A stretch of 64,000 nt of DNA from Candidatus Acetothermia bacterium. Its GTDB lineage: Bacteria > Bipolaricaulota > Bipolaricaulia > RBG-16-55-9 > DRXL01. Under the pieces are notes generated by a model. The model did no database searches. It was not told the origin of the DNA and saw nothing but the letters and a program-made list of their open reading frames with translations. Below are positions 1-64,000 of the stretch, one piece after another. Numbering within the stretch: the stretch's first letter is position 1; every line of letters starts with the position of its first letter. A program made the translations under genes and the position numbers. The stretch spans positions 4,115-68,114 of the forward strand of contig JACOSB010000019.1 in the NCBI GenBank assembly GCA_016179105.1, written 5' to 3'.

Positions 1-116
1 TGTTCACCACGAGTGACGCGGCTTGAACGACGGGAGCGACACTAAGCAAGCACATCAGGCCAACCCCAATCACGAGACTCCAGTGAGCGATGAACTGAAC
101 TGAGCGACCATTCCGA

Positions 117-209
117 TGAGAGCTGCCTCCAGACATTTTCAACCCCTCCTCCGGTGATGGCTCCATTATAGCTGATTATGCACGCAAATGAAGATGGGGT
201 GGGGATTTG
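117..209. repeat. 93-bp perfect direct repeat, copy A (identical to 925-1017)
   Basis: Exact identity read from sequence (tgagagctgcctccagacattttcaacccc...ggggatttg). Flanks the DUF433/DUF5615 cassette on the left. Confidence 0.85.
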
Positions 210-308
210 GAGAAACCGCGAAGGCATCAGGGACAAGGCGACTTTCTTGACAGCGGCCTTGGCTCTTTGCCATCATGGAGCATATTGAAGCAAGGTAAGG
301 AGAAACTT

Positions 309-545
309 ATGTTGGGATTGGATCGGATCACTTTTGACCCGCAGATCATGGGTGGGCAAGCGTGCATTCGGGGCATGCGCATCACCGTTGCGTTGATTAT
401 TAACTTAGTGGCCAACGGCATGACCCGCGAGGAGGTTTTGCGAGCATATCCCTACTTGGAAAATGAGGATATTACTCAAGCCCTGCAGTACGCAGCTTGG
501 TTGGCTCAAGAGCGCGTGTCTGAACTGGCAGGAGAAAAGAAGTGA
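309..545 (+). CDS. DUF433 family protein (antitoxin-like partner of DUF5615)
   Basis: ORF 207..545; internal Met at 309 preceded by AAGGAG-like RBS. Motif ITFDPQIMGGQACIRGMRITV...YPYL...QALQYAA is typical of DUF433. Confidence 0.7.
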   Translation: MLGLDRITFDPQIMGGQACIRGMRITVALIINLVANGMTREEVLRAYPYLENEDITQALQYAAWLAQERVSELAGEKK

Positions 546-904
546 AGTTTCTGGCTGACATGGGAATTTCGCCGAGAACTGCCGCGTGGTTACAACAGCT
601 CGGTCATGACGCTATACACCTTCATGCTCAAGGCTTAGATCGTCTCCCCGATCCGGATATCTTGAGCAAAGCGCGAAAAGAAGAGCGTGTCTTGTTGACC
701 AGCGATCTCGATTTCGGGTATCTATTGGCCGTCAGTCGCGCTCAGCTGCCTAGTGTAGTCATCTTCCGATTAGCAGATATGCGGCCAAGCTCTGTCCATC
801 ATTATCTGGAACAAGTGCTGAAGCAATGCCAACAAGAGTTAGCACAAGGAGCCATCGTCATAGTGACGGAGAGAAGGATCCGCGTGCGTACCTTGCCCAT
901 CTAA
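542..904 (+). CDS. DUF5615 / Mut7-C-like PIN-fold protein (toxin-like partner of DUF433)
   Basis: 4-nt start/stop overlap with the upstream DUF433 gene. MKFLADMGISPR...GHDAIH...LLTSDLDFG pattern matches DUF5615. Confidence 0.7.
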   Translation: MKFLADMGISPRTAAWLQQLGHDAIHLHAQGLDRLPDPDILSKARKEERVLLTSDLDFGYLLAVSRAQLPSVVIFRLADMRPSSVHHYLEQVLKQCQQELAQGAIVIVTERRIRVRTLPI

Positions 905-924
905 GCATAGCAGGGGTGCCAGAC

Positions 925-1017
925 CATCGACGCCTGAGAGCTGCCTCCAGACATTTTCAACCCCTCCTCCGGTGATGGCTCCATTATAGCTGATTATGCA
1001 CGCAAATGAAGATGGGG
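925..1017. repeat. 93-bp perfect direct repeat, copy B
   Basis: Identical to 117-209; lies immediately downstream of the DUF5615 stop. Confidence 0.85.
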
Positions 1018-1036
1018 TGGGGATTTGAAGCGCTGA

Positions 1037-1132
1037 AGCGGAAAGACCTATGCCGCCAAACAGATAGAAGCCTATGCTGTTCGAGCAGAAGAGGGATGGC
1101 TGGTAATCACTGTGATCACACGATATTTTTAA
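1037..1132 (+). pseudogene. Possible C-terminal remnant of a DUF4258-family gene (the usual partner of DUF2283)
   Basis: Open frame after TGA at 1034 translates ...AKQIEAYAVRAEEGWLVITVITRYF*, resembling DUF4258 C-termini (..LVVITVY..). It has no start codon or N-terminal region and begins where repeat copy B ends. Confidence 0.3.
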
Positions 1133-1157
1133 GGAGTCAAGAGAAAAGGAGAAAGCC

Positions 1158-1400
1158 ATGAGACTGACGTACGACCCACGCTACAACATCGCTTATTTAT
1201 ATCTAAAAGAGAAGTCGACGGAAGTCGAGACCATCCACGTGAGTGACGAGCTCAATATCGACCTGGCACCGGATGGGACAATCTACGGAATTGAGCTGCT
1301 CAACGCGAATGAGCAACTGCGCGGGATAGACAGTGGCAAGCTCCGAGTGATCAACGATGCTACTGGCAAGCAAGTCGAAGTGACGCTCGATCCTGCCTAG
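1158..1400 (+). CDS. DUF2283 family protein
   Basis: MRLTYDPRYNIAYLYL...VDLAPDGTIYGIELLNA matches the DUF2283 pattern. GGAG RBS upstream. Confidence 0.75.
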   Translation: MRLTYDPRYNIAYLYLKEKSTEVETIHVSDELNIDLAPDGTIYGIELLNANEQLRGIDSGKLRVINDATGKQVEVTLDPA

Positions 1401-1643
1401 CCTCAGCGTCGGACGACCAACTTCCTCACTTCGCTCTGGATGAGCTTTCCATCCTTGTCTTGCACACTTACGAAATATAGATAGACCCGCAGAAGAGAAG
1501 TGAAACGGACAAGTGTCACGCGCATCACAGACAAGTCCGGCTTTTATCAATAGACGAGCGTCATCCCTATCACTTTTGTCTCCACGTATGATGAACCCAC
1601 TGTGCTTCTGGAATTTCTAATCGCGAGCCTGGGAGGTAGAGGG

Positions 1644-4184
1644 ATGATCTCACGTCGCTTGAAACGCTGGGGTGTAATATTTTCTCTGTGCGCACTTTTT
1701 TGTTTCAATCTCGCGCTCTCGGGAGGACGAATCGCTCGCGGAGGGGAACAACCTGATTACAGTTGGCTGCTCCATTCTCCCCTGAAAAAGCATCTGTCGG
1801 GAGCAGCGCTCTCGTACTTGCAACGCACGTATGGCCCGAAAAAGACTGAGAAGAGCGCGAACCCCACTCGCGCCGCGCGCACCCTTCCGGCCAGTGAAAT
1901 TTTCGAGGGCAAAAGTATTCGGGTGAACGACCCCTCTCCCGACATTGCGGACAACAGCACTCAGAGTGAAACGAGTATTGCGGTTCATGGGGATAACGTA
2001 GTCATCGCCTGGAACGATGCAGGAGATTTTTTCAGAAACGGTCAATTCACGGGCTACGGCTATTCTCGCGACGGCGGCCAGACGTTCACCGATGGCGGAC
2101 CTCTGCCTCTCTGGGCAGCGTCCGGTGGAACGACCCTCGGAGACCCCAGCATCGCTGCCGATCGAGACGGGAATTTTTATGCCTCGACCCTCGGCATCGA
2201 CAAGGATTTTTTCAACATCGTGGGCGTCGTCAAATCGACCGACGGTGGAGTTATTTTTTCGAAGCCTGTCAACGTGAGTGGTCTCAATCCCCGAGATTTT
2301 CCGGATAAATCTTTGCTGGCCGTGGATGCGACCGACAGCCCCCACTCAGGAAATATCTACGTCGTTTGGACAAACTTTATCTTTTTCGGGCAGTTGGCTC
2401 AAATCGTTTTTGTGCGCTCGACCGATGGCGGTCAGACCTTCTCTGCACCGATGCCACTCTCGGCTCAATTGGCTGACCCCGTGCAGGGAGCGATCATCGG
2501 CGTCGGACCTTCGGGAGAAGTCTATGTCACTTGGGAGGACTTACGCTCGCCCCACTCGATTCGCCTGCGAAAATCTACAGACGGAGGACAGAGTTTTGCG
2601 CCTGAAGTTTTGGTCAGCACTTTGAACCCGATCGCTGATCCTGAGGCCAGTTCCGCGTGCAATGAGACGGCGCTCAAGGGATTCATTCGCGTCAATGAGT
2701 TCCCCAGCATCGCGACCGATCAGGGCAATGGAGCCAATCGTGGCGCTATTTATATTACTTATAACGCAGACCCCGACGGCGAAGACGAAGGGGATACTTC
2801 AGATATTTTCTTGGCTCATTCCAACGATGGCGGCCAGACATGGAGCGCACCCGTGCGCGTCAACAACGATAAGACCCAGAATGACCAATTCTTTCCCTCG
2901 GTAGCGGTCGCTGACGACGGGACCGTTTCCGTGATGTGGTATGATCGACGCATCGACCCCGACAATTTTAAGATTGATGTCTTTCGAGCCGTCTCAACCG
3001 ACGGCGGCGAGACGTTTGCCAACGAGCGAGTGACAACCGAATCGTTTGGAGTTCCCCCGCTCCTGCCAAACTTTAACTCTTCTGTCGTCGACTGCTACAT
3101 GGGCGACTACAACTGGATGACCGTACAGGGTGAAAAATTCTATCTGAGCTGGGGAGACAATCATCGTGTCATAGTTACGCCGAAGTTTGCGCAAGGTCGC
3201 CCTGACCCGGACGTCGCGTTCACGATCGCTTCGACTCAAACAGCGGCAGCGCCCATGCTGGCCGTCGCACCGCAGAGCGTGGATTTTGGCACGGTCGACG
3301 TCGGAGAGACCGAGGAGCGTTCCATAGTCATTCAGAATATCGGGAGCTCGTCTCTCACGGGAACGCTGAAAGCTCCAGCAGCTCCGTTTGCGATCGTTGA
3401 CCTGAACGGCCCTACGCTTCCGTTCAAGCTCGCTCCTGGGGAAACTCTCGACGTGCAGGTCGAGTTCAACCCGGACGATGATGGAGCTGTCACAGGCACA
3501 ATTCACATCGACTCCAATGACATTCAACATGCACAGTTAGACATTCAATTAAAAGGAACTGGAAAAGCCGTCGTCGAAGGTCCCTCGATTCGAGTGACTC
3601 CCAAAGAACTCGATTTTGGCAATGTCCCTTCAGGCCAGAGAAAACAATTGACTCTCACCATTCGCAACGTAGGCACGGAGCCGTTGACGGTGAAAAAAGT
3701 CAGTGCGACCCGGTCGAACTTGTTCCGGGTTCTCGGTTTTCGTAAGCCTCAAGTGCTCCAGCCGGGGCGCTCTTTGCGAGTATCGGTCAGCGGCCGGGCG
3801 GGTGCGAATTCTTTGCTCAAAGCGAAGGTCTTTATCTTCAGCGATGATCCCGAAAATCCCAAGCTCGTCGTGGCGGTGAAGCTACGGGGAGTGCTCGCGG
3901 GGGCGACGGCTTCTCTCCAGCGTGTCGAGACGGATTTCTCTGGACAGTTATTACACCTACGATTAGCGCCAGCGCTACAAGGCAAAGCCCAGTTCGATCT
4001 TTATGATATGGCCGGGCATCGAGTACTCTCGCGAAGCTTTGAAGGGGCAATGCTCGATGTGCCCGCTACAGATTTTCATGGAGACACGCTCGCCAGCGGG
4101 GTCTATCTGGGAGTCATTCGTTGGGTCAACGAGCAGGGGCTGACCCAATACAGTCTGGCACGACGCATCTTCTTGCGTCGTTAG
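1644..4184 (+). CDS. Secreted BNR/Asp-box repeat (sialidase-like beta-propeller) protein with Ig-like middle domains and a T9SS/FlgD-Ig-like C-terminal domain
   Basis: ORF 1602..4184. Met at 1644 follows GGGAGG and begins a signal peptide (MISRRLKRWGVIFSLCALFC). Multiple S-x-D-G-G-x-T-F/W Asp-box repeats (STDGGQTF, SNDGGQTW, STDGGETF, STDGGQSF). C-terminus FDLYDMAGHRVLSR...ASGVYLGVIRWVNEQG fits the T9SS type-A sorting / FlgD-Ig pattern. Confidence 0.75.
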   Translation: MISRRLKRWGVIFSLCALFCFNLALSGGRIARGGEQPDYSWLLHSPLKKHLSGAALSYLQRTYGPKKTEKSANPTRAARTLPASEIFEGKSIRVNDPSPDIADNSTQSETSIAVHGDNVVIAWNDAGDFFRNGQFTGYGYSRDGGQTFTDGGPLPLWAASGGTTLGDPSIAADRDGNFYASTLGIDKDFFNIVGVVKSTDGGVIFSKPVNVSGLNPRDFPDKSLLAVDATDSPHSGNIYVVWTNFIFFGQLAQIVFVRSTDGGQTFSAPMPLSAQLADPVQGAIIGVGPSGEVYVTWEDLRSPHSIRLRKSTDGGQSFAPEVLVSTLNPIADPEASSACNETALKGFIRVNEFPSIATDQGNGANRGAIYITYNADPDGEDEGDTSDIFLAHSNDGGQTWSAPVRVNNDKTQNDQFFPSVAVADDGTVSVMWYDRRIDPDNFKIDVFRAVSTDGGETFANERVTTESFGVPPLLPNFNSSVVDCYMGDYNWMTVQGEKFYLSWGDNHRVIVTPKFAQGRPDPDVAFTIASTQTAAAPMLAVAPQSVDFGTVDVGETEERSIVIQNIGSSSLTGTLKAPAAPFAIVDLNGPTLPFKLAPGETLDVQVEFNPDDDGAVTGTIHIDSNDIQHAQLDIQLKGTGKAVVEGPSIRVTPKELDFGNVPSGQRKQLTLTIRNVGTEPLTVKKVSATRSNLFRVLGFRKPQVLQPGRSLRVSVSGRAGANSLLKAKVFIFSDDPENPKLVVAVKLRGVLAGATASLQRVETDFSGQLLHLRLAPALQGKAQFDLYDMAGHRVLSRSFEGAMLDVPATDFHGDTLASGVYLGVIRWVNEQGLTQYSLARRIFLRR

Positions 4185-4608
4185 CACGAGTTGAATCACT
4201 GAGACCACGGAACTCCACGAAAGCACCCAAAACCGACTTGCCATTCTTCCGTATTTTTCGAGCTTCTCTGTGTTTTCGTGATTCTGGCTGGTTAAAAGAT
4301 TAGAAGGGAAGAAGGGGTGCGGTGAGTCATGACCATTTGGTTGGGTGGGCCTTCGAGGACTTGGTATGGCACGAGCTCTATACACCCCTTCTCTAAGTCT
4401 ATTTATAGCACAGTGCAACTCTTTTTTCAAGTCCTCCCCCAGGCTCCTGAAAAATGTGAGCCCGGTGGGCCATCTTAGCAGAATAATTCTGCATTCACGC
4501 TCTATACGCCCTCAGCTGTTCCAACGGAAGAGAGTCGGAGATGAGGCAAAAATTCGCACATTGCACCCGTTATTGTGTAAAAGCAGGGAGAGCTTTATAC
4601 TGGGGGGC

Positions 4609-5154
4609 ATGACCTGGGCGAATGGGGTAACGCTGATCCGGCTCGCGCTGATTCCGTTCGTCGTACTCTTATTTCTCAAGGGCCCCGGCTGGCTCTTTTT
4701 TCTCTTACTGGCTTTGGTCTTATTGGGAGATTTAGTCGACGGGGCGCTGGCGCGCTGGCAAGGACAGATCACAGACCTGGGTAAAGCGTTAGACCCGCTT
4801 ACGGACAAACTGCTCTTTGCCTCGCTTTTTGTGGTCTTGGCGTTCGAGGGAAAGCTCTCGTGGGGCTTAGTGATTCTATTGGCGATCCCTCAGATCGCGC
4901 TCTTGGCGGGCGGGCTGGTGCTCTATCAAGGATGGCGGATGGTCGTCGCCGCCCGCTGGTCGGGAAAGATGGCGACCGTGGTGCTCTCGCTCGGGCTCTT
5001 CTTGCTCTTGCTTAGGGCGAAACTCTTCACCTCCTGGGAAATCCCCTATGAGATCGAGATCAAGCTCATTTATGCGGGGATTTTTCTCTCGTATGTGTCG
5101 GGGGTCGATTACTTGCTGAATGTGATGCGGCTGTTCCGGCGTCGAGCAAGCTAG
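4609..5154 (+). CDS. pgsA: CDP-alcohol phosphatidyltransferase (CDP-diacylglycerol-glycerol-3-phosphate 3-phosphatidyltransferase-like)
   Basis: ORF 4345..5154; real start likely MTWANG at 4609. D-G-x2-A-R...G...D-x3-D motif (DGALARWQGQITDLGKALDPLTDK) and multiple TM helices. Confidence 0.7.
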   Translation: MTWANGVTLIRLALIPFVVLLFLKGPGWLFFLLLALVLLGDLVDGALARWQGQITDLGKALDPLTDKLLFASLFVVLAFEGKLSWGLVILLAIPQIALLAGGLVLYQGWRMVVAARWSGKMATVVLSLGLFLLLLRAKLFTSWEIPYEIEIKLIYAGIFLSYVSGVDYLLNVMRLFRRRAS

Positions 5155-6025
5155 CGAACTCAAGGGGCAAAGGCGCAGTGAGCTGGAGACGCTGGCCGGT
5201 CGAAGGATGCCACAGTTTGAGCTCCCATGCGTGCAAATAGAGACGAGTCTTGATTACGGGTTCGCGCCCGTATTTTTCATCACCCATCACCGGATGTCCG
5301 ATCGCTTGAAAGTGCACACGAATCTGATGCGTCCGTCCCGTCTTGGGATACGCCTCGACGAGCGTCTGCTGCTTGAATTTTTTCAGCACTCTGAATTCAG
5401 TCACGGCGGGCTTGCCCGATTTAGTGACCTTCATGCGCTGATAATCGTGGGGGTCGCGGCCTAAGGGAGCATCAATCAGCCCTTCATCCTCGGCGATGCG
5501 CCCTTGGACGAGCGCCAAGTATGTTTTGAAAATTTCGCTATTTTTGAATTGGTTGACCAGATGATGATAGGCACTGTCGGTTTTGGCCACAACGATGACA
5601 CCGCTCGTGCCCGCGTCTAATCTATGGACGACGCCGGGACGGCGCGGCGCGCCGATATGGGCCAATGAACAGTGCGCGAGCAGCCCATTGATCAAAGTCC
5701 CAGAATTATGTCCCGCCGCGGGATAGACGACCATCCCGCTCGGTTTATTCACAGCAATAATAGAGTTATCTTCGAATAAGATCTCTAAGGGAATGGCCTC
5801 GGGTGCGACGGTCTCGCTCACGGGGTCGGGAATTTCTATCACGACAGAATCTCCCGGCTCCAAAAGACGGCTCGCGCGCGCGGCCGAACCATTGACGAGC
5901 ACGTGGCCCAACTTAATCCATGCTTGAATCTGGGTGCGAGAATGTTCCAAGCGTTCGGCCAGCCAACGGTCTAAGCGCTGTCCGATGTCCTCGTCTCGGG
6001 TGAAAAACTCTTGGCGCGTCGGCAT
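5066..6025 (-). CDS. rluD: RluA-family 23S rRNA pseudouridine synthase (RluD-like)
   Basis: S4-like N-terminus followed by the catalytic HRLDAGTSGVIVVAKT motif. The 3' end overlaps pgsA convergently by about 89 nt. Confidence 0.8.
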   Translation of the reverse strand: MPTRQEFFTRDEDIGQRLDRWLAERLEHSRTQIQAWIKLGHVLVNGSAARASRLLEPGDSVVIEIPDPVSETVAPEAIPLEILFEDNSIIAVNKPSGMVVYPAAGHNSGTLINGLLAHCSLAHIGAPRRPGVVHRLDAGTSGVIVVAKTDSAYHHLVNQFKNSEIFKTYLALVQGRIAEDEGLIDAPLGRDPHDYQRMKVTKSGKPAVTEFRVLKKFKQQTLVEAYPKTGRTHQIRVHFQAIGHPVMGDEKYGREPVIKTRLYLHAWELKLWHPSTGQRLQLTAPLPLEFASLLDAGTAASHSASNRPPTHTREKSPHK

Positions 6026-6089
6026 GAGAACACCTTAACAATTGGGATGGAGTCTTGCAATGATGGGGGCCCCTACGGTGGGAGCCATG

Positions 6090-6118
6090 ATTGCATTCGG
6101 CCTCCGATGGGCTATAAT
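6090..6118 (+). promoter_or_regulatory. Sigma70-like promoter (TTGCAT-N16-TATAAT) for rimP-nusA
   Basis: ttgcattcggcctccgatgggctataat sits directly upstream of the rimP ATG at 6129, implying a very short or leaderless 5' UTR. Confidence 0.45.
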
Positions 6119-6128
6119 AGATTTCAGA

Positions 6129-6581
6129 ATGAGTCACGATTTGACGAACGAACTAGCCGAGATCGCACAGCGTGTCGCCGCCACGCAAGGGGTGGAGTTC
6201 TATTGGCTCACCTGGCGGCGCGGGGGATCGCGCTCCTTCGTCACGGTCTATATCGACCGGCCAGGCGGGGTCAACGTCGAGGACTGCGCACGCGTCAGTC
6301 GAGCCCTCGAAGCGCTTTTCGATGAGAAGATCGATCGTAGCTATGACTTAGAAGTCTCTTCACCCGGCCTCGATCGCGAGCTGCACGTGCCCGCTCATTT
6401 CAAAAGGGCGCTGGGGCAGACCGTTCAGCTGAAGCTGAGCATCCCGTGGAACGAGCAGAACGTGCTCACGGGATTGCTCCAAGGGCTCTCAGAGCGCGAA
6501 GTGATGATCGATCTCGACGAAGAGACCATCCATGTTCCCTTTGCCCGGATCCAGCGGGCCAAGGTTGTCGCAAGCCTGTAA
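6129..6581 (+). CDS. rimP: Ribosome maturation factor RimP
   Basis: ORF 6042..6581. Conserved LEVSSPGLDR motif. Immediately upstream of nusA, the canonical arrangement. Confidence 0.8.
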   Translation: MSHDLTNELAEIAQRVAATQGVEFYWLTWRRGGSRSFVTVYIDRPGGVNVEDCARVSRALEALFDEKIDRSYDLEVSSPGLDRELHVPAHFKRALGQTVQLKLSIPWNEQNVLTGLLQGLSEREVMIDLDEETIHVPFARIQRAKVVASL

Positions 6582-6621
6582 AATTTCCCGAGGGGAGAGT
6601 CGCGAAAGGAAGAGGTGGACG

Positions 6622-7671
6622 ATGAACGTTGAGTTTCTGGAGGCCTTGGAGGAGATGGCCAAGGACGAGGGCATCGAGCGCGATGATTTGTACGAAGCCG
6701 TCAAGAAGGGCCTGAAGGTCGCGTATATCGAACAGTTCGGCCCGGCCGAGACTCTGGATGTCGAGATTGACCGAAATTCCGGGGATATCAAGATTACGGT
6801 CAACGGGGAAACCCGAGAGATTAAGCTGACAGATTTTGGGCGCATCCCCACGCGCAAGGCCGAGGAGACCATCAAACAAGAGATCACGCGCAAGCGCCGC
6901 GAGATGGTCTACAATCGCTATAATATTAAAGTCGGCGAATTGATTCACGGCTCGGTCCATCGCTTCGAGGGCGGGAATGTCTGGATCAACCTGGGCCAGA
7001 CCGAAGCCCTGCTGCCCGAAGACGAGAGAATTCCCGGCGAGCGCTATCGCCAAGGGGCACAGATCAGAGCGTATCTGTACAAAGTCGAGAAGACCCAGGG
7101 TGACCCGAAAATCTTAGTCTCTCGCGCTCATAAAGACTTTGTCGCAAAACTCTTAGAGCTAGAAGTCCCGGAGATTGGACAGGGTTTGCTCAAGATTGAG
7201 AAAATCGCGCGCGAGCCGGGCGTACGCACCAAAGTCGCGGTGCGCGCGCTGTCGAGCGAGATCGACCCCGTCGGGACGTGCGTCGGCGCGGGAGGCTCTC
7301 GCGTCAAAGAAGTCGTGCGTGAACTTGGGGGCAATGAGAAGATCGATATTATTCGTTACAGCATGGACATGCGTGAATTAATCAAAAATAGTCTGGAGCC
7401 CGCCAAAGGCTTACGCATTGAATTAGACGAGCAAAAGAAAGAGGCGCGGGTCCTCGTCGCGAACGATGAGCTCTCGCTCGCGATCGGCAAGGGCGGCCAG
7501 AACGTACGACTCACGGCTAAACTCAGCGAGTACAAGGTCGAAGTCACTAGCCCTGACGAGATCAAGAAGAAAGCCGAGAAACAGGCGGCCGAGAAGACTG
7601 AACCGTCGGACAGCGAAACCACCCCGAAGGCCGAAGCAGCGCCCGAAGCACAGCCGGAGTCAAGGCCCTGA
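6622..7671 (+). CDS. nusA: Transcription termination/antitermination factor NusA
   Basis: ORF 6532..7671; start MNVEFLEALEEMAKDEGI at 6622 after GGAAGAGG. Contains S1 and tandem KH regions and an acidic C-terminal tail. Confidence 0.9.
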   Translation: MNVEFLEALEEMAKDEGIERDDLYEAVKKGLKVAYIEQFGPAETLDVEIDRNSGDIKITVNGETREIKLTDFGRIPTRKAEETIKQEITRKRREMVYNRYNIKVGELIHGSVHRFEGGNVWINLGQTEALLPEDERIPGERYRQGAQIRAYLYKVEKTQGDPKILVSRAHKDFVAKLLELEVPEIGQGLLKIEKIAREPGVRTKVAVRALSSEIDPVGTCVGAGGSRVKEVVRELGGNEKIDIIRYSMDMRELIKNSLEPAKGLRIELDEQKKEARVLVANDELSLAIGKGGQNVRLTAKLSEYKVEVTSPDEIKKKAEKQAAEKTEPSDSETTPKAEAAPEAQPESRP

Positions 7672-7763
7672 CGATCTAAGCTCAACTTAACACCGAAGCG
7701 AGCCTTAGAATCAGGACCTTTCTTTTTTTCTAAATCTCGCAAAAAAGGTGTAAAATATCCAAT

Positions 7764-10700
7764 ATGCGAGAACAGTTGCTCAAGGGTATCTATTTTATCG
7801 TTCGTCGCTATGCCTGGAGCGTTCTGTTGGTCTCGGTGCTCCTTTCGGCGGCGGGGCTTTATTACATTCGCGACTTGCAGATGCGTAGTTCGTTCTTAGA
7901 TTTATTGCCGCAAGACGACGAGCTGCTCAATCGCTTCAAAGAAAAAGAAGAGATTTTACAAAAAACAGACGCCGTCACTATCGTCGTTTATTGTAAGACT
8001 CCAGAGCGGACAGTCCGTTTAGGAAAGCTCTCGGGTATGGGCAGCGAGGCGGCCGATGAAGTTAGTGCCTTGGAGATACTAGCAGAAAATAAAGTAAAAG
8101 ATTGTCAAGGGCGTCTAGTAAAGGCTGCTGAGATCATCTCTGACGCGCTCAGCAAGAGTGAAGAAATCATCGCCGTCACATACTATAAAGACCCACAGGC
8201 GGCCGAGGGCGAGCAATTGCTCTCCAAGCGCGAGCAATTTTTCGTGACCATTCGCGAGCAGATCCAGCGGTTGCGTGGGCCGCTGAGCGATCCCGCGCTC
8301 TCTCGGGGCGAGTCGGTCAATCTGGCCGAGATTTATCATCAATTCAATCAGGTGCTGGGGCAGATACAACCGCTTTCCGGGGATGTGATTCGCAATCCCA
8401 TCGATCTTTTCAAGCTGCCCCCGGCCGTCCCGTTGTATGAGGGCATTCAGCGCCTCAAGAAGATTAACACCGACACAAAAAAAGTGCTCAAAAGCATTCC
8501 AGGGGCTCTGCAAGCCGGGCAAGAGTCGGTCACTAAGCTCCTGGCGACCCTCGATGAGATCGACAAGACGCTGAACGAATTGTTAAAATTTAAGCAAGTT
8601 ATCAATTTTTCGAGGGATGGCTACGCCCTGCGCCTCGACACCCGGCCGCGGTACTCGTCTCAAAAAGGGCTCGACTACAACCGCAAAATTTCCAATCTCA
8701 TCAAGCAAATTCTCGAGTCGAGTGCCGTCAAGCAAGCGCTCAGCTCGCGAAAATTGCAGGCCGCCTACACCGGCTCTTACATCATCGCCACCGACAGCAA
8801 TTACGCGATCAATTCCGATATGCTCAACACGACGATCATCTCGGCCATCGGGATCGCGCTCATCGTCGTCCTGACGTTGCGGCGTTTGCTCTATCCCTTA
8901 ATGGCAATGGTCTCGCTCTTTGTCGCACTGATTATGACCTTCGCCTGGGCCAAGTTCGCCGTGGGCGGGCTCAACTTAGTGACGTCTTTTTTGCCCTCGT
9001 TGATCTTGGGACTCGGCATCGATTACGGGATCAATTTTATCGCTCACTTTAACGAGGAGCGGCGTCACGGCCGCAAGCTCTCATCGGCTCTCTATCACAC
9101 GATGCTCAACAAAGGCGGCGCGCTCATCACCGCGACGCTCACGACCTCGATGGTGCTCTTTAGTCTAATGATCTCGCGCTCGCCGGGGCTTGCCGAGATG
9201 GGCATTATCTCCGGCATGGGCGTCTTGCTCTCGCTCATGGCTACGCTCTTCATCCTGCCTTCTTTGATCTTAGTGACCAACTTGATGTCGCGGCGGCACC
9301 TGCGCCGGGTCCCGCAGGGCAAAGAAAATTTTTGGTATGGTCGTCTGATTGGCAAACTCCGCTGGGGCATCGTCGCGCTCGTCATCGTGGTAAGTGTGTG
9401 GGTCTTCCAGGATGCGACACAGATCGGCTTCCGTTTTGCGGACGAAGAACTTGCGCCCAAAGACCTTCCCAGTCAGCTCGTGATGAGAAAGCAAGTGCGT
9501 GAGCGATTTGATGTAGGTCCGGGAGTCGGCGAATACTTTTTGTTCTTCACACGCGACCGCACCGAGCTACAGCGCGTGACCGATGAGCTTCAAAAAATTA
9601 CGATCCATGTGAGCAAAGACGGGAACTCTCAGGTCGTTCCCGCGGTGGATAAAATACTATCCCTCTCGCTCTTCTTGCCGCCGGAGTCGTCCAACATCGA
9701 AGACTTGGCGCGCCAGTACGACTTGCAGGGGCGCTTGAATCAAGCCATCCAAAGCCTGAATGTGCTCGGGGCCTACTTCAACCAGAGTGAGAAGCTGCTC
9801 CAAGAGGTTGAACAATTGGGAAAGAGTTTGCAGCAACTTTCTTCGCTCGCTACGGTTGTGGGGACCAATGAAACGTTCAGACACGAGCTACTCCAGCTGA
9901 TCTCCCAAGTGACGGAGCTGTGGTGTTTGTTGAAGCTCCCTGGTCTGGACACTAATTATCTACCCGTACAAGAGTACAAAACACACGTGACCAACTTCTT
10001 GAGCGAGTTCCAGACATATCTCAATCAATGTCCGTCGGAAACGCTAGATGTCACGGTTTACTCCAACAAGATCAGCAAAGTCATCAGCCTCGTGAATCAG
10101 CCGAAAACGACTACCGATGAGATAAACAATTCGACAGACTTAAAAGAACTCATCGAGCTGCTGGGATTGCTGAAGCCACAAACGATCAACCCCGAAGATT
10201 TAAAAAAAGAGATAAGAGTTCTTAGCGATCGATTGAAAGAGCTGCGCCAAAAGGTCGACAGATTGCTCAACTCCGCGGCCGAGCTTGAAGAGTTGAGCAC
10301 TTTGTTGCAAAAGCTTCCCCAAGACCTGCGCGAACGCTTCGTCACGAGCAATGGCGAGTTTATCACGTACGCCCACGTGCGGCGCGAGGTCATCACGCGG
10401 CGCGACAATTACCAAGAGTTTAAAAAACAATTGGCGCCGATTGAGGCCGGCGCGCTCGGCGTGCCGATGATCGCGGAGCGGCTCGAAAAATCGATGCAGA
10501 AAGATTTCTTGAACACGACGTATTTCGCCGTGGGGATTATCTTCTTGGTCTTGGCGATCGGGCTACGCGGCATTTTGCTCGGGCCGGTCTGGGGGATGAT
10601 CCCCGTCGGGTTGGGTTTTTTGTGGATGCTCGCGGGGATGCGCTACTTGGGGATCGATTTTAACTTCGCGAATATCATTATCTCTTCGTTGCTCATCGGC

Positions 10701-11009
10701 AGCGGCGTGGATTTTGCCGTCTATGTGATCGATAGCTACGCCCGCCATCGCTCGATCGAGCAAGCGCTCTCAGAGACAGCTATACCCGTGCTGGGGACAG
10801 CGCTGACCGTGATGGTCAGCTTCGGCAGCTTGCTCTTCGCGAATACGCCGGGACTCCAGTATTTCGGCAAATCGGCGCTCATGGGCATCGGGTTTACCAC
10901 GCTCTTCACGTTGGTCTTACTGCCAGCGATCTTGTCCTTGCGTAGCGATCTGGACTGGGCTCTGGACAAAGCGAAAGCGCTCAAAAACAGAAAGCGCCCC
11001 GTGATCTAA
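7764..11009 (+). CDS. MMPL/RND-superfamily membrane transporter (sterol-sensing-domain-like), 1081 aa
   Basis: Two TM bundles (about aa 350-500 and 900-1060) with GIDYGINF and GSGVDFAVYVID motifs. Two large extracytoplasmic coiled-coil-rich domains sit between them. Confidence 0.65.
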   Translation: MREQLLKGIYFIVRRYAWSVLLVSVLLSAAGLYYIRDLQMRSSFLDLLPQDDELLNRFKEKEEILQKTDAVTIVVYCKTPERTVRLGKLSGMGSEAADEVSALEILAENKVKDCQGRLVKAAEIISDALSKSEEIIAVTYYKDPQAAEGEQLLSKREQFFVTIREQIQRLRGPLSDPALSRGESVNLAEIYHQFNQVLGQIQPLSGDVIRNPIDLFKLPPAVPLYEGIQRLKKINTDTKKVLKSIPGALQAGQESVTKLLATLDEIDKTLNELLKFKQVINFSRDGYALRLDTRPRYSSQKGLDYNRKISNLIKQILESSAVKQALSSRKLQAAYTGSYIIATDSNYAINSDMLNTTIISAIGIALIVVLTLRRLLYPLMAMVSLFVALIMTFAWAKFAVGGLNLVTSFLPSLILGLGIDYGINFIAHFNEERRHGRKLSSALYHTMLNKGGALITATLTTSMVLFSLMISRSPGLAEMGIISGMGVLLSLMATLFILPSLILVTNLMSRRHLRRVPQGKENFWYGRLIGKLRWGIVALVIVVSVWVFQDATQIGFRFADEELAPKDLPSQLVMRKQVRERFDVGPGVGEYFLFFTRDRTELQRVTDELQKITIHVSKDGNSQVVPAVDKILSLSLFLPPESSNIEDLARQYDLQGRLNQAIQSLNVLGAYFNQSEKLLQEVEQLGKSLQQLSSLATVVGTNETFRHELLQLISQVTELWCLLKLPGLDTNYLPVQEYKTHVTNFLSEFQTYLNQCPSETLDVTVYSNKISKVISLVNQPKTTTDEINNSTDLKELIELLGLLKPQTINPEDLKKEIRVLSDRLKELRQKVDRLLNSAAELEELSTLLQKLPQDLRERFVTSNGEFITYAHVRREVITRRDNYQEFKKQLAPIEAGALGVPMIAERLEKSMQKDFLNTTYFAVGIIFLVLAIGLRGILLGPVWGMIPVGLGFLWMLAGMRYLGIDFNFANIIISSLLIGSGVDFAVYVIDSYARHRSIEQALSETAIPVLGTALTVMVSFGSLLFANTPGLQYFGKSALMGIGFTTLFTLVLLPAILSLRSDLDWALDKAKALKNRKRPVI

Positions 11010-11157
11010 GACTGAAACAAAATGGGGTCGATGTGGGTACCATTCTTGAAATAGCTTGCTGCCAGAGGGGCCAGACGTCTTAAATTTTTTAGTATATAAT
11101 TAAGAAGAATGGTGCCCCCAGCCGAGTGGCTAGAGAAAGAAGGAGGCAACGAGATGC

Positions 11158-14100
11158 ATGTCGCGCCTGTGGAAAGCACTCGCAGCGCTGGTTGTCCTGC
11201 TCGCCGGATCACTGGCCGTGCAGGGACAAAGCGGGTCTGCCCCGGCTGTTGATTTCATCTCTTTTCCCTCATCGATCGCCGCCGACGGCAAGGATGTCCG
11301 AGGCTTGGTCGGCTTTAAGGATGCTGAGGGCGATCTCGTCCGGGCTAACTTTGACGTCGTCAAGTCTTCTGACTTAAAATCGTTCAGTCTTGATCTCAAA
11401 CTCGATGGTCAAAAAGAGGGTACGTTCGAGTTTGCCGTCTCGTCCTCGACCGTCCAAGACGTCACTCTAAGACTCACTCTGGTCGACCGCGCGGGCAACA
11501 AGAGTATTCCCAAAGAATTTTCCTTCTCGGTGCAGAGAGAAGTTCCGCTCTTGCCCGACCTGCAGATAAAAATCACCCAAGCGCCCAACTCTGCCGGCCC
11601 GGGAGAGACTTTTAAGATGGAATATATGATCCGCAACGCGGGCAACTCAGGAGCCGGGCGGTTTCGCACCGGGATTTATTTGGCTCGTGGCACGAGCGTC
11701 ACCTCTGAGGATGTGCTGATCGGCTCACGAGATTTGGGCTTCTTGGGCGAGGGCGTCTCGTTCAACTTCACGATCGAAGTGACGATCCCCGCGGATATTT
11801 TTACTAAGCCCGGATTCCGCCCCGGCGCGCTCTCGCTCATCGCCTACGTAGATGACACACAGCAAATCACGGAGAGCGATAAATCCAACAACCAGTCGCG
11901 CGTGCAGATTACGATACGAAATCCGGGGCAACCGCCGGAGCCCCCGCACGCCGAGTTCAACGCCAACCCCACGCGTGGCTCAGCACCTTTGACAGTGCAA
12001 TTCTCCGACCGCTCCTCGGGCGAGGTCACTTCAATCACCTGGGATTTTGGAGACGGGACGACGAGCGGAGACCCCAACCCAACCTATGTCTACCGCACGC
12101 CCGGTACGTACACAGTAAAACTCATTGCTCATGGTCCGGCCGGAGAAGACACGATGACCAAGTCGAATCTTATCGTCGTCGACCAGCCTCCCAAACTGCC
12201 TCCACGTGCAGATTTTTCGGCCAATCCCACGAGCGGGCAAGCACCGCTGACAGTTCAGTTCACGAATAAGACAACCGGCGAAGCCGCGAGTTTCTTCTGG
12301 GAGTTTGGCGACGGCAGCACGAGCACACTGACCAGCCCCAGTTACACCTATCGCGTCGCTGGCGCGTACACGGTGAAACTTACCGCTCGCGGGTCAGGCG
12401 GAGAAAATTCTGAAGTCAAATCCGGATTCATCACGGTGACTGCGCCGACTCCCGTCACCCCTCCGCCTCACGCTGACTTCACCGCGAACCCGACAACTGG
12501 CGCAGCGCCGCTCACGGTCCAATTCACGAATCGAACTACAGGCCAATTCACGACACTCTCCTGGGATTTCGGCGATGGCGGTACGAGTACATCGACGAAC
12601 CCGATCTATACTTACAGAACCGCGGGCACATATACTGTGAAGCTGACAGCGCGCGGACCCGGCGGCGAAGACTCTGCTACGAAGTCGGGTCTCATCACAG
12701 CGACGCAGGCAGCGCCACCGGCCTCGCCGCCGCGCGCAGATTTTTCAGCGAACCCGACTACGGGAGCGGCTCCGTTAACAGTTCAGTTTACGAATCGCAC
12801 GACGGGCCAATTCACGACGCTCTCCTGGGATTTTGGGGACGGTGGCACGAGCACATCCACCAATCCGTCATATACGTATCGCACCGCGGGCATATTCACA
12901 GTAAAGCTGACAGCGCGTGGGCTGGGCGGAGAAGATTCTGAGACCAAGAGCAGCTATATCACGGTCACGCCGGCCGGGCCTCCGCCAGCGCAGCCGCCCA
13001 AGCCCGATTTCACGGCCAATCCTACGAGCGGGTCAGCTCCATTAACCGTGCAATTTACGAACAAGACGACTGGGGACTTTACCAGCGTCTTGTGGGATTT
13101 CGGCGACGGCCAAGCGAGCATCGAGCAAAACCCGACACATCTTTATACGATCGCTGGCCGCTACACTGTGCGACTTACTGCGCGCGGCTCCGGCGGCGGC
13201 AGCACTGAGACAAAAACAGATTTGATCACGGTGACGGGAAGCTCGGGTCCGTTGCCCTCAGCGCCGCGAGCGGATTTTTCTGCGAATCCCACGAGCGGAC
13301 CCGCTCCCTTAATAGTCCAATTCAGCAACAAATCCACGGGTGATGTGAACAATTTCTTGTGGGATTTCGGCGACAGCCCCAGCAGCACGAGCACCTCCCA
13401 GAATCCGAGTTACACGTATCGAACGGCGGGATTCTACACGGTGAAGCTCACCGTCCGTGGCTCCGGCGGCGAGGGGTCTGAGACCAAAGTGAATCTCATC
13501 AACATAACTACTTCTTCAACATTGCCACCCGCCTCGCCGCCCAGCGTAGACTTCACGGCAAGCCCAACCAGCGGGACAGCTCCCTTGACAGTCACTTTCA
13601 CCAACCGCACGACAGGCCAAGTGAATAGTTTCAGCTGGGACTTCGGCAATGGAGACACGAGCACGGCAACGAATCCCGTATATACGTACCGAATAGCGGG
13701 CACATACACGGTCAAACTTACGGCGCGTGGTCCCGGCGGCGAAGACTCTGAGACAAGACCCGGGCTTATCACCGTGACAACGCCCGTGCCCGTAGTGCAG
13801 CCACCCAGCGCAGATTTTTCCGCGAATCCGACGACGGGGAATGCTCCGCTCACTGTGACGTTCATCAACCGCACGACGGGCCAAATCTCCAGCTATGCCT
13901 GGGATTTCGGCGATGGCGCGACGAGCAGTGCAACCAATCCAACCTATACTTACAGAATCGCCGGCATCTACACCGTGAGATTGACAGCCAGTGGCCCCGG
14001 CGGAACCAACACCGCCACCAAGTCTGGGCTAATTATCGTCACGGCGGCTCCAGTGATTCAGCCACCCGTCGCAGATTTCTCAGCATCTCCGACGAGCGGG

Positions 14101-15660
14101 CCGGCACCACTCACCGTGCAATTCACGAATCGCACAACGGGGCAAGTAACGAGCTACGTCTGGGAGTTCGGCGACGGCGTGACGAGCACGCAGACGAACC
14201 CAATCTATACGTATCGCCTGGTCGGTGTCTACACGGTGAAACTCACCGCGCGCGGCCCCGGCGGAGACGATGTAGAGACCAAAGTCGGGCTCATCACCGT
14301 GACGTCTACGCCGTTGGTGCAGCCCCCGATCGCAGATTTTTCGGCGAACCCCACGACCGGGCCGGCCCCCTTGACTGTGACATTCACGAACCGTACCACG
14401 GGGTCAGTGACGAGCTACGCCTGGGAGTTCGGCGATGGTGGAACGAGCACAGTCGTCAATCCGATCTACACCTACCGAAATGCAGGTATTTACACGGTGC
14501 GACTGACGGCGAGCGGCCTCGGCGGGACGAACACGGCATCGAAGCTCGCGCTCATTACCGTGACATCGACTTCATCAGGCCAGACTTTGCGTGCGGATTT
14601 CACAGCGAATCCAACGAACGGCCACGCTCAGTTGACAGTACAATTCACGAATCGCACGACGGGCTCCATCAGCAGCTTGTTCTGGGAGTTCGGCGATGGC
14701 GTCACGAGCACCGCGACCAATCCGATCTACACCTATCGCGTGCCGGGGATATACACGGTGCGACTCACCGCGCGCGGGCTGACGGGCCTCACGAGTACAG
14801 AAACAAAAGCAAGCTATATAACAGTCACGAGCGGCAGCGCCAGCGGGAGCAAAGCGGGTCTACTGGTGTACTACAAGTTCAACGAGACGAATGGAGCCAC
14901 CGCGGTAGACTCCTCCGGCAACGGCAATAACGGGAACATTCGCGGTCCGGCGTATGTGCCCGGCTGGGAGGGCACGGGACTTCGATTCAAAGACCCTTCA
15001 GATTATGTCGACGTGCCCAATGTAAACGCCTTCAAATCCCTCACGCGATTCACGATGGAAGCGTGGATCAACCCGTCGAGCGCGAGGGCTGGGGCCGAGG
15101 GCAGCATCATCATGACCAAAGGAGATATATGGACACTCTCGCTGCTTGATCTTTCTGGAGGAGCGCTTTTGAGGGCTTCGATTGCCGGGCTCAATCCGAC
15201 CGTCCTTCGCGGGTCGCCTGACCCGATCGAGTACGGAATCTTTACTCATGTGGCTGTTACGTACGATGGAACGACGTTGCGGCTCTTCAAGAACGCCAAA
15301 GAAATCTTGGCTCAAACCGTGACCGGGACGCTCGCAAACGATTTGCTCCCCTTGATCATCGGAGCGAGCAGTCCCTTGCCTTCGATCGACACAGGGTTCG
15401 ATGGAACGATCGATGAAGTGAAAGTTTGGAGCCGAGCATTGTCAGCCTCGGAGTTGGGGAAGCAATTGGCTGACTTCGCTGCGGCCGGTTTCTTCGAGAG
15501 CTTACTAAGATTCTACGGAGCATCACTCATTCCGCTGAGTGCGGCAGGCTCTACGACGCAAGGGCCTAGCGACTTAGAGAACCCAATCATCTGGGATCGG
15601 CGTTGGTGGGAGTTGGCGCGCCTGAATCGAAGCTACGCATGTCGAACCAGATCGATATAA
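11158..15660 (+). CDS. Giant secreted adhesin-like protein: signal peptide + CARDB domain + 11 tandem PKD domains + C-terminal LamG/concanavalin-like domain
   Basis: AGGAGG RBS. Signal peptide MSRLWKALAALVVLLAGSLAVQG. Eleven repeats of ADFSANPTSGxAPLTVQFTNxTTG...WDFGDG..S...NP.YTY...G.YTVKLTARG.GGE (PKD). C-terminus LLVYYKFNETNG...EAWINP...DEVKVWSRALSASEL is LamG-like. Confidence 0.85.
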   Translation: MSRLWKALAALVVLLAGSLAVQGQSGSAPAVDFISFPSSIAADGKDVRGLVGFKDAEGDLVRANFDVVKSSDLKSFSLDLKLDGQKEGTFEFAVSSSTVQDVTLRLTLVDRAGNKSIPKEFSFSVQREVPLLPDLQIKITQAPNSAGPGETFKMEYMIRNAGNSGAGRFRTGIYLARGTSVTSEDVLIGSRDLGFLGEGVSFNFTIEVTIPADIFTKPGFRPGALSLIAYVDDTQQITESDKSNNQSRVQITIRNPGQPPEPPHAEFNANPTRGSAPLTVQFSDRSSGEVTSITWDFGDGTTSGDPNPTYVYRTPGTYTVKLIAHGPAGEDTMTKSNLIVVDQPPKLPPRADFSANPTSGQAPLTVQFTNKTTGEAASFFWEFGDGSTSTLTSPSYTYRVAGAYTVKLTARGSGGENSEVKSGFITVTAPTPVTPPPHADFTANPTTGAAPLTVQFTNRTTGQFTTLSWDFGDGGTSTSTNPIYTYRTAGTYTVKLTARGPGGEDSATKSGLITATQAAPPASPPRADFSANPTTGAAPLTVQFTNRTTGQFTTLSWDFGDGGTSTSTNPSYTYRTAGIFTVKLTARGLGGEDSETKSSYITVTPAGPPPAQPPKPDFTANPTSGSAPLTVQFTNKTTGDFTSVLWDFGDGQASIEQNPTHLYTIAGRYTVRLTARGSGGGSTETKTDLITVTGSSGPLPSAPRADFSANPTSGPAPLIVQFSNKSTGDVNNFLWDFGDSPSSTSTSQNPSYTYRTAGFYTVKLTVRGSGGEGSETKVNLINITTSSTLPPASPPSVDFTASPTSGTAPLTVTFTNRTTGQVNSFSWDFGNGDTSTATNPVYTYRIAGTYTVKLTARGPGGEDSETRPGLITVTTPVPVVQPPSADFSANPTTGNAPLTVTFINRTTGQISSYAWDFGDGATSSATNPTYTYRIAGIYTVRLTASGPGGTNTATKSGLIIVTAAPVIQPPVADFSASPTSGPAPLTVQFTNRTTGQVTSYVWEFGDGVTSTQTNPIYTYRLVGVYTVKLTARGPGGDDVETKVGLITVTSTPLVQPPIADFSANPTTGPAPLTVTFTNRTTGSVTSYAWEFGDGGTSTVVNPIYTYRNAGIYTVRLTASGLGGTNTASKLALITVTSTSSGQTLRADFTANPTNGHAQLTVQFTNRTTGSISSLFWEFGDGVTSTATNPIYTYRVPGIYTVRLTARGLTGLTSTETKASYITVTSGSASGSKAGLLVYYKFNETNGATAVDSSGNGNNGNIRGPAYVPGWEGTGLRFKDPSDYVDVPNVNAFKSLTRFTMEAWINPSSARAGAEGSIIMTKGDIWTLSLLDLSGGALLRASIAGLNPTVLRGSPDPIEYGIFTHVAVTYDGTTLRLFKNAKEILAQTVTGTLANDLLPLIIGASSPLPSIDTGFDGTIDEVKVWSRALSASELGKQLADFAAAGFFESLLRFYGASLIPLSAAGSTTQGPSDLENPIIWDRRWWELARLNRSYACRTRSI
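11947..14830 (+). repeat. Tandem array of about 264-nt units (11 PKD-domain repeats), several nearly identical at DNA level
   Basis: Repeats 3 and 4 (about 12475-12740 and 12740-13000) differ at only a few nucleotides. Confidence 0.8.
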
Positions 15661-17207
15661 AACCTCAACAGTTTCGCTAGCCCAAAGTAGACCAAAAGAC
15701 CAAAGCCAACGGGCAAAGCGACCAGCACAATTTCCATAGAAACGTGCGATTTCAATCCTAGATACAAACTGTAGGCAGTCGCCCCAGTGAGCGCAGCGCT
15801 CATGGCCATCTTCGCTAAATCACTGGAAAGAGGCTTGAAGAGAGTCAATTCCAATCGACGTTCCAAGATCACAAACAAGAGCGTTACATTGAAAAGGCCT
15901 GCGAGTGATGTAGCGAGCGCTAGTCCGCCCACGCCCATCGGTCCGATCAGCGTGTAATCGAGCGCGACGTTCAGAGCGACCGTGAGCGCGCCGACGAGCA
16001 TCGGAGTCTTCGTATCGTGCATGGCGTAGAAAGCGCGCGTCAGCACATAAGCAAGCCCATAACCGACGAGTCCCGGAATGAAATTCGCGAGGGCATAGAA
16101 CGTTAGGTGCGTGCTTTCGGGAGTGAACTTCCCGTGTTCGAAAAGCAAGCGAATCGCCGGCTCGCCCATCGCCAACAAACCGGCCATCGCGGGTAGCACG
16201 ATAAAAGCAGCTAATTTGAGCCCACGCTGCAACGTCGATGAAAGCCCCGCAGAGTCCTTGGAAGCCACTTGCACAGAGAGCCTAGGCAGAATGGCACTTG
16301 CAACAGCAACTGCGAAAACTCCCAACGGAAGCTGGAAGAGGCGCGTGGCATACTGAAGCGCCGAGATCGCGCCGTCACCTAGACGAGAAGCGAGCTTGTT
16401 GTCAACCAGGAGATTGATCTGAAAAATCGCGAGCCCGACGACCGCCGGGATCATCATCATAAAAAGTTTTCTTAGCGCTTCATCTTTGAAGTCGATCGCG
16501 AACTGATACTGAAATTTGCCGTGCAATGCTGGGAGCTGAAAGAGCAGCATCCCCAATCCCCCGGCGAGCACGCCGATCGCGAGTGAATAGATTGGGGTTG
16601 TCAGAAACGAGCTGAGCCCGATAACAGCGAAGAGAATTCCTAAGTTGAAAGCGACGGGCGCAAACGCTGGGGCGAAGAAATTTTTGTGGCTATTGAGAAT
16701 CCCCATAAAAATCGCGGCCATACCCACAAACGCAATGAACGCAAACGTAACGCGCGTCAAACCAACCGTGAGTTTCAGTTTCTCCCCTGAAAATCCGTCA
16801 GCTAAGAAAGGAATATAGATGGGAGCTGTCAAAATCCCGATCAGCACGAGCAGGGGAAAGAAGATCAATCCCACTGAGATGAGATTGCTCGCGAAACGAT
16901 TGGCCGCTTGCTGCCCTTTTTTCGTGAGCGTCTCGGTGTATACCGGCACGAACGCACTCGACAGAGCTCCCTCGGCCAATAATCTACGAAGCATATGCGG
17001 AATGGTGAACGCGATCGTATACGCATCAAAGGCAGCGCCGGCTCCGAAGAGATGCGCGATTACCATATCGCGGATCAAGCCGAGGCCGCGACTCACACCG
17101 GTCGAGCTGGCAATCACTAATACGTCTCGAAGGAGCCCTTTGCTGAGGGTCGCTTTGACGATAGAAAAAAGACTTGCTGACGGTGCTTCACGCGCGGGTG
17201 CGCTCAT
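15633..17207 (-). CDS. murJ: Lipid II flippase MurJ (MviN)
   Basis: 524 aa polytopic membrane protein with MurJ-type N-terminus (LLRDVLVIASSTGVSRGLGLIRDMVIAHLFGAG...). Confidence 0.85.
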   Translation of the reverse strand: MSAPAREAPSASLFSIVKATLSKGLLRDVLVIASSTGVSRGLGLIRDMVIAHLFGAGAAFDAYTIAFTIPHMLRRLLAEGALSSAFVPVYTETLTKKGQQAANRFASNLISVGLIFFPLLVLIGILTAPIYIPFLADGFSGEKLKLTVGLTRVTFAFIAFVGMAAIFMGILNSHKNFFAPAFAPVAFNLGILFAVIGLSSFLTTPIYSLAIGVLAGGLGMLLFQLPALHGKFQYQFAIDFKDEALRKLFMMMIPAVVGLAIFQINLLVDNKLASRLGDGAISALQYATRLFQLPLGVFAVAVASAILPRLSVQVASKDSAGLSSTLQRGLKLAAFIVLPAMAGLLAMGEPAIRLLFEHGKFTPESTHLTFYALANFIPGLVGYGLAYVLTRAFYAMHDTKTPMLVGALTVALNVALDYTLIGPMGVGGLALATSLAGLFNVTLLFVILERRLELTLFKPLSSDLAKMAMSAALTGATAYSLYLGLKSHVSMEIVLVALPVGFGLLVYFGLAKLLRFYIDLVRHA

Positions 17208-17230
17208 CGTGTCCCTCTCCTATAATTCCC

Positions 17231-17258
17231 AGTAGGGGCGAGGCATGCCTCGCCCCTA
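17231..17258. repeat. REP-like 28-bp palindrome gtaggggcgaggCATGcctcgcccctac
   Basis: Perfect inverted repeat between murJ and the downstream gene. Member of a family with copies near 41214, 44123, 46370 and 59807. Confidence 0.75.
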
Positions 17259-17263
17259 CAAAA

Positions 17264-18944
17264 TCATTTCTTCGGCAACAACATCAGCGCAGCCGCAATG
17301 GGCCGGTCGCCGCCGACGGTCTCTAAGCTAATGCCTTTATGGAAGGCAAGGCCACTCGAGCCGCCGCCGTCGAGCGCCATCGCGTCTTGCGCTCCCAGTT
17401 GACTCATAATCTGCGCCAGCGTCGTTAAGTCGGCGCCAACGCTGCCGTCGCCGCGTAGCGCGATGAGCAAAATCAAATCTCCGTTAGGCGTCACGCCGAC
17501 GGCGCTACGCGCAGCCTTCATCGTCGCAAACTGTGGTGTAAATCCTTCAGCGCGTGGATCGAGAATTATTTGTCCATCACGGATGAGCATCGGCCCCGCG
17601 CTCACGGCTTCTAATAATAAATCGGGCTTCGGTGTTAGTTTGTAAGAAACTTCTACCTCATCGGCGGGACGCAAGCCCGCGAGCCGGCTGCGTGCCGAGC
17701 CGCTCGCCACCAAGAGCATCGAGCCCGGATCGTTCGACGCAACGTATCCGTCATTGACGCGAATGACTTTACCAGAGCGAACTTGGACCGCTCGTATCGG
17801 TAACTCTGAACGAATGTTTTTCGAATAATCGGAAGTGTAAAGCACCAGCTCGTCGCGCTTGAGGGGACGATTGAGCCCCTCGATGGGAAGTGTCTTGCCA
17901 AACGCTTTGAATGAGAGCTGCAACGTCGGGTTAGCGAAATTGACCTTCCCCAGAAAATCGATCAGAAGCGCTGCGCGTTGACCATATTGCTGGCTTACGG
18001 GAAAACTGTCTTTTACCAGCAAACCAACAGGGTGCCCGCTGTTGGGGTCAAAGAAATTCGCATTGATCGCAGCAAAAGCTCCGTGCGCCCGCGTCATATC
18101 ATCGAGGCTAGAGAGCGTGCCGATGCCCGCTAAGGGCAACCCGACTTGGAGCCAGTAGTTCGAGCGATAGTCTTGGACTTTGAGATAGTGAATCCTCACG
18201 ATGCCACCGGAGGTGAGCACGCGCGACTGGTTGTACGTCGTGTGCGCATCGAGCCAGACCGTGCTTTGCGGTTGCTGTGGATACACCGTCGGTTGAGGCA
18301 AGCTCGGTAGCTTAACAGCACCGAAGCGAATCCAGAGCGAGAAGCCGCTCGCTGTCGAGAATTCGCTCAAATCATACTCGGCTGCATCGTTGAGATAAAC
18401 CGTGACGGCAAACATGGACAAATCTTGTGCTTCGCCTTGGACCGAGCGAATGCGTCGGCTGGCCAAGGTCGGAAGCGCTCGATGTGTAAGCGCGTTGTAG
18501 AAGATCAATTTGAGTGTAGCGCCTCTTTGTTCCAGGCGATACGGCACATGCTGTGAGAAGACAAACGAGAGCTGGTCTCCAATCCCAGAGAGAATTTTTA
18601 ACTCGGCTTGGGTTGTGTACAGATAGATCTTTCCGTCGAGCGCCTGCAACCGAGCACCGAGAATCTGAACTAACTTGCTCAGATCGACGTAGACAAGTCC
18701 CACGCGCACGTAGAGATCCGATGCATCGAGCGTCGTCTCTTGCGAGAGGCCCCACTTAAGCGTGGCGCTGCTCAAATCGTTAGGAAGCGCCACATCAGCG
18801 CCAAGATAGGGAGCAATCTCTTTTAACGGGACAAACGTTTTTCCATCGAATTCCAGGGGCAGCGACGTCAGTAAGCGCAGTGGGCTGTTGTTAAGGTAAA
18901 TCTGCGGCGTGCCCGCGTGAACGTTGCTGGCAGAAACAGTCAAA
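17264..18944 (-). CDS. Phosphodiester glycosidase family (DUF2233) secreted protein; start codon unresolved
   Basis: C-terminal GPMLIRDGQI...ALDGGGSSGL matches the phosphodiester glycosidase family. A signal-peptide-like FRVFAVGGAALLFFLSFLTVSASNVHA segment lies upstream of the only in-frame TTG at 18944. No ATG or GTG exists before the rplI stop at 19006. The 781-aa six-frame ORF extension over rplI is spurious. Confidence 0.5.
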
Positions 18945-19005
18945 AAAGAGAGGAAGAACAGCAGCGCTGCTCCCCCTACTGCAAAAACTCTGAATGAAAA
19001 CTGGG

Positions 19006-19473
19006 TTAGGAAGCGTGCTTCTCTTCCTCGACCACGACGCGAATCGACGCCGCAATATCTTTGTACAGCGCGAGTTTGACCGGGTGTGTGCCCAGCGTCT
19101 CGATCTGATGCGCGCCCAGCCCGACTCGGTCTTTCTCGATCTCGATCCCCAGCTGCTGTTGAATCTGCTCGACGATCTCCTCGCGGCGCACGGTGCTGTA
19201 GAGCTTGCCCTCGTCGTGCGACTTGCGCTGGAAGGTCAAGACAAACCCGTCTACCTTGGTCTTGACACTCTTGGCCCACTCCTCGCGCTTCTTGAGTTCC
19301 AGCTCGCGCGCGTCTCTCACTTTCTTGAAGCGATTGACATTGTGCGGCGTCGGCAAGGTCGCCACGTTTTTCGGAAATAAGTAATTGCGAGCGTAGCCAT
19401 CGGCTACCCGCACGATATCGCCGGGCTCGCCGAGTTTCTCTACACTCTGCGTCAAAAGCACTTCGATCGGCAT
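19006..19473 (-). CDS. rplI: 50S ribosomal protein L9
   Basis: MPIEVLLTQSVEKLGEPGDIVRVADGYARNYLFP is a canonical L9 N-terminus. Confidence 0.9.
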   Translation of the reverse strand: MPIEVLLTQSVEKLGEPGDIVRVADGYARNYLFPKNVATLPTPHNVNRFKKVRDARELELKKREEWAKSVKTKVDGFVLTFQRKSHDEGKLYSTVRREEIVEQIQQQLGIEIEKDRVGLGAHQIETLGTHPVKLALYKDIAASIRVVVEEEKHAS

Positions 19474-19506
19474 GTGCTACCCTCCCTAGGTTGTTAGCAT
19501 ACAAGG

Positions 19507-19526
19507 CAAGGGGCTTAAGCCCCTTG
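19507..19526. other. Perfect 20-bp palindrome caaggggcttaagccccttg in the rplI/folP divergent intergenic region
   Basis: Read directly; possible operator or leader hairpin. Confidence 0.4.
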
Positions 19527-19644
19527 TTCAAACGATAGTTCGGGCATTTTACCGAGCCGAAGGGCGGTTCGTCAAGGCGAATATAGAAAAAGCGCATTGC
19601 TGATAGCATTGATTTGACTGTATAGTATGGTGTGGGGGCTCACA

Positions 19645-20496
19645 ATGACAGATGTCCTCTCGAAGATCGGTCATCAGACCCTCGTGATGGGGATTTTGAA
19701 CGTCACGCCTGATTCCTTTTCGGACGGTGGCCAATTCTTGGAATTCGAAAAAGCTGCCGAGCACGCACAACGATTAATCCGAGACGGAGCGGATATTTTG
19801 GACATTGGCGGCGAGTCGACGCGCCCCGGCTCGGAGCGAGTTTCTCTTGACGAAGAACTGCGAAGAGTGATTCCAGTTATTAAATTAATTCGCCAAGTCT
19901 CAAAAATCCCGATCTCGATCGACACGTATCGCTCTCAGATAGCCAAAGCAGCGCTAAATGCTGGGGCCGATATTATTAACGACATCAGCGCGCTACGTTT
20001 CGACGAGCGCATGAAAGACTTAGTATCTGAAGCGAAGGTTCCGGTTGTGTTGATGCACATGCTGGGTGAGCCGAAGACGATGCAGCAGAACCCCATCTAT
20101 CGCGATGTGATGGGCGAGATTATTCAGTTCTTGCGCGAGCGCATTGACGTCGCCGTGCGAGCGGGGATAGAGGAGAGAAAGATTTGGGTCGATCCGGGGA
20201 TTGGCTTTGGGAAAAAAGTCGAGCACAACATCGAGATTCTGCAGCGCTTGAGAGAGTTAAAAATATTGAAGAAGCCAATCTTGATAGGGATATCGCGCAA
20301 ATTCTTCTTAGGTGCGTTGGCGAGCGATCCACCCTTGCTGCCCCAGGATAGATTAGAAGGCACGATCGCGAGTAACGTGATTTCTGTGATGAACGGAGCG
20401 GACATCGTGCGCGTGCACGATGTGCAAGCGACCAAAAGAGCGTTGAGAATTGTGGATGCGGTGGTGCGGGGGACTGAAGCTGCAAAATCCGATTAG
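19645..20496 (+). CDS. folP: Dihydropteroate synthase
   Basis: ORF 19627..20496; start MTDVLSK at 19645. Pterin-binding motifs (GILNVTPDSFSDGG, DIGGESTRPG). Confidence 0.9.
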   Translation: MTDVLSKIGHQTLVMGILNVTPDSFSDGGQFLEFEKAAEHAQRLIRDGADILDIGGESTRPGSERVSLDEELRRVIPVIKLIRQVSKIPISIDTYRSQIAKAALNAGADIINDISALRFDERMKDLVSEAKVPVVLMHMLGEPKTMQQNPIYRDVMGEIIQFLRERIDVAVRAGIEERKIWVDPGIGFGKKVEHNIEILQRLRELKILKKPILIGISRKFFLGALASDPPLLPQDRLEGTIASNVISVMNGADIVRVHDVQATKRALRIVDAVVRGTEAAKSD

Positions 20497-20519
20497 CTTT
20501 AAGGTCGCAATTTGTGACT

Positions 20520-20741
20520 TCAAACTCTTCTAGTTTCTTTTTTTTTCATTTGTCTCATTTGATCAACAAGGCTAGCGATAGTTTCCCCTTCAAATAACTT
20601 CGCTCTTTCTGCAGTGTAATCCCCATGCCCTTGATCAAAAAATTGAACAAAACGAATTGCATCGGCTATGCCCAATTTATCGCATAGCACAGCAAAACCT
20701 TCACGAGTAACCTCAGCCATAGTTCTGGTTTTGGTTTTCAA
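20520..20741 (-). CDS. Small hypothetical protein (about 66-73 aa) co-oriented with the HicB-like gene; possible toxin-antitoxin component
   Basis: ATGA-type 4-nt overlap with the upstream HicB-like gene. AT-rich codon usage. No recognisable family. Confidence 0.4.
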   Translation of the reverse strand: MKTKTRTMAEVTREGFAVLCDKLGIADAIRFVQFFDQGHGDYTAERAKLFEGETIASLVDQMRQMKKKETRRV

Positions 20742-20989
20742 GTGGATTCCTTTTCTAACCGATCTTCGATAGGTAAGCGAATTACATCTTCGAGATTGTC
20801 CAGGACTTCTTCGTAGGTATCACCTTGGGTGTAACAGCCTTGTAACGCGGGACAAAACGCAAAATAACCATCTTTGTCTTTTTCGATGACGGCTAGTAAA
20901 ACAAATTTGCGAAGCATAGTTTTCACTCCTTTCGATTCAGAAAAAAATGCATTAACCTCCAGCAGTTTCTCGTTTCTTAAAAGCTTCAA
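20738..20989 (-). CDS. HicB-like (UPF0150) antitoxin-family protein
   Basis: MLRKFVLLAVIEKDKDGYFAFCPALQGCYTQGDTYEEVLDNLEDVI is the HicB N-terminal-domain pattern. The true start may be the internal Met near 20917. Confidence 0.6.
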   Translation of the reverse strand: MKLLRNEKLLEVNAFFSESKGVKTMLRKFVLLAVIEKDKDGYFAFCPALQGCYTQGDTYEEVLDNLEDVIRLPIEDRLEKEST

Positions 20990-22064
20990 TTATGCTAGCG
21001 TGGGCTTTCTCTAAACTTTGAAAGGAAATAGTTACGGGAGTTCTATCATCAATGGCCTTTCTTTGATCGTGCTTGAAGATTTTCAAGATCTCTTTCAGGT
21101 AGTCGTTAATATCTATTTTGTAAAAGTTGTGATCGCGGAATTTTATAAACTCATGATACCTCTGTTCAACAGTTCCTGTTTCATCATCAAGACAAATAAT
21201 ATCTATATTCTTCAGACGGTTCGCTTTCAGTGTGGAGGATTTCAACAAATATCTTACATGATTATCATTTAGTGGTAATGAATAACCTAAAATACGTAAC
21301 TGCGTAGCGTTCTCTAGTAGCTTGCCTGCTAATCGCCAAGCTGGTTGAATTTCTGGATCTGAGCTTTTATTCCAAGTGGGAAGAGTTAGAGTAAGAGGGT
21401 CGATGCTACCATGTAGTTTGGCTAAGTAAGTTTTATCTTCTCTCACAGAACTATCGTTTTCCACCTCTGTAAAGAAGGAGATCTCCGGTTCAAATGTGAT
21501 GCGTTCAGTGAGCAGTTTCATTACAATTTCAAAGATCAAATCATAATTCAGCGTTATGATGGAGTAAATGGCATCGGAATCTTTGGATCTCGAACACCGC
21601 ATATTTGTCTTATCGATTCTGCGTGCGAATATCTGAACTTGAAGATTCAATAAGTTACATGCGAATGCACCATACGGAGACCATATATCACCGAATATAG
21701 CTTCAGGAAAGCTATCTGACTGTGATGTTGGCAAGAATTCATCGCAATTGATCTTCGGTATAGGAGTCGCCCATCTAATAGTATCTGCTATGTACTTACG
21801 AAAATCCTCTATATCACTATTCCCTTGTGTGAATTTCTGCATTTCTAGAATTGATAATATTTCTTCAATGTTAAAAACGTCGGCTTCGTAGTACTTAAGA
21901 ATCTGAGATATGTTAGCTACAGTATGGAAAATTCTTTCAAAATGAGGCGGTCTTATGGCTTGCTTCAAATACAAGTCCAGAGACTTAAACCAAAAGTCAC
22001 GCATCACTGGTATATCCAACGGCGCTGAAAAACCTGCTCCTAGCAAGTAAATTATTTTTTCCAT
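20952..22064 (-). CDS. SIR2_2-family (SIR2-like) protein, standalone; candidate NAD+-targeting defence effector
   Basis: Motifs in ThsA-like order: IYLLGAGFS (GAGxS), IITLNYD (TxNYD), KLHGS (catalytic His), RILGYSLP. About 370 aa. The gene sits in a clearly AT-richer stretch than its flanks. Confidence 0.65.
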   Translation of the reverse strand: MEKIIYLLGAGFSAPLDIPVMRDFWFKSLDLYLKQAIRPPHFERIFHTVANISQILKYYEADVFNIEEILSILEMQKFTQGNSDIEDFRKYIADTIRWATPIPKINCDEFLPTSQSDSFPEAIFGDIWSPYGAFACNLLNLQVQIFARRIDKTNMRCSRSKDSDAIYSIITLNYDLIFEIVMKLLTERITFEPEISFFTEVENDSSVREDKTYLAKLHGSIDPLTLTLPTWNKSSDPEIQPAWRLAGKLLENATQLRILGYSLPLNDNHVRYLLKSSTLKANRLKNIDIICLDDETGTVEQRYHEFIKFRDHNFYKIDINDYLKEILKIFKHDQRKAIDDRTPVTISFQSLEKAHASIIEAFKKRETAGG

Positions 22065-22082
22065 AATTGGCCTTTAATAATT

Positions 22083-22931
22083 TTACTTTTTTCTCAACCT
22101 CGCCTCAATCAACCCGTGGGGCTCATCCGTCGGCACGAAGATCTCGTTGTGGTTTTCCATCCCGAACGGCGATAGGTCCACAAGCAAACAATGCTTGTTC
22201 GGCAACGAGAGCGAAATCTCAACAATATCCTCAAATTTTTTGAGCACCACCTCGCCGATCGCATAGAGCGTCTGCTGCACTGAAAGGCTGTCATGCTCGG
22301 CGAACGTTTCTAAGATGAGTTGCCGCACGCCACGCCAGAGCGGACCGGAAGCTGCTTCAGGACGAGAGTAGAGCCAAGTGACTTTCATCGCCGTGGCGAA
22401 GATCCGGTCGTTGGTCTCTTTTAGTGTCGTGTATTGATCCTTGAGAAAACCTTCAAATCCTGACTGGGTCGTCTTGAGCACGAGCAAGCCTTCAATACCG
22501 GATTCGACTACGGTGCTTTCGCGCGTCGCGTTCACCCGGGCGGTGCGCTTCTCGTTGCCGCTCTTGGTGAACGAATGATGGTGCGGCGTTCCGCCGACAG
22601 CGATGCGCAGCCACTGGTTTTCTTCGATGTCGATAGTGACACGCGAAGTCTGTGGATTGTTCTTCAGAAAGTGCTCCGTGAGCCGCAGCGCGAAATCTTC
22701 AATCTCTTCGATCTCCGGCACCTGCTTCGCGAGCGCATAGACTGTATTCTTCATTGTGTCGGTGGGTAGAACTTTGCTATTGTCACCCACGGTATGCGCT
22801 GCCTCGAAATCCCCCTCGAACGCGACGTTAACTGAGATGTCCTGCAAATCATGACGATCCTCGTACCGTGCGACCTTCACCAATCTTACGCACGATTTGC
22901 CATAGTTGCTGTGCGCCAAAATCACAGACAT
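22083..22931 (-). CDS. uox: Urate oxidase (cofactor-independent uricase)
   Basis: Uricase signature VLKTTQSGFEGF. Two tunnel-fold halves. Confidence 0.85.
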   Translation of the reverse strand: MSVILAHSNYGKSCVRLVKVARYEDRHDLQDISVNVAFEGDFEAAHTVGDNSKVLPTDTMKNTVYALAKQVPEIEEIEDFALRLTEHFLKNNPQTSRVTIDIEENQWLRIAVGGTPHHHSFTKSGNEKRTARVNATRESTVVESGIEGLLVLKTTQSGFEGFLKDQYTTLKETNDRIFATAMKVTWLYSRPEAASGPLWRGVRQLILETFAEHDSLSVQQTLYAIGEVVLKKFEDIVEISLSLPNKHCLLVDLSPFGMENHNEIFVPTDEPHGLIEARLRKK

Positions 22932-22935
22932 AGTT

Positions 22936-23280
22936 TTAACTCCCTCGATAGGTCGAATAGCCGAATGGACTCAAGAGCAACGGCACGTGATAGTGCTGCG
23001 ACGCGTCCCGAATTGTGAAGCTCACTGAAACCTCCGGATAAAATCCTTGAATGTTTTGGTTCGAAAAGTAAGCCCCAGTATTGAACCTGATCCTATAATT
23101 TCCCGGTTGCAGTGGGTAGTCTGAGGACAGCAGGTTTCTCAACCGTCCATCTTCATCGGTCACACCCTTCCCGATCATTTTCCAGGCGAACACTGAAGTC
23201 TCGAATTCAAGAAAGACAGGCACGCCGCGCGCCGGGCAGCCCTGGGTAACATCCAAAACGTGAGTCGTAATTTTGCTCAT
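22936..23280 (-). CDS. uraH: 5-hydroxyisourate hydrolase (transthyretin-like)
   Basis: 114 aa; C-terminal YRGS tetrapeptide; HVLD...G.PA..V motif. Confidence 0.85.
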   Translation of the reverse strand: MSKITTHVLDVTQGCPARGVPVFLEFETSVFAWKMIGKGVTDEDGRLRNLLSSDYPLQPGNYRIRFNTGAYFSNQNIQGFYPEVSVSFTIRDASQHYHVPLLLSPFGYSTYRGS

Positions 23281-23281
23281 C

Positions 23282-23800
23282 TCATTCTATCGCTCCCACA
23301 AGTTTTTTCAGTCTGATCTCCATGATTTTTCGTTGTTCTTCTGCCGCGATGCGCAGCTCCACTTTGGGGTCATTACTCAATCGCTGGCGGCACATTGAAA
23401 GCATCTCTTTGCTGCTTTTGCCTGTAGCGCAAACGATAAAAATATAATCGAATTTTTCTTCGTACGCGCGGTTGGCTTCAGCGAGTAACATCAATGCCTC
23501 ACTCGTGGCAGTATGAATTCCAGCTTGCTCTTGTTTGGACCAGTGTGATGCTTGCGCTGACTGAGCTCGCGCCGCTTTACGTTCGCCGATCTTGGGATGA
23601 CTGGCGAAGGCTTCCAACCAGTCCTGAGCATCTAGACTCCACCAAATTTGTCGTGCCTTCCTCAATAAATCTGTCAGATCATTGAACGGCCGAGCTTCAG
23701 CCATCTGCCGCGCCCACGCGCGTGAACCGCAACAAGCCAGTAGATCCGCTTCAGCCGCTTTACCTGAAGCTTTGTTCAGACGTTCGATGCCGGTCATCAA
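23282..23800 (-). CDS. uraD: OHCU decarboxylase (2-oxo-4-hydroxy-4-carboxy-5-ureidoimidazoline decarboxylase)
   Basis: CCGSRAWARQMAEARPF...SHPKIG pattern. Confidence 0.75.
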   Translation of the reverse strand: MMTGIERLNKASGKAAEADLLACCGSRAWARQMAEARPFNDLTDLLRKARQIWWSLDAQDWLEAFASHPKIGERKAARAQSAQASHWSKQEQAGIHTATSEALMLLAEANRAYEEKFDYIFIVCATGKSSKEMLSMCRQRLSNDPKVELRIAAEEQRKIMEIRLKKLVGAIE

Positions 23801-24810
23801 ACCCCACTCTTGGTGATCCTACCGAAAATGCGCAATCGGCTCACGCCGCCATCGGGAAAGATGTTGAACCGCACATGAGTCGCCGAGCCGATGTTCATAA
23901 TCTCGTCTTCAAAAAAATGACGTGTGTGTGCTTGCAGCTTCGTGCGCGACAGAACTTCCTTCCAGTCAAACTTGGAAAAATCTTCTGGCTCGCGGCCTTG
24001 AATATCACATGCTTCGAGAGAGCAGCTTTCTGGAAAATTTCCTTTGAACCAAGAAGTATCAACTTCAATGCGCTGGATAGTTCCCTGTCTGCCAAGTCGG
24101 ATGACGCTCCAATCATGTCCCGGCCCACGGCGGCGTTTGGTCTCCCACCCGTCGCTCATATTCGCGGCGCGGTCCGGCATGATCAGATTGTGGCGATGAC
24201 CGAAGAACATGTCACTGCACGCGATCACCCGACCGCCGTTTTCCACAGCAGCCAGATCGATTTCGCTCTCGCGCCGAATCAAGCGATCCCAGTTCGGCAG
24301 GACTTCACCGTACGCGCGCAGCCGCGCCACACCTCCGTCGGGATAGATTTTGAGTTTCAAATGTGTGACGCGCTCGGCGCGCTTGATCTCAAACGAATTG
24401 CGTGAATCACCTTGCAAGGACGATTTCGGTAAGATCTCAGACCACGGAACAGTATCACTCGTCAGTTGCTTCACATCGGGGTTGCCTTCAAGAGTACGGG
24501 CTTCGATCGAACAATGCGACGGGTAATTGCCCTTGAAAAAACTCGTGTCAACGATGACCCCGCGAATGCTGCCCGGCAGGCCGAGCCGGATGATGCACCA
24601 GTCATAGAGCTCATGCAGGTTCAGCGCACGTTTGCGGCGCGTCTCCCAGCCATCCATCCATTTGCCGTTGTCCGTGTATTTGCCCTCGATAAAGACCGGT
24701 GCGCTTGTTTTCAACAAGTCTTCTTTCGGGGCAAAAAACTCATCGTTTGCATAGAGCACTGTGCCGCCCAAGCGCTCGGAAGCTAGATCAATGAGCTCAG
24801 TGAAATCCAT
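23797..24810 (-). CDS. alc: Allantoicase
   Basis: Two allantoicase repeats with DGWETRR / DGWETKRRR motifs. Confidence 0.8.
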   Translation of the reverse strand: MDFTELIDLASERLGGTVLYANDEFFAPKEDLLKTSAPVFIEGKYTDNGKWMDGWETRRKRALNLHELYDWCIIRLGLPGSIRGVIVDTSFFKGNYPSHCSIEARTLEGNPDVKQLTSDTVPWSEILPKSSLQGDSRNSFEIKRAERVTHLKLKIYPDGGVARLRAYGEVLPNWDRLIRRESEIDLAAVENGGRVIACSDMFFGHRHNLIMPDRAANMSDGWETKRRRGPGHDWSVIRLGRQGTIQRIEVDTSWFKGNFPESCSLEACDIQGREPEDFSKFDWKEVLSRTKLQAHTRHFFEDEIMNIGSATHVRFNIFPDGGVSRLRIFGRITKSGV

Positions 24811-24822
24811 CAGTTCTCTCCC

Positions 24823-26172
24823 TCATTGTGTCAGCAGTTGCCCCAGCGGCTCCGCTGAAAATTTTCCATCATCGTACACCTTTTGTCCTCGCACATATAC
24901 AGCTTCGACTATCCCGTTTAATGTCCGTCCATTATACGGCGTCAGTTTGTGTTTGTGCTGGATAATCGATGGCTCAACACGAAATGTCGCTTCGGGATTC
25001 CAAATGACTAAATCCGCATCGTAGCCAACCTTCAATGCTCCTTTGCGATGATGCAAGCCAGCGAGCTGTGCGGGTTTGTGTGACATCCACTCAGCTAGGT
25101 GGCGAAGCTCGAGGTCGCGCTCCTTCATCTCTGTCCACATCACGGGCAAGCCAAATTGCAACGAAGCAATACCGCCCCAAGCTTTCATAAAATTGCCCGA
25201 CTCACACAACTTCAGATGTGGCGGGCAGGGCGAATGATCAGAGACAACCATATCGATCACGCCCTCGCGCAGTGCTTCCCAGAGCTTTTCACGGTTCTCG
25301 CGCTCGCGCACCGGAGGGCAGCATTTGAATTCGGTCGCGCCATCGGCCACGTCTTCGGCTGAAAATGTTAGATAGTGTGGGCAAGTCTCTACTGTAATAG
25401 GCACGCCATCGGCTCTGGCTTCGCGCAACATTGGCAAAGCCTCTGACGACGAAAGATGCACGATGTGAACGCGCGCGCCGGTCTCGCGACTCAGGCGGAT
25501 CATCATCGCAATCGCTTCGTTTTCGGCCGCGTGCGGGCGTGATTTAAGAAATGTGTGATACAGTTTCGGATCGCTGTTAGCAATCTCCTTGGCTGCGCGC
25601 TCAATCGATCCGGGGACTTCCGCATGAACGAGTAGTACAGTGTTGAGTTCTGCCAATATGGGCATAGCATTTCGAAGATCGGATTCGCTGACATTGGGGA
25701 ATTCATTGACGCCGGAGTGAACGAGAAAACATTTGAAGCCGCGCACGCCCGTTTCCATCAATGGCCGAAGTTCTCTCAGATTGCCCGGCACGACTCCTCC
25801 CCAGAACGCGACATCCACCCAGCATTGCCCGCGCGCAGCGGCAAGTTTTTCCCGAAATCCCGACAGCGCTGTTGTCGGTGGAATGCTGTTGAGCGGCATA
25901 TCTACCAATGTTGTAACGCCTCCAGCAGCAGCGGCGCGCGTTGCAGATGAAAAACCTTCCCAGTCGGTTCGCCCCGGCTCGTTAACGTGAACGTGCGTAT
26001 CCACCAGTCCGGGCATCACGACGGAATCGCTTACATCTATCACTTTGGCATCCGAAGAGACTGCACCGCGCTCAGTGATGGCAGCGATCAATCCATCACG
26101 AATGTGAATCGAGGCCGGCCTAATCTTCTCAGGCGTAACGACTCTTTTGCTAGTGATAATCAGATCAGCCAT
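24823..26172 (-). CDS. allB: Allantoinase (cyclic amidohydrolase family)
   Basis: ORF to 26253; likely start MADLIITS. DTHVHVNEPGRTDWEGF metal-binding motif. Placed in a ureide cluster. Confidence 0.75.
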   Translation of the reverse strand: MADLIITSKRVVTPEKIRPASIHIRDGLIAAITERGAVSSDAKVIDVSDSVVMPGLVDTHVHVNEPGRTDWEGFSSATRAAAAGGVTTLVDMPLNSIPPTTALSGFREKLAAARGQCWVDVAFWGGVVPGNLRELRPLMETGVRGFKCFLVHSGVNEFPNVSESDLRNAMPILAELNTVLLVHAEVPGSIERAAKEIANSDPKLYHTFLKSRPHAAENEAIAMMIRLSRETGARVHIVHLSSSEALPMLREARADGVPITVETCPHYLTFSAEDVADGATEFKCCPPVRERENREKLWEALREGVIDMVVSDHSPCPPHLKLCESGNFMKAWGGIASLQFGLPVMWTEMKERDLELRHLAEWMSHKPAQLAGLHHRKGALKVGYDADLVIWNPEATFRVEPSIIQHKHKLTPYNGRTLNGIVEAVYVRGQKVYDDGKFSAEPLGQLLTQ

Positions 26173-26176
26173 ACCA

Positions 26177-26785
26177 TCATTCAACTTCAGCGCCGTACAC
26201 TCTCGCCACTTGAATGGCTTGGGCAATATCCAAACGTACACCTTTAAGGTCAAAGCTCCTGAAATCTACCCCATCGATGATAGCGCCCCGTAGATCGGCT
26301 CCCTTGAGAACCGCTTGAGCGAGATTGGCTTTGGTTAGATCCGCCTCTCGAAAGTCAGCGTTCTCTAAATCGCACCCATAGAGATCGGCTTCGGTGAATC
26401 GCACGCGCTGGAGGTCGAGACCTTTCAGGCTGCTATGTCTTAGGTTCGTGTACGACCAATCTCCAGTCACGATGGATAAAGCTGTTAAATCTGCTTGAAG
26501 AAAAGAAGATCCGGTCATCTTGCAACTGATAAATTGAGCACTGAACAGTCTCGCTCCCGCGAATGTGCAATTCGTGAACGCTGAGCCTTTGTGATTGGAG
26601 GAGTTTAATTTAGCATTGCTGAAATCGCACTCGGAGAACAAACATCGATGAGTGGTCAGCTCGCTCATGGGAGTCCGTCGGAAACTGCATCGCACAAACC
26701 GACAACCTTCAAAATGTTTTCGATTGAAATCAGCACCCTCAAATTTCTCATCTATGAATTCTTTATTAGCCCATTCGTCTGACAA
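26177..26785 (-). CDS. Pentapeptide-repeat protein (Qnr/MfpA-like size, 202 aa)
   Basis: Continuous A(D/N)LxG pentapeptide repeats (ADLTKANLAQAVLKGADLRGAIIDG...). Confidence 0.8.
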   Translation of the reverse strand: MSDEWANKEFIDEKFEGADFNRKHFEGCRFVRCSFRRTPMSELTTHRCLFSECDFSNAKLNSSNHKGSAFTNCTFAGARLFSAQFISCKMTGSSFLQADLTALSIVTGDWSYTNLRHSSLKGLDLQRVRFTEADLYGCDLENADFREADLTKANLAQAVLKGADLRGAIIDGVDFRSFDLKGVRLDIAQAIQVARVYGAEVE

Positions 26786-26862
26786 TAAGAATACCTCCCT
26801 TTATGCACGATAACATTTTATTTGAAGAAGCATTCGATTAGCAGGACCAGCTATACCGTTGG

Positions 26863-27225
26863 TTAACTGTTGATCCCTTCAGATGTCTCATCATCCGAGG
26901 TTTTCGCCAACTGCGGAGCCACTTTAGGCAGTTCCGAAGTAACAACCTGCCATACGATGTCGAGATTAACACCAAAATAATGATGAATCAGCCGGTCCCG
27001 CACACCGGCCATGCTCTTCCAAGGAATATCAGGATGCTTCGCTCGCAATTCTTCAGATAGGTTCTTGGTTGCTTCGCCGATGATCTCTAGATTACGAATG
27101 ACCGCGTCCTGAGTCTTAATGTCAGCCAGGAAGGCTTCATACGTCATCCCTCCAGTGTAAGCCTCTATCCGGTGGATGGCTTCTTTGATGTCGCTCAGAA
27201 AGTCTCTATCCGTTCGCTCAGACAT
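26863..27225 (-). CDS. hepT: HepT-like (DUF86, HEPN) toxin of a HepT/MNT module
   Basis: R-x4-H-x-Y motif (RDRLIHHYFGV); 120 aa. Confidence 0.8.
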   Translation of the reverse strand: MSERTDRDFLSDIKEAIHRIEAYTGGMTYEAFLADIKTQDAVIRNLEIIGEATKNLSEELRAKHPDIPWKSMAGVRDRLIHHYFGVNLDIVWQVVTSELPKVAPQLAKTSDDETSEGINS

Positions 27226-27520
27226 ATACGATGCTTTCTGAGATGTCCTTGGCCACTCGGGCTACTCTAATTCCCTGGATGCCGGCGGGAGTCAGCACGT
27301 CCACCTTCCGGCCGAGCAAGTGCTCAAGGTATTCTGCAAACTCAATAAACCTGAGGCCGATCGGGTGTCCGAACTCCACCACGACGTCAATGTCGCTGGC
27401 TTCGTCGGGCTGTCCTTTGGCGTAAGAGCCAAATAAGCCGATCCTTTTGACACCGTACTCGGAGACAAGATAGGGGTAGTTTTCTCGGAGTAGCTCTACA
27501 ATCTTTTCCCGGGTTAACAT
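27218..27520 (-). CDS. mntA: MNT minimal nucleotidyltransferase antitoxin
   Basis: GLFGSYAKGQPDEASDIDVVV (GS...DxD). 8-nt overlap with hepT. Start taken at MLTREK. Confidence 0.8.
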   Translation of the reverse strand: MLTREKIVELLRENYPYLVSEYGVKRIGLFGSYAKGQPDEASDIDVVVEFGHPIGLRFIEFAEYLEHLLGRKVDVLTPAGIQGIRVARVAKDISESIVYV

Positions 27521-27737
27521 AATGAGGCCTTTCGCGAAGTATGCTCGCTGCACACGGGCTTTCAGATGCTGTTATAGTGAGTATACCACAGGTGATTTTG
27601 TCTTGTAAAGACGCGTTGCTTCCTTCGTCCTCGTCCAGACAGCAATTCTTCAATACCGATATGCTCGTCCCCCAAACCGCAACGTGACCATGGTCGGGTG
27701 CAGCGGCTTAGTTGGACGGCACCCATCCGTGTCAGCC

Positions 27738-28199
27738 CTACTTCTTCCTGCGCTTCCCACCTCTGGCTTCCAACTCTTCAACATCAGCTAGGTCCTGGGT
27801 GCGCCCAGCGGCACGCTTATTCTTGATCAAATGCTCCATGGACAACACGGCCACAGCTTGATCCGCAAACTGGGTCAATGTCCGGGCGGACCAGGCTTCC
27901 GCAAACTCCACTCCATCAATGGCAGTCAGAACATCGATACGCAGAGGAGGCATGCCAATCTGGAAAATAAGGCCGGGGATAATCAGGTCTGCTTCAGTCA
28001 GGTCGTGCAACGGGGCACCAAACGCCCGCAGCGCCTTGAGCACTCGCCTCGCATTCTTCGTGTCAGGTCGAACCCACACATCGAGATCATTCGTAGCACG
28101 GACATGCCCATGGGCAGCTAGCGCGTGCGCGCCGACCACCAGATATTCAACGCCCTGGGCGTTGAATTCGGCTAACAGATCTCTGAAGTCGCGGTTCAT
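27738..28199 (-). CDS. Nucleotidyltransferase-fold protein (Pol-beta superfamily, MNT-like), second TA-like module
   Basis: VEYLVVGAHALAAHGHVRATNDLDVWV (hG...DxD). Confidence 0.55.
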   Translation of the reverse strand: MNRDFRDLLAEFNAQGVEYLVVGAHALAAHGHVRATNDLDVWVRPDTKNARRVLKALRAFGAPLHDLTEADLIIPGLIFQIGMPPLRIDVLTAIDGVEFAEAWSARTLTQFADQAVAVLSMEHLIKNKRAAGRTQDLADVEELEARGGKRRKK

Positions 28200-28374
28200 C
28201 GACTTGGTCCCTCTGCCAGGCAAGGCACAGCAGGGTCAACTCCCACACGGCATTGATTCGTTCCTCCGGCGTAAAGTTCTCCCACTCGTGCTCTTCCGGC
28301 AGAGGTTCGCCCTGGCGGATCACTCGGCTGGTGATGTTTTTGCGAAGAGCGGTAGAGTCCATAGGTGTACTCAT
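28147..28374 (-). CDS. Small partner protein of the downstream nucleotidyltransferase (75 aa)
   Basis: Co-oriented; overlaps the NTase start by about 50 nt. No family recognised. Confidence 0.35.
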   Translation of the reverse strand: MSTPMDSTALRKNITSRVIRQGEPLPEEHEWENFTPEERINAVWELTLLCLAWQRDQVDEPRLQRSVSRIQRPGR

Positions 28375-28810
28375 TGTAGCCTAATGTTGCGTGAACTTCC
28401 GCCTTTGTTGAGCTTGATGAGTGCTTCATCCAGAAAGCTACTGAATTCTTTAACTACTGATTGCGCAGGTTTGAATCGAGCGTCTGGAAATCTTCACTCT
28501 TGGTCAAAGAATGAAGCACTTCCGCCAATTTTTCTGGAGGCGTCGTCAACTTGCGCGTCGCTAAGTCCAACCACCCTCCGGTGCTGGTGACACGGGCGAC
28601 TCGTTTGCCGTCTTCTCGGGAGAATTCATTGCGTATGCAAAAGCGTGAGGCATCCTCGCTCAACCCAGCCAGAGTGAGATTCACGCTGACCGTCTCGAGC
28701 AAGTGCATTTCACGAAAGTAGTCAAGCTCGTCCCGTATGATCACTGGGCCGATCTTAAGGCGCTCAAATTCTCTCATCGAGAAACCTTGTTCCGAGAAAT
28801 AGAGCCATCT

Positions 28811-29652
28811 CGGAAATAGAGTAAGATGGAGACATGATCTGGGAAAAACTAGATGCGGATGCGCAGTTGTTTGCTTATGCCACCGGCTGTACTCGCCAGC
28901 GCTTTGACCGACTGGTCAGAGAAGTGGAAGCGGAGCTCGCAGCTCAGCCTTTACGGGGCCGGCCTTGCACCTGGCCTCTGTGGCAACCAATCCTCATCAG
29001 TTTGGTCTACCTGCGCTCGGCTCAACCGATGCAATGGATCGAGTTGACCTTCGGCGTCGACGACAGCTCGGTCTCACGCACTGTGCGCCGGATGCTCAAG
29101 TTGTTCGAGCGAGTGGGGTTCGTGTCGCCTGCACCTCTGCCGGGCTGGTCCCCGGCCCAGATCGTAGATACGACCCTCATCCCCAGCGGACGCCCCCACG
29201 GATGGGAAGCGCAGAAGCCGCTGTACAGCGCCAAACATAAACGACACGGTTACAAAGTGCAGATTCTCGAAGGCGTGGAAGGACGCTGGAGCGCCGTGAC
29301 TAAACCGAGGGTTGCTGCCACCGCCGATGCGACGATCTGGGCGCTAAATCCCAAACCAGTGCAGCCCTGCTATGGAGATCGAGCTTACCCCAAAGCGGAA
29401 GTAATTCGGCCGGCCAAACGCCATGAACCCGGACAAGATCGAGAGCGCGACCGGGTGATCTCGCGCTTGCGGGTGAAAGTGGAGCATCGGATCAAGCATT
29501 TGAAGGACTTTAAGCTGCTACGCGGGTGGCGGTTGAAGCGGCCGGTAGGCACGATCTGGGGAGCCCTCTGTTTGATCTCGGCGCTGTGGAATGGCTAAAG
29601 CCATGTGGGGCGAAGGCCTACGCTCTTCCCAGTCTCAATTACGAGATGGCTC
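28811..29652 (+). mobile_element. IS5-family insertion sequence (842 bp) with 11-bp terminal inverted repeats GAGCCATCTCG and a TA target duplication
   Basis: Left end ...gaaaTA|gagccatctcgg. Right end cgagatggctc|TAatac. Confidence 0.8.
28834..29598 (+). CDS. IS5-family DDE transposase (DDE_Tnp_1)
   Basis: DTTLIPSG...YSAKHKRHGYKVQI...YGDRAY...RVKVEHRIKHLKDFKLL motifs; 254 aa. Confidence 0.8.
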   Translation: MIWEKLDADAQLFAYATGCTRQRFDRLVREVEAELAAQPLRGRPCTWPLWQPILISLVYLRSAQPMQWIELTFGVDDSSVSRTVRRMLKLFERVGFVSPAPLPGWSPAQIVDTTLIPSGRPHGWEAQKPLYSAKHKRHGYKVQILEGVEGRWSAVTKPRVAATADATIWALNPKPVQPCYGDRAYPKAEVIRPAKRHEPGQDRERDRVISRLRVKVEHRIKHLKDFKLLRGWRLKRPVGTIWGALCLISALWNG

Positions 29653-29807
29653 TAATACATCATCCGCACATCGGCAGAGATGTCGAGATACGCTGTGTTT
29701 CTCATGTGGGCGTTGAAATCCATGTCGCCCCATCTGACATGAAATGTCTTTATGTAAGTTGTCATCATGAGATGTCTCCTCCCCGAATGCGTTTATTCCT
29801 AGGCTCT

Positions 29808-30557
29808 CTAAGCATCGCGTGAGTACTGGGCTATCATTTCATCCGCGTACGGCCTGTCGCATTCGTGGTACACGTGAATAAGCTCTGCGACGTTGAAGGG
29901 CACGCGGCGCAACTCTAAACCGACTCTTGTATCATCCGCAGTTAAAACCGCATACTCTGCCCAGGGGTCAACGTGAAAATTATCTTTCGGCTGCTGGTGA
30001 CTATAAGTCAATCCGACGCTGCCCGGATTAAAGAAGAAGCTGTCCCCAATGCGCCGTATCTGTTGCAGATGCGTATGCCCGCCTGTGAGTATCTGTGAAG
30101 CGAATGATCCCAGAAAGCGTTGAAATTCTTCTTCGGATGTATGAGGAAGGATGATGTCATCGTAAGAGGTCGGCGAACCATGAAAGCAAAGCAGACTGTG
30201 CTCTTGATCCAATGGGAGGGTCACTGTAGGCTGGAATCGGCCAATGAATGCACGGTCATCCGCTGAAAGCTGCGCGAGCGACCATGCGCGGATCTCATCC
30301 ATTTTGCGGCGTCGTTCAGGAGGAATCTGTTCTTTGCCCGTCTCTTCTCCGGTCAGCAACCATGCGTCGGCGTTTCCCATGATGACCGGACATGCCAGCG
30401 CGCGCAGGCGGCTGACTACTTCTGCTGGCTGAGGCCCGCCTTGAACCGCGTCGCCGAGGCATACAATTTGGTCAGTCGGATCTCGTCGCAGGTCAGCAAG
30501 CACCGTATCAAAAGCAACACAGTTACCATGTATATCTGAGATGATAGCGACTCGCAT
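29808..30557 (-). CDS. Metallophosphoesterase (calcineurin-like phosphoesterase)
   Basis: MRVAIISDIHGN...GD...GNAD...GHTH motif series. Confidence 0.75.
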   Translation of the reverse strand: MRVAIISDIHGNCVAFDTVLADLRRDPTDQIVCLGDAVQGGPQPAEVVSRLRALACPVIMGNADAWLLTGEETGKEQIPPERRRKMDEIRAWSLAQLSADDRAFIGRFQPTVTLPLDQEHSLLCFHGSPTSYDDIILPHTSEEEFQRFLGSFASQILTGGHTHLQQIRRIGDSFFFNPGSVGLTYSHQQPKDNFHVDPWAEYAVLTADDTRVGLELRRVPFNVAELIHVYHECDRPYADEMIAQYSRDA

Positions 30558-30747
30558 GGTGTATTATTCTTCACGCTACCTTACCTAAAGTTCGCCGACC
30601 TCGTCAAGCACGTCTTTTCTTCACAAGCGATCCATTGAAGTCTTTACATAAGGCTTGACTTAGAGTACGCTCTAAAAGAAGAATCTGAAGACGATCGAAC
30701 TCAAGATCACCAAGACAACGCCAAACAAAACAAATAGGAGGAAGACG

Positions 30748-31728
30748 ATGCAATATGTGAATCTGGGTCGCACTGGGCTGAAAGTCTCACGAATCTGCCT
30801 GGGGACAATGACCTATGGCAGCTCGAAATGGCGGCCGTGGGTGCTCGATGAAGCAGCGAGCCGACTGTTTTTCAAACGGGCGCTCGAACTGGGCATCAAT
30901 TTTTTCGATACGGCGGATATGTACTCCCAGGGCGCAAGCGAGGAGGTCACCGGACGTGCACTTCGCGATTTTGCCCGCCGCGAGGACGTGATCATCGCGA
31001 CCAAAGTGTTCCACCCCATGAGCAATGACCCGAACAATCGAGGGCTTTCGCGCAAGCACATCATGGATGCAATCGACGCGTCCTTACGTCGCCTCGGCAC
31101 TGATTACGTCGATCTATACCAGATCCACCGCTGGGATTACGAGACCCCCATAGACGAGACGATGAAAGCACTGCACGACATCGTCAAGTCGGGAAAAGCC
31201 CGTTACATTGGCGCTTCGAGCATGTACGCGTGGCAATTCGCGAAAGCGCTTTACACAGCCGACCTGCATCGCTGGACACGCTTCGTTGCGATGCAGAATC
31301 ATTACAACCTGGTCTATCGCGAGGAAGAGCGGGAGATGATTCCATTATGCCGAGCCGAGGGAATCGGGCTGATGCCTTGGAGTCCGCTTGCGCGTGGCTT
31401 TCTGACGGGTAGTCGGGCGCGCGAAGACTGGGGGGAGACCTCGCGAGCGAAGAGCGATGATATTGCTCAGCACATGTATTATCAAGAAGGCGATTTCGCC
31501 GTCGTGGATAGAGTGGCCAGTCTTGCGAAGCGTCTCGAGGTCGCGCCCGCCCAAATCGCATTGGCTTGGGTCTTGCACAAACCGTGGATGACTTCTCCCA
31601 TCATCGGAGCGAGCAAGATGACACATTTGGAACAAGCGATAGCAGCCCTGGAGATTACGCTGGCTAAAGAAGATGTGGCTTACTTAGAAGAGCCATATCA
31701 GCCGCATCCGATTCTAGGGCATAGCTGA
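30748..31728 (+). CDS. Aldo/keto reductase family oxidoreductase
   Basis: MQYVNLGRTGLKVSRICLGTMTYG, ...IDTADMY..., ...IGASS.... Confidence 0.85.
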   Translation: MQYVNLGRTGLKVSRICLGTMTYGSSKWRPWVLDEAASRLFFKRALELGINFFDTADMYSQGASEEVTGRALRDFARREDVIIATKVFHPMSNDPNNRGLSRKHIMDAIDASLRRLGTDYVDLYQIHRWDYETPIDETMKALHDIVKSGKARYIGASSMYAWQFAKALYTADLHRWTRFVAMQNHYNLVYREEEREMIPLCRAEGIGLMPWSPLARGFLTGSRAREDWGETSRAKSDDIAQHMYYQEGDFAVVDRVASLAKRLEVAPAQIALAWVLHKPWMTSPIIGASKMTHLEQAIAALEITLAKEDVAYLEEPYQPHPILGHS

Positions 31729-31735
31729 TTTGGAG

Positions 31736-32071
31736 TTAGTGACTCTTTGCCCCTTCTAAGCTCTCGATCCTGGACTCACGTACGTAGAGAAAGAGAGGTA
31801 AGGCACACGAGAGCCCGACCGTCAGCAACACCACGAGATAGAGCCAGCGCTTGCCGATGGTGTATCGGGTGGCCTCCTGACGCAGATAGAAAGCAAACAC
31901 CACGCACGAAATGAGTAAATCGGCGGCGAAGAAGGTGGAGATCGGCGTAGCGAAAAGCTGCTGGAAGAATAGCCTGAAATCAAGACCGTTCGCTACCAAA
32001 AACGAAACAAAGTAATAGTAAGGTACCACAAAACCAGCGACCGCTAATATCAGATACACTTTCTTTCTCAT
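31736..32071 (-). CDS. Small integral membrane protein (about 4 TM), function unknown
   Basis: Hydrophobicity pattern only. Confidence 0.45.
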   Translation of the reverse strand: MRKKVYLILAVAGFVVPYYYFVSFLVANGLDFRLFFQQLFATPISTFFAADLLISCVVFAFYLRQEATRYTIGKRWLYLVVLLTVGLSCALPLFLYVRESRIESLEGAKSH

Positions 32072-32221
32072 ACTTCTCCCTCCATAGCTTAGCTTTTTTC
32101 GGATAATGTCTAACAGATGTTGAACTGCGTCCGGTCAATCTTTGCCAATTCCTTCATGGGCGTGATATTATACGCCGTCACCCAGAGCAGAGCCATTGCA
32201 CTCGACTCACGGAGGCATCTT

Positions 32222-33664
32222 ATGAAAACTTCTCTTTCTCACGGCTCAGTACAAAAAATTGCAGCACGCTTGCAGCAAGCCAATACGGCCTTCACGCAAC
32301 GCTATCCGGGAGAATCCGGCCGCCGCCAGCCCGTTCACACCGTCTACGGCGGCGCGCATCTTTTCAAGTCAGGAACCGCTCAACGCCTCGGCGCAATGGC
32401 ACGCCAGGCATTTGCTGAATACGCTCCCAATTTCGTGACCTTGGCAAAAGCCGTGGACCTTCCTGGCTCTGAAACTTTGCCAGATAAACCCTCACAGATT
32501 TCAGAGCTGGCTACGCGCCTGAGCAAAACACCTGACACTGTGAAACGCGAAAACTATCCGGCTTGGTTTGCCCATGCTGTTTACTCCCGTGTTCAAGAAA
32601 AATTGAATCGCGAACCAGTCGAGGATTTTCGCATTGATTTTGAAGACGGCTACGGCAATCGCCCTGATACCGAAGAAGATGGTCACGCCGTCGCCGCAGC
32701 CAGTGAAGTTGCTAAGGGAATGAGAGAAAATACGCTGCCTCCTTTTATCGGCATCCGCATCAAGCCGTTTACTGAAGAGCTGAAAGCGCGCAGCATCCGC
32801 ACACTCGATCTCTTCGTGACTGCGCTTCTCGAACAGACTAGCGGCCATCTGCCAGCGAACTTTGTCATCACGTTGCCGAAAGTCGTGATGCCCGAACAGG
32901 TCGCAGCGCTCGCTGATCTGTTTGACTTATTCGAGAAGCAAACAGGTCTTGCACGAGACACGCTTCGGATGGAGATGATGATTGAGACGACACAAGCGAT
33001 CATCAATGAGCGTGGAGAGACGAACTTGCCACGTCTACTCGATGCCGCACGGGGCCGCTGCGTTGCCGCGCATTTCGGCACGTACGATTACACAGCCAGC
33101 TATAGCATCACTGCCGCGTATCAACACATGATGCATCCCGCCTGCGATTTCGCCAAGCATATGATGAAGGTCGCGTTTGCGGGAACGGGCCTTTGGCTTT
33201 CTGATGGCGCGACGAACATCATGCCCATCGCGCCGCATCGCGCAAGCGAGGGCAAGCCACTGACGCCGGAGCAAATTTCTGCGAACCGCGCGGTCGTTCA
33301 TCAAGCCTGGAAGCTGCATTACGATCACATTCGGCATTCGCTCATCAATGCGTTCTACCAAGGCTGGGACTTGCATCCGGCGCAGCTACCGACGCGCTAT
33401 ACTGCTGTCTACTCGTTCTTTCTCGAAAATCTGGATGCCGCCTCTGAGCGCTTGCGAAACTTTGTGGCTAAAGCGGCGCAAGCGACGTTAGTGGGAGATG
33501 TCTTCGATGATGCCGCCACAGGGCAAGGACTGCTCAACTACTTCTTGCGCGCGATCAACTGTGGGGCCATTACAGAAGAAGAAGCCGGCGCACTGACCAG
33601 TTTGACCTTGGAAGAATTGCGCTCACGATCGTTCGTGAGCATTCTGAAGAAGAGACAGAAGTGA
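32222..33664 (+). CDS. Uncharacterised TIM-barrel-like protein (malate synthase / HpcH-HpaI aldolase-like motifs)
   Basis: ORF 32117..33664; start MKTSLSHG after GGAGG. Contains IDFEDGYG and ITLPKVVMPEQV motifs. Immediately upstream of the 8-oxoguanine deaminase. Confidence 0.35.
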   Translation: MKTSLSHGSVQKIAARLQQANTAFTQRYPGESGRRQPVHTVYGGAHLFKSGTAQRLGAMARQAFAEYAPNFVTLAKAVDLPGSETLPDKPSQISELATRLSKTPDTVKRENYPAWFAHAVYSRVQEKLNREPVEDFRIDFEDGYGNRPDTEEDGHAVAAASEVAKGMRENTLPPFIGIRIKPFTEELKARSIRTLDLFVTALLEQTSGHLPANFVITLPKVVMPEQVAALADLFDLFEKQTGLARDTLRMEMMIETTQAIINERGETNLPRLLDAARGRCVAAHFGTYDYTASYSITAAYQHMMHPACDFAKHMMKVAFAGTGLWLSDGATNIMPIAPHRASEGKPLTPEQISANRAVVHQAWKLHYDHIRHSLINAFYQGWDLHPAQLPTRYTAVYSFFLENLDAASERLRNFVAKAAQATLVGDVFDDAATGQGLLNYFLRAINCGAITEEEAGALTSLTLEELRSRSFVSILKKRQK

Positions 33665-33665
33665 T

Positions 33666-35054
33666 ATGGGACAGAAGACATCTCAACAAACAAAGCAAGA
33701 AAAGACCCTTCTCATCAAAGATTTGGATGCTCTGGTCGATCTCTCGACCCTCGAAGGGTATGTTCGTAAAGCGAGCATTCTCATCCGCGGCAATCGCATC
33801 GCGAAAGTGTATGCGAGCGAACTGCCTCATGTGAAAGCAGATCAGACCATCAATGGTCGAGGCAAGATCGCCATCCCCGGCTTGATCAACACGCACCATC
33901 ACTTGTATCAAACACTAACACGCGCTTATGCACCCGCGATGAACTCCGGGCTCTTTGATTGGCTCATAAAACTTTATCCCGTCTGGGCCAAGATGGACGA
34001 AGACGCGATCTACTGGGCGACGCTCGCAGGCATGGCTGAGTTGATGCTCTCCGGCTGTACGTTGACCACAGATCATCATTATGTTTTTTCTGGCTCACTC
34101 CAGCGTTGCATCGACATTCAGATCGAAGCAGCTCGTGAGATCGGGATTCGCTTTCACCCCTGTCGTGGGAGCATGAGCCTGGGGAAGAGCAAGGGCGGGC
34201 TGCCTCCGGACGTAATCACACAACCCGATGACGAGATTTTGAAAGACTCCGAACGATTGATAAAAGAATATCACGATGCTTTATTTGGAGCGATGACGCG
34301 TATCGCATTGGCTCCTTGCTCGCCCTTTAGCGTGACGAGAGAGCTGATGCGAGAGACAGCGACGCTCGCAAAAAAACATAGCGTTCGTCTACATACGCAT
34401 CTGGCTGAAACGCAAGATGAAGAGAAATTTTGCGAAGAAAAATTTGGTTGTAGCCCACTCGAATACTTGGAAGAACTGAAGTGGAGCGGGCCGAACACCT
34501 GGCTCGCCCACGGAATCTATTTTAACTCTGAAGAAATTCAACGGATGAGCCGAGCGGGCATGAGCGTCGCGCACTGCCCAACCTCCAATATGCGCCTGGG
34601 TTCCGGCGTTGCGAAAGTTTTAGAGATGCGTCGAAAGGGAGTGAATGTCGGCCTAGCCGTCGACGGAAGTGCCTCGAATGATTCTTCGAATATGCTCGTT
34701 GAAGTCAAGCAAGCGCTCTTACTGCAACGGGTTGTACATGGGCCGAGCGCGCTCTTGGCGAAAGAAGCGATAGAGCTGGCAACGATTGGGAGCGCAAAGT
34801 GTTTGGGCCGGGAAGACGTTGGCACGCTTGCCGAAAGCATGGCTGCCGACATAGCTCTGTTTGATCTGGAAGAGCTGGGGTACTCCGGAGGATGCGATCC
34901 GCTGGGCACACTCGTGCTCTGCGGGCCGACCTCTGTGCATACTCTGATTGTGAATGGAAAAGTTGTCATCAAGAATCATGAGCTGCTAACATTCGACGTT
35001 GAAAGAATTGTGCGCAAGCACCGAGCCGCTTCCGCAAAATTGTTTCGCGCTTGA
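33666..35054 (+). CDS. 8-oxoguanine deaminase-like amidohydrolase (guanine/8-oxoguanine -> xanthine/urate)
   Basis: INTHHHLYQTL, HLAET, HCPTSN and AVDGSASND metal-binding motifs of the cytosine/guanine deaminase amidohydrolase clade. Confidence 0.7.
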   Translation: MGQKTSQQTKQEKTLLIKDLDALVDLSTLEGYVRKASILIRGNRIAKVYASELPHVKADQTINGRGKIAIPGLINTHHHLYQTLTRAYAPAMNSGLFDWLIKLYPVWAKMDEDAIYWATLAGMAELMLSGCTLTTDHHYVFSGSLQRCIDIQIEAAREIGIRFHPCRGSMSLGKSKGGLPPDVITQPDDEILKDSERLIKEYHDALFGAMTRIALAPCSPFSVTRELMRETATLAKKHSVRLHTHLAETQDEEKFCEEKFGCSPLEYLEELKWSGPNTWLAHGIYFNSEEIQRMSRAGMSVAHCPTSNMRLGSGVAKVLEMRRKGVNVGLAVDGSASNDSSNMLVEVKQALLLQRVVHGPSALLAKEAIELATIGSAKCLGREDVGTLAESMAADIALFDLEELGYSGGCDPLGTLVLCGPTSVHTLIVNGKVVIKNHELLTFDVERIVRKHRAASAKLFRA

Positions 35055-35103
35055 ACGAAATTGGTGTACACTGCATTATTTTATCGACTGAGGAGATTTC
35101 ACA

Positions 35104-35547
35104 ATGCTTGAACAGTATTGGCCAATCTTATTGGCTGCCCTCGTTGGATTTGCGATCACCACACAAGCCTCATTCAACACCCTGCTCTCGCGCCATATCG
35201 GCTCAGCCGAGATGGGATTTGCCATTCACTTAGTTGGCATTACGTTGATCTTGATCGTCCTGTTGCTGGGATTCGGGCGAGGCGATTGGTCCAAATGGTC
35301 ACAGGCTCCGTGGTACGCGTATCTCGGGGGAGCGCTCGGGGTCTTCATCGTTCTCTCGATTCCCTTCGTGCTCACGAAGATTGGGACATCTGTAGGGTTC
35401 GCGGCGATTCTTGCGGCTCAACTTGTCATGGCTGCCGTCGTCGATCAGTGGGGGCTCTTTGGGTTTGCGTCCAATCCGATCACGCCGACTCGTGCGATCG
35501 GCTTGCTCTTGCTCATCGCCGGAGTGATACTCGCGAGCCGTCAATGA
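35104..35547 (+). CDS. DMT-superfamily small transporter (DUF606 / YdcZ family)
   Basis: 147 aa, about 5 TM; sequence pattern typical of DUF606. Confidence 0.6.
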   Translation: MLEQYWPILLAALVGFAITTQASFNTLLSRHIGSAEMGFAIHLVGITLILIVLLLGFGRGDWSKWSQAPWYAYLGGALGVFIVLSIPFVLTKIGTSVGFAAILAAQLVMAAVVDQWGLFGFASNPITPTRAIGLLLLIAGVILASRQ

Positions 35548-35581
35548 TTGACAGAAAAAGCTACGCTCTTGGTGTATAATT
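35548..35581 (+). promoter_or_regulatory. Sigma70-like promoter TTGACA-N17-TGTATAAT upstream of yceD
   Basis: ttgacagaaaaagctacgctcttggtgtataat. Confidence 0.5.
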
Positions 35582-35774
35582 AAAAATGTCAGGCTTAAGA
35601 TATCTGCAGCAAGGAAAGAGATTTTTATGAAACCATCTGCAGAAGAGCAAGAGGAGCCATTACGTCGCTCGCATAGTGAGTGGGTTTCCTTCCCGAATCG
35701 GGCGCAAACGCATCACGAAAAAACTGCTCTGGCAAGTACTATGACGATACAGGGCGCTTAGCCCTTAAGATAGG

Positions 35775-36308
35775 GTGATTGTTATGCTGTTACTCAAGGT
35801 CAAAGAACTAAAAGCAATGCCGGGGCGAGCCGTGCCCGTCGAGGGCAGGACAGAACCAAAACATATTTCATACCTGGGACGCGAACTACCCCTGAAAGAC
35901 CCCATCTTTCTCAAAGCCAAGGCTGTCTACCAGAAAGATGGCACGATCGAACTTTCTTCAGTCGACGTGCGCGCGACCGTGATCGACGAGTGCAGCCGCT
36001 GTTTGAAAGAATTGACCTCGCCCATCACCGCGCAATACGAGCTGCTGGAGTTCGAGCCGGAAAAATCTGAAATCCCTTCGCTCGAAGAAGATGCGTTCAC
36101 CTATCCCACGGGAGCGAATGAGATCGACTTGCTCCCGTATATGATCGGTCTCATCGTGAGCGAGCTGGAGGTAAAACCCTTGTGCAAGCCTGATTGCAAA
36201 GGGCTATGCCATCACTGCGGGCACGACTTGAACGAAGGCCCCTGCGTTTGCCCCAAGGAAGACGATGGCGATCCTCGGCTCAAAGTGCTCAAGAAATTGC
36301 TCAACTGA
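35775..36308 (+). CDS. yceD: YceD/DUF177 family protein (large-subunit rRNA maturation associated)
   Basis: C-terminal CxxC...CxxC (CKPDCKGLCHHCGHDLNEGPCVC) and overall DUF177 pattern. Confidence 0.7.
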   Translation: MIVMLLLKVKELKAMPGRAVPVEGRTEPKHISYLGRELPLKDPIFLKAKAVYQKDGTIELSSVDVRATVIDECSRCLKELTSPITAQYELLEFEPEKSEIPSLEEDAFTYPTGANEIDLLPYMIGLIVSELEVKPLCKPDCKGLCHHCGHDLNEGPCVCPKEDDGDPRLKVLKKLLN

Positions 36309-36407
36309 AGCAATCGACGTTTTTAGAGTAAAATTCCAGTTGTCATTCTGAGCGCAGCGAAGAATCTTCAGCCTTTGGCTCAGGGTGATAGAGTAGAGGA
36401 GAAAGAA

Positions 36408-36914
36408 ATGCGTGTGCTTGGAGTCGATCCAGGCTTAGCGACAACCGGCTACGCGGTCATCGAGTGGAAGCCCGGAAGCTTCACAAATTTCACGATCATG
36501 GAAGCCGGAGTCATAACTACGCCGGCCGGTGAAGAGTTGTCCACGCGCTTGCACACTCTCTACACGGAGCTGCGGGCGTTGATTGGCGAACTGAAGCCCG
36601 ACACCATAGCGATCGAGACGCTCATCTTTAATCAAAATCGAACGACGGCGATCGACGTCGCGCAGGCGCGCGGCGTGATCTTGCTCGCCGCGCACGAGTT
36701 GCCCGTGAAGATTTACACGCCTCTGCAAGTGAAGCATCGCATCACGGGCTACGGTCGCGCGAAGAAACCGCAAGTCCAACGGATGATGCAACAAAGATTA
36801 AAACTTAAAGAAATTCCGAGACCCGATGACGCGGCCGACGCGCTCGCGATCGCCTGGTGCTACGTCCTGGAGGCAGGACTCAATGGAGCAAGCACAAAAT
36901 CAATGGCGCGATGA
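36408..36914 (+). CDS. ruvC: Holliday junction resolvase RuvC
   Basis: MRVLGVDPGLATTGYAVIE...; catalytic D/E positions conserved. ORF 36375..36914. Confidence 0.85.
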   Translation: MRVLGVDPGLATTGYAVIEWKPGSFTNFTIMEAGVITTPAGEELSTRLHTLYTELRALIGELKPDTIAIETLIFNQNRTTAIDVAQARGVILLAAHELPVKIYTPLQVKHRITGYGRAKKPQVQRMMQQRLKLKEIPRPDDAADALAIAWCYVLEAGLNGASTKSMAR

Positions 36915-39555
36915 GAAGAGACTCTTATTAGTAGATGCCGGCTCGATCATCTATCCGGCCTATCACGTCTTCAAAGATCTCTTGAACAGCCAAGGCTTTC
37001 CCACAGGCGCGATCTTCGGCGTCACGCGCATCTTGATGCGAATCTTAAAAGAATTCCCCTCAAAATATGTTGCCATCTGTTTTGACAGCCGGGGAAAAAA
37101 TTTTCGTCACGAAAAATTTGAAGCCTACAAAGCGCATCGCCCCTCGATGGACGAAGCTTTGGTAGTGCAAGTCCCGCGTATCAAAGAAGTGGTTGACGCC
37201 TTCGGGTTGCCTAGGGCCGAACAGCAAGGCTACGAAGCCGATGATGTGATCGCCGCGCTCACGCAACAAGCAAAAGCGCAAAAGCTCGGTGTGGTGATCG
37301 TGACGGGCGACAAAGACCTGATGCAGCTCGTCGACGAGAACGTGTACGTGGCAAGACCCGGACGCGATCCCGCGAGAGACCTTCGTTTGCTCGACGTCAA
37401 AGGAGTCGAAGAATATATGGGCATCCCGCCCGCAAAAATTATTGACTTTCTCTCGCTCACCGGCGACAGCGTGGACAACGTGCCGGGCGTGCCCGGCATC
37501 GGCGAGAAGACAGCGCAGCAGCTCTTGAATGAATTCGGCTCGCTCGACAATATCTTAGCCAACGCTGACCGAGTGAAAACGAAAAAATTGAACGAGAATT
37601 TGAAAACGTATCGAGAGCAAGCGCTACTGAGTCGGGAGCTCGTTCAACTCCATACAGATGGAATACAAGCTCGGATTGATCAATGTGAGCTGCGCTCACC
37701 AAATTCTGAAAAACTCAAGGCGCTCTTCGAGGAGTTCGAGTTTCGTTCCATACTGAAAGATTTGGGCCTCGTGACCAGCGAGGCTCCCCCGCCACGACCC
37801 AAGATTCAGTCTCATATCGTTCTCAAAAGAGAACAACTCGATGAGTTACTGAAAAAACTCGAAACGGCGCCAATGGTTTCTCTCGACACCGAGACGACGA
37901 GCCCAGACTCGATGCGCGCCGAGCTGGTCGGAGTCTCCTGCGCTGTTCAGCCGGGTGAAGCCTTTTATATTCCCGTAGGACACGATTATCTGGGAGCGCC
38001 CGAGCAACTCTCTCGTAGCTATGTGATCACTCTCTTGAAGCCAGTTTTGGAGAGCAAGCCGATCATCGGACAGAATCTTAAGTATGACGCGAAAGTGCTG
38101 AAACGTTACGGCGTTGAGCTGAAACACATCTCATTCGATACGATGCTCGCGGCGTACTTGATCGACCCGGAGAGCCGCAAAGATTTGGATGAGCTGTCCA
38201 AGCGCTATCTCGATCATGGCGTGATGGATTTTGAAGAGTTGGGCCGCGAGCGCATGAACGAAGTCGAAGTGGATCGCGCCGCCGAGTACTCCTGCATGGA
38301 TGCTGAAGTCGTTATCAGACTTCGTGAGAAACTTCTCCCGTTGCTCCAAGAACGTAACCTTGAAAAGCTCTATAACGAGATTGAACTTCCATTGATTGGC
38401 GTGCTCGTAGAGATGGAGCGCAACGGGATTTTGGTCGACAAAGAAGTGTTGCGCGAACAAGCCAAAGAGCTTGAAGTTTTGCTAAAACAATTACAGCAAG
38501 ATATTTTTCATTTGGCGGGCGAAGAGTTTAACCCAAACTCGCCCAAGCAAGTCGCACATATTTTGTTTGAGAAGCTAAAACTGCCCGTACACAAGAAAAC
38601 GAAGACCGGCCCGTCGACCGACGCATCGGTTCTGCAAGATTTAATAACTTTGCATCCATTACCCGAAAAGCTTCTCGTTTCTCGTGAGCTAGAAAAGTTA
38701 TTGAATACTTATATCTATAAGTTGCCCGAGTACGTTCACCCTGAGACTGGACGCGTGCACACAAATTTTAATCAAAGTATCGCGACGACCGGCCGCCTCA
38801 GCGCGAGCGACCCGAACTTGCAGAACATCCCCATTCGCACCGAGCTGGGTGGCCAGATTCGTAAAGCATTTATCGCGCCGCCGGGTAAGCTCTTGATCGG
38901 CGCGGACTATTCTCAGATCGAACTGCGCGTGCTGGCCCACATCTCGCAAGACCCCGGACTCATCGCCGCGTTCGAACGCGATGAGGACGTGCACGTGCGC
39001 ACGGCTGCAACGATCTTCAATCTGCTCTTAGATCAAGTCGGTTCACGCGAGCGGCGCATCGCCAAAACGATTAATTTCGGGCTCTCTTACGGGATGACCA
39101 GCTTCGGGCTCGCGCAGCGTGTCGGGATCAGCCGTTCGGAGGCCGATCAGTTTGTGAAAAATTATTTTACGAACTATCCCGGCGTCAAAGCCTACATGGA
39201 GCGTATAGTAAAAGAAGCCGAAGAGAAGGGTTTTTTAGAAACGTTGAGGGGCCGCCGTCGTTATTTCTCTGACGTGCGGGGACGCACCGAACGTGAAGCG
39301 ATTAATTTTGGCATCCAAGGCACGGCCGCTGACTTAATGAAGCTCGCCATGCTCCGCGTGCATGAGCTCATTCGTTCGAGTAAAATAAGAGCGCGGATGC
39401 TTCTGCAGGTTCACGACGAACTCATCTTTGAGGCCGACGCGAAGGATGCTCACGGAGCGGCCGAACACATTCAACAGACGATGGAAGCTGTGTCCACGTT
39501 GCGTGTCCCGTTGAAAGTCGACGTGCACGTCGGGGGTCACTGGGGGGAAATCTAG
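36883..39555 (+). CDS. polA: DNA polymerase I
   Basis: 5'-3' exo (LLLVDAGSIIYPAYH), 3'-5' exo and polymerase motifs (RRIAKTINFGLSYGM, LLQVHDELIFE). Confidence 0.9.
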   Translation: MEQAQNQWRDEKRLLLVDAGSIIYPAYHVFKDLLNSQGFPTGAIFGVTRILMRILKEFPSKYVAICFDSRGKNFRHEKFEAYKAHRPSMDEALVVQVPRIKEVVDAFGLPRAEQQGYEADDVIAALTQQAKAQKLGVVIVTGDKDLMQLVDENVYVARPGRDPARDLRLLDVKGVEEYMGIPPAKIIDFLSLTGDSVDNVPGVPGIGEKTAQQLLNEFGSLDNILANADRVKTKKLNENLKTYREQALLSRELVQLHTDGIQARIDQCELRSPNSEKLKALFEEFEFRSILKDLGLVTSEAPPPRPKIQSHIVLKREQLDELLKKLETAPMVSLDTETTSPDSMRAELVGVSCAVQPGEAFYIPVGHDYLGAPEQLSRSYVITLLKPVLESKPIIGQNLKYDAKVLKRYGVELKHISFDTMLAAYLIDPESRKDLDELSKRYLDHGVMDFEELGRERMNEVEVDRAAEYSCMDAEVVIRLREKLLPLLQERNLEKLYNEIELPLIGVLVEMERNGILVDKEVLREQAKELEVLLKQLQQDIFHLAGEEFNPNSPKQVAHILFEKLKLPVHKKTKTGPSTDASVLQDLITLHPLPEKLLVSRELEKLLNTYIYKLPEYVHPETGRVHTNFNQSIATTGRLSASDPNLQNIPIRTELGGQIRKAFIAPPGKLLIGADYSQIELRVLAHISQDPGLIAAFERDEDVHVRTAATIFNLLLDQVGSRERRIAKTINFGLSYGMTSFGLAQRVGISRSEADQFVKNYFTNYPGVKAYMERIVKEAEEKGFLETLRGRRRYFSDVRGRTEREAINFGIQGTAADLMKLAMLRVHELIRSSKIRARMLLQVHDELIFEADAKDAHGAAEHIQQTMEAVSTLRVPLKVDVHVGGHWGEI

Positions 39556-39684
39556 GTGGGTGAAACTTTTTTGCTCCCACAGGGGTAAGTATATAAATCT
39601 CAAGCCAAATGAATTTTGGTACGCTTAGGAGCTGCTGGATTGGGAATGTGAGCACATACCAAAACCTCAGAGGAGGGGTGCTGT

Positions 39685-41184
39685 ATGTTTAGTAGCTCCA
39701 AGTCACTCCGGATCGTCCTGACGTTTTTGATTTTCGCGAGTGCGTTAGTCTATGGAGTTGTGGCTTTCGGGCAAAACTCCGCCACTCTAGTCGTCGATTC
39801 CGATCCTAATCAATCCCAAGTCTTTGTGGATGGCATGTCCAAGGGCGTCACGCCTGTCTCGGTGACCGTGGCCGCCGGGAACCATCAAGTCATCGTACGC
39901 CATAGCGGCTGCCGCGACTTTATCATGGTGCTCTTCTTGCAAGCGGGCGAGAAGAGAACGATTTCAGCTCGGCTCAGCTGTACCTCCAATAACAACGCGC
40001 TCTTGCTCCTCGATTCTAACCCGGATGGAGCGCAGATCTTCTTAGATAGTCAATTCCGCGGGAACACGCCGAACGTCTTAAACGTTGCGGCGGGCGCGCA
40101 CAGCCTCTTATTGCGCCGCGCGAACTGCCAAGACTTTACGATGTCGCTCACCTTGAATGCAGGTGAGCAGCGCCGCGTCCAAGCGACTTTAGCCTGCACC
40201 AATGTGCAGCCGCCCGGCTTCCCGCCGATGCCCCCGACGCAACCCCAGCAGAGCCCGGTCGCACAAGTGGCCGCCCAAGGCCAAGCCATTCTGCCGAGCG
40301 ACCCGCGCTTTGGCGCTTTGTCCGCCCAGTTCTTAGCTTCCATGAATATGGACGAACAAGCGTTGGCCGCTCGATTGCAAGCAGCGTATTCGGCTTCGGA
40401 ATCACACGAGGGAGCTCAGGCTCAATCCACAGGAGGAGTTAATTTCTCCATCCTGCCCGAGGCCCAGAGCGTTGACCTCAATCAAGTTGTACTCCAGCAG
40501 GGTCAAACCATGCTCTTGGGAACAGTGAGTCTCTCCTCGAACGGCACGATTGGCGGCGTCCCGCTCCCCGCTGGCAATTACGGCGTCGCGGTCATGAGCT
40601 CGGGAGCCGCAGGGCTCATGACGGACAGCACCTCCTCCGGGACGTTCGGGGGATTCGTGATCGTGATTATCGGCTTCACAGGGCACATTAATTTCTTCAT
40701 CTTCTTCCCGACCGTAACGTTCTTCCCATTCTTCTTCCCGTTCTTTAGCCCGATCTTCGTCTTCCAGATCTTCATCCAGTTTATCTTCCCGTTCCCGTTC
40801 TTCTTCCCCTTTTTCCCTTTCCCGTTCCCGGGTCCAGGCCCGGTCTTTGCGTGTCCGCCGCTGCCCGTCGTGACGCCCTTCACGGTCACGGTCGGAGGGC
40901 CGCCAGACACGATCTTGACGACCGCGGCGTTCACGATCAGCGAGACGGGGTTTGGCGGAGGTGGAGGGGCACTCGTGACAGTGCAATCGTATGGTCCAGC
41001 CCTGAGCGTTCAGGCAATGGGGAACTTCTCCTCGCGCTTTGTGACCGTCTTCCCCGGCGGGAGCGTGACGTTTGACGTCATCTCCACCAGCTTCGTCATG
41101 CGGGTAGACGGTGGAGGCGTGACGGGCTGCGTGAACGCCACCCGAAGCCCGACCACGATCAGCGGACAAGCTTCGCATAACTAG
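39685..41184 (+). CDS. Secreted protein paralog P1: signal peptide + 2 PEGA domains + conserved Q/A-rich module + Phe/Pro-rich hydrophobic low-complexity segment + Cys-containing C-terminal domain
   Basis: PEGA motifs (VFVDGMSKGVTPVSV; IFLDSQFRGNTPNVL). Segment FFIFFPTVTFFPFFFPFFSPIFVFQIFIQFIFPFPFFFPFFPFPFP. C-terminus ...DGGGVTGCVNAT...ISGQASHN. Confidence 0.7.
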   Translation: MFSSSKSLRIVLTFLIFASALVYGVVAFGQNSATLVVDSDPNQSQVFVDGMSKGVTPVSVTVAAGNHQVIVRHSGCRDFIMVLFLQAGEKRTISARLSCTSNNNALLLLDSNPDGAQIFLDSQFRGNTPNVLNVAAGAHSLLLRRANCQDFTMSLTLNAGEQRRVQATLACTNVQPPGFPPMPPTQPQQSPVAQVAAQGQAILPSDPRFGALSAQFLASMNMDEQALAARLQAAYSASESHEGAQAQSTGGVNFSILPEAQSVDLNQVVLQQGQTMLLGTVSLSSNGTIGGVPLPAGNYGVAVMSSGAAGLMTDSTSSGTFGGFVIVIIGFTGHINFFIFFPTVTFFPFFFPFFSPIFVFQIFIQFIFPFPFFFPFFPFPFPGPGPVFACPPLPVVTPFTVTVGGPPDTILTTAAFTISETGFGGGGGALVTVQSYGPALSVQAMGNFSSRFVTVFPGGSVTFDVISTSFVMRVDGGGVTGCVNATRSPTTISGQASHN

Positions 41185-41213
41185 CGATAGAGCAAGAGAC
41201 AGAATCACATCCT

Positions 41214-41241
41214 GTAGGGATGCAGCATGCTGCATCCCTAC
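41214..41241. repeat. REP-like palindrome gtagggatgcaGCATGCtgcatccctac followed by a T-run (likely terminator of P1)
   Basis: Perfect inverted repeat + gttttt. Confidence 0.75.
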
Positions 41242-41389
41242 GTTTTTAGGGGAATATGCAATCCCCGATCTGATCGGGTAGAATTCGATCGTAAGGGAAG
41301 AAATCTGAAACTTTTTTCGCGGACCGAGGGTATATTACGGCGATCGTGAGACCTACAGATTCCAAACAATCCTGAGGAGGGATTAACCT

Positions 41390-43099
41390 ATGTTCAGTGG
41401 TTTCCGCCCGTTACGGGCGATTCTGGCGCTACTCTTGTTAGTTGGGGTGACTGTCTCCTTTGCCGGAGCACAGAATGCCCCCTTGGGCATCGTCGTCCAA
41501 CCGTCCGACCTCGCTGTCACCATCGCGACAGATAAGAATGCTTATCAAATTGGAGAAAACGTACGCATCAACGGAACAGTCAACCAAAATGCATTTCTCT
41601 ACATCGTCGATGTCGACCCGGCCAATAGCGTCACCCTGATCTTCCCGAATGCCTTCTCGACGAACAATCAGATTCCCGCAGGCCCTTATGCTCTTCCGGA
41701 CAAGCCTGGCTACGACCTGAGAGTAACTCCTCCAGCGGGTACAGAGTTTGAGTACGCCATCGCTTCCACAGAACCTCTCAATCTTCAAGCCGTCTTCAGT
41801 CAGGCCAACCCGTTCGCGTCGCTCGGCAACCCGCAACAAGCTCAAGGGCGAATTCAAGGCGCGATTCAAGGGCTTGTGCCCACAGCAAAATCTGCCGTCT
41901 CGTTCACCAGCTTCCAGGTCGGCGGTCAACAGCCCCCGATCATGGGTACAGCGTTCTTGTTGATTGAGTCGAACCCGAGCGGCGCTCAAGTTTTCTTGAA
42001 CGGCCAAGCGCGTGGTGCAACACCGGCCTCTTTCTTACTAGCCGCCGGGGCTTATCAGATCTTGCTCCGTGCGCCTAATTGTCAAGATTTCTTCGCGAAT
42101 ATCGTGCTCGCTCCGGGTGAGCAGCGTCGTCTCTCGGCGACCTTGGTCTGCGCGCAGCAGCCGCCGATCAACCCGCAGGACCCGACGGCCCAGATCGCCG
42201 CCCAAGCCCAAACGATCACGCCGAGCGATCCGCGCTTTGCCGCCTTAGCGGTTCAGTTCTACGCCAGCTTAGGACAGAACCAGCAGGGCATTGCGGCGCG
42301 CCTGCAGGCCGCTCTGGGTACAGCACCTCAGGGCATCGTGCCGCAGCCGACGCAAGGCGCGCAGTTCTCGATCTTCCCCGAAATGCAGAATATCAACCTG
42401 AACCAGGCTGTGCTCCAACAGGGCCAGACTTTACTCTTAGGAACGATTACGCTTCCGACCAACACCACAGTCGGCGGGCTGCCGCTTAGCGCGGGCACCT
42501 ATGGCGTGGGCGTGATGGCGAGCACCGCCGGAGGATTCACGCTACACAGAGCCTCGGCTGGAGCTCAATTCGGCGGCTTTGTGATCGTGTTGATTAACTT
42601 CAACACGGGAAGCGTAGTGGCTTTCTTCTTCTTCCCGACGGTCAGTTTCTTCCCGATCTTCTTCCCGGTCTTTAGCCCGATCTTCGTCTTCCAGATCATC
42701 ATTCAGATTACGATCGTGGTGCCGGGATTCCCGTTCCCCTTCCCGTTCCCCTTCCCGACAGTCGGCTGTCCCGCGTTGCCCTTTGTCACTCCGATCAACG
42801 TTCCGATCGGTGGTCCCAATGACACGCTGGTGGCGACGACGGCCTTCATCGTCCAAGAAGTGGGCCTCAGCTTGAGCGGGGTGTTGATCAGAATCCAGTC
42901 GCTCGGACCAGGCTTGAGCTTCCAACTCGTGACGGGCTCGCTCTTGCGCTTCGGTTCGATCTTCCCCGCGTCGAGTGGGTTGATTGCCCTGCCGGTCGGG
43001 TCCTCTTTCGTCTTGAGGGTCGACGGCGGCGGCAAGACGGGCTGCGTGAACGCGACGACCAACTTCTTCACGATCACGGGCACGGCGAGCAATAACTAA
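41390..43099 (+). CDS. Secreted protein paralog P2: signal peptide + DUF4384-like domain + PEGA + conserved module + Phe/Pro-rich segment + Cys C-terminal domain
   Basis: Shares the module ITPSDPRFAALAVQFYASLG...LNQAVLQQGQTLLLGT...GGFVIVLINF...FFFFPTVSFFPIFFPVFSPIFVFQIIIQ...GCPALP...DGGGKTGCVNAT with P1 and P3. Confidence 0.7.
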   Translation: MFSGFRPLRAILALLLLVGVTVSFAGAQNAPLGIVVQPSDLAVTIATDKNAYQIGENVRINGTVNQNAFLYIVDVDPANSVTLIFPNAFSTNNQIPAGPYALPDKPGYDLRVTPPAGTEFEYAIASTEPLNLQAVFSQANPFASLGNPQQAQGRIQGAIQGLVPTAKSAVSFTSFQVGGQQPPIMGTAFLLIESNPSGAQVFLNGQARGATPASFLLAAGAYQILLRAPNCQDFFANIVLAPGEQRRLSATLVCAQQPPINPQDPTAQIAAQAQTITPSDPRFAALAVQFYASLGQNQQGIAARLQAALGTAPQGIVPQPTQGAQFSIFPEMQNINLNQAVLQQGQTLLLGTITLPTNTTVGGLPLSAGTYGVGVMASTAGGFTLHRASAGAQFGGFVIVLINFNTGSVVAFFFFPTVSFFPIFFPVFSPIFVFQIIIQITIVVPGFPFPFPFPFPTVGCPALPFVTPINVPIGGPNDTLVATTAFIVQEVGLSLSGVLIRIQSLGPGLSFQLVTGSLLRFGSIFPASSGLIALPVGSSFVLRVDGGGKTGCVNATTNFFTITGTASNN

Positions 43100-43129
43100 C
43101 GCATAGCTCAACCATTAAGCAAATCCGAA

Positions 43130-43173
43130 CGAAGGGCAGTTCTCTACCGTGAGAGCTGTCCTTCTTTTTGTTT
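43130..43173 (+). terminator. Rho-independent terminator after P2
   Basis: gaagggcag...ctgtccttc stem followed by tttttgttt. Confidence 0.55.
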
Positions 43174-43179
43174 CCGTAC

Positions 43180-43209
43180 TTGACAAAAATTTTGTCTACG
43201 CTTTATAAT
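43180..43209 (+). promoter_or_regulatory. Near-consensus sigma70 promoter TTGACA-N18-TATAAT
   Basis: cttgacaaaaattttgtctacgctttataat; no protein-coding ORF follows. Confidence 0.55.
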
Positions 43210-43215
43210 TAACGT

Positions 43216-43545
43216 GGAGGTCGAAAAAGACCAGTCAATTCTTTTGAGTACGAGATGTCCGTGCAAGGGCAAACCTGTCGCAAGGCAGGGGCGCAAAACC
43301 ACGGATCTGTCCGACAGACCGCCGGGTTGCCACGGGACTCCTGGATTCCTAAGGAGTGTGAGGGCTCAGGCGGTTCAATTTTTTCACTCAACTGATAAAA
43401 CGGAGCAAAGCGCGAAGGGACTGCACGCAAAGATTAGCGAAACCCCGCGGGGAAGAGGGATAGAGAGGGAAAGTGGGGTGCAGGCAAGAATCGAGACTCC
43501 CAGAGGCTGTGGAGTATTCTCCTGCGCCCCAAACTATATTCATTG
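43216..43545 (+). ncRNA. Candidate non-coding RNA or long structured greA leader (about 330 nt)
   Basis: The strong promoter at 43180-43209 is followed by GC-rich, stop-codon-dense sequence with no plausible ORF. greA has its own TTGCAC-N17-TACAAT promoter further downstream. Confidence 0.3.
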
Positions 43546-43548
43546 CGC

Positions 43549-43577
43549 TTGCACGGTTTTCGGGTCTCTTCTACAAT
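43549..43577 (+). promoter_or_regulatory. Sigma70-like promoter TTGCAC-N17-TACAAT for greA
   Basis: cttgcacggttttcgggtctcttctacaat lies 36 nt upstream of the greA ATG with AGGAGG RBS. Confidence 0.5.
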
Positions 43578-43613
43578 GGGGTTGAAAACATTCATAACTC
43601 TCAGGAGGATTCG

Positions 43614-44081
43614 ATGAGCGAGCGCATTCCGATGACGGCGGAAGGGTATGAACAGATCCGCGAAGATCTCGCCCGATTGGAGTCCGAGCGGCCTAAAATC
43701 GCCGCGATGATCGCCAAGGCCCGCGCTTACGGCGACCTCAAAGAAAACGCTGAGTATCATTCAGCCAAAGAAAAACAAGGTTTTTTAGAGGCCAGCATTC
43801 GTGATCTAGAAGCCAAGCTAGCTCGTGCTTTCGTCATCGACGAAAAAACGTCCACGTCCGGGCAAGTTGGCTATGGCTCGCTCGTCACGATCGAAGACTC
43901 CAGCGCCGGGGCGCGTTTTCAGTACAAACTCGTCGGCCCCGCCGAAGCCGACCCCGAGGCTGACTTGATCTCGACGGCTTCCCCCGTCGGCAAGGCACTC
44001 TTGGGATGTAAACGGGGCGAGACCGTGCAGGTCCAGACGCCGGGAGGCCTGCGTTCCTACACCATCGTCGACGTGCAGTAG
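43614..44081 (+). CDS. greA: Transcription elongation factor GreA
   Basis: MSERIPMTAEGYEQIREDLARLE...AKARAYGDLKENAEYH is a canonical GreA N-terminal coiled coil. Confidence 0.9.
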   Translation: MSERIPMTAEGYEQIREDLARLESERPKIAAMIAKARAYGDLKENAEYHSAKEKQGFLEASIRDLEAKLARAFVIDEKTSTSGQVGYGSLVTIEDSSAGARFQYKLVGPAEADPEADLISTASPVGKALLGCKRGETVQVQTPGGLRSYTIVDVQ

Positions 44082-44122
44082 TTGGCACTTTTCTCAATTT
44101 TCTGACAAAAGGCCCGACAAAG

Positions 44123-44180
44123 CGTAGGGGCGAATCTTGTATTTGTCCTTTGGAAGGGGTGATCACAAGGATCGCCCCTA
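44123..44180. repeat. REP-like family variant: GTAGGGGCGAATCTTG...CAAGGATCGCCCCTAT with 26-nt loop
   Basis: Arms share the GTAGGGGCG/CGCCCCTA termini with the other copies. Confidence 0.55.
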
Positions 44181-44301
44181 TAGTTTGATCGACGTTCTTA
44201 ATGAGCCACTCCCCCTGAAACTTTTCCATACGTTCATGGGTATATCTTTTCAAGCGGCGTTTTTCTAAACTATTGAACTAGAGTTTTTAGGGGAGGAATG
44301 C

Positions 44302-45288
44302 ATGTTGCGAAAAATCGGGATCATCACTCTCGTCGGAATACTCTTCGGGTTTGCTTCAGGGCCTCTTCTGAGCCACGCTCAATCAACGCTCTCAGTGCAG
44401 ACCGTCGCGCAGCAATCTCAGACGATCTTGCCGGGCGACCCACTTTTTGCGTCCTACGAGACCCGCTTCTATCAGACGCTCGGAGTTTCTTCGACAGAAC
44501 TGGCACACAAGCTCCAGGCGATGACGACCGAATCGGCCGCGCCGCAGTCAACCCAAGCCGGCCAAGCGATGACGGTCTCGATCTCACCCGAATACAAAAA
44601 CACAGACTTGAAAACCGAAGTCGTCGCCAATGGCAAGACGCTCTTAGTAGGCACCGTCGAGCTGACGCGTGCGGGGGCTCTTGGCGGAGTGGCGCTACCG
44701 GCGGGCAAGTACGGCGTCGCCGCCATGAAGGGGTCGTTCGTCATTGTGCTGATCAACATCTCGAACGGCAATGTCGTTGCGTTTATTGTGATTTCAGACC
44801 CCTTAATTCTCGGATTTGGTTTCTTGCCCATTTTCTTCCCCTTTGAGATTTTTTTCCAAGTCGCGTTCGTGATCCCATTCCCGTTCCTCTTTCCACCGTT
44901 CTTCTTCCCGCCATTTTTTGTGACATTCGCGGGCTGTCCAGTGATGGGCAGGGCCGTGGCCGTCGATGTCACCGTCGGCAGTGGAGCGACGATCATCACT
45001 TCGCCGAGTTCTGGGCAGCCGACGTTAGCCATAAAAGACGGCGGTCGGTTGGGGGTTTTAACCGTTGAATCGTTGGAGCCCGCCAAGCGACCTTTGCGTT
45101 TTCAATTGCTGAGTTTAGGACGAATCGGCTTCGGCTTTGTCGGCGAAGGAGCGGCCGGGCACGCCAATGTGCCCGTGTTTGATACCCCCTTCGTATTGGT
45201 CGCAAGCGATGATCAAGGCCATTCGGCGTGCTTGAGCGCATTCGTGCTCTTTCCGGGAATCATCTCCGGGTCGGCTACCAGTAACTGA
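44302..45288 (+). CDS. Secreted protein paralog P3 (minimal form: signal peptide + conserved module + Phe/Pro-rich segment + Cys C-terminal domain)
   Basis: QSQTILPGDPLFASYETRFYQTLG...GKTLLVGTVELT...FVIVLINI...FLPIFFPFEIFFQVAFVIPFPFLFPPFFFPPFFVTFAGCP...ACLSAF...ISGSATSN. Confidence 0.65.
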   Translation: MLRKIGIITLVGILFGFASGPLLSHAQSTLSVQTVAQQSQTILPGDPLFASYETRFYQTLGVSSTELAHKLQAMTTESAAPQSTQAGQAMTVSISPEYKNTDLKTEVVANGKTLLVGTVELTRAGALGGVALPAGKYGVAAMKGSFVIVLINISNGNVVAFIVISDPLILGFGFLPIFFPFEIFFQVAFVIPFPFLFPPFFFPPFFVTFAGCPVMGRAVAVDVTVGSGATIITSPSSGQPTLAIKDGGRLGVLTVESLEPAKRPLRFQLLSLGRIGFGFVGEGAAGHANVPVFDTPFVLVASDDQGHSACLSAFVLFPGIISGSATSN

Positions 45289-45607
45289 AAATCGTAGTAG
45301 TCACAGAGAGCAAGAAAGAGGATAGAGATGAAAAGTAAGATGAGCCGGTGGGAACGGACAGGGGCGCAAAAGCGCTTATTCACGTGTAATACTGTTTTGC
45401 CTTCTGAATGTCCGAAGGCTGGCGTTACCAGATCAGCATTTTTCGCCCATCTATCACGACATGATCAATGCAAAACAGTATAATTCACCCGATTTCCACA
45501 GTTTTTCCACTTAGGCTCACATATACTTTGGACGTGGACGGAAAGGCTCGGAACGTTTGTAGCTTAAAAATTGACAACCCAAATCACAACTGAGGAGGCG
45601 GTACATA

Positions 45608-46282
45608 ATGTTCAGTCTCAAGACATGGGCAGTATGGACAGCGTTGGCCGTGTTGATGGTCGGAGCCGTTGGGCAGGTGGCGTTGGCACAAAATGGACAG
45701 TCGCAGCAGAATTCTCCTGTTTTCCCCGAAGATTATCTCTACAGAGCGGCCACGCAAATCTTGTCAGAGGTCAAGGTTATCGCCCCTGGAAGCAGTGAGT
45801 TCCAGGCGCTGGTCGATAAATTCTCTCAAGAGGAGCGCGATACGCAAATTACACGAATGCTTCCGCTCGATCGCAAGAACGTTTTGATGAACCCAAGTAC
45901 TCCGGTGTCGTTTGTCTTCTTTAAGCCGGCAGTCAAGCTCTATCTGCCGGATACGGCCGTCCTTCGTTCCAGCCGGATCCAGGGGATTATCCGCGGCAAC
46001 GGCGCGTTGATTGCCCCTCTGGGCTTGATCAAGATCAATGATAAGCTCTTCCCAGCCACTTTGCAGGGTGAGCCCTATACTGCGGGTGGTAAGATGTATG
46101 TGGCTCTGTATGACGACAGCAACAAGGTCGTCGGCATGATCCAGTTCCCGCAAGAAGTTACGGTCGCTGCGGCGCTGGAAGTCTTGCAGGCTCATGGCCC
46201 GGAGGATAACTTCTCCCCGTGGTTCCAGATCTACTTTACGGATGCTGTCATGATGAACATCGTGGCCTTCTTGCAGAACTAA
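45608..46282 (+). CDS. Secreted hypothetical protein (224 aa)
   Basis: Signal peptide MFSLKTWAVWTALAVLMVGAVGQVALA; GAGG RBS; no family recognised. Confidence 0.55.
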   Translation: MFSLKTWAVWTALAVLMVGAVGQVALAQNGQSQQNSPVFPEDYLYRAATQILSEVKVIAPGSSEFQALVDKFSQEERDTQITRMLPLDRKNVLMNPSTPVSFVFFKPAVKLYLPDTAVLRSSRIQGIIRGNGALIAPLGLIKINDKLFPATLQGEPYTAGGKMYVALYDDSNKVVGMIQFPQEVTVAAALEVLQAHGPEDNFSPWFQIYFTDAVMMNIVAFLQN

Positions 46283-46306
46283 CCAAGAAGCAACCTAAAA
46301 CAGAAG

Positions 46307-46345
46307 ACAGCGAAGCACCGGGGTTAACTCCTCGGTGCTTCTTCT
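46307..46345 (+). terminator. Rho-independent terminator
   Basis: gaagcaccgggg...cggtgcttc + ttctttttg. Confidence 0.6.
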
Positions 46346-46369
46346 TTTTGGGATAACCGGATGTCGGTC

Positions 46370-46397
46370 GTAGGGGCGCAGCGTGCTGCGCCCCTAC
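46370..46397. repeat. REP-like palindrome gtaggggcgcagcgtgctgcgcccctac
   Basis: Perfect 12-bp arms; same family. Confidence 0.75.
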
Positions 46398-46460
46398 ACG
46401 TGTTCTCTTTTGCGAAATTTTCAGCTATAATAGACCCAATTGCACGAGAGTGGGGAGTTT

Positions 46461-47216
46461 ATGACCATTTTGCCGATTCTCTTGCTGGGGTTCGCGCCGG
46501 GCGCTTTTTGGCTCTGGTACTTTTATCATCGCGACAAGCTCGAACCAGAGCCCCAATCCTTGGTCATTCGGACTTTCTTCTTTGGTTTGCTGATCGCGAT
46601 CCCCGCCGCGATCGTAGAAGTAGCTTTCTCTTGGCTCTTCGCGGCGTTGGGGCAGGTGGTCTTGATTGCCGTCATCGCTCCCGTAGTCGAAGAATATGCC
46701 AAATACCTCTGCGTGCGAAGGACGATCTACCGTGACGCCGAGTTTGACGAGCCGATGGATGGCATCGTATACGCCGCGGCGGCCGCTTTAGGATTTGCCT
46801 CGATCGAGAATGTTGGCTACTTACTCTTCGCCATCCGTGAGGGGGGCTGGACAGGGCTAGAGATCGCCTTTATTCTTCGCGCCCTGCTTTCGGTGCCCGG
46901 ACACGTCCTCTTCTCCAGCATCTGGGGAGGAGCCTTGGGCCGGGCTAAATTTATGCAAGACGCGGCTTCTGCCAATCGACTTATCCGTAACGGACTCTTC
47001 GGAGCCATGGCGCTGCACGGGCTCTTCAATTTCTTAGCCAGCTTCGAGTTAACGGGGAACGAACTTCTGGCCGTGCTCGGAGCCATCGGGCTCTTGATTC
47101 TGGTGGTCTTGGCCTGGGTTCGCATCCATCGGCGTATGAGCGAAGCGTTGCTCGACTCACCCTACAACCCGAGCAACATGACCCGACAAGAACCGTCCTC
47201 GCCCAGTCATCAATGA
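46461..47216 (+). CDS. prsW: PrsW-family intramembrane metalloprotease
   Basis: VVEEYAKY, ASIENVGY and HGLFNF motifs (EExxK / FxxxE-N / H) and multiple TM helices. Confidence 0.75.
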   Translation: MTILPILLLGFAPGAFWLWYFYHRDKLEPEPQSLVIRTFFFGLLIAIPAAIVEVAFSWLFAALGQVVLIAVIAPVVEEYAKYLCVRRTIYRDAEFDEPMDGIVYAAAAALGFASIENVGYLLFAIREGGWTGLEIAFILRALLSVPGHVLFSSIWGGALGRAKFMQDAASANRLIRNGLFGAMALHGLFNFLASFELTGNELLAVLGAIGLLILVVLAWVRIHRRMSEALLDSPYNPSNMTRQEPSSPSHQ

Positions 47217-47222
47217 AAATCT

Positions 47223-48665
47223 CTACGCTCGTAGGACGGGCTCTCGCGCCGCCCGCACGTCGTCCAGGCGCTTTACGGGAGTCACATGCGGCGCGCTCTT
47301 CAGAATCTCAGGGTTCTCCTTCATTTCTTTGGCAATCTGAAGCAGTGCGTCAACGAAATAATCCATCTCTTTTTTGCTGACCGTCTCTGTCGGCTCAACC
47401 ATCATCACTTCCGGCACAATCAATGGGAAATAGATCGATGAGGGGTGCACGCCAAAGTCAATCAATCTCTTCGCGATGTCGAGCGTGCGCAGATGCTCGT
47501 TCATCCCTTTGCTCGTGATGACGAACTCGTGCTTACAAACTCGGTCGAAGGGCGCTTTGTAGACGCTCTTCAACCGATGGAGCATATAGTTCGCGTTGAG
47601 TACGGCGTTGGTGCTGATGGCTCTGAGTCCTTCGTCGCCCATGATGCGAATGTAAGTGTACGCGCGCACGAGCATCCCAAAATTTCCGTAGAACGAGTGA
47701 ATCTTTCCAATCGAATCGGGGCGCGCGCAATCGAAAAAGTATTCGTCACCCTTTTTGCTTTTGTTAATGAGAGGCACGGGCAGATAGGGCGCGAGCGTTT
47801 TTACGACAGCGATCGGACCAGCGCCGGGGCCACCACCGCCGTGCGGCGTCGTGAACGTTTTGTGCAAATTATAGTGCATGATGTCGACGCCCATGTCGCC
47901 GGGCCGCGCTCGTCCTACAATTGCGTTGAGATTGGCACCGTCGTAATAGACGAAGCCGCCGACGTCATGGATCGTCTCGGTGATGTGCAAAATATCTTCT
48001 TCGAAAAGACCAAGGGTGTTCGGGTTCGTAATCATCAACCCGGCGACGGTCTCATCTACTTGAGCTTTGAGCGCTTCCAAATCAACCAGGCCGCGCTCGT
48101 TGGATTTCAGTTCGACGACCTCAAAGCCGAGAGCCGCAGCAGATGCCGGGTTTGTGCCGTGCGCTGAATCGGGCAATAGAATCTTCTTGCGCTTTTGCAG
48201 TTCTCCGCGCTTCTCAAAATACTTTTTGATAAGAAGCATGCCGGTGAGCTCGCCGTGCGCGCCCGCGACCGGCTGGAGCGTGATCGCGTCAAGTCCGGCG
48301 ATCTTACACAAGATTTGGCTCAGTTCGTGCATCAATTGGAGACATCCTTGGGAAAATTCTTCACTTTGAAAAGGGTGGGCGTAAGCAAATTGAGGCAAGC
48401 GAGCGGTCTCTTCGTTGATGCGCGGATTATACTTCATGGTGCAGCTGCCCAAAGGATAAATCCCGTCGTCGACGCCGTAGTTCATCTTGGAAAGTTTTGT
48501 GTAATGCCGAACGACCTCGATCTGAGAGACCTCGGGCAATTTGGGGTCTTCTTTGCGAATGAGTTCGGGGGAGAGCAGTTCTTCGATGGGCTTTTCGTCA
48601 AAATCCAATTCGGGCAGACGTAGGCCGTGACGGCCTTCGGCGCCGATCTCGAAAATCGTGGACAC
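47223..48665 (-). CDS. gcvPB: Glycine dehydrogenase (decarboxylating) subunit 2
   Basis: PLP-binding region and HGGGGPG motif; 480 aa. Confidence 0.9.
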
Positions 48666-48694
48666 GAGAAAACCTCCTCAAAATTCATCAATTA

Positions 48695-48814
48695 ACCGCC
48701 AAGACGCCAAGGGCACAGAGAACGGCTATTGGCTTTTCGCTTTTGGCTGTTAGTTAGCAGCGAATCTCCAAAAGCCAACATCGAATTTCTTGGCGTTCTT
48801 GGCGCCTTGGCGGT
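48695..48814. repeat. Structured intergenic element between gcvPA and gcvPB: inverted arms aaccgccaagacgccaaggg / cttggcgttcttggcgccttggcggtt, containing a triple CTTGGCG direct repeat
   Basis: Read directly; the 3' arm recurs at 52441-52467. Confidence 0.6.
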
Positions 48815-48827
48815 TTCGATAACGTTT

Positions 48828-50159
48828 TTAATGTGTAAGCACCTTCACAAACCGATCCATCTCTTCTTTGGTGCGCTTCTCAGTGACCGCGAGCAAGATA
48901 TTATTCCCGTCGAGCAAACCAAAGGGTTCTAAGTCAATACCGCCCAAGAACCCTTCTTTCTGGGCTTTCTTCAAAAGACTCGACGGCTTCTTGCGCGTCT
49001 CGATCACGAACTCATTGAAGAAGGGGCTTGCGAATTTGACCTTAAAACCCTTAGCTCGAGAGAGCTTCGCTGCCAAATAATGTGCCTTTTGTAGATTGAG
49101 TTCGGCGAGCTGTCTGATCCTGCGCCTCCCCAAGAGAGACATATAAATTGTCGCCATGAGCGCGCAGAGCGCTTGATTGGTGCAGATGTTGCTGGTTGCT
49201 TTGTCGCGGCGAATGTGTTGCTCTCTGGTTTGCAACGCCATCACGTAGCCCGTCTTGCCCTCCGTATCGACCGTGCGGCCAGACAGTCGCCCCGGCATTT
49301 TTCGTACATAACTCATCCGCGTTGAGAACAGTCCAAGCAATGGTCCGCCGAAGCTCATCGGGACGCCGAGCGTTTGCCCTTCACCCACGTAAATATCCGT
49401 TCCGTACGTGCCCGGCGGCGCGAGCACGCCCAGAGAAATCGGATTGGCGCTCACGATCAACATCGCGTTGCCGATCATCTGTTTGATCCGTGAAAGGTCT
49501 TCGATGACGCCGAAGAAGTTTGGGTTCTGGACGATCACCCCGCCCAACCCTTGGAGATTCTGACGAATAAATTCTTGGTCGATGCGCCCATCTTCGCCGA
49601 ACAGAATTTCTTCAATCTCTAGGTCAGCCCCCCACGCGTAAGTGTCGAGCACCGAGCGATAGTTGGGATTGAGACTCCGAGCAACGAGAAATTTTTTATT
49701 CTCCGTGACGTTCTTGGCCATGAGCATCGCTTCGGCCAGAGCCGAGCCGCCGTCGTAGAGCGAAGCGTTAGCGACTTCCATCCCCGTCAGTTCGCAGATC
49801 ATCGTCTGGAACTCGAACATCCAGGTGAGTGTTCCTTGGCTCAGCTCGGCTTGGTAGGGCGTGTAGGTCGTGAAGAACTCAGAGCGCTGTATAAGATGGC
49901 CGACGACGCTTGGGATGTAATGATCGTAGACGCCGCCCCCCAAAAAACTCACATATTCGTCGGGGTTGAGGCTCTCGTGAGCGATTGAACCGAGCAGGCG
50001 TTTGGCTTCGAGTTCGCTCATCGGCTCAAGGCCGACTTTTTCGAATTTATCCAAAACGCGTCGAGGAATGTCGGCGAACAACTCTTCGAGGGAAGACAAG
50101 CCGATCGCGGCCAGCATCTCGCGCTGGTCTTCCGGTGTGTTGGGAATATACTCAAACAT
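48828..50159 (-). CDS. gcvPA: Glycine dehydrogenase (decarboxylating) subunit 1
   Basis: MFEYIPNTPEDQREMLAAIG... is a typical GcvPA N-terminus. Confidence 0.9.
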   Translation of the reverse strand: MFEYIPNTPEDQREMLAAIGLSSLEELFADIPRRVLDKFEKVGLEPMSELEAKRLLGSIAHESLNPDEYVSFLGGGVYDHYIPSVVGHLIQRSEFFTTYTPYQAELSQGTLTWMFEFQTMICELTGMEVANASLYDGGSALAEAMLMAKNVTENKKFLVARSLNPNYRSVLDTYAWGADLEIEEILFGEDGRIDQEFIRQNLQGLGGVIVQNPNFFGVIEDLSRIKQMIGNAMLIVSANPISLGVLAPPGTYGTDIYVGEGQTLGVPMSFGGPLLGLFSTRMSYVRKMPGRLSGRTVDTEGKTGYVMALQTREQHIRRDKATSNICTNQALCALMATIYMSLLGRRRIRQLAELNLQKAHYLAAKLSRAKGFKVKFASPFFNEFVIETRKKPSSLLKKAQKEGFLGGIDLEPFGLLDGNNILLAVTEKRTKEEMDRFVKVLTH

Positions 50160-50167
50160 ATTTTTTG

Positions 50168-50551
50168 TTATTTGCCCCCGATATGTTTTTCGTAGTCCGC
50201 CGCAGTGAGTAGATTGTCCAATTCCTTGGGGGTGTCTATTCTGAGTACGACCATCCAGCCCTCAGTATGAGGAGACTTATTGATAAGCTCGGGCTGGTTT
50301 TCTAATTTTTTATTGACTTCAATCACTTCGCCGCTCACCGGGGCATAGACTTCGCTGGCAGCTTTCACGGATTCTACGACCGCGAAAGATTCGTGCTGTT
50401 TCACTTTGCGTCCGACTTTGGGCAGTTCGACGTAGACCACATCGCCGAGTTCGTGCTGGGCGAAGTCGGTGATGCCCATGCGGGCGTTGGCACCTTCAAG
50501 TTTGACCCATTCGTGTTCTTTGGAATAGCGATACTCCGACGGATAGGGCAT
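50168..50551 (-). CDS. gcvH: Glycine cleavage system H protein
   Basis: Lipoyl-lysine motif ESVKAASEV; 127 aa. Confidence 0.9.
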   Translation of the reverse strand: MPYPSEYRYSKEHEWVKLEGANARMGITDFAQHELGDVVYVELPKVGRKVKQHESFAVVESVKAASEVYAPVSGEVIEVNKKLENQPELINKSPHTEGWMVVLRIDTPKELDNLLTAADYEKHIGGK

Positions 50552-50857
50552 TGCTGTTCTCGCTCGGAGTGCGAGCGAGAGCCTCCTTTTCTCTCAATCT
50601 CCCTAAACTATAGCGGGTGCTCCTCAATGGAGCAAATGCCTGCGATTTCTCAATTAGTTCTCCTTGCATCTCATAAAATAGTTTCTTCTCGTTTTCCACC
50701 CAATTTGAACCTGGTCTCCATCAGTTCTCCATAATTTGTGGTTATAATTCATCTTTTACTCGGAAAAAATCGAAGTTCTTCGTTTTAGCCTTGATTTTTG
50801 GTCGATTATCGGTTAGAACTATAGCATGAAAAATTTATCCTAAAGGGTGACCAATTC

Positions 50858-51822
50858 ATGCAAAAGCGGATCGTTGCTGTATGCGCAGTTGTCTTATTGT
50901 TGGCCGTCGTGGCCATCGGAACCACGTATTCCCAGCAGGTTGCGAATACGATTAGTACAGGCAGGCTCTTTTTCGGAGACATGTCGTCAACGCAGGAGCG
51001 AATACGGCGAAGTCGACCGATAAAGTCAAGGGTAACCCGCTCGATGCGACAATTTCCGGAGACGGTAAGAAAGTTTTCGTCGCCGGCGGCGGAGCTCCCT
51101 TCGGCAAAGAGGCGGGGTCTATCGGGGTCTACGATGTCGCATCCGGCCAAATCAGCAAGATTAACGTGGACACGGCGGTCGTCACAGGCCTGAGGGTCAC
51201 CCGCGATGGCAAAGAGCTGTACTACACAGACTATAAAGCGGGTACTCTGTTTGGGGTCGACACCGCCTCAGGCCAAAAGAATTTCGAGTTGGCTCTCCCC
51301 AGCTTTGCTGCTTTTAAGGTGGCTCTGAGTGCGGATGGGAATACGGCCTATGTGACGGGCGCCGTCCGCGGAAAGAGCGTCTACGGCGTGCGCGTGGTCG
51401 ATCTGGCTGGCAAGAAGATCGCTACTAGCATCGATACGGAATTGTCATACGGTGGCAGCGACATCGCGGAGACCACTTCTGCGGTGAGCAAAGATGGAAA
51501 GACACTGGTCATCAGTGAAGCCAACGATGGCGGTAACAAGGCTTCGGTCGTCGACCTCGCGGGCGGGAAGGTTACAGCGACGGTCGAACTGGGCTCTACG
51601 CCGATCGGAGTGGCCATTGCTCCCGACGGGAAGACGGCCTATGTGGGCGGCTTTGAGGATGAAGTCGTCTTCGTCATTGACCTAGGGAGCAACGCCGTCA
51701 AGGGCAAAATCGAGCTTAAAACAACCTGTGGCGTCTACGATTTGAAAATCTCTCCCGACGGCAAGACCCTCTATGCGGCCTGTCAAAAGGGCGCTGGGGG
51801 AGTCATCAAGATCGCTCTATAA
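50858..51822 (+). pseudogene. YVTN-repeat beta-propeller secreted protein disrupted by a frameshift at a T5 run (50981-50985)
   Basis: Frame 1 (50858..) gives signal peptide MQKRIVAVCAVVLLLAVVAIG then nonsense. A second frame open from 50954 gives continuous YVTN-like sequence (VVNAGANTAKSTDKVKGNPLDATISGDGKKVFVAGGG...) joining the 51166..51822 ORF. Adding one T to the run fuses the frames. Confidence 0.6.
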
Positions 51823-51852
51823 TAAACCACACTCTCTTCACTAGAGAAACGA

Positions 51853-51884
51853 AAAGGGGCCGCTGCTCGGCCCCTTTTTCTTTT
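51853..51884. terminator. Bidirectional rho-independent terminator between convergent genes
   Basis: aaaaggggccgctgctcggcccctttttctttt. Confidence 0.7.
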
Positions 51885-52362
51885 ACAGAATTGCCACGAG
51901 TCCTCTCAGCCAGAAGCGCTGAAAGAGCCAGAAGAGCATCGCGAAATAAACTATCAAAAGCACCAGCCATCCTAAAAAAATTTTGAGGTCTGCCCAGCGT
52001 CGTTCAGTTCGTTTCCAATAGAACGCTCCACAATCGAGGGCTAAGCTCGCGTTCACCAAGACCAGTGCGAGAGCCAGTGGGCTGCTAGGGTCTGTGTCGA
52101 GCGCGACCCGCCAGTTGAACCAAAGGCCAAATCCTGAGGTAATGACCCAGCGCGTCAATCCGAGATGCATGATGCTCCACATAAGCCCCAAAGCAATCCC
52201 GTAGAGCACGCTATTTTTAAGTTCGCGACGCACGAGCCATAGGAGCAAGACATAGAGCAGCGACTGGCCCACATTGAAGAAGAAGAGCTCTGGGGCAAGC
52301 AGGCCCGCCCCGAGTTGGAACAACGCCCCTGCCCACGCGAGCCCCAAGACCCAGCGCGACAT
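51883..52362 (-). CDS. Integral membrane protein, unknown function (159 aa, about 5 TM)
   Basis: Hydrophobicity only. Confidence 0.45.
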   Translation of the reverse strand: MSRWVLGLAWAGALFQLGAGLLAPELFFFNVGQSLLYVLLLWLVRRELKNSVLYGIALGLMWSIMHLGLTRWVITSGFGLWFNWRVALDTDPSSPLALALVLVNASLALDCGAFYWKRTERRWADLKIFLGWLVLLIVYFAMLFWLFQRFWLRGLVAIL

Positions 52363-52440
52363 GTCTTATGTATGGCGACAATCGGCCGTGTTGGCTCTAA
52401 ATGCGCTCGGCAACCCTAGAGAGATGCACTTACAATTTAT

Positions 52441-52467
52441 TCTTGGCGCTCTTGGCGTCTTGGCGGT
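52441..52467. repeat. Second copy of the triple CTTGGCG element (cttggcgctcttggcgtcttggcggtt)
   Basis: Lies between prfA and the downstream membrane gene on the same strand; 24/27 identical to 48788-48814. Confidence 0.6.
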
Positions 52468-52481
52468 TGTTGTCAAAGTTC

Positions 52482-53573
52482 TCACGAGAAGGCTTTGGCG
52501 GAGGTCTCTAACTCGGCGAGCTGGTCCTCGCGATAAGCTTTCGCGAGCGCATCGATCAGCTCATCGATGTTGCCCTCCATCACTTCAGGCAACTGGTGTA
52601 GCGTCAGATCGATGCGATGGTCCGTCACTCGATTTTGCGGGAAGTTATACGTGCGAATTTTTTCCGAGCGCGCGGCGCTTCCAACCTGAATGCGACGTTG
52701 CTGCGATTGCTTTTTTTGCTGCTCTTCCTCATGCTTTTCTTGGAGCCGCGCTCGCAATAATTTAAGCGCTTTCTCTTTATTTTTATGTTGAGAGCGCTCC
52801 TCTTGGCACGCGACGACAAGTCCCGATGGTTTGTGCAAGATACGAACAGCGGATTCGACTTTGTTCACGTTCTGACCGCCGGGGCCGCTGGAGCGGAACG
52901 TCGCTATCTCCACGTCCTCGTCCTTGATCACAATATCGACGTCTTGCACTTCGGGAAGCACTGCAACAGTAACGGTCGACGTATGCACACGTCCAGAAGC
53001 TTCGGTATCGGGCACGCGCTGCACCCGATGCACGCCACTCTCGAACTTAAACTTCCCGTACGCGCCGTTGCCGACAACAGAGAAAGTCACTTGCTTGAAG
53101 CCGCCCAAGGGCGTCGTGTGCGCCTCAAGAATATCGATTTTGAGTCGGTGCGTTTCGGCATATTTTTGGTACATCCGCAAAAGCTCGGCTGCGAAGAGCG
53201 CAGACTCATCTCCGCCGGCGCCGCCGCGAATTTCAATGATGGCGTTGTTCGCATCACGCGGGTCCTCCGGCACGAGCGAGAGGCGAATCTGTTCGAGCAG
53301 TTTGTCGCGTTCGCTCTCGGCGTGCGTCAGTTCCTCTTGGGCGAGCGCGCGCAACTCTCCATCGCCTGTTTCGCTCATTAAAACCTTCGCACCGTCGATC
53401 GTCTTGTCCAAAGTTTTCAAGCGTTCGTAGGGCTCCACGATCTTTCGCAAGCGCGCGTATTTCTGAGAAATTTCCAGATAACGCGGACCACCGATGACTT
53501 CGGGTTTCCCCATCTCTTCTTCCAGCGCCCGATACTCGCGGGCGATCTCTTCGAGTTTATTACGAATTAGCAT
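52482..53573 (-). CDS. prfA: Peptide chain release factor 1
   Basis: GGQ motif (SGPGGQNVNK); RF1-type recognition region RVQRVPDTEASGRVHTS (PxT class); no frameshift site. Confidence 0.85.
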   Translation of the reverse strand: MLIRNKLEEIAREYRALEEEMGKPEVIGGPRYLEISQKYARLRKIVEPYERLKTLDKTIDGAKVLMSETGDGELRALAQEELTHAESERDKLLEQIRLSLVPEDPRDANNAIIEIRGGAGGDESALFAAELLRMYQKYAETHRLKIDILEAHTTPLGGFKQVTFSVVGNGAYGKFKFESGVHRVQRVPDTEASGRVHTSTVTVAVLPEVQDVDIVIKDEDVEIATFRSSGPGGQNVNKVESAVRILHKPSGLVVACQEERSQHKNKEKALKLLRARLQEKHEEEQQKKQSQQRRIQVGSAARSEKIRTYNFPQNRVTDHRIDLTLHQLPEVMEGNIDELIDALAKAYREDQLAELETSAKAFS

Positions 53574-53661
53574 AACTGTTCATTTAAGCGAATCCCCTTT
53601 TCTGATGCAAGCTTGCTTCAATACAGCAAATAAATGTACAATGAACTCGGAGGAATGATTT

Positions 53662-54924
53662 TTGATGAAATCTTTGACACGTCGCACGTTTATCAAAACA
53701 ACGTTAGGACTGGGAGCTGCAGCTCCTGCGTTATTCTTCAGCCACACGTATTCTCAAGCGAAGCCACTGATTCTTGGACTCCAAGCAGACTTGATGGGCT
53801 CTCTGCTCGACTATGGCTACTGGCATGACAGGGTCGTTCGAGCCGCCATCAAGAAGCTCAATCAAGAGGGCGGCATCGCCGGGCGCGAAATCCAACTCTT
53901 GGTCGAAGATACAGAAACAAACTCTGAGACCGGCCGGCGCAAGTTACAGAAAATGGCCGATGCCGGAGCTGACTTTGTGATCGGCTCGCAAAGCTCCGCC
54001 GTAGCGATTGCGAGCTTGCCCTTGGCTCAAGAATTAAAGCTCGTTTATTTTACTCTAGGCGAGGCGACCGAGATCACGGGCGAGGCTGGCAATCGCTATA
54101 TCTTTCGGCCCAACCACTCGGTCCGCTCGCACGCGACGGTCGCGTATAAATGGGCCGTCGAGAACTTGGGCAAGCGCTGGACGATTCTCGTGGCGGACTA
54201 TGCGTTTGGCCAATCGCACGCGGCCGAATGGCCTCCGCTGATAAAAAGTGTCGGCGGCGAAGTGCTCAACGTTTTCGCAATCCCGCTCTCGACCCAAGAC
54301 TTTGTCCCGTTTTTGAGCAAAGTCGATCGCGCTCGCACGGAAGTTCTCTTTCACGTCTTCCCCGGTGCGAACGCCTTGCGTTTCATGACACAAGCGGCTG
54401 AGCAAGGGCTCTTCGACAAAGCCCATGTCTTCGGGGTCATCTGCACGGTCGATGGCATTCGTTTAGAAGACGTGCCCAAGATCGAGGGTAGCTGGTATCT
54501 TTCCAATCATCCGCATCGGCTCGAGGATGTCCCTGCAAAAATAAAACCTTTCGATGAACAGTTTCGCCAGCTCATCGGCGCGACCGCTGAAGGAAACGAA
54601 CTGAATACAAATCGTTCGACAACGGGCTCGCACTATTGGTACGGCTGGGAAGCGATGCATCTTCTCAAGCGAGCAGTCGAAGAGACGAACTGGAAAAGCA
54701 AGTCCAATAATCCAGAATTAATTAAATTTCTAGAGGGGATCAAAGTGGAGGCCGGCTTGGCTTTCCCCCAGGGTGACAAATTCATTCGCGCCGAAGACCA
54801 TCAGGCGTTCCACGATCATTACATTGAGCGCTTTGAGGGTGGGAAACTACGAGTGAAGCTGCGCTTGGAAAAAGAGAAAGCGATCTACGCGCCGCTGGCG
54901 AATTACTCCAAGCAGGGATTTTAA
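53662..54924 (+). CDS. ABC transporter substrate-binding protein, PBP1 (Leu/Ile/Val/urea-binding family), Tat signal
   Basis: Twin-arginine signal MMKSLTRRTFIKTTLGLGAAAPALF; LivJ-like periplasmic binding fold pattern. Confidence 0.7.
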   Translation: MMKSLTRRTFIKTTLGLGAAAPALFFSHTYSQAKPLILGLQADLMGSLLDYGYWHDRVVRAAIKKLNQEGGIAGREIQLLVEDTETNSETGRRKLQKMADAGADFVIGSQSSAVAIASLPLAQELKLVYFTLGEATEITGEAGNRYIFRPNHSVRSHATVAYKWAVENLGKRWTILVADYAFGQSHAAEWPPLIKSVGGEVLNVFAIPLSTQDFVPFLSKVDRARTEVLFHVFPGANALRFMTQAAEQGLFDKAHVFGVICTVDGIRLEDVPKIEGSWYLSNHPHRLEDVPAKIKPFDEQFRQLIGATAEGNELNTNRSTTGSHYWYGWEAMHLLKRAVEETNWKSKSNNPELIKFLEGIKVEAGLAFPQGDKFIRAEDHQAFHDHYIERFEGGKLRVKLRLEKEKAIYAPLANYSKQGF

Positions 54925-54990
54925 CTGCTGAGACACTAAGAAATTAACCGTATAGGGCAAGACATGCCTTGCCCCTGCGGCATTCTTGGG

Positions 54991-55019
54991 GTTGACGCTG
55001 TTTGCACGCTCCCAGACCC
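54991..55019 (+). promoter_or_regulatory. Sigma70-like promoter TTGCAC-N17-TAAGAT
   Basis: ttgcacgctcccagaccctctgttaagat upstream of the GAF gene. Confidence 0.4.
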
Positions 55020-55048
55020 TCTGTTAAGATCGGTCTGAAGGAGAATGG

Positions 55049-55489
55049 ATGGATTTATTGAAACAATTAGAAAAAGAAACCCAATCGCTGGATTTTCCTG
55101 AAACTATCGAGATCGCGGTCAAATTTCTAAGAAAGCAAGTCAAGCACTACAACTGGGTCGGAATCTATATGCTCGAGGGCGAAGAGTTGGTGCTGCGCGC
55201 CTGGGATGGCCCCGAAGCGACCGAGCATGTGCGCATCCCGATCGGTGCGGGGATTTGCGGGCTCGCTGCACGTGAGAAGCGCACCGTCATCGTCGGCGAT
55301 GTGAACACAGATCCAAGATATCTGGCCTGCTTTCCTTACACACGTTCAGAAATAGTTGTGCCGCTCTTCAAGACTGGAAAAGTAATCGGCGAGATCGACA
55401 TCGACAGCAACACGCCGCACGCCTTCACCGAAAAGGACAGAAGTTTTTTAGAACAAATCGCACATTTCTTGGGCACCAAGCATCGCTAA
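55049..55489 (+). CDS. GAF-domain protein of the free methionine-(R)-sulfoxide reductase (MsrC/YebR) type
   Basis: NWVGIYML...GAGICG...DVNTDPRYLACFPYTRSEIVVPL...GEIDIDS pattern; 146 aa. Confidence 0.6.
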   Translation: MDLLKQLEKETQSLDFPETIEIAVKFLRKQVKHYNWVGIYMLEGEELVLRAWDGPEATEHVRIPIGAGICGLAAREKRTVIVGDVNTDPRYLACFPYTRSEIVVPLFKTGKVIGEIDIDSNTPHAFTEKDRSFLEQIAHFLGTKHR

Positions 55490-55512
55490 TTTTACACGAG
55501 AAAGGCAGCGAC

Positions 55513-56157
55513 ATGGCCAAAAAGAGTGCTTCCGCCAAATTCGAAAAATTTGTGCTCGACCCGAGTGTGATCGTCGACGGACGGATCACCGAAGAAGTGA
55601 GAAAGGGCAATTATCCCAATGCTGTTTTCGTCGTGCCCGAGGCGGCTCTCGCTCAATTAGAAGCCCAAGCCAGCCGCGGTCAAGAAACCGGCTATGCCGG
55701 GTTGAATGAACTCAAACAACTTCAGCAACTGGCGTGGGAGGGCAAAATTCAAGTCGCGTTTCGAGGGGAACGCCCACGCCTTGATCCCATGCGCCTTGCC
55801 GAATCGGGTGAAATCCACGCGATGGTGCGCGCCGTGGCTGAAGAAGAGACCGCGATTCTTATCACGAGCAGCCGCAGCCAAGCGCTCGTCTGCGAAGCCA
55901 AGGCCATTCCCATTCGGTTCATCGGAGCCGCCACCGGCGGGCGGGGATTGGAGCAATTGGAGTTGATGCAATTTTTTGATGACCAAACGATGTCGGTGCA
56001 CCTACGCTCTAAGACACGTCCCAAAGCAAAGCGCGGGGGACCGGGACAATTGAAGATCGATACGCTGCGCGAGGAGCCGATGACCGAGAAAGAGATCGAG
56101 CGCATCGCTCGAGAAATCGTCGAGGTCGCGAAGGGCCATCCCGAAGGGTTTATCTAG
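55513..56157 (+). CDS. PIN-domain N-terminal portion of a PIN-ATPase-KH (COG1855-like) protein
   Basis: [13 protein letters not shown]... is PIN-like. Ends at a TAG that is immediately followed, in the same frame, by the ATPase ORF. Confidence 0.5.
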
Positions 56158-57360
56158 ATGGATTCCGGCGGTTCGACAGTTGTGCAGCTCAAAAACCTGA
56201 GAATCGCGATCGCGCGGCCCCCGTTCTCAGACGCGATGGAAATCACGGTCGTACGCCCGATCGTGCACAAAAAACTCGACGACTATAAATACGCAGAGCT
56301 ACTCAAAGAGCGCCTGCGCGAGCGCCATCGCGGCGTGCTCGTTTCGGGTTCGCCCGGCGCGGGCAAGTCGACCTTCGTGCAAGGTATCGCTGACTTCTTG
56401 GAGCAAGCCGGCTGGATTATTAAAACTATGGAAAAACCCCGCGATCTGGAACTGAGCGACGAGATCACCCAATACACCGCGCTCAACGGAGAGATGCGCA
56501 ACACGGCCGACGTGCTCTTGCTCGTCCGCCCCGACTACACAATTTTTGACGAGATGCGCGTCGACGAAGATTTTCGAGTTTTTGCCGATTTGCGCCTCTC
56601 CGGCGTTGGCATGGTCGGCGTTGTGCACGCCACTCGCGGGATTGACGCGGTCCAACGCATGATCGGCCGCGTCGAGCTGGGCATGATCCCTCAAGTTGTC
56701 GACACAGTGATTTTCATCGAAGCGGGCAACGTCAAAGAAGTCTTTGAGATCGAGTTCAAAGTAAAAGTCCCGAGCGGCATGGGCGACGAAGACCTGGCTA
56801 GGCCGGTCATCGAAGTACGCGAGTTTGAATCGAAACAGTTGGTGTTTGAGATCTACAGCTTCGGCGAGCAGATCGTCGTCATGCCTATGAAAGAAGTCGC
56901 TCAAGAAAAACCCGTCTGGAAGCTGGCGGCCCAAGAAATAGAGTATGAGCTGAGCAAACAAGTGCGCGGGGGCGTCCAGGTCGACGTTCGTTCCGATCAC
57001 GAAGCGATTATTTACATAGATGACAGCCAGATTCCGGTCATTTTAGGGCGCGGGGGCAGCCGCATCAAGGAGTTGGAGCAAGAGTTAGGCATCCGGCTCG
57101 ACGTACGTTCTTTTGATGACATGGAAGACACTGTGGGGCTTTCGACGAACGTTGAAGTGAGTGACCGGCATGTCATTGTCGATTTAGACCCCAGCTTGCG
57201 TGGGCGCAATATCGAAATCTTAGTGAACGGCGAGCCGGCGTTTATTGGGAGCGTCTCGCGCACGGGCAGTATCAAATTGGCGCGAGGCAGCGAGCCCGCC
57301 GAGAAGGTGTATGAGGCTTATAAAGCCGGTGAGACGATTCGCGCGCGGCGAGTGAGCTAA
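56158..57360 (+). CDS. P-loop ATPase with C-terminal KH domain (PhoH/PilT-like, COG1855-like)
   Basis: Walker [10 protein letters not shown], Walker B LLLVRPD...FDE, KH motif [14 protein letters not shown]. Confidence 0.6.
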
Positions 57361-57383
57361 GCATTATAGGCTATAGACGCGCT

Positions 57384-57926
57384 TTAAATTCCAACGAGAA
57401 GAAACTCGAAATTGAAGACCCAGCCTCGTGGTAGCGGCGCTTTGGGATTATCCAGCTGGATAATAGCTAATCGCTTGAGTTCAAAAACAACCATAAAAAA
57501 GCGGAAAGGCATCACTCTGAACCCAAAGCCAATCCAACCGATCGCTCGCCAAAACTGGAGGATGCCATTATCAAATTGTAGAAGACCTGTCCCAAAATCT
57601 CCAAATCCATTGACAGAGCCTCCCACAGAAAAAATGAAAAGCAAAGCCGTATCAAAACGAGTCAGAGTCAACGGGGGACCATCCAGGCCAAAACCCCTCC
57701 CTCCGGATACACGAAAATTCATCCCATTGCTCATATAGCCGAACTCAGCGAGAGCTCCTATGGTAATCGCACGAGGCGGTAGTTCGATCGGCTGTGTGCC
57801 TTGGAAAGAGGTCATCGGCAACCACTCGACGTATGCTCCTGTAGCTGTACCAGCGTCGGTTTGAGCCTTAACATTCCAACAGATAAATGTAAGTAATGCG
57901 ATGAACGTCATAACAGTTAGACGCAT
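57384..57926 (-). CDS. Small secreted protein, possibly an outer-membrane beta-barrel (180 aa)
   Basis: AGGGAG RBS; signal peptide MRLTVMTFIALLTFICWNVKA; Gly/aromatic-rich alternating pattern. The longer 267-aa ORF extension is spurious. Confidence 0.45.
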   Translation of the reverse strand: MRLTVMTFIALLTFICWNVKAQTDAGTATGAYVEWLPMTSFQGTQPIELPPRAITIGALAEFGYMSNGMNFRVSGGRGFGLDGPPLTLTRFDTALLFIFSVGGSVNGFGDFGTGLLQFDNGILQFWRAIGWIGFGFRVMPFRFFMVVFELKRLAIIQLDNPKAPLPRGWVFNFEFLLVGI

Positions 57927-57960
57927 TTGCCGCTCCCTTCTTGATCTGCTATGGTAAACT

Positions 57961-59784
57961 GTGGAATACAGAAAAGTCAAAGAGTTGGACGCGCATCTGA
58001 TTAACAAAATTGCGGCGGGCGAAGTCATCGAGCGCCCCGCGTCCATCGCGAAAGAGCTGATCGAGAACGCTCTCGACGCGGGGAGCAGCGCCATCGAAAT
58101 TTTAGTAGAAGCCGGGGGCGTCGCGCGCCTCAGCGTGGCTGACGATGGGAGTGGCATCGCGCGCGACGATATTCTCATTGCGGTCAAACGTCATACGACG
58201 AGCAAGATTTCGAGCGAAGACGATCTCTTCCAGATTCGCACGCTCGGTTTTCGCGGCGAGGCACTCGCGAGCATCGTTGAAGTTGCAAAAACAACGATCA
58301 CGACATGGACAGAACAAGACTCTGAAGGAACGCAAGTGATCATCGAAGGCGGGAATGTCTCCTCGGTCAAAGCAGCCGCCAGAGCCCGCGGCACCACGGT
58401 CGATGTGCGTGATCTCTTCTTCAACACACCCGCCCGGCGCAAATTTCTCAAGAGCGACAAGACCGAATTTTTTCATATTTTGCGCGTGGTCAAGCGCTTT
58501 GTGCTCTCTCACTCGAACGTGCACTTCAGGCTCTTTCACAATGGGAAATCGGTCTTAAATTCTCCGCCAAGTCTTGAGCTACGACAGACCGTGGCGAGCC
58601 TCTACGGCGCAGAGTTAGCTCGCTCACTGCTCGAAGTCAGCTCGGAGCGAGAAGGTCTCCGGGTGAGCGGGTTGGTCAGTCCGCCGAGCAGCTCGCGCTC
58701 TGATCGCAGCGACCAGTTTATCTTTGTGAACCGTCGCTTCGTGAAAGACAGCGCGATCAACTACGCGATCGGCAAATCCTATGAAAATCTTCTGAAAGCC
58801 AATCAACATCCGATCGTTTTTTTGTTCATCGAAATCGATCCAAGTATTGTGGACGTGAACGTGCATCCCAAGAAAGAAGAAGTGCGCTTTGCTGACCCCG
58901 TGAGCGTCCAAGCCGAGGTCAAACGAGCGATCACGAACGCGCTCGCTTCTCCCCAGGCTGTGCCGCGCTTCGAGACAAAGATTTCATCTTCCCTACAAAC
59001 GGGACCCCAGTTGCAGCCTCCGGCTCATTCAGTTGCTTCGCCGACAAAACTTGGGCCGAGTTCGTGGCAGTCGCGACCATCGATGCCCGCGCCGCCACCC
59101 GGAGCGGTGGCGAAGATTCGACAGCTCGATCTCCGCCAAGAGATCATCGATGCGCAAAAATCTTATGCTCAACTACAAGCGCCGGGCGCTCCGTCGGAAA
59201 ACGTTCGCATCGTCGGGCAAGTGCATGGCACCTATATCATCGTCGAGACCCAACAGGGCTTCGAGATCATCGATCAACACGTCGCACACGAAAGAATCTT
59301 GTATGAAAAATTTTTGGAACAGATGAGCGCGGGGCGAATCGCGCGCCAGCGCTTACTCATCCCGATCACGATCGAGTTGCCGCCCGACCAAGCGCAGTTG
59401 CTCGCTCAGCACGTGCAAATGCTCGATGAGAAACTGGGCATCGGACTCGAGTATTTTGGCGGCAGCTCTTTTGTGCTAAGAGACTGGCCGCAAGTTTTGA
59501 GTGACTCTTTGACCAAAGATGAGTTCAAGAGCACGATTGGACATATACTCCAAGCCTTGGAGCAAGAAGATAGTATCTCTTTGGAAGAATTAGCCAAGCA
59601 CGTAGCCGCGAGCTTTGCTTGTGAGTCTGCCGTGGTGAAAAATAGTCCCTTGCGCCCTGAAGAAATGATTTCTCTGGTACGCCAACTCAAGCAAGTGAAA
59701 AATCCCAACACGTGTCCGCATGGGCGGCCTATTGTTATTTCCTACTCTGTCGAAGATTTAGAGAAAAAATTCGGGCGTCGGTGA
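57961..59784 (+). CDS. mutL: DNA mismatch repair protein MutL
   Basis: GTG start. GHKL ATPase motifs (IAAGEVIERPASIAKELIENALDAG; DDGSGI; LGFRGEAL). C-terminal dimerisation region. Confidence 0.9.
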   Translation: MEYRKVKELDAHLINKIAAGEVIERPASIAKELIENALDAGSSAIEILVEAGGVARLSVADDGSGIARDDILIAVKRHTTSKISSEDDLFQIRTLGFRGEALASIVEVAKTTITTWTEQDSEGTQVIIEGGNVSSVKAAARARGTTVDVRDLFFNTPARRKFLKSDKTEFFHILRVVKRFVLSHSNVHFRLFHNGKSVLNSPPSLELRQTVASLYGAELARSLLEVSSEREGLRVSGLVSPPSSSRSDRSDQFIFVNRRFVKDSAINYAIGKSYENLLKANQHPIVFLFIEIDPSIVDVNVHPKKEEVRFADPVSVQAEVKRAITNALASPQAVPRFETKISSSLQTGPQLQPPAHSVASPTKLGPSSWQSRPSMPAPPPGAVAKIRQLDLRQEIIDAQKSYAQLQAPGAPSENVRIVGQVHGTYIIVETQQGFEIIDQHVAHERILYEKFLEQMSAGRIARQRLLIPITIELPPDQAQLLAQHVQMLDEKLGIGLEYFGGSSFVLRDWPQVLSDSLTKDEFKSTIGHILQALEQEDSISLEELAKHVAASFACESAVVKNSPLRPEEMISLVRQLKQVKNPNTCPHGRPIVISYSVEDLEKKFGRR

Positions 59785-59806
59785 GAGCGCCCCTGCGAGT
59801 ATTTAG

Positions 59807-59834
59807 TAGGGGCGCAGCATGCTGCGCCCCTACA
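59807..59834. repeat. REP-like palindrome gtaggggcgcaGCATGCtgcgcccctac between convergent mutL and the downstream gene
   Basis: Perfect inverted repeat. Confidence 0.75.
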
Positions 59835-59838
59835 AGTC

Positions 59839-60711
59839 TTATTTCTTGGGCGGAGCCCCCAGTCCCTCAAACGTCGTGCTTCCGGTCAGCGAGGCACTGC
59901 CAAAGCCCTCCGGCGTCCAAGAGAAGCTACCATCCAAATCGAACCGATCCAGCTTGGTAGAGACACCTACGTCGAGGCTCATCCAGCCTTTCTTGCCAAA
60001 GGTCTTGGAGACACTCCAATCGTACTTATCGTACTTGCCACTCACGGTGAGCGTATCCGACGCAAACCCTTCGCCGGTATAGACCGTGTGACGCGAGAGC
60101 GAGAGCCCTTCGACCGCCGTACTCATATCCCAGGTCGACTTGAAAGACCCCGACTGACTCACCTCGGTCGTCTCCGAGACAGAAACCCCCGAGATCGTCC
60201 CGCTCAGCGTGACAACTTCTTTCTGGAAGCCAGCCAAATTAAACGTCGTGGCGCTGGAGAGCCCGACCCCATCTTTGGTCGTAGTGCCGACTTTGAGCGT
60301 TTCCCCATTAAGCTCAAACTTGCTCAGATCCATGGCGACACTCGTCACCGTGACGCTGGTGAAGTCCCAGGCTCCCAGCTTCGTTGCGACGGTCAACTTG
60401 TTCTTGACAGGATTCTTGAAGTCGAGGCTGACCTCATCGCTGACGTTGTAATCACCGGTTTTACCGCTCACTTTAAGCTTCTCCTCGACCAGAGCGAACG
60501 CAAACGAGCACGTCGTGCTACTGGAGAGTTTCCATCCATTCATCGTCGTGCTCACAATCGCAGTGACCGATGAGTCCGCGAGCGAGAACCCATCCTTCCC
60601 GATCGAGGCCGTCACCGAGAGAGTGAGATCAAACCCCTCTGCTCGCGCCACAACCGCACCGCTCCACCCCATCCATACCACGACCAACAACGCAAAAAGT
60701 TTTCTAGACAT
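59839..60711 (-). CDS. Secreted Ser/Thr-rich hypothetical protein (290 aa)
   Basis: Signal peptide MSRKLFALLVVVWMGWSGAVVARA; compositionally biased; no family recognised. Confidence 0.5.
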   Translation of the reverse strand: MSRKLFALLVVVWMGWSGAVVARAEGFDLTLSVTASIGKDGFSLADSSVTAIVSTTMNGWKLSSSTTCSFAFALVEEKLKVSGKTGDYNVSDEVSLDFKNPVKNKLTVATKLGAWDFTSVTVTSVAMDLSKFELNGETLKVGTTTKDGVGLSSATTFNLAGFQKEVVTLSGTISGVSVSETTEVSQSGSFKSTWDMSTAVEGLSLSRHTVYTGEGFASDTLTVSGKYDKYDWSVSKTFGKKGWMSLDVGVSTKLDRFDLDGSFSWTPEGFGSASLTGSTTFEGLGAPPKK

Positions 60712-60854
60712 TGACCTCTACCGCCTCCTTTCGTCCGTAAAATAGTCTAAATCCCTCGGGAAAGTCAAATCGGTGATGTAGATTACACTGGAGGCAAGCT
60801 TTTCGTGTACAATAGAGGGCTGGCGGGGGTAGCAGAGGAGGCAGCGAACCAGAC

Positions 60855-61955
60855 GTGAGCTCGGGCACCCGTTACGAACTTGCTACCCGCAGGAAAGAAA
60901 CCTCACTGCGCTTCCGTTGGCGCTGGTACGACACACTTTGTCTTTTCTTACCCTTCGGTTGGCTCATCTTACTCAACCGTCACTGGAATGCCTACCATAA
61001 ATCTGTGCTTCGACCGGCATGGGCTTGGTACGAGTTTTTTTTCTTTCTGATTCCCGGAGGATTCTATCTTAGTATGGGGCTACGCGCCGTGCGTGAGCGC
61101 TTGGCTCGCTCGCCGATGCCCGCGCAGTTGCCAACTTCTTGCGTGCTCTGTGGAGCAAACTGTATCGAAGACTTGACTCCGGTAAGAGAGTATCCGAAAC
61201 GCTGGAGCGAAGAGCTTATCAATGTGATGGGAGAGCGCTATTTCCGCGCAGAGTACCACGGGCTCGAAAAGATTCCAACCCACGGGCCTGTGGTCATGAT
61301 GATGAACCACGCGGGAATGGCTTTCCCTTGGGATTTTATGGTCTTGGGCGCCAAGCTCTACGAACGCTTCGGCAGCGATCCAGGCTTTGTCCTAAAAGCG
61401 CCGGGCGAAAAAGCCTTCACGCGCAATAGGATTCTCAATTATGCCTTCCCGCAAGGCTGGACGGGCACACTCGGCGGCGTGGAAGCCACGTATGCGAATT
61501 TTGAGAAAATTATCGAACACAAGCACCCCGCGCTCTATGCACCCGAAGGGGCTAAGGGCATGGGCAAAGGGTTTCACAAGCGCTACCAGCTCCAACACTT
61601 TCACACGAGCTTCTTGCGCCTGGCAGCACAGTATAACGTTCCCTTGGTTCCCATTGTCTGCATCGGCAACGAATATCTACATCCTTATTCGTACGATGTC
61701 AAATGGCTGGCCAAGCTCTTAAAATTCCCGTTCTTCGGGGTCTCTCCGTTCTCGATCTGGCTCTTGCTCTTCCCCTCGATGCTGCCCTGGTCGTTGCCGG
61801 CCAAACTGCGCTACTATGTCTTCGATCCAGTGCAGTTACCCGAACAAGATTATTCACGCTTCACGGACGAAGATTGGCAGAAGTTGGCAGATAGTTTCAG
61901 GGCTGATATGCAGAAGAAGATTGATGCGCTTTTGGTCTCTCCGGCTAGAGCTTAA
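60855..61955 (+). CDS. Lysophospholipid acyltransferase (PlsC/LPLAT superfamily) with N-terminal membrane anchor
   Basis: NHAGMAFPWD (H-x4/5-D-like) and PEGAKG (PEGTR-like) motifs. Confidence 0.55.
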   Translation: MSSGTRYELATRRKETSLRFRWRWYDTLCLFLPFGWLILLNRHWNAYHKSVLRPAWAWYEFFFFLIPGGFYLSMGLRAVRERLARSPMPAQLPTSCVLCGANCIEDLTPVREYPKRWSEELINVMGERYFRAEYHGLEKIPTHGPVVMMMNHAGMAFPWDFMVLGAKLYERFGSDPGFVLKAPGEKAFTRNRILNYAFPQGWTGTLGGVEATYANFEKIIEHKHPALYAPEGAKGMGKGFHKRYQLQHFHTSFLRLAAQYNVPLVPIVCIGNEYLHPYSYDVKWLAKLLKFPFFGVSPFSIWLLLFPSMLPWSLPAKLRYYVFDPVQLPEQDYSRFTDEDWQKLADSFRADMQKKIDALLVSPARA

Positions 61956-62368
61956 CGCACCCAGAACATTTCGATTTCACCCTGAGTTTCCAAAGGTGCA
62001 AGCTCGTGACGATCGCAAGAGATCAACTTAGCTTTTTGTGATCGAGCGAGCCCCACGGCAAACGCATCGGCGTAGGAGAGACGATAAGTCGCTTTGAGGC
62101 GTCCTACTTCTTTGAACAGTTCAAACGAGATGCGATCTTTGAGAGTAATCGGATATCCTCGCACATCGCTCAGTACTAATTCTGCTTTGGCTTTTCCTTC
62201 TCTTTCCCAAAAGATATAATAAACTTCGCCGAGTTGAACCTGGTGAAGGTAAAGATGAATTTGATCGTCAGTTGCTTGTCGTAATAGCTCTCTTACCTTC
62301 GTTCCCCCAGGCTCTCCGTTGAAGTATGCAATCAGAGCGCTGGAGTCAAGCACATAGATTTCTGGCAT
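61952..62368 (-). CDS. vapC: VapC PIN-domain toxin
   Basis: MPEIYVLDSSALIAYF... PIN acidic residues; 138 aa. Confidence 0.8.
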   Translation of the reverse strand: MPEIYVLDSSALIAYFNGEPGGTKVRELLRQATDDQIHLYLHQVQLGEVYYIFWEREGKAKAELVLSDVRGYPITLKDRISFELFKEVGRLKATYRLSYADAFAVGLARSQKAKLISCDRHELAPLETQGEIEMFWVR

Positions 62369-62378
62369 CGTGGCGAAC

Positions 62379-62654
62379 TTACATTCCTTCCTCTAGTTCG
62401 ATTTCCTCTTGCTTCATTCGTAGAAGCTCATCGACGCTAAGTATCCCCTTGTATTTTCCCAATCCTTCTTCGATGGCTTGGAGTTGAGCTTGGCGTTTTT
62501 TGTCAAGCGTCGACGTACGAATACTCTTTTTAACTGGAACGAACTTCGCCACCGGCACTCCTCGGACAGTGACAACGACTTCCTTCCCTTCGCGTACTCG
62601 TTTTAGGACCTGCCCGGTTTTGTTCTTCAGTTCCTTGGCTGTCACAATCGTCAT
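62379..62654 (-). CDS. Phd/YefM-type antitoxin (VapB-like partner)
   Basis: MTIVTAKELKNKTGQVLKRVREGKEVVVTVRGVPVAKFVP; lies 10 nt upstream of vapC. Confidence 0.75.
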   Translation of the reverse strand: MTIVTAKELKNKTGQVLKRVREGKEVVVTVRGVPVAKFVPVKKSIRTSTLDKKRQAQLQAIEEGLGKYKGILSVDELLRMKQEEIELEEGM

Positions 62655-62801
62655 AAAAGCCTCCTCTCTTAACTTACTAAAGTAGCTACTAGCTATTTTA
62701 CGGAATCAGTTTTTGTCGAACAAGCCCAGGAAAGTTGGTGCAAAAAATAACAAGGGAGACCGAAGTCTCCCTTGTTCACTGATTTTCTAGCTTGGCTGCG
62801 A

Positions 62802-64000
62802 TTACTTGCAGCTGACAGCCTTGTTCGGATCAGGTTGGTTTATATCAACATCGCACAGCTTATCATCGCTGATCTTGCCGTTCTTGATGCTCCACACACC
62901 GACAGGACCAGAGACGTCGCCGTTGTTGTCGAAGTTGACATCGCCGGACGCGCCCTCGTAGTTGATGTCCTTGCCCGCGAGGATCAAATCGCGAGCCTTC
63001 TTCCACTCGTTCACCGTGACAACATCTCCTGGCGGGTTGGCCACGAAGCGCAGCTGGTTGCGGATATTCTCGCCGTTGACCGGCTGGCCCAGCTGTTGGA
63101 CCTTGAGGGCGGCTAGAGCAACAAGGTAGGCGGAGTCATAGGCGTTAGCGGAGAAGATGAACGGCTCCTCGCCCGGCAGCTTGGCCTTATAGAGCTTCGT
63201 ATACTCTGTGAAGCCCGCGCTCGGCTTGCTGCCCGGACCTGTGCCGATCTTGTTCTCCAAAAGCTTCGGATCGATGACCTTGGCCAAGCGGTTGACCAAA
63301 TCTTGATCTTTTGTGCCATCGGTGAAGCCGTCGAAGTTCGTCGCGCCGGCCTTGACCATCTGAGTGATGAGTCCCTCAGCCTCTTGGAAGCTGATGATGG
63401 AGATGGCATCGGGCTTATCCTTAGTGGCCTGAGTGATCTGGCCGGAGAAGTCCGTCGTGCCATCTTCATAGGCTGCGAGTGCCAAGACGGTTCCGCCGAG
63501 CTTCTTGAAGTTGTCCGAAGTCACCTGGGCGAGACCACCGCCGTAAGCATCGTTACGATAGATGATCGAGAGCTTGCGGTAGCCCTTGTCGAAGAGGGCT
63601 TTCGCCAAGACTACGCCCTGGAGCGCATCGCTCGGGGCGGTGCGGAAGACGAAATCGTTATCTTGCAATGTGGTGATGCGCGGGCTGGTGCCGGACGGAG
63701 AGATCATGACGACCTTAGCCGGAACGGTGACTGCGCTCGCCGGAATCGTCGCGCCGCTGGAGCAGTGGCCCAAGATGGCCGGAACCTTGGCGTTGTTGAC
63801 GAGGTCCGTGTCAACTTGGACAGCTTGCTGCGCATTCGTCGCGTCGTCGCGGATGACGTAGCTGAACTTGCCGCCGCCGTTGAGACCGCCGTTACCGTTG
63901 ATATTTTCCGCAGCGATGTTGCTCGCGGTGAGGAAGCGGGCGCCGAAGTCAGAGAGCGCGCCTGTCAGACAGTACGCCGCACCGATCGCGACATCGCCCT
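62802..64000 (-). CDS. ABC transporter substrate-binding protein, PBP1 (LivK-like), 5' end beyond window
   Basis: LivJ/K-like pattern. The open frame continues to the window edge, so the gene is truncated by the window. Confidence 0.65.
   Translation of the reverse strand, partial: GDVAIGAAYCLTGALSDFGARFLTASNIAAENINGNGGLNGGGKFSYVIRDDATNAQQAVQVDTDLVNNAKVPAILGHCSSGATIPASAVTVPAKVVMISPSGTSPRITTLQDNDFVFRTAPSDALQGVVLAKALFDKGYRKLSIIYRNDAYGGGLAQVTSDNFKKLGGTVLALAAYEDGTTDFSGQITQATKDKPDAISIISFQEAEGLITQMVKAGATNFDGFTDGTKDQDLVNRLAKVIDPKLLENKIGTGPGSKPSAGFTEYTKLYKAKLPGEEPFIFSANAYDSAYLVALAALKVQQLGQPVNGENIRNQLRFVANPPGDVVTVNEWKKARDLILAGKDINYEGASGDVNFDNNGDVSGPVGVWSIKNGKISDDKLCDVDINQPDPNKAVSCK

Follow-up and report, generated by a model that had tools for sequence, protein, structure and literature searches.

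The AT-rich islet between the uricase operon and folP in the 64-kb window (the whole stretch of DNA analyzed here) is probably a mosaic of three unrelated pieces brought together in a variable spot, and not a three-gene system. The first piece would be a gene-sized foreign cassette that was dropped into a toxin-antitoxin hotspot; its gene is intact and encodes one of the solitary, ∼350-aa SIR2_2 (SIRim-type) proteins that make up a widespread family. The second, hicB', would be the leftover of a hicBA pair, and the third, a small ORF, would be the surviving downstream partner (a putative antitoxin or regulator) of a PIN toxin gene that has been lost. A first-pass annotation of the same DNA had instead joined the three genes into a candidate defence or toxin-antitoxin module in which the HicB-type protein regulates SIR2.

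Layout of the islet and its flanks

All three ORFs are present and all are on the minus strand, as originally described: the SIR2_2 gene at 20952..22064, hicB' at 20738..20917 and the small ORF at 20520..20741. Their spacing is different from what had been reported. The SIR2 stop codon is separated from the hicB' start by 34 nt rather than nearly touching it, and the overlap between the hicB' stop and the start of the small ORF is TTGA, with a TTG start, and not ATGA. On one side the islet is flanked by folP (Pterin_bind; 19627..20496, plus strand), a conserved anchor that is convergent with the small gene and syntenic with the related loci L064, L067, L068 and L078. The left anchor is a gene putatively named uricase-like (22083..22931, minus strand), the last gene of the purine-catabolism operon. 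The GC contents of SIR2, hicB' and the small ORF are 0.376, 0.417 and 0.387, compared with 0.515 for folP, 0.532 for uricase and 0.535 for the whole window, and the 21–22 kb bin is the lowest-GC kilobase in the window. The islet is foreign DNA, and the earlier reading of the AT-rich stretch as horizontally acquired holds up. The toxin-antitoxin/IS-dense region at whose edge the islet was thought to sit does exist as a cluster of HepT+MNT, DUF6036 and DDE_Tnp_4, but it is located at 26.8–29.6 kb, past the purine-catabolism operon, and does not adjoin the islet.

Comparison with L067, a relative that is ∼90% identical, places the variable hotspot segment at 20711..22093, between uricase and the small gene/folP. 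Synteny with this relative covers window positions 19000–20710 and 22094–22658. The uricase-like gene aligns with positions 6–570 of L067 at 89% nucleotide identity up to window position 22094, with its last 3–4 codons being unlike those of L067. In place of the segment, L067 carries an unrelated pair of HicB-like (102 aa) and HicA-like (97 aa) genes; SIR2 and hicB' are missing from it and the small gene is retained. The cargo upstream of the small gene is also different at the same spot in L064, L068 and L078. At its maximal extent, the SIR2 cassette spans 20933..22093 (minus strand), comprising the ORF and no more than 29 nt on its upstream and 19 nt on its downstream side; these limits are set by the end of uricase homology to L067 at 22094 and by the beginning of hicB-locus homology at 20932. 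A search of the cassette's borders for repeats or att-like sites returned only short matches at chance level, among them an 11-nt imperfect inverted repeat (20936–20946/22087–22097). Within the islet, no RNA family was detected in an Rfam search and no terminator-like site was found.

The probable hicB remnant and the small gene beside folP

The mechanically called ORF of hicB' covers 20738–20989. The actual start codon, preceded by an AGGAG, is the ATG at 20917, and the NCBI annotation gives the same 59-aa product (P0128). Calling it HicB-like was partly right: the HicB_lk_antitox threshold is narrowly passed (27.9–29.2 vs 27 bits), but the product is a truncated remnant of a family with a length mode of 74 aa. 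Over residues 1–55 it is 70–89% identical to HicB; homology ends there, the ORF stops at residue 59 and the last ∼19 residues of the HicB fold are missing. A tblastn search with the 74-aa consensus gave a match limited to 20914–20750. In HicAB type II pairs with intact genes, the normal partner of the 74-aa HicB is a 78-aa HicA, and the two overlap by 4 bp. By tblastn, the 64-kb window contains neither HicA nor PIN of the relevant families, in agreement with the earlier report that HicA is missing, and the locus contains neither a complete HicB antitoxin nor an adjacent HicA.

The 3′ end of hicB' is derived from a different gene. HicB codons 1–55 run into the final few codons and stop of the lost PIN gene, which are all that the window retains of it (within 20738–20759), and no PIN + small pair is found at this locus. 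Local alignments place the end of hicB homology (with L072) at 20749 and the start of PIN-end homology (with L064 and L065) at 20759. The two are fused through a microhomology of ∼10 nt (20749..20759, minus strand), which reads GTTAGAAAAGG in hicB vs GTGAGAAAGG at the PIN 3′ end. In an order of events reconstructed from a handful of related loci, one deletion at this microhomology would have removed the last ∼19 hicB codons, hicA and nearly all of the PIN toxin gene.

The small ORF encodes a small basic helical protein of an uncharacterized family, with 73 aa from the TTG or 66 aa from an ATG at 20720, and it is an orphan here. It had no match in Pfam, PADLOC or NCBIfam, none of the eight small-protein homologues had a Pfam match even at E≤10, and its AF2 model consists of four helices at low confidence (pLDDT 63). 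It is 63–94% identical to its counterparts in L064, L066, L068 and L078, with lower values for the divergent L079 pair. In L064, L066 and L079 there is a 4-bp overlap between the homologue and an upstream PIN gene, and the gene adjoins folP in L064, L067, L068 and L078; its companions elsewhere are PIN, HicA-like or methyltransferase cargo, but not SIR2. The pair to which it belongs is itself uncharacterized. A PIN-domain (VapC-like) toxin precedes the small partner in a toxin-first gene order, often beside an N6_N4_Mtase–Mrr_cat fusion, and no Pfam family covers the small protein. The small gene is therefore better viewed as a member of this pair, of which it keeps the TTGA coupling junction, than as part of a module with SIR2, as had been suggested. 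It would still be translationally coupled, via the inherited TTGA overlap, to whichever ORF now precedes it.

Compatible with a mosaic and independent of SIR2 is the idea that hicB' and the small protein, though orphaned, still function as antitoxins or regulators and have been kept on that account, for instance to give anti-addiction immunity against incoming hicBA or PIN modules. Among loci without PIN, dN/dS over the small gene's core is 0.04–0.10, calculated from small counts (6–13.5 synonymous and 1–4 non-synonymous differences), and beside folP the gene appears to be under purifying selection whatever lies upstream. Neither ORF is disrupted, and each has either a ribosome-binding site or the TTGA coupling signal. 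Against this stand the small size of those counts and the incomplete fold of hicB', and we consider such retention rather unlikely.

A family of solitary SIR2 genes

The identification of the 370-aa protein as SIR2_2 was correct. Its Pfam match scores 33.7 bits vs a gathering score of 24.5 over residues 168–282, and GAGFS, TLNYD, KLHGS and GYSLP are all present and invariant across the family. Judged by its sequence, the protein is a bona fide SIR2_2 member with the catalytic Asn and His. Across 21 sequences, residues G9–S13, N173, D175 and H218 do not vary, and across 118 they are at least 90% conserved; N173/D175/H218 align with N163/D165/H212 of PsSIR2, in which catalytic mutants lose defence (PMC11472057). 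In total, 74 columns are at least 90% conserved in the family, and the window copy matches 70 of them, including the three catalytic positions; its 4 departures from consensus compare with a median of 2. The protein has the sirtuin Rossmann fold and lacks the zinc-ribbon module, as expected of the SIR2_2/SIRim group, and the absence of the zinc-ribbon Cys pairs can be read straight off the sequence. Its fold is nearest to those of antiphage SIR2s, the closest structural relatives being HerA-partnered SIR2 proteins, and there is no evident sensor domain in the 370 aa. A sequence search of solved structures with the single protein gave zero matches at E≤10, and a profile search gave marginal matches only.

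The homologue family comprises 681 cluster representatives (50% identity clusters) at E≤1e-30, and the best 150 of these are all single-domain proteins of 324–407 aa that match over their full length. Hosts include Acidobacteriota, Chloroflexota, Firmicutes, Gammaproteobacteria, Planctomycetota and Verrucomicrobiota, among others. In the literature on standalone or orphan SIR2 defence genes, we found no description of this ∼350-aa SIR2 family. The solitary family also has conserved motifs of its own, namely DLFNIEEILSILEM, PTWNK and GYSLP, together with the C-terminal residues D288, D293, R302, F306 and H355.

Analysis of the genomic context indicated that SIR2 is a solitary and horizontally mobile gene. 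As the first-pass annotation had noted, no HicA, HerA, TIR, SLOG, pAgo or STAND partner adjoins it in the window, and a HerA gene is likewise absent beside SIR2 at all 52 genome loci carrying full-length homologues. Neither a HicB-like nor a small-protein gene lies next to SIR2 at any of them or in the three closest metagenomic relatives, and at most two of these 52 loci share any one neighbour family. When 150 neighbours (positions ±1 and ±2) were scanned against Pfam/PADLOC, no family had more than 2–3 members, and 124 different Pfam families were represented; most neighbours are housekeeping genes, and only a few encode methyltransferases or other defence-type proteins. The defence-island context of the family is weak. 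No motif common to the upstream or downstream regions of the homologues was found. A hicBA pair located 2.3 kb from the homologue in L009 was considered as a partner; it is complete, independent and not adjacent to SIR2, and was therefore judged coincidental. The GC content of SIR2 is lower than that of its flanks in 51/51 evaluable loci (mean difference, 12 points), and in 22 of the 27 loci with enough contrast the low-GC islet corresponds to the SIR2 gene ± at most 300 bp.

These data bear on whether SIR2 is a metabolic or regulatory NAD+-dependent enzyme (a deacylase or ADP-ribosyltransferase) that is expressed with the purine-catabolism operon. Because the uricase–SIR2 gap is only 18 nt, SIR2 could be transcribed by read-through from the uricase operon if it lacks its own promoter. 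A promoter-like site, TTGAGG-17-TAAAAT (22080..22108, minus strand), spans the uricase stop codon, a short distance before the SIR2 ATG, but it serves as a lead only, since the count of such sites in the consensus scan is not above that in shuffles. The preponderance of housekeeping neighbours and the lack of a clear defence-island enrichment would also fit a metabolic role, as would the absence of the family from phage and plasmid collections (no tblastn match in either). On the other hand, the family is not consistently found in purine-catabolism operons or in any other metabolic neighbourhood, and its appearance as a foreign, AT-rich single-gene islet at every evaluable locus is unlike the behavior of a housekeeping gene. 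Moreover, the zinc-ribbon of deacetylating sirtuins is missing, the nearest folds are antiphage ones, and an association with immunity has been reported for the SIR2_2/SIRim clade as a whole (bioRxiv 10.1101/2024.09.18.613514). A metabolic role is thus improbable.

The HerA-partnered structural relatives, and the divergence of the window copy, which lies somewhat above the family median, could also be taken to mean that SIR2 is a decaying orphan left behind when HerA or another partner was lost from a two-gene system. However, the ORF in the window is unbroken and retains every catalytic residue, and the 681-cluster family is uniformly solitary, full-length and strongly conserved, which argues for long-term selection as a stand-alone protein and makes decay very improbable. 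Least credible, to the point that we give it almost no weight, is a single co-evolved defence or toxin-antitoxin module of SIR2 as toxin/effector, a HicB-like antitoxin and the small protein: shared orientation, tight packing, common AT-richness, probable co-transcription and an above-threshold HicB_lk_antitox match speak for it, but the trio co-occurs in 0/52 genome loci and 0/3 of the closest metagenomic relatives, the supposed regulator is a truncated HicB whose family pairs with HicA and whose end is a chimeric junction with PIN, and the small gene comes from a PIN pair and persists without the other two in L067, so that a SIR2–HicB module is not supported.

Comparison with antiphage SIR2 systems

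By homology and fold, the product of the SIR2 cassette would be an NAD+-consuming enzyme of the antiphage-sirtuin type. It would be kept auto-inhibited, probably as an oligomer, its NAD+ pocket closed off by a helical small domain in the manner of PsSIR2, until an infection-associated cue switches it on and the resulting NAD+ depletion aborts the infection. By analogy with its relatives, NADase activity is likely and auto-inhibition plausible, while the chance of a defence role, taken alone, is about even.

Among known systems, the SIR2 subunit of SIR2-HerA/Nezha (Paenibacillus PsSIR2, PDB 8w9l; E. coli, 8j4u) is most similar to the window protein, although sequence similarity is marginal (profile E=0.019) and the adjacent HerA gene of that system has no equivalent here. 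The curated antiphage SIR2 equivalog NF042942 (NCBIfam SIR2_antiphage) scores 13.2 bits vs a cutoff of 500. Unlike Thoeris ThsA (SIR2-SLOG or SIR2-Macro), the protein has a single domain and neither a SLOG/Macro domain nor a ThsB/TIR neighbour. DSR1 and DSR2 resemble it in being single-gene systems with an N-terminal SIR2 NADase, but DSR proteins are about 1000 aa long with large C-terminal sensor domains (PMC11850899), and this sensor region is absent both from the window protein and from its family, which has no extra domain. With respect to SPARSA (SIR2-APAZ + short pAgo), the PADLOC Aga_SIR2 match is confined to residues 162–222, the catalytic core, and no pAgo ORF is nearby.

Tentatively, the ∼350-aa solitary family may represent a single-gene antiphage NADase that has not been described before and needs no partner, related to the SIR2-HerA effector but lacking HerA; it would sense infection alone and spread between phyla as a gene-sized AT-rich cassette without a recognizable mobility gene. 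The islet also illustrates that adjacency within a toxin-antitoxin hotspot can mimic a new system and that a truncated antitoxin ORF can clear an HMM threshold and receive a HicB annotation. As a constant and exact single-gene low-GC islet, SIR2 would provide a clean case for studying how tiny, putatively defensive cassettes move. If the family does act in defence, no smaller SIR2-based immune system would be known, since it consists of the catalytic domain only, and the question would become how a 350-aa NADase detects infection yet is kept silent with no HerA, TIR/SLOG, pAgo or large sensor domain to help.

The AT-rich islet between uricase and folP

Three ORFs are present on the minus strand at 20520-22064. 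The first (20952-22064) encodes a 370-aa SIR2 protein whose Pfam SIR2_2 match clears the gathering score (33.7 bits versus 24.5) and which keeps the catalytic Asn and His (N173 and H218). The HicB-like ORF, hicB', has a mechanical start at 20989; its likely start is the ATG at 20917, which follows AGGAG and gives a 59-aa product identical to the NCBI annotation of the source contig, part of a Candidatus Acetothermia MAG, and its HicB_lk_antitox match passes narrowly (27.9-29.2 bits versus a gathering score of 27). The small ORF (20520-20741) begins with a TTG overlapping the preceding stop as TTGA and has no family match in Pfam, PADLOC or NCBIfam. GC content is 0.376 for SIR2, 0.417 for the HicB-like ORF and 0.387 for the small ORF, compared with 0.515 for folP, 0.532 for uricase and 0.535 for the whole window, and no other kilobase of the 64 kb is as low in GC as the 21-22 kb bin. 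The ORF calls, family matches and low GC therefore uphold the three AT-rich ORFs described in the first-pass annotation. Of its proposal that they form one defence or toxin-antitoxin module, the horizontally acquired SIR2 protein stands as a candidate effector; the three-gene module is not supported, because the genes fail to co-occur in 52 loci, hicB' is a remnant and the small gene is normally the partner of a PIN gene.

The islet had also been placed at the edge of a toxin-antitoxin and IS region. Such a region exists at 26177-29598, comprising a pentapeptide-repeat protein (26177-26785), a HepT-like and NTP_transf_2 (MNT) toxin-antitoxin pair (26863-27553), a DUF6036 nucleotidyltransferase (27738-28223) and a DDE_Tnp_4 transposase (28834-29598), but purine-catabolism genes lie between. 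These form an apparently complete urate-to-ureidoglycolate operon on the minus strand (22083-26253), with putative names read off the translations: uricase, a transthyretin-like HIU hydrolase (ending YRGS), OHCU decarboxylase, allantoicase and allantoinase. Elsewhere in the window, a c-di-GMP-I-GGC riboswitch aptamer at 43259-43335 on the plus strand (RF03167, 63 bits versus a gathering score of 59) was the only Rfam match.

A solitary SIR2 family

A word-indexed search returned 916 relatives of the SIR2 protein, nearly all of 340-370 aa, the closest beyond the window's own sequence being 45% identical. An exhaustive profile search (E ≤ 1e-30) gave 681 cluster representatives at 50% identity; the best 150 of these are all 324-407 aa long, with one domain matching end to end and no fusions. 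Alignment of 118 members identified 74 columns conserved at 90% or more, including the motifs GAGFSAP, LNYD, KLHG, PTWxK and GYSLP and a C-terminal residue set. The window protein retains 70 of them, with N173, D175 and H218 all included. Profile alignment equates N173/D175/H218 with N163/D165/H212 of PsSIR2, the SIR2 subunit of a Paenibacillus SIR2-HerA antiphage system; the PsSIR2 paper names these residues as catalytic and reports loss of phage protection in catalytic mutants (PMC11472057). In the sequence, none of the four cysteines falls in a CxxC pair, and the zinc module found in deacetylating sirtuins is therefore absent. Its AlphaFold2 model is confident (pLDDT 86, pTM 0.88), and behind the top match the fold comparison scored E. 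coli Nezha (SIR2-HerA) Sir2 at 14.7, ThsA at 13.8, KomC at about 13 and canonical sirtuins at about 11; as modeled, the fold is nearest to antiphage SIR2 effectors. Judged by sequence scores, the protein is not a member of the curated defence models: it falls outside NCBIfam SIR2_antiphage (13 bits versus a cutoff of 500), and its PADLOC matches are confined to the catalytic core.

To survey its context, 63 genome loci were fetched, one per species, with a full-length homologue in 52. When three genes on each side were clustered, no family was common to more than two of the 52, bearing out the suggestion that the protein stands alone. The 150 neighbors at ±1 and ±2 scanned with Pfam and PADLOC yielded 124 Pfam families of at most two to three members each and are mostly housekeeping, with a few methyltransferases or resolvases. 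No HicB-like or small protein was found by tblastn adjacent to SIR2 homologues in these genome loci, and among metagenomic relatives with usable contigs the three closest likewise lacked HicB near SIR2; the trio was thus not recovered outside the window in either set. One weak HicB-like match (L009) was rejected as a partner, being part of a complete, separate hicBA pair 2.3 kb away. An integrase lies 1-2 kb from SIR2 in two of those three metagenomic relatives.

The SIR2 gene is lower in GC than its flanks in all 51 evaluable loci, by 12 points on average and by more than 5 in 44 of them. Of the 27 loci in which this contrast is 8 points or more, 22 have a low-GC islet that coincides with the gene to within 300 bp. 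Across the fetched loci the islet is usually exactly one gene long, lacking an integrase, and no flanking motif or repeat common to them was seen. Homologues were absent from phage and plasmid collections, and hosts are spread over many phyla. The SIR2 ORF of the window lies between the arms of an imperfect inverted repeat of 11 nt, TTCAGAAAAAA / TTTTTTCTCAA (20936-20946 and 22087-22097); the repeat is short and A/T-rich, and so probably due to chance. The family is partner-less, and its behavior is that of a foreign cassette one gene in size.

Origin of hicB' and the small gene

Members of the HicB-like ORF's family are most often 74 aa long and match the window ORF at 70-89% identity, over residues 1-55 only. 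At three intact comparison loci (L069, L070 and L072), a 74-83-aa hicB is followed by a 78-aa hicA with a 4-bp overlap; tblastn found no hicA anywhere in the 64-kb window. At the DNA level, the stretch from 20932 to 20749 is homologous to hicB, whereas that from 20759 down to about 20528 matches the final codons of a PIN-domain gene together with the small gene. These blocks join in a microhomology of about 10 nt (GTTAGAAAAGG against GTGAGAAAGG), and the 59-aa ORF is therefore chimeric, with hicB codons 1-55 followed by a PIN tail. A single deletion would have taken the 3' end of hicB, hicA (if present) and the PIN gene. A sister state occurs in L065 (4401-5150), where a 26-codon hicB 5' fragment runs into the beginning of a PIN gene that is itself truncated, as is the small gene behind it; the same insertion site, within an amino-acid ABC transporter operon, holds intact hicBA in L072 (2202-2686). 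This comparison indicates that hicBA and the PIN+small pair met and decayed at least twice. In another metagenome (L069:2501-4140, L070:2501-4125), the same short hicBA pair lies beside an unknown gene of 146 aa, which in turn overlaps one encoding a ThsB_TIR domain, with no ThsA visible within the stretches fetched.

In L064, L066 and L079, the last of them divergent, the homologue of the small gene shares 4 bp with a PIN-domain gene upstream; the PIN protein of L064 reaches 30.9 bits versus a Pfam gathering score of 23.6. The pair often sits beside a 540-555-aa N6_N4_Mtase-Mrr_cat fusion gene (L064 and L066, with remnants in L077 and L078), the two being joined in either circular order. This recurrent cassette (L064:765-3172, L066:2-2112, L078:2419-3189, L077:548-901, L079:483-1261), several copies of which carry internal deletions, resembles an uncharacterised PIN pair in toxin-first order that travels alongside a restriction-modification-like fusion enzyme.

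The small gene marks a hotspot beside folP, with which it is convergent in five syntenic Acetothermia-like loci that differ in upstream cargo: SIR2 and hicB' in the window; the methyltransferase-Mrr fusion and PIN in L064; a methyltransferase fragment and 48-aa PIN remnant in L078; uricase, then an unrelated HicB-like (102 aa) and HicA-like (97 aa) pair in L067; and in L068 a different two-gene pair, read as HicB/HicA-like, without a Pfam match. The window and L067, about 90% identical on both sides, are colinear at 19000-20710 and 22094-22658 and completely different across 20711-22093, with breakpoints within the small gene's first ~10 codons and uricase's last 3-4 codons. In the three PIN-less genomes the variable-cargo breakpoints always fall within those first ~10 codons. 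Among these PIN-less copies (window 20520-20741, L067:1418-1636, L068:493-714) the core of the small gene has a dN/dS of 0.04-0.10 (48 codons, small counts), indicating strong purifying selection, so that the orphan has probably kept its function; its protein is modeled by AF2, at low confidence, as a four-helix bundle. No connection of hicB' or the small gene with SIR2 was demonstrable, and the proposal that a HicB-type antitoxin regulates a SIR2 effector is an adjacency artefact in a toxin-antitoxin hotspot.

Possible role of the SIR2 protein

The SIR2 gene is intact, foreign and solitary, and its SIR2_2 product has the full catalytic triad. This product would work like the SIR2 effector module of Thoeris, SIR2-HerA, DSR, SPARSA and Avs5; it may hydrolyse NAD+ and, as in PsSIR2, may be auto-inhibited by a small domain over the pocket, probably in an oligomer, until an infection trigger leads to abortive infection. 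The locus is not a member of any of these systems, each of which needs a partner or domain that was tested for and not found here. Expression may begin at a candidate promoter-like site (22108-22080) that straddles the uricase stop and is not statistically distinguished from shuffles; alternatively, the gap to uricase being only 18 nt, transcription of the purine-catabolism operon could simply read through into the gene.

For the SIR2_2/SIRim clade taken together, a 12-fold enrichment near defence systems is reported (bioRxiv 10.1101/2024.09.18.613514). For the present family, we consider a defence role about evenly balanced, since its own direct context evidence is weak. The literature searched contained no account of a SIR2 defence gene of ~350 aa that lacks a partner, which is absence of evidence. 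The interest of the locus lies not in the trio but in the solitary SIR2 family and its behavior as a gene-sized cassette.

What the first reader, a model, noticed from the sequence alone, without database searches (positions are those of the whole stretch)
39685..45288. Three paralogous secreted proteins around greA share a module ending in an extreme Phe/Pro-rich hydrophobic low-complexity segment
P1 (39685-41184), P2 (41390-43099) and P3 (44302-45288) have different N-terminal decorations: 2xPEGA, DUF4384+PEGA, or none. All three share a conserved module of about 300 aa with four parts. First, (I/L)(T/L)P(S/G)DP(R/L)F...F(Y/L)(A/Q)(S/T)LG...(A/H)(A/K)(R/K)LQA. Second, Q-rich spacer...LNQxVLQQGQT(L/M)LLGT(I/V)(T/S)L...GG(V/L)PL(P/S)AG(N/T/K)YGV(A/G)VM...G(G/S)FVIV(I/L)I(N/G). 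Third, a 45-60-aa stretch that is almost purely F/P/I/V (for example FFIFFPTVTFFPFFFPFFSPIFVFQIFIQFIFPFPFFFPFFPFPFP). Fourth, a conserved Cys (GCP / ACPP) and a C-terminal domain with a second conserved Cys (TGCVNAT / SACLSAF) ending ...SG.A(S/T).N. The F/P stretch is conserved at the DNA level between paralogs (tttagcccgatcttcgtcttccagatc is identical in P1 and P2), so it is under selection rather than a slippage artefact. I do not recognise this module as a described domain. It could be a membrane-inserting or amyloid-like surface anchor.
Basis: seen in the sequence. Interest (0 to 1): 0.75.

Follow-up and report, generated by a model that had tools for sequence, protein, structure and literature searches.

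The report
Rare secreted proteins with phenylalanine-proline-rich segment
Three neighbouring genes encode exported proteins from a very rare, unnamed family; their odd phenylalanine/proline-rich stretch is real and under selection, but it looks like the hydrophobic core of a new domain plus a greasy proline-rich linker, and its function is still unknown.

Summary
P1 (39685-41184), P2 (41390-43099) and P3 (44302-45288) are intact paralogs with Sec-type signal peptides. P1 carries 2xPEGA, P2 carries DUF4384+PEGA, and P3 carries no added domain. All three share a ~300-aa module with no match in Pfam, NCBIfam, PHROGs, PADLOC or PDB sequences.

The family is tiny: 19 clusters among 1.84 billion representative proteins, all from metagenomes.

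The F/P stretch is translated and under purifying selection. Orthologs show no indels, and against a 97%-identical ortholog there are 6 synonymous versus 2 conservative changes.

It is not a single low-complexity unit:
- The last 11-28 residues are an X-Pro repeat linker. It is aromatic here (FP) and in some relatives (WP, YP), but plainly polar (PAPTPP) in others.
- An Ig-like domain with two conserved Cys follows.

My best reading is a conserved envelope attachment or assembly base that carries variable beta-sandwich heads. A canonical TM helix and an amyloid are disfavoured. Function remains inferred.

A c-di-GMP-I-GGC riboswitch lies upstream of greA-P3.

The parts
39685..41184 (+). P1 CDS, 499 aa: signal peptide (res 1-29, ...VAFG|QN), 2x PEGA (about res 33-97 and 105-170), shared module res 189-499
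40693..40854 (+). P1 uncharged hydrophobic segment, res 337-390 (25 F, 12 P of 54), ending at conserved Cys390. Its X-Pro linker PFPFFFPFFPFPFPGPGPVFA lies at 40789-40851
41213..41242 (+). Intrinsic-terminator-like hairpin plus T-run after P1
41390..43099 (+). P2 CDS, 569 aa: signal peptide (...SFAGA|QN), DUF4384 (res 52-129), PEGA (res 190-253), shared module res 261-569
42620..42769 (+). P2 uncharged hydrophobic segment, res 411-460 (16 F, 10 P of 50), ending at the conserved Cys. Its linker PGFPFPFPFPFPTVG lies at 42722-42766
43131..43164 (+). Intrinsic-terminator-like hairpin plus T-run after P2
43180..43209 (+). Perfect sigma-70-type promoter consensus (TTGACA-18-TATAAT) that would drive the riboswitch leader and greA(-P3)
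43259..43335 (+). c-di-GMP-I-GGC riboswitch aptamer (RF03167), 63 bits against a gathering score of 59
   Evidence: also in L091 2854-2930
43317..43386 (+). Candidate expression platform: a strong hairpin whose 5' arm overlaps the 3' half of the aptamer, followed by UUCAAUUUUUU (a terminator; it implies an ON switch)
   Evidence: MFE fold; sequence
43614..44081 (+). greA (155 aa), 80% identical to GreA_GreB-annotated orthologs in L001/L002
44302..45288 (+). P3 CDS, 328 aa, the bare module: signal peptide res 1-27 (...SHA|QS), N-terminal alpha/beta domain res 28-190, linker res 191-211, Ig-like domain res 212-328
44779..44871 (+). P3 res 160-190: hydrophobic beta-strand (AFIVIS), short helix, and amphipathic helix FPFEIFFQVAFV with the conserved polar E182/Q186. 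Predicted as part of the N-domain (pLDDT ~90). Most conserved region among the orthologs
44872..44934 (+). P3 res 191-211: aromatic-Pro linker IPFPFLFPPFFFPPFFVTFAG (pLDDT <50). Fixed length in 8 orthologs
44935..45285 (+). P3 res 212-328: Ig-like beta-sandwich with conserved Cys212 and Cys310 and the conserved C-terminal ...ATSN-COOH
45608..46282 (+). Conserved downstream secreted protein (224 aa, no family). It is syntenic in all trio loci. It has its own promoter-like site (45456-45484) and terminator (46312-46341). Whether it belongs to the system is uncertain

Best explanation
What it is. P1, P2 and P3 are paralogs of a very rare, unannotated family of Sec-exported, modular cell-envelope proteins. 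The shared ~300-aa module has three parts:
1. An alpha/beta domain with no detectable relative. Its C-terminal beta-strand and ~14-residue amphipathic helix are almost entirely hydrophobic and form its buried core. The helix has a conserved Gln/Glu/Asp and a second polar or small residue at i+4.
2. An 11-28-residue X-Pro repeat linker.
3. An Ig-like beta-sandwich, probably stapled by a disulfide between two conserved Cys, which ends in a conserved (H/S/N/T)-Asn-COOH.

The 'F/P low-complexity segment' is parts (1, end) and (2) read together. In this lineage both have drifted to an extreme Phe content. Relatives fill the same positions with L/V/I, Trp/Tyr-Pro or ordinary polar Pro-rich sequence.

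How it most likely works (inferred, not shown). The conserved C-terminal module is the envelope-proximal attachment or assembly base. The variable N-terminal beta-sandwich heads (PEGA, DUF4384, or none) project from it. The stiff aromatic-Pro linker sits against a hydrophobic phase, either the membrane interface or a homo-oligomer interface, and holds the protein at the cell surface without spanning the bilayer.
For: Shown:
- Intact frames and signal-peptide-like N-termini.
- PEGA and DUF4384 occur only in the N-terminal extensions.
- The module has no hit in Pfam, NCBIfam, PHROGs, PADLOC or PDB sequences.
- There are 19 clusters in 1.84e9 representatives. The same architecture is present in distant members.
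- AF2 models: the C-domain is a beta-sandwich at pLDDT ~85. The N-domain including P3 res 158-190 has mean pLDDT 85.4 and pTM 0.80, and the linker is below 50.
- Polar residues sit at helix positions 182 (20 of 22 Q/E/D/R) and 186. Pro flanks the helix at columns 176/177 and 192.
- Purifying selection and no indels in orthologs.
- Linker comparison: 3-12 Pro per linker. The Wimley-White interfacial sum runs from +8.2 to -7.6 kcal/mol.

Inferred:
- A disulfide between the two nearly invariant Cys, and hence an extracytoplasmic location.
- The 'conserved base, variable head' logic, from the fact that decorations are added only at the N-terminus.
Against: - There is no experimental or expression data.
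- The AF2 alignments are shallow (10-16 sequences).
- The most divergent members (P0021, P0025) have polar linkers, so linker hydrophobicity cannot be essential to the family's core function.
- No conserved gene neighbours exist across distant members that would indicate a pathway.
- The organism's envelope type (monoderm or diderm) is unknown. The nearest GTDB genome has only 69% GcvPB identity.
- A 43-59-residue segment with almost no charge in every member is also what a membrane-embedded element would look like.
Confidence: 0.45

Rival explanations
1. Plain soluble periplasmic or secreted two-domain protein. The hydrophobic strand and helix are simply the domain core. The aromatic-Pro linker is packed against the two domains or is a neutral rigid spacer. 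Its Phe richness is compositional drift with no anchoring role.
For: AF2 places res 158-190 inside the N-domain. Distant members have ordinary polar Pro-rich linkers. Linker length and sequence vary between paralogs.
Against: Within P3 orthologs the linker has fixed length, 66% identity and mostly synonymous change. That is more constraint than a neutral spacer needs. Independent lineages use W-Pro and Y-Pro repeats (P0015, P0019), residues typical of interfacial binding. An exposed run of 9-10 Phe would be very aggregation-prone if it were not bound to something.
Confidence: 0.25
2. Membrane-embedded anchor or latent insertion element. The uncharged 43-59-residue segment would form a TM helix, a re-entrant (oleosin-like) hairpin, or a buried hydrophobic element that inserts on a trigger, as in pore-forming colicins. 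This is essentially the first reader's idea.
For: Nearly charge-free segment in all members with mean Kyte-Doolittle 0.7-2.3. Some relatives (P0014, P0016) have TM-like stretches of 22-24 residues. A conserved mid-helix Gln/Glu could mediate helix association in a membrane. Envelope-stress genes lie nearby: PrsW in the trio loci and a LiaF-like gene next to P0021.
Against: The helix between the conserved flanking prolines is only ~14 residues. The best internal 19-residue Hessa sums are +1 to +3 kcal/mol, and they fall on the predicted beta-hairpin, not the helix. The segment is 17-23% Pro in P1-P3. There is no positive-inside flank. A single span after a cleaved signal peptide would put the Cys-pair Ig-like domain and the Pro-rich linker in the cytoplasm. 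AF2 packs the segment in the domain.
Confidence: 0.2
3. Amyloid-like or hydrophobin-like self-assembling coat protein, in which the F-rich stretch forms cross-beta fibres or a hydrophobic surface layer.
For: Very hydrophobic, aromatic-rich sequence. Strands that are fully hydrophobic (FVIVLIN, VVAFIVI). Three paralogs are present, as with some matrix systems.
Against: Pro is incompatible with cross-beta, and a Pro occurs every 2-5 residues through most of the segment. There are no imperfect Q/N-rich strand repeats like curli. The hydrophobic strands are confidently predicted as a hairpin within a globular domain. TRF finds only short 6-12-nt codon repeats.
Confidence: 0.05
4. Artefact: misassembly, replication-slippage low complexity, or a wrong reading frame (long antisense ORFs overlap the stretch).
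For: Antisense ORFs of 277, 189 and 204 aa overlap the segments. Short TTCCCG/TTCTTCCCGATC repeats are present.
Against: The same genes and segments recur in independent assemblies (L001, L002, L090, L091, L092) with conserved frame and length and an excess of synonymous change in the + frame. The antisense ORFs follow trivially from TTC/CCG codon runs, which have no stop codon on the reverse strand.
Confidence: 0.01

Closest known systems
X-Pro dipeptide-repeat rigid linkers of envelope proteins, e.g. TonB (Glu-Pro)n/(Lys-Pro)n and OmpA-type (Ala-Pro)n hinges (from my own knowledge)
   Same: A run of alternating X-Pro, 11-28 residues long, joins two extracytoplasmic domains. It is predicted to be non-globular (pLDDT <50). 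The divergent members P0021 and P0025 carry exactly this ordinary type (PAPPTPVPPPAP).
   Different: Here X is Phe (Trp/Tyr in P0015 and P0019) instead of charged or small residues. This makes the linker strongly hydrophobic (Wimley-White sum down to -7.6 kcal/mol). I know of no described bacterial (Phe-Pro)n linker, and the literature search found none.
Trp/Pro-rich interfacial peptides (indolicidin ILPWKWPWWPWRR, tritrpticin) (own knowledge)
   Same: Aromatic-Pro repeats. P0015 even contains WPWWPW. Such sequences bind membrane interfaces in extended, PPII-like conformations.
   Different: Those are short cationic antimicrobial peptides. Here the repeat is uncharged and lies inside a 330-570-aa protein. 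No homology is implied.
Oleosin central hydrophobic hairpin with proline knot (own knowledge)
   Same: A very long (about 50-70 aa) uncharged segment containing prolines, flanked by polar domains on the same side.
   Different: Oleosins are eukaryotic, cytosolic-side proteins targeted to lipid droplets, with no sequence similarity. Here AF2 places half of the segment inside a globular domain.
PEGA- and DUF4384-containing bacterial and archaeal cell-surface proteins (PF08308, PF14326; PEGA described in PMC2447325)
   Same: P1 and P2 carry these beta-sandwich domains behind a signal peptide. This suggests a cell-surface location.
   Different: The shared module itself is neither PEGA nor DUF4384. 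P3 and most distant members lack both domains.
Generic Ig-like/FN3 beta-sandwich domains
   Different: There is no sequence-family membership. Its distinguishing features are the conserved Cys pair and the conserved terminal (H/S/N)-Asn-COOH.

Membership tests
PEGA domain (PF08308) | Pfam HMM score above the gathering threshold (20.8 bits) | tested here: met
   P1 scores 78.5 bits with 2 stretches. P2 scores 42 bits. P3 has none. The match covers the N-terminal decorations only, not the shared module.
DUF4384 (PF14326) | Pfam HMM score above the gathering threshold (27 bits) | tested here: met
   P2 res 52-129 scores 71.2 bits. The domain is also present in P0009, P0011, P0012 and P0019.
Any curated protein family covering the shared module (Pfam-A, NCBIfam, PHROGs, PADLOC, PDB sequences) | A significant profile match to module residues | tested here: not met
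   P3 matches no family in any library. Among the 24 family members only PEGA and DUF4384 recur. A PDB profile search gives 0 hits at E<=10.
Canonical single-span or hairpin transmembrane anchor | A helix of >=19 apolar residues with favourable insertion energy, few helix-breaking Pro, and positive-inside flanks | tested here: not met
   The helix bounded by conserved Pro is ~14 residues. Crude Hessa-scale sums for 19-residue windows are +1 to +3 kcal/mol. No basic flank is present. The test used a simple scale, not a trained predictor.
C-terminal sorting signals (LPXTG/sortase, PEP-CTERM/exosortase, GlyGly-CTERM) | A motif followed by a C-terminal TM helix and a basic tail at the very end of the protein | tested here: not met
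   The hydrophobic segment is followed by a folded domain of ~115 aa. The protein ends ...ATSN...ASHN or ...ASNN. There is no NCBIfam hit.
T9SS C-terminal domain (Por_Secre_tail) | A sequence match to the CTD models, and a Bacteroidota-type T9SS host | tested here: not met
Bacterial lipoprotein (lipobox) | [LVI][ASTVI][GAS]C directly after an N-terminal signal-peptide h-region | tested here: not met
   The N-terminal signal peptides end in A/G|Q with no Cys. The internal Cys is preceded by lipobox-like FAGC, ISGC, LSGC or IAGC in P3 orthologs. Across the family, however, position -1 is T, V, P, N or R in 6 of 22 members, and the motif is internal.
Functional amyloids (curli CsgA, TasA, chaplins) | Pro-poor imperfect strand repeats, or a match to the known families | tested here: not met
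   The segment is 17-23% Pro in P1-P3, and 12-30% in full-length members. There is no family hit.
X-Pro repeat inter-domain linker (functional class, not a homology family) | A tandem X-Pro dipeptide run between two folded domains, predicted non-globular | tested here: met
   There are 3-8 [FWY]-Pro dipeptides and 3-12 Pro in linkers of 11-28 aa. pLDDT is below 50 in both models.
c-di-GMP-I-GGC riboswitch (RF03167) - neighbouring element | Covariance-model score above the Rfam gathering score (59 bits) over the full model | tested here: met
   63.0 bits, E 1.8e-13, model positions 1-80. The L091 copy scores 60.6 bits. Ligand specificity cannot be tested here.

The most novel reading that the evidence does not exclude
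The module would be a new kind of bacterial envelope anchor. A previously unseen alpha/beta fold would shield a long uncharged strand-helix element. It would be tethered by an aromatic-proline (FP/WP/YP) repeat that embeds in one membrane leaflet or interface. That would make it a prokaryotic, extracytoplasmic analogue of oleosin-type monotopic hairpins, or of the buried insertion hairpins of pore-forming toxins. The anchor would carry interchangeable surface heads (PEGA, DUF4384).
Probability: 0.15. Interest if true: 0.7.

Novelty: new variant of a known kind. Interest (0 to 1): 0.45.

Why it matters
If the reading is right, this family defines an uncharacterised domain with no sequence match and no significant fold match in the PDB. 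It also defines an unusual solution for linking or anchoring surface domains: a conserved, selected (Phe-Pro)n or (Trp/Tyr-Pro)n linker. That would interest people who study envelope architecture in uncultured bacteria, membrane-interface peptides, and the design of rigid hydrophobic linkers.

Its impact is limited by several facts. The family is extremely rare: about 20 clusters at 50% identity (some 30 distinct sequences) among ~15 billion proteins. It is confined to uncultured lineages. It has no functional, expression or localisation data and no informative conserved gene partners.

A practical lesson follows. A stretch that looks like low complexity in one genome can be a composite of a structured domain core and a linker, and comparison with distant relatives separates the two.

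Tried and rejected
- Profile searches of P1-P3 and the 224-aa neighbour against Pfam, NCBIfam, PHROGs and PADLOC gave nothing for the module. A Pfam scan of 24 family members found only PEGA and DUF4384.
- A PDB sequence-profile search gave 0 hits at E<=10.
- A GTDB genome scan with module patterns found no relative. A JGI metagenome scan found only one locus, identical to L090. tblastn against plasmids and phages found no match.
- The taxon is unresolved. The best GcvPB match is 69%, to a MAG labelled 'uncultured Thermotogae bacterium'; the next matches (55-61%) are to Clostridiales/Bacillota, Bipolaricaulota and Chloroflexota, among others. That MAG lacks the family near gcvPB. Accession and sample searches in the literature found nothing.
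- Homology of the downstream 224-aa protein to the N-domain is not supported: hhalign probability 13%.
- Ideas considered and dropped:
  - Internal lipobox before the Cys: not family-wide and wrongly placed.
  - T9SS CTD: no sequence match.
  - Intein-like terminal His-Asn: the fold is an Ig-like sandwich and there is no downstream extein.
  - Thioester Cys-Gln: no supporting motif.
  - Amyloid: too much Pro.
- Literature searches for aromatic-proline or phenylalanine-rich linkers and for PEGA/DUF4384 gave nothing relevant to the module.
- Functional linkage to greA is rejected. The P3 ortholog P0003 sits in a different context (L092), and distant members are solitary.


Full report
**1. Observation**

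The three ORFs are present exactly as described: P1 39685-41184 (499 aa), P2 41390-43099 (569 aa) and P3 44302-45288 (328 aa), all on the + strand. Each begins with a Sec-type signal-peptide-like N-terminus ending A/G|Q, which I read directly from the sequence.

Pfam finds two PEGA domains in P1, DUF4384 plus one PEGA in P2, and nothing in P3. NCBIfam adds nothing.

The three proteins align over their C-terminal ~300 residues. The richest 50-residue windows contain 24 F + 12 P (P1), 16 F + 11 P (P2) and 18 F + 9 P (P3). The quoted 27-mer occurs exactly twice, at 40744 and 42671, with none expected by chance. There are exactly three copies of the module in the window.

**2. Is the F/P stretch real and selected?**

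That argument is weak. In that region 19 of 23 identical residues use the same codon, which strong TTC/CCG bias or gene conversion would also produce.

Orthologs give the proper test:
- Eight P3 orthologs (67-97% identity) keep the segment without a single indel.
- Its structured part (res 160-190) is the most conserved region of the protein, with 76% mean pairwise identity and 52% invariant columns. The linker (191-211) is 66% identical.
- Against the closest relative (L091), P3 shows 35 synonymous versus 10 non-synonymous codon differences, P2 87 versus 24, and the available part of P1 45 versus 20.
- Inside the hydrophobic segments the counts are 6/2, 6/2 and 4/3, and the replacements are conservative.

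The stretch is therefore translated in this frame and is under purifying selection. The long antisense ORFs over it are a by-product of TTC/CCG codon runs. TRF sees only short 6-12-nt repeats.

**3. How widespread is the family?**

An exhaustive HMM search of 1.84 billion cluster representatives found 19 proteins at E<=1e-3, 14 of them at E<=1e-10. Word-indexed searches of 5.8 billion proteins found 9 and 11. All come from metagenomes or MAGs and all are labelled 'hypothetical protein'. No GTDB species representative matched the module patterns. One JGI metagenome locus matched. Nothing matched in plasmids or phages.

The gene order polA-P1-P2-greA-P3-224aa-PrsW-gcvPB recurs in four related lineages: the window, L091, L001/L002 and L090. 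This order is not obligatory. The P3 ortholog P0003 sits next to GAF, T2SSE-KH and MutL genes (L092). From the same sample comes a dispersed DUF4384-module gene (L089). The distant members are single genes in unrelated contexts. The position around greA is therefore a lineage-specific arrangement and not a functional coupling.

**4. Anatomy from distant relatives**

All full-length members share the same order of parts:
- a signal peptide;
- optional PEGA or DUF4384 domains;
- a Gln-rich helical start (xIxPGDPxF);
- a beta-rich region (LLGT..LP...GG..LP.G.YGV..M.GSFVIVLI..TG...AF);
- an uncharged segment of 43-59 residues;
- Cys-Pro;
- a ~115-residue domain with a second Cys (GGGKxAC.QA);
- a C-terminus ending (H/S/N/T)-Asn.

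The uncharged segment is conserved, but its Phe richness is not. P0014 and P0016 are L/V/I-rich. P0015 has PWPWPWWPWP. P0019 has PYPFPWPYPYPFPWPFP. P0021 and P0025 have ordinary PAPPTPVPPPAP-type sequence.

**5. Structure predictions**

AF2 on the whole P3 module (10 sequences) gave a confident C-terminal beta-sandwich (217-327, pLDDT ~85) but low confidence through 187-210.

A second model covered residues 28-215 with 16 more diverse sequences. It reached mean pLDDT 85.4 and pTM 0.80. In this model the strand AFIVIS, a short helix, and the helix FPFEIFFQVAFV (P3 179-190) are all part of the N-terminal alpha/beta domain at pLDDT ~90. Only the final ~20 residues (IPFPFLFPPFFFPPFFVTFAG) fall below 50.

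In the family alignment this helix is bounded by conserved prolines (columns 176/177 and 192), which makes it about 14 residues long. It carries a polar residue at position 182 in 20 of 22 sequences (Q13, E4, D2, R1), and Gln or a small/polar residue at i+4. That pattern describes an amphipathic helix with a narrow polar stripe.

The 'F/P stretch' is therefore a composite of two things: the hydrophobic core strand and helix of a domain, followed by an X-Pro repeat linker of 11-28 residues.

**6. Fold comparison**

**7. Membrane or not?**

Arguments for a membrane-embedded element:
- The segment is almost charge-free in every member.
- Some relatives have TM-like stretches of 22-24 residues.

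Arguments against a canonical TM helix:
- The helix is only ~14 residues long.
- The segment is 17-23% Pro in P1-P3.
- Crude Hessa-scale sums for the best internal 19-mers are +1 to +3 kcal/mol, and they fall on the predicted beta-hairpin rather than the helix.
- There is no positive-inside flank.
- A single span would place the Cys-pair Ig-like domain and the Pro-rich linker in the cytoplasm.

On the Wimley-White interfacial scale the linkers of P3 (-7.6), P1 (-6.3), P0015 (-5.2) and P0019 (-4.9 kcal/mol) would bind a membrane interface strongly. Those of P0021 (+5.4) and P0025 (+8.2) would not. Linker hydrophobicity is therefore a clade-level trait and not a family-wide requirement.

**8. 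Best explanation and rivals**

I favour an envelope-located modular protein, at about 0.45. In this reading the conserved C-terminal module is the attachment or assembly base, and the variable N-terminal beta-sandwich heads project outward. The aromatic-Pro linker contacts a hydrophobic phase, either a membrane interface or an oligomer interface.

The domain parsing, the selection and the lack of known relatives are shown. Localisation, the disulfide and the anchoring role are inferred.

Rivals:
- Soluble two-domain protein with an incidental greasy linker: 0.25.
- Membrane-embedded or triggered-insertion element: 0.2.
- Amyloid or hydrophobin-like assembly: 0.05.
- Artefact: 0.01.

**9. Comparison with known systems**

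The linker works like the X-Pro rigid spacers of TonB or OmpA, but with aromatic X. The nearest chemical analogues are Trp/Pro-rich interfacial peptides such as indolicidin. The long uncharged, Pro-containing segment recalls the oleosin hairpin. These comparisons rest on my own knowledge and are analogies only. None is a homology claim, and the membership tests for TM anchors, C-terminal sorting signals, T9SS CTDs, lipoproteins and amyloids all failed.

**10. Side finding**

Between P2 and greA, in order, lie:
- a terminator for P2 (43131-43164);
- a perfect sigma-70 consensus promoter (43180-43209);
- a c-di-GMP-I-GGC variant riboswitch aptamer (43259-43335; 63 bits against a gathering score of 59).

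The MFE fold of the leader shows a strong hairpin at about 43317-43375 followed by UUCAAUUUUUU. Its 5' arm overlaps the 3' half of the aptamer. This is the layout of a transcriptional ON switch.

The element is conserved in L091 (93% identical leader) but absent from L001, L002 and L090. It is therefore a recent acquisition upstream of greA, and possibly of P3, since no strong terminator separates greA from P3.

**11. Verdict**

The finding is a real, selected and very rare unannotated protein family with a compositionally extreme segment. The 'single low-complexity membrane/amyloid anchor' interpretation is only partly supported. Interest is moderate (0.45). The domain is novel in sequence and possibly in fold, and the linker chemistry is unusual. 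There is no functional handle and the taxonomic reach is very narrow.

Noticed in passing
window 43180-43386 (+); L091 2854-2930: A c-di-GMP-I-GGC variant riboswitch (RF03167, 63 bits) sits behind a perfect TTGACA-18-TATAAT promoter. It is followed by a terminator hairpin that overlaps the 3' half of the aptamer, giving an ON-switch layout. The element lies upstream of greA(-P3). It is conserved in the 97%-identity relative L091 but absent from the ~70%-identity syntenic loci L001, L002 and L090. A transcription elongation factor under a cyclic-dinucleotide-type riboswitch is unusual.
   Followed up: partly
window 45608-46282 (+): A 224-aa signal-peptide protein with no family hit lies immediately downstream of P3 in every trio locus (window, L001, L002, L090, L091). 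It also ends in ...FLQN or ...FLMN-COOH. hhalign to the module N-domain gives only 13% probability, so no relationship is shown.
   Followed up: partly
window 46440-47216 (+); L084 1709-2515: A PrsW-family intramembrane protease gene lies two genes downstream of P3 in all trio loci. A LiaF-like membrane protein gene sits 32 nt upstream of the distant member P0021. Both are types associated with envelope stress. The link to the family is weak and untested.
   Followed up: no
L084 1145-1228 (-): A canonical c-di-GMP-I riboswitch (71 bits) lies upstream of a 333-aa putative lipoprotein gene that diverges from the LiaF-like/P0021 gene pair.
   Followed up: no
C-termini of P1 (41179-41181), P2 (43094-43096), P3 (45283-45285) and nearly all family members: The proteins end in a conserved (H/S/N/T)-Asn-COOH directly after the last beta-strand (ASHN, ASNN, ATSN, AAHN, ...). 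The reason for conserving the terminal Asn is unexplained.
   Followed up: partly
window 40402-41235, 42542-43111, 44472-45086 (- strand): Long antisense ORFs (277, 189, 204 aa; Glu/Arg/Lys/Gly-rich) overlap the F/P segments. They are a by-product of TTC/CCG codon runs. Synonymous-biased divergence supports the + frame.
   Followed up: yes
window 40690-40800 vs 42617-42727: Synonymous codon identity between P1 and P2 is elevated in the hydrophobic segment (19/23 and 16/21 identical codons, versus about 40% elsewhere). Either codon bias for Phe/Pro or local gene conversion between the paralogs could explain this.
   Followed up: partly
window 20952-26253 (-) and 32117-35054 (+): A cluster that looks like purine or ureide catabolism: uricase (22083-22931), allantoicase (23797-24810), amidohydrolases (24823-26253, 33666-35054) and DUF6986 with a malate-synthase-like barrel (32117-33664). 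A SIR2_2-domain protein lies beside it (20952-22064).
   Followed up: no
window 1602-4184, 7764-11009, 11158-15660 (+): Large envelope or surface proteins upstream: an 860-aa BNR/ASH-Ig protein, a 1081-aa MMPL transporter, and a 1500-aa protein with 11 PKD repeats plus a LamG domain.
   Followed up: no
window 28834-29598 (+): A DDE_Tnp_4 transposase ORF (insertion-sequence remnant or copy).
   Followed up: no
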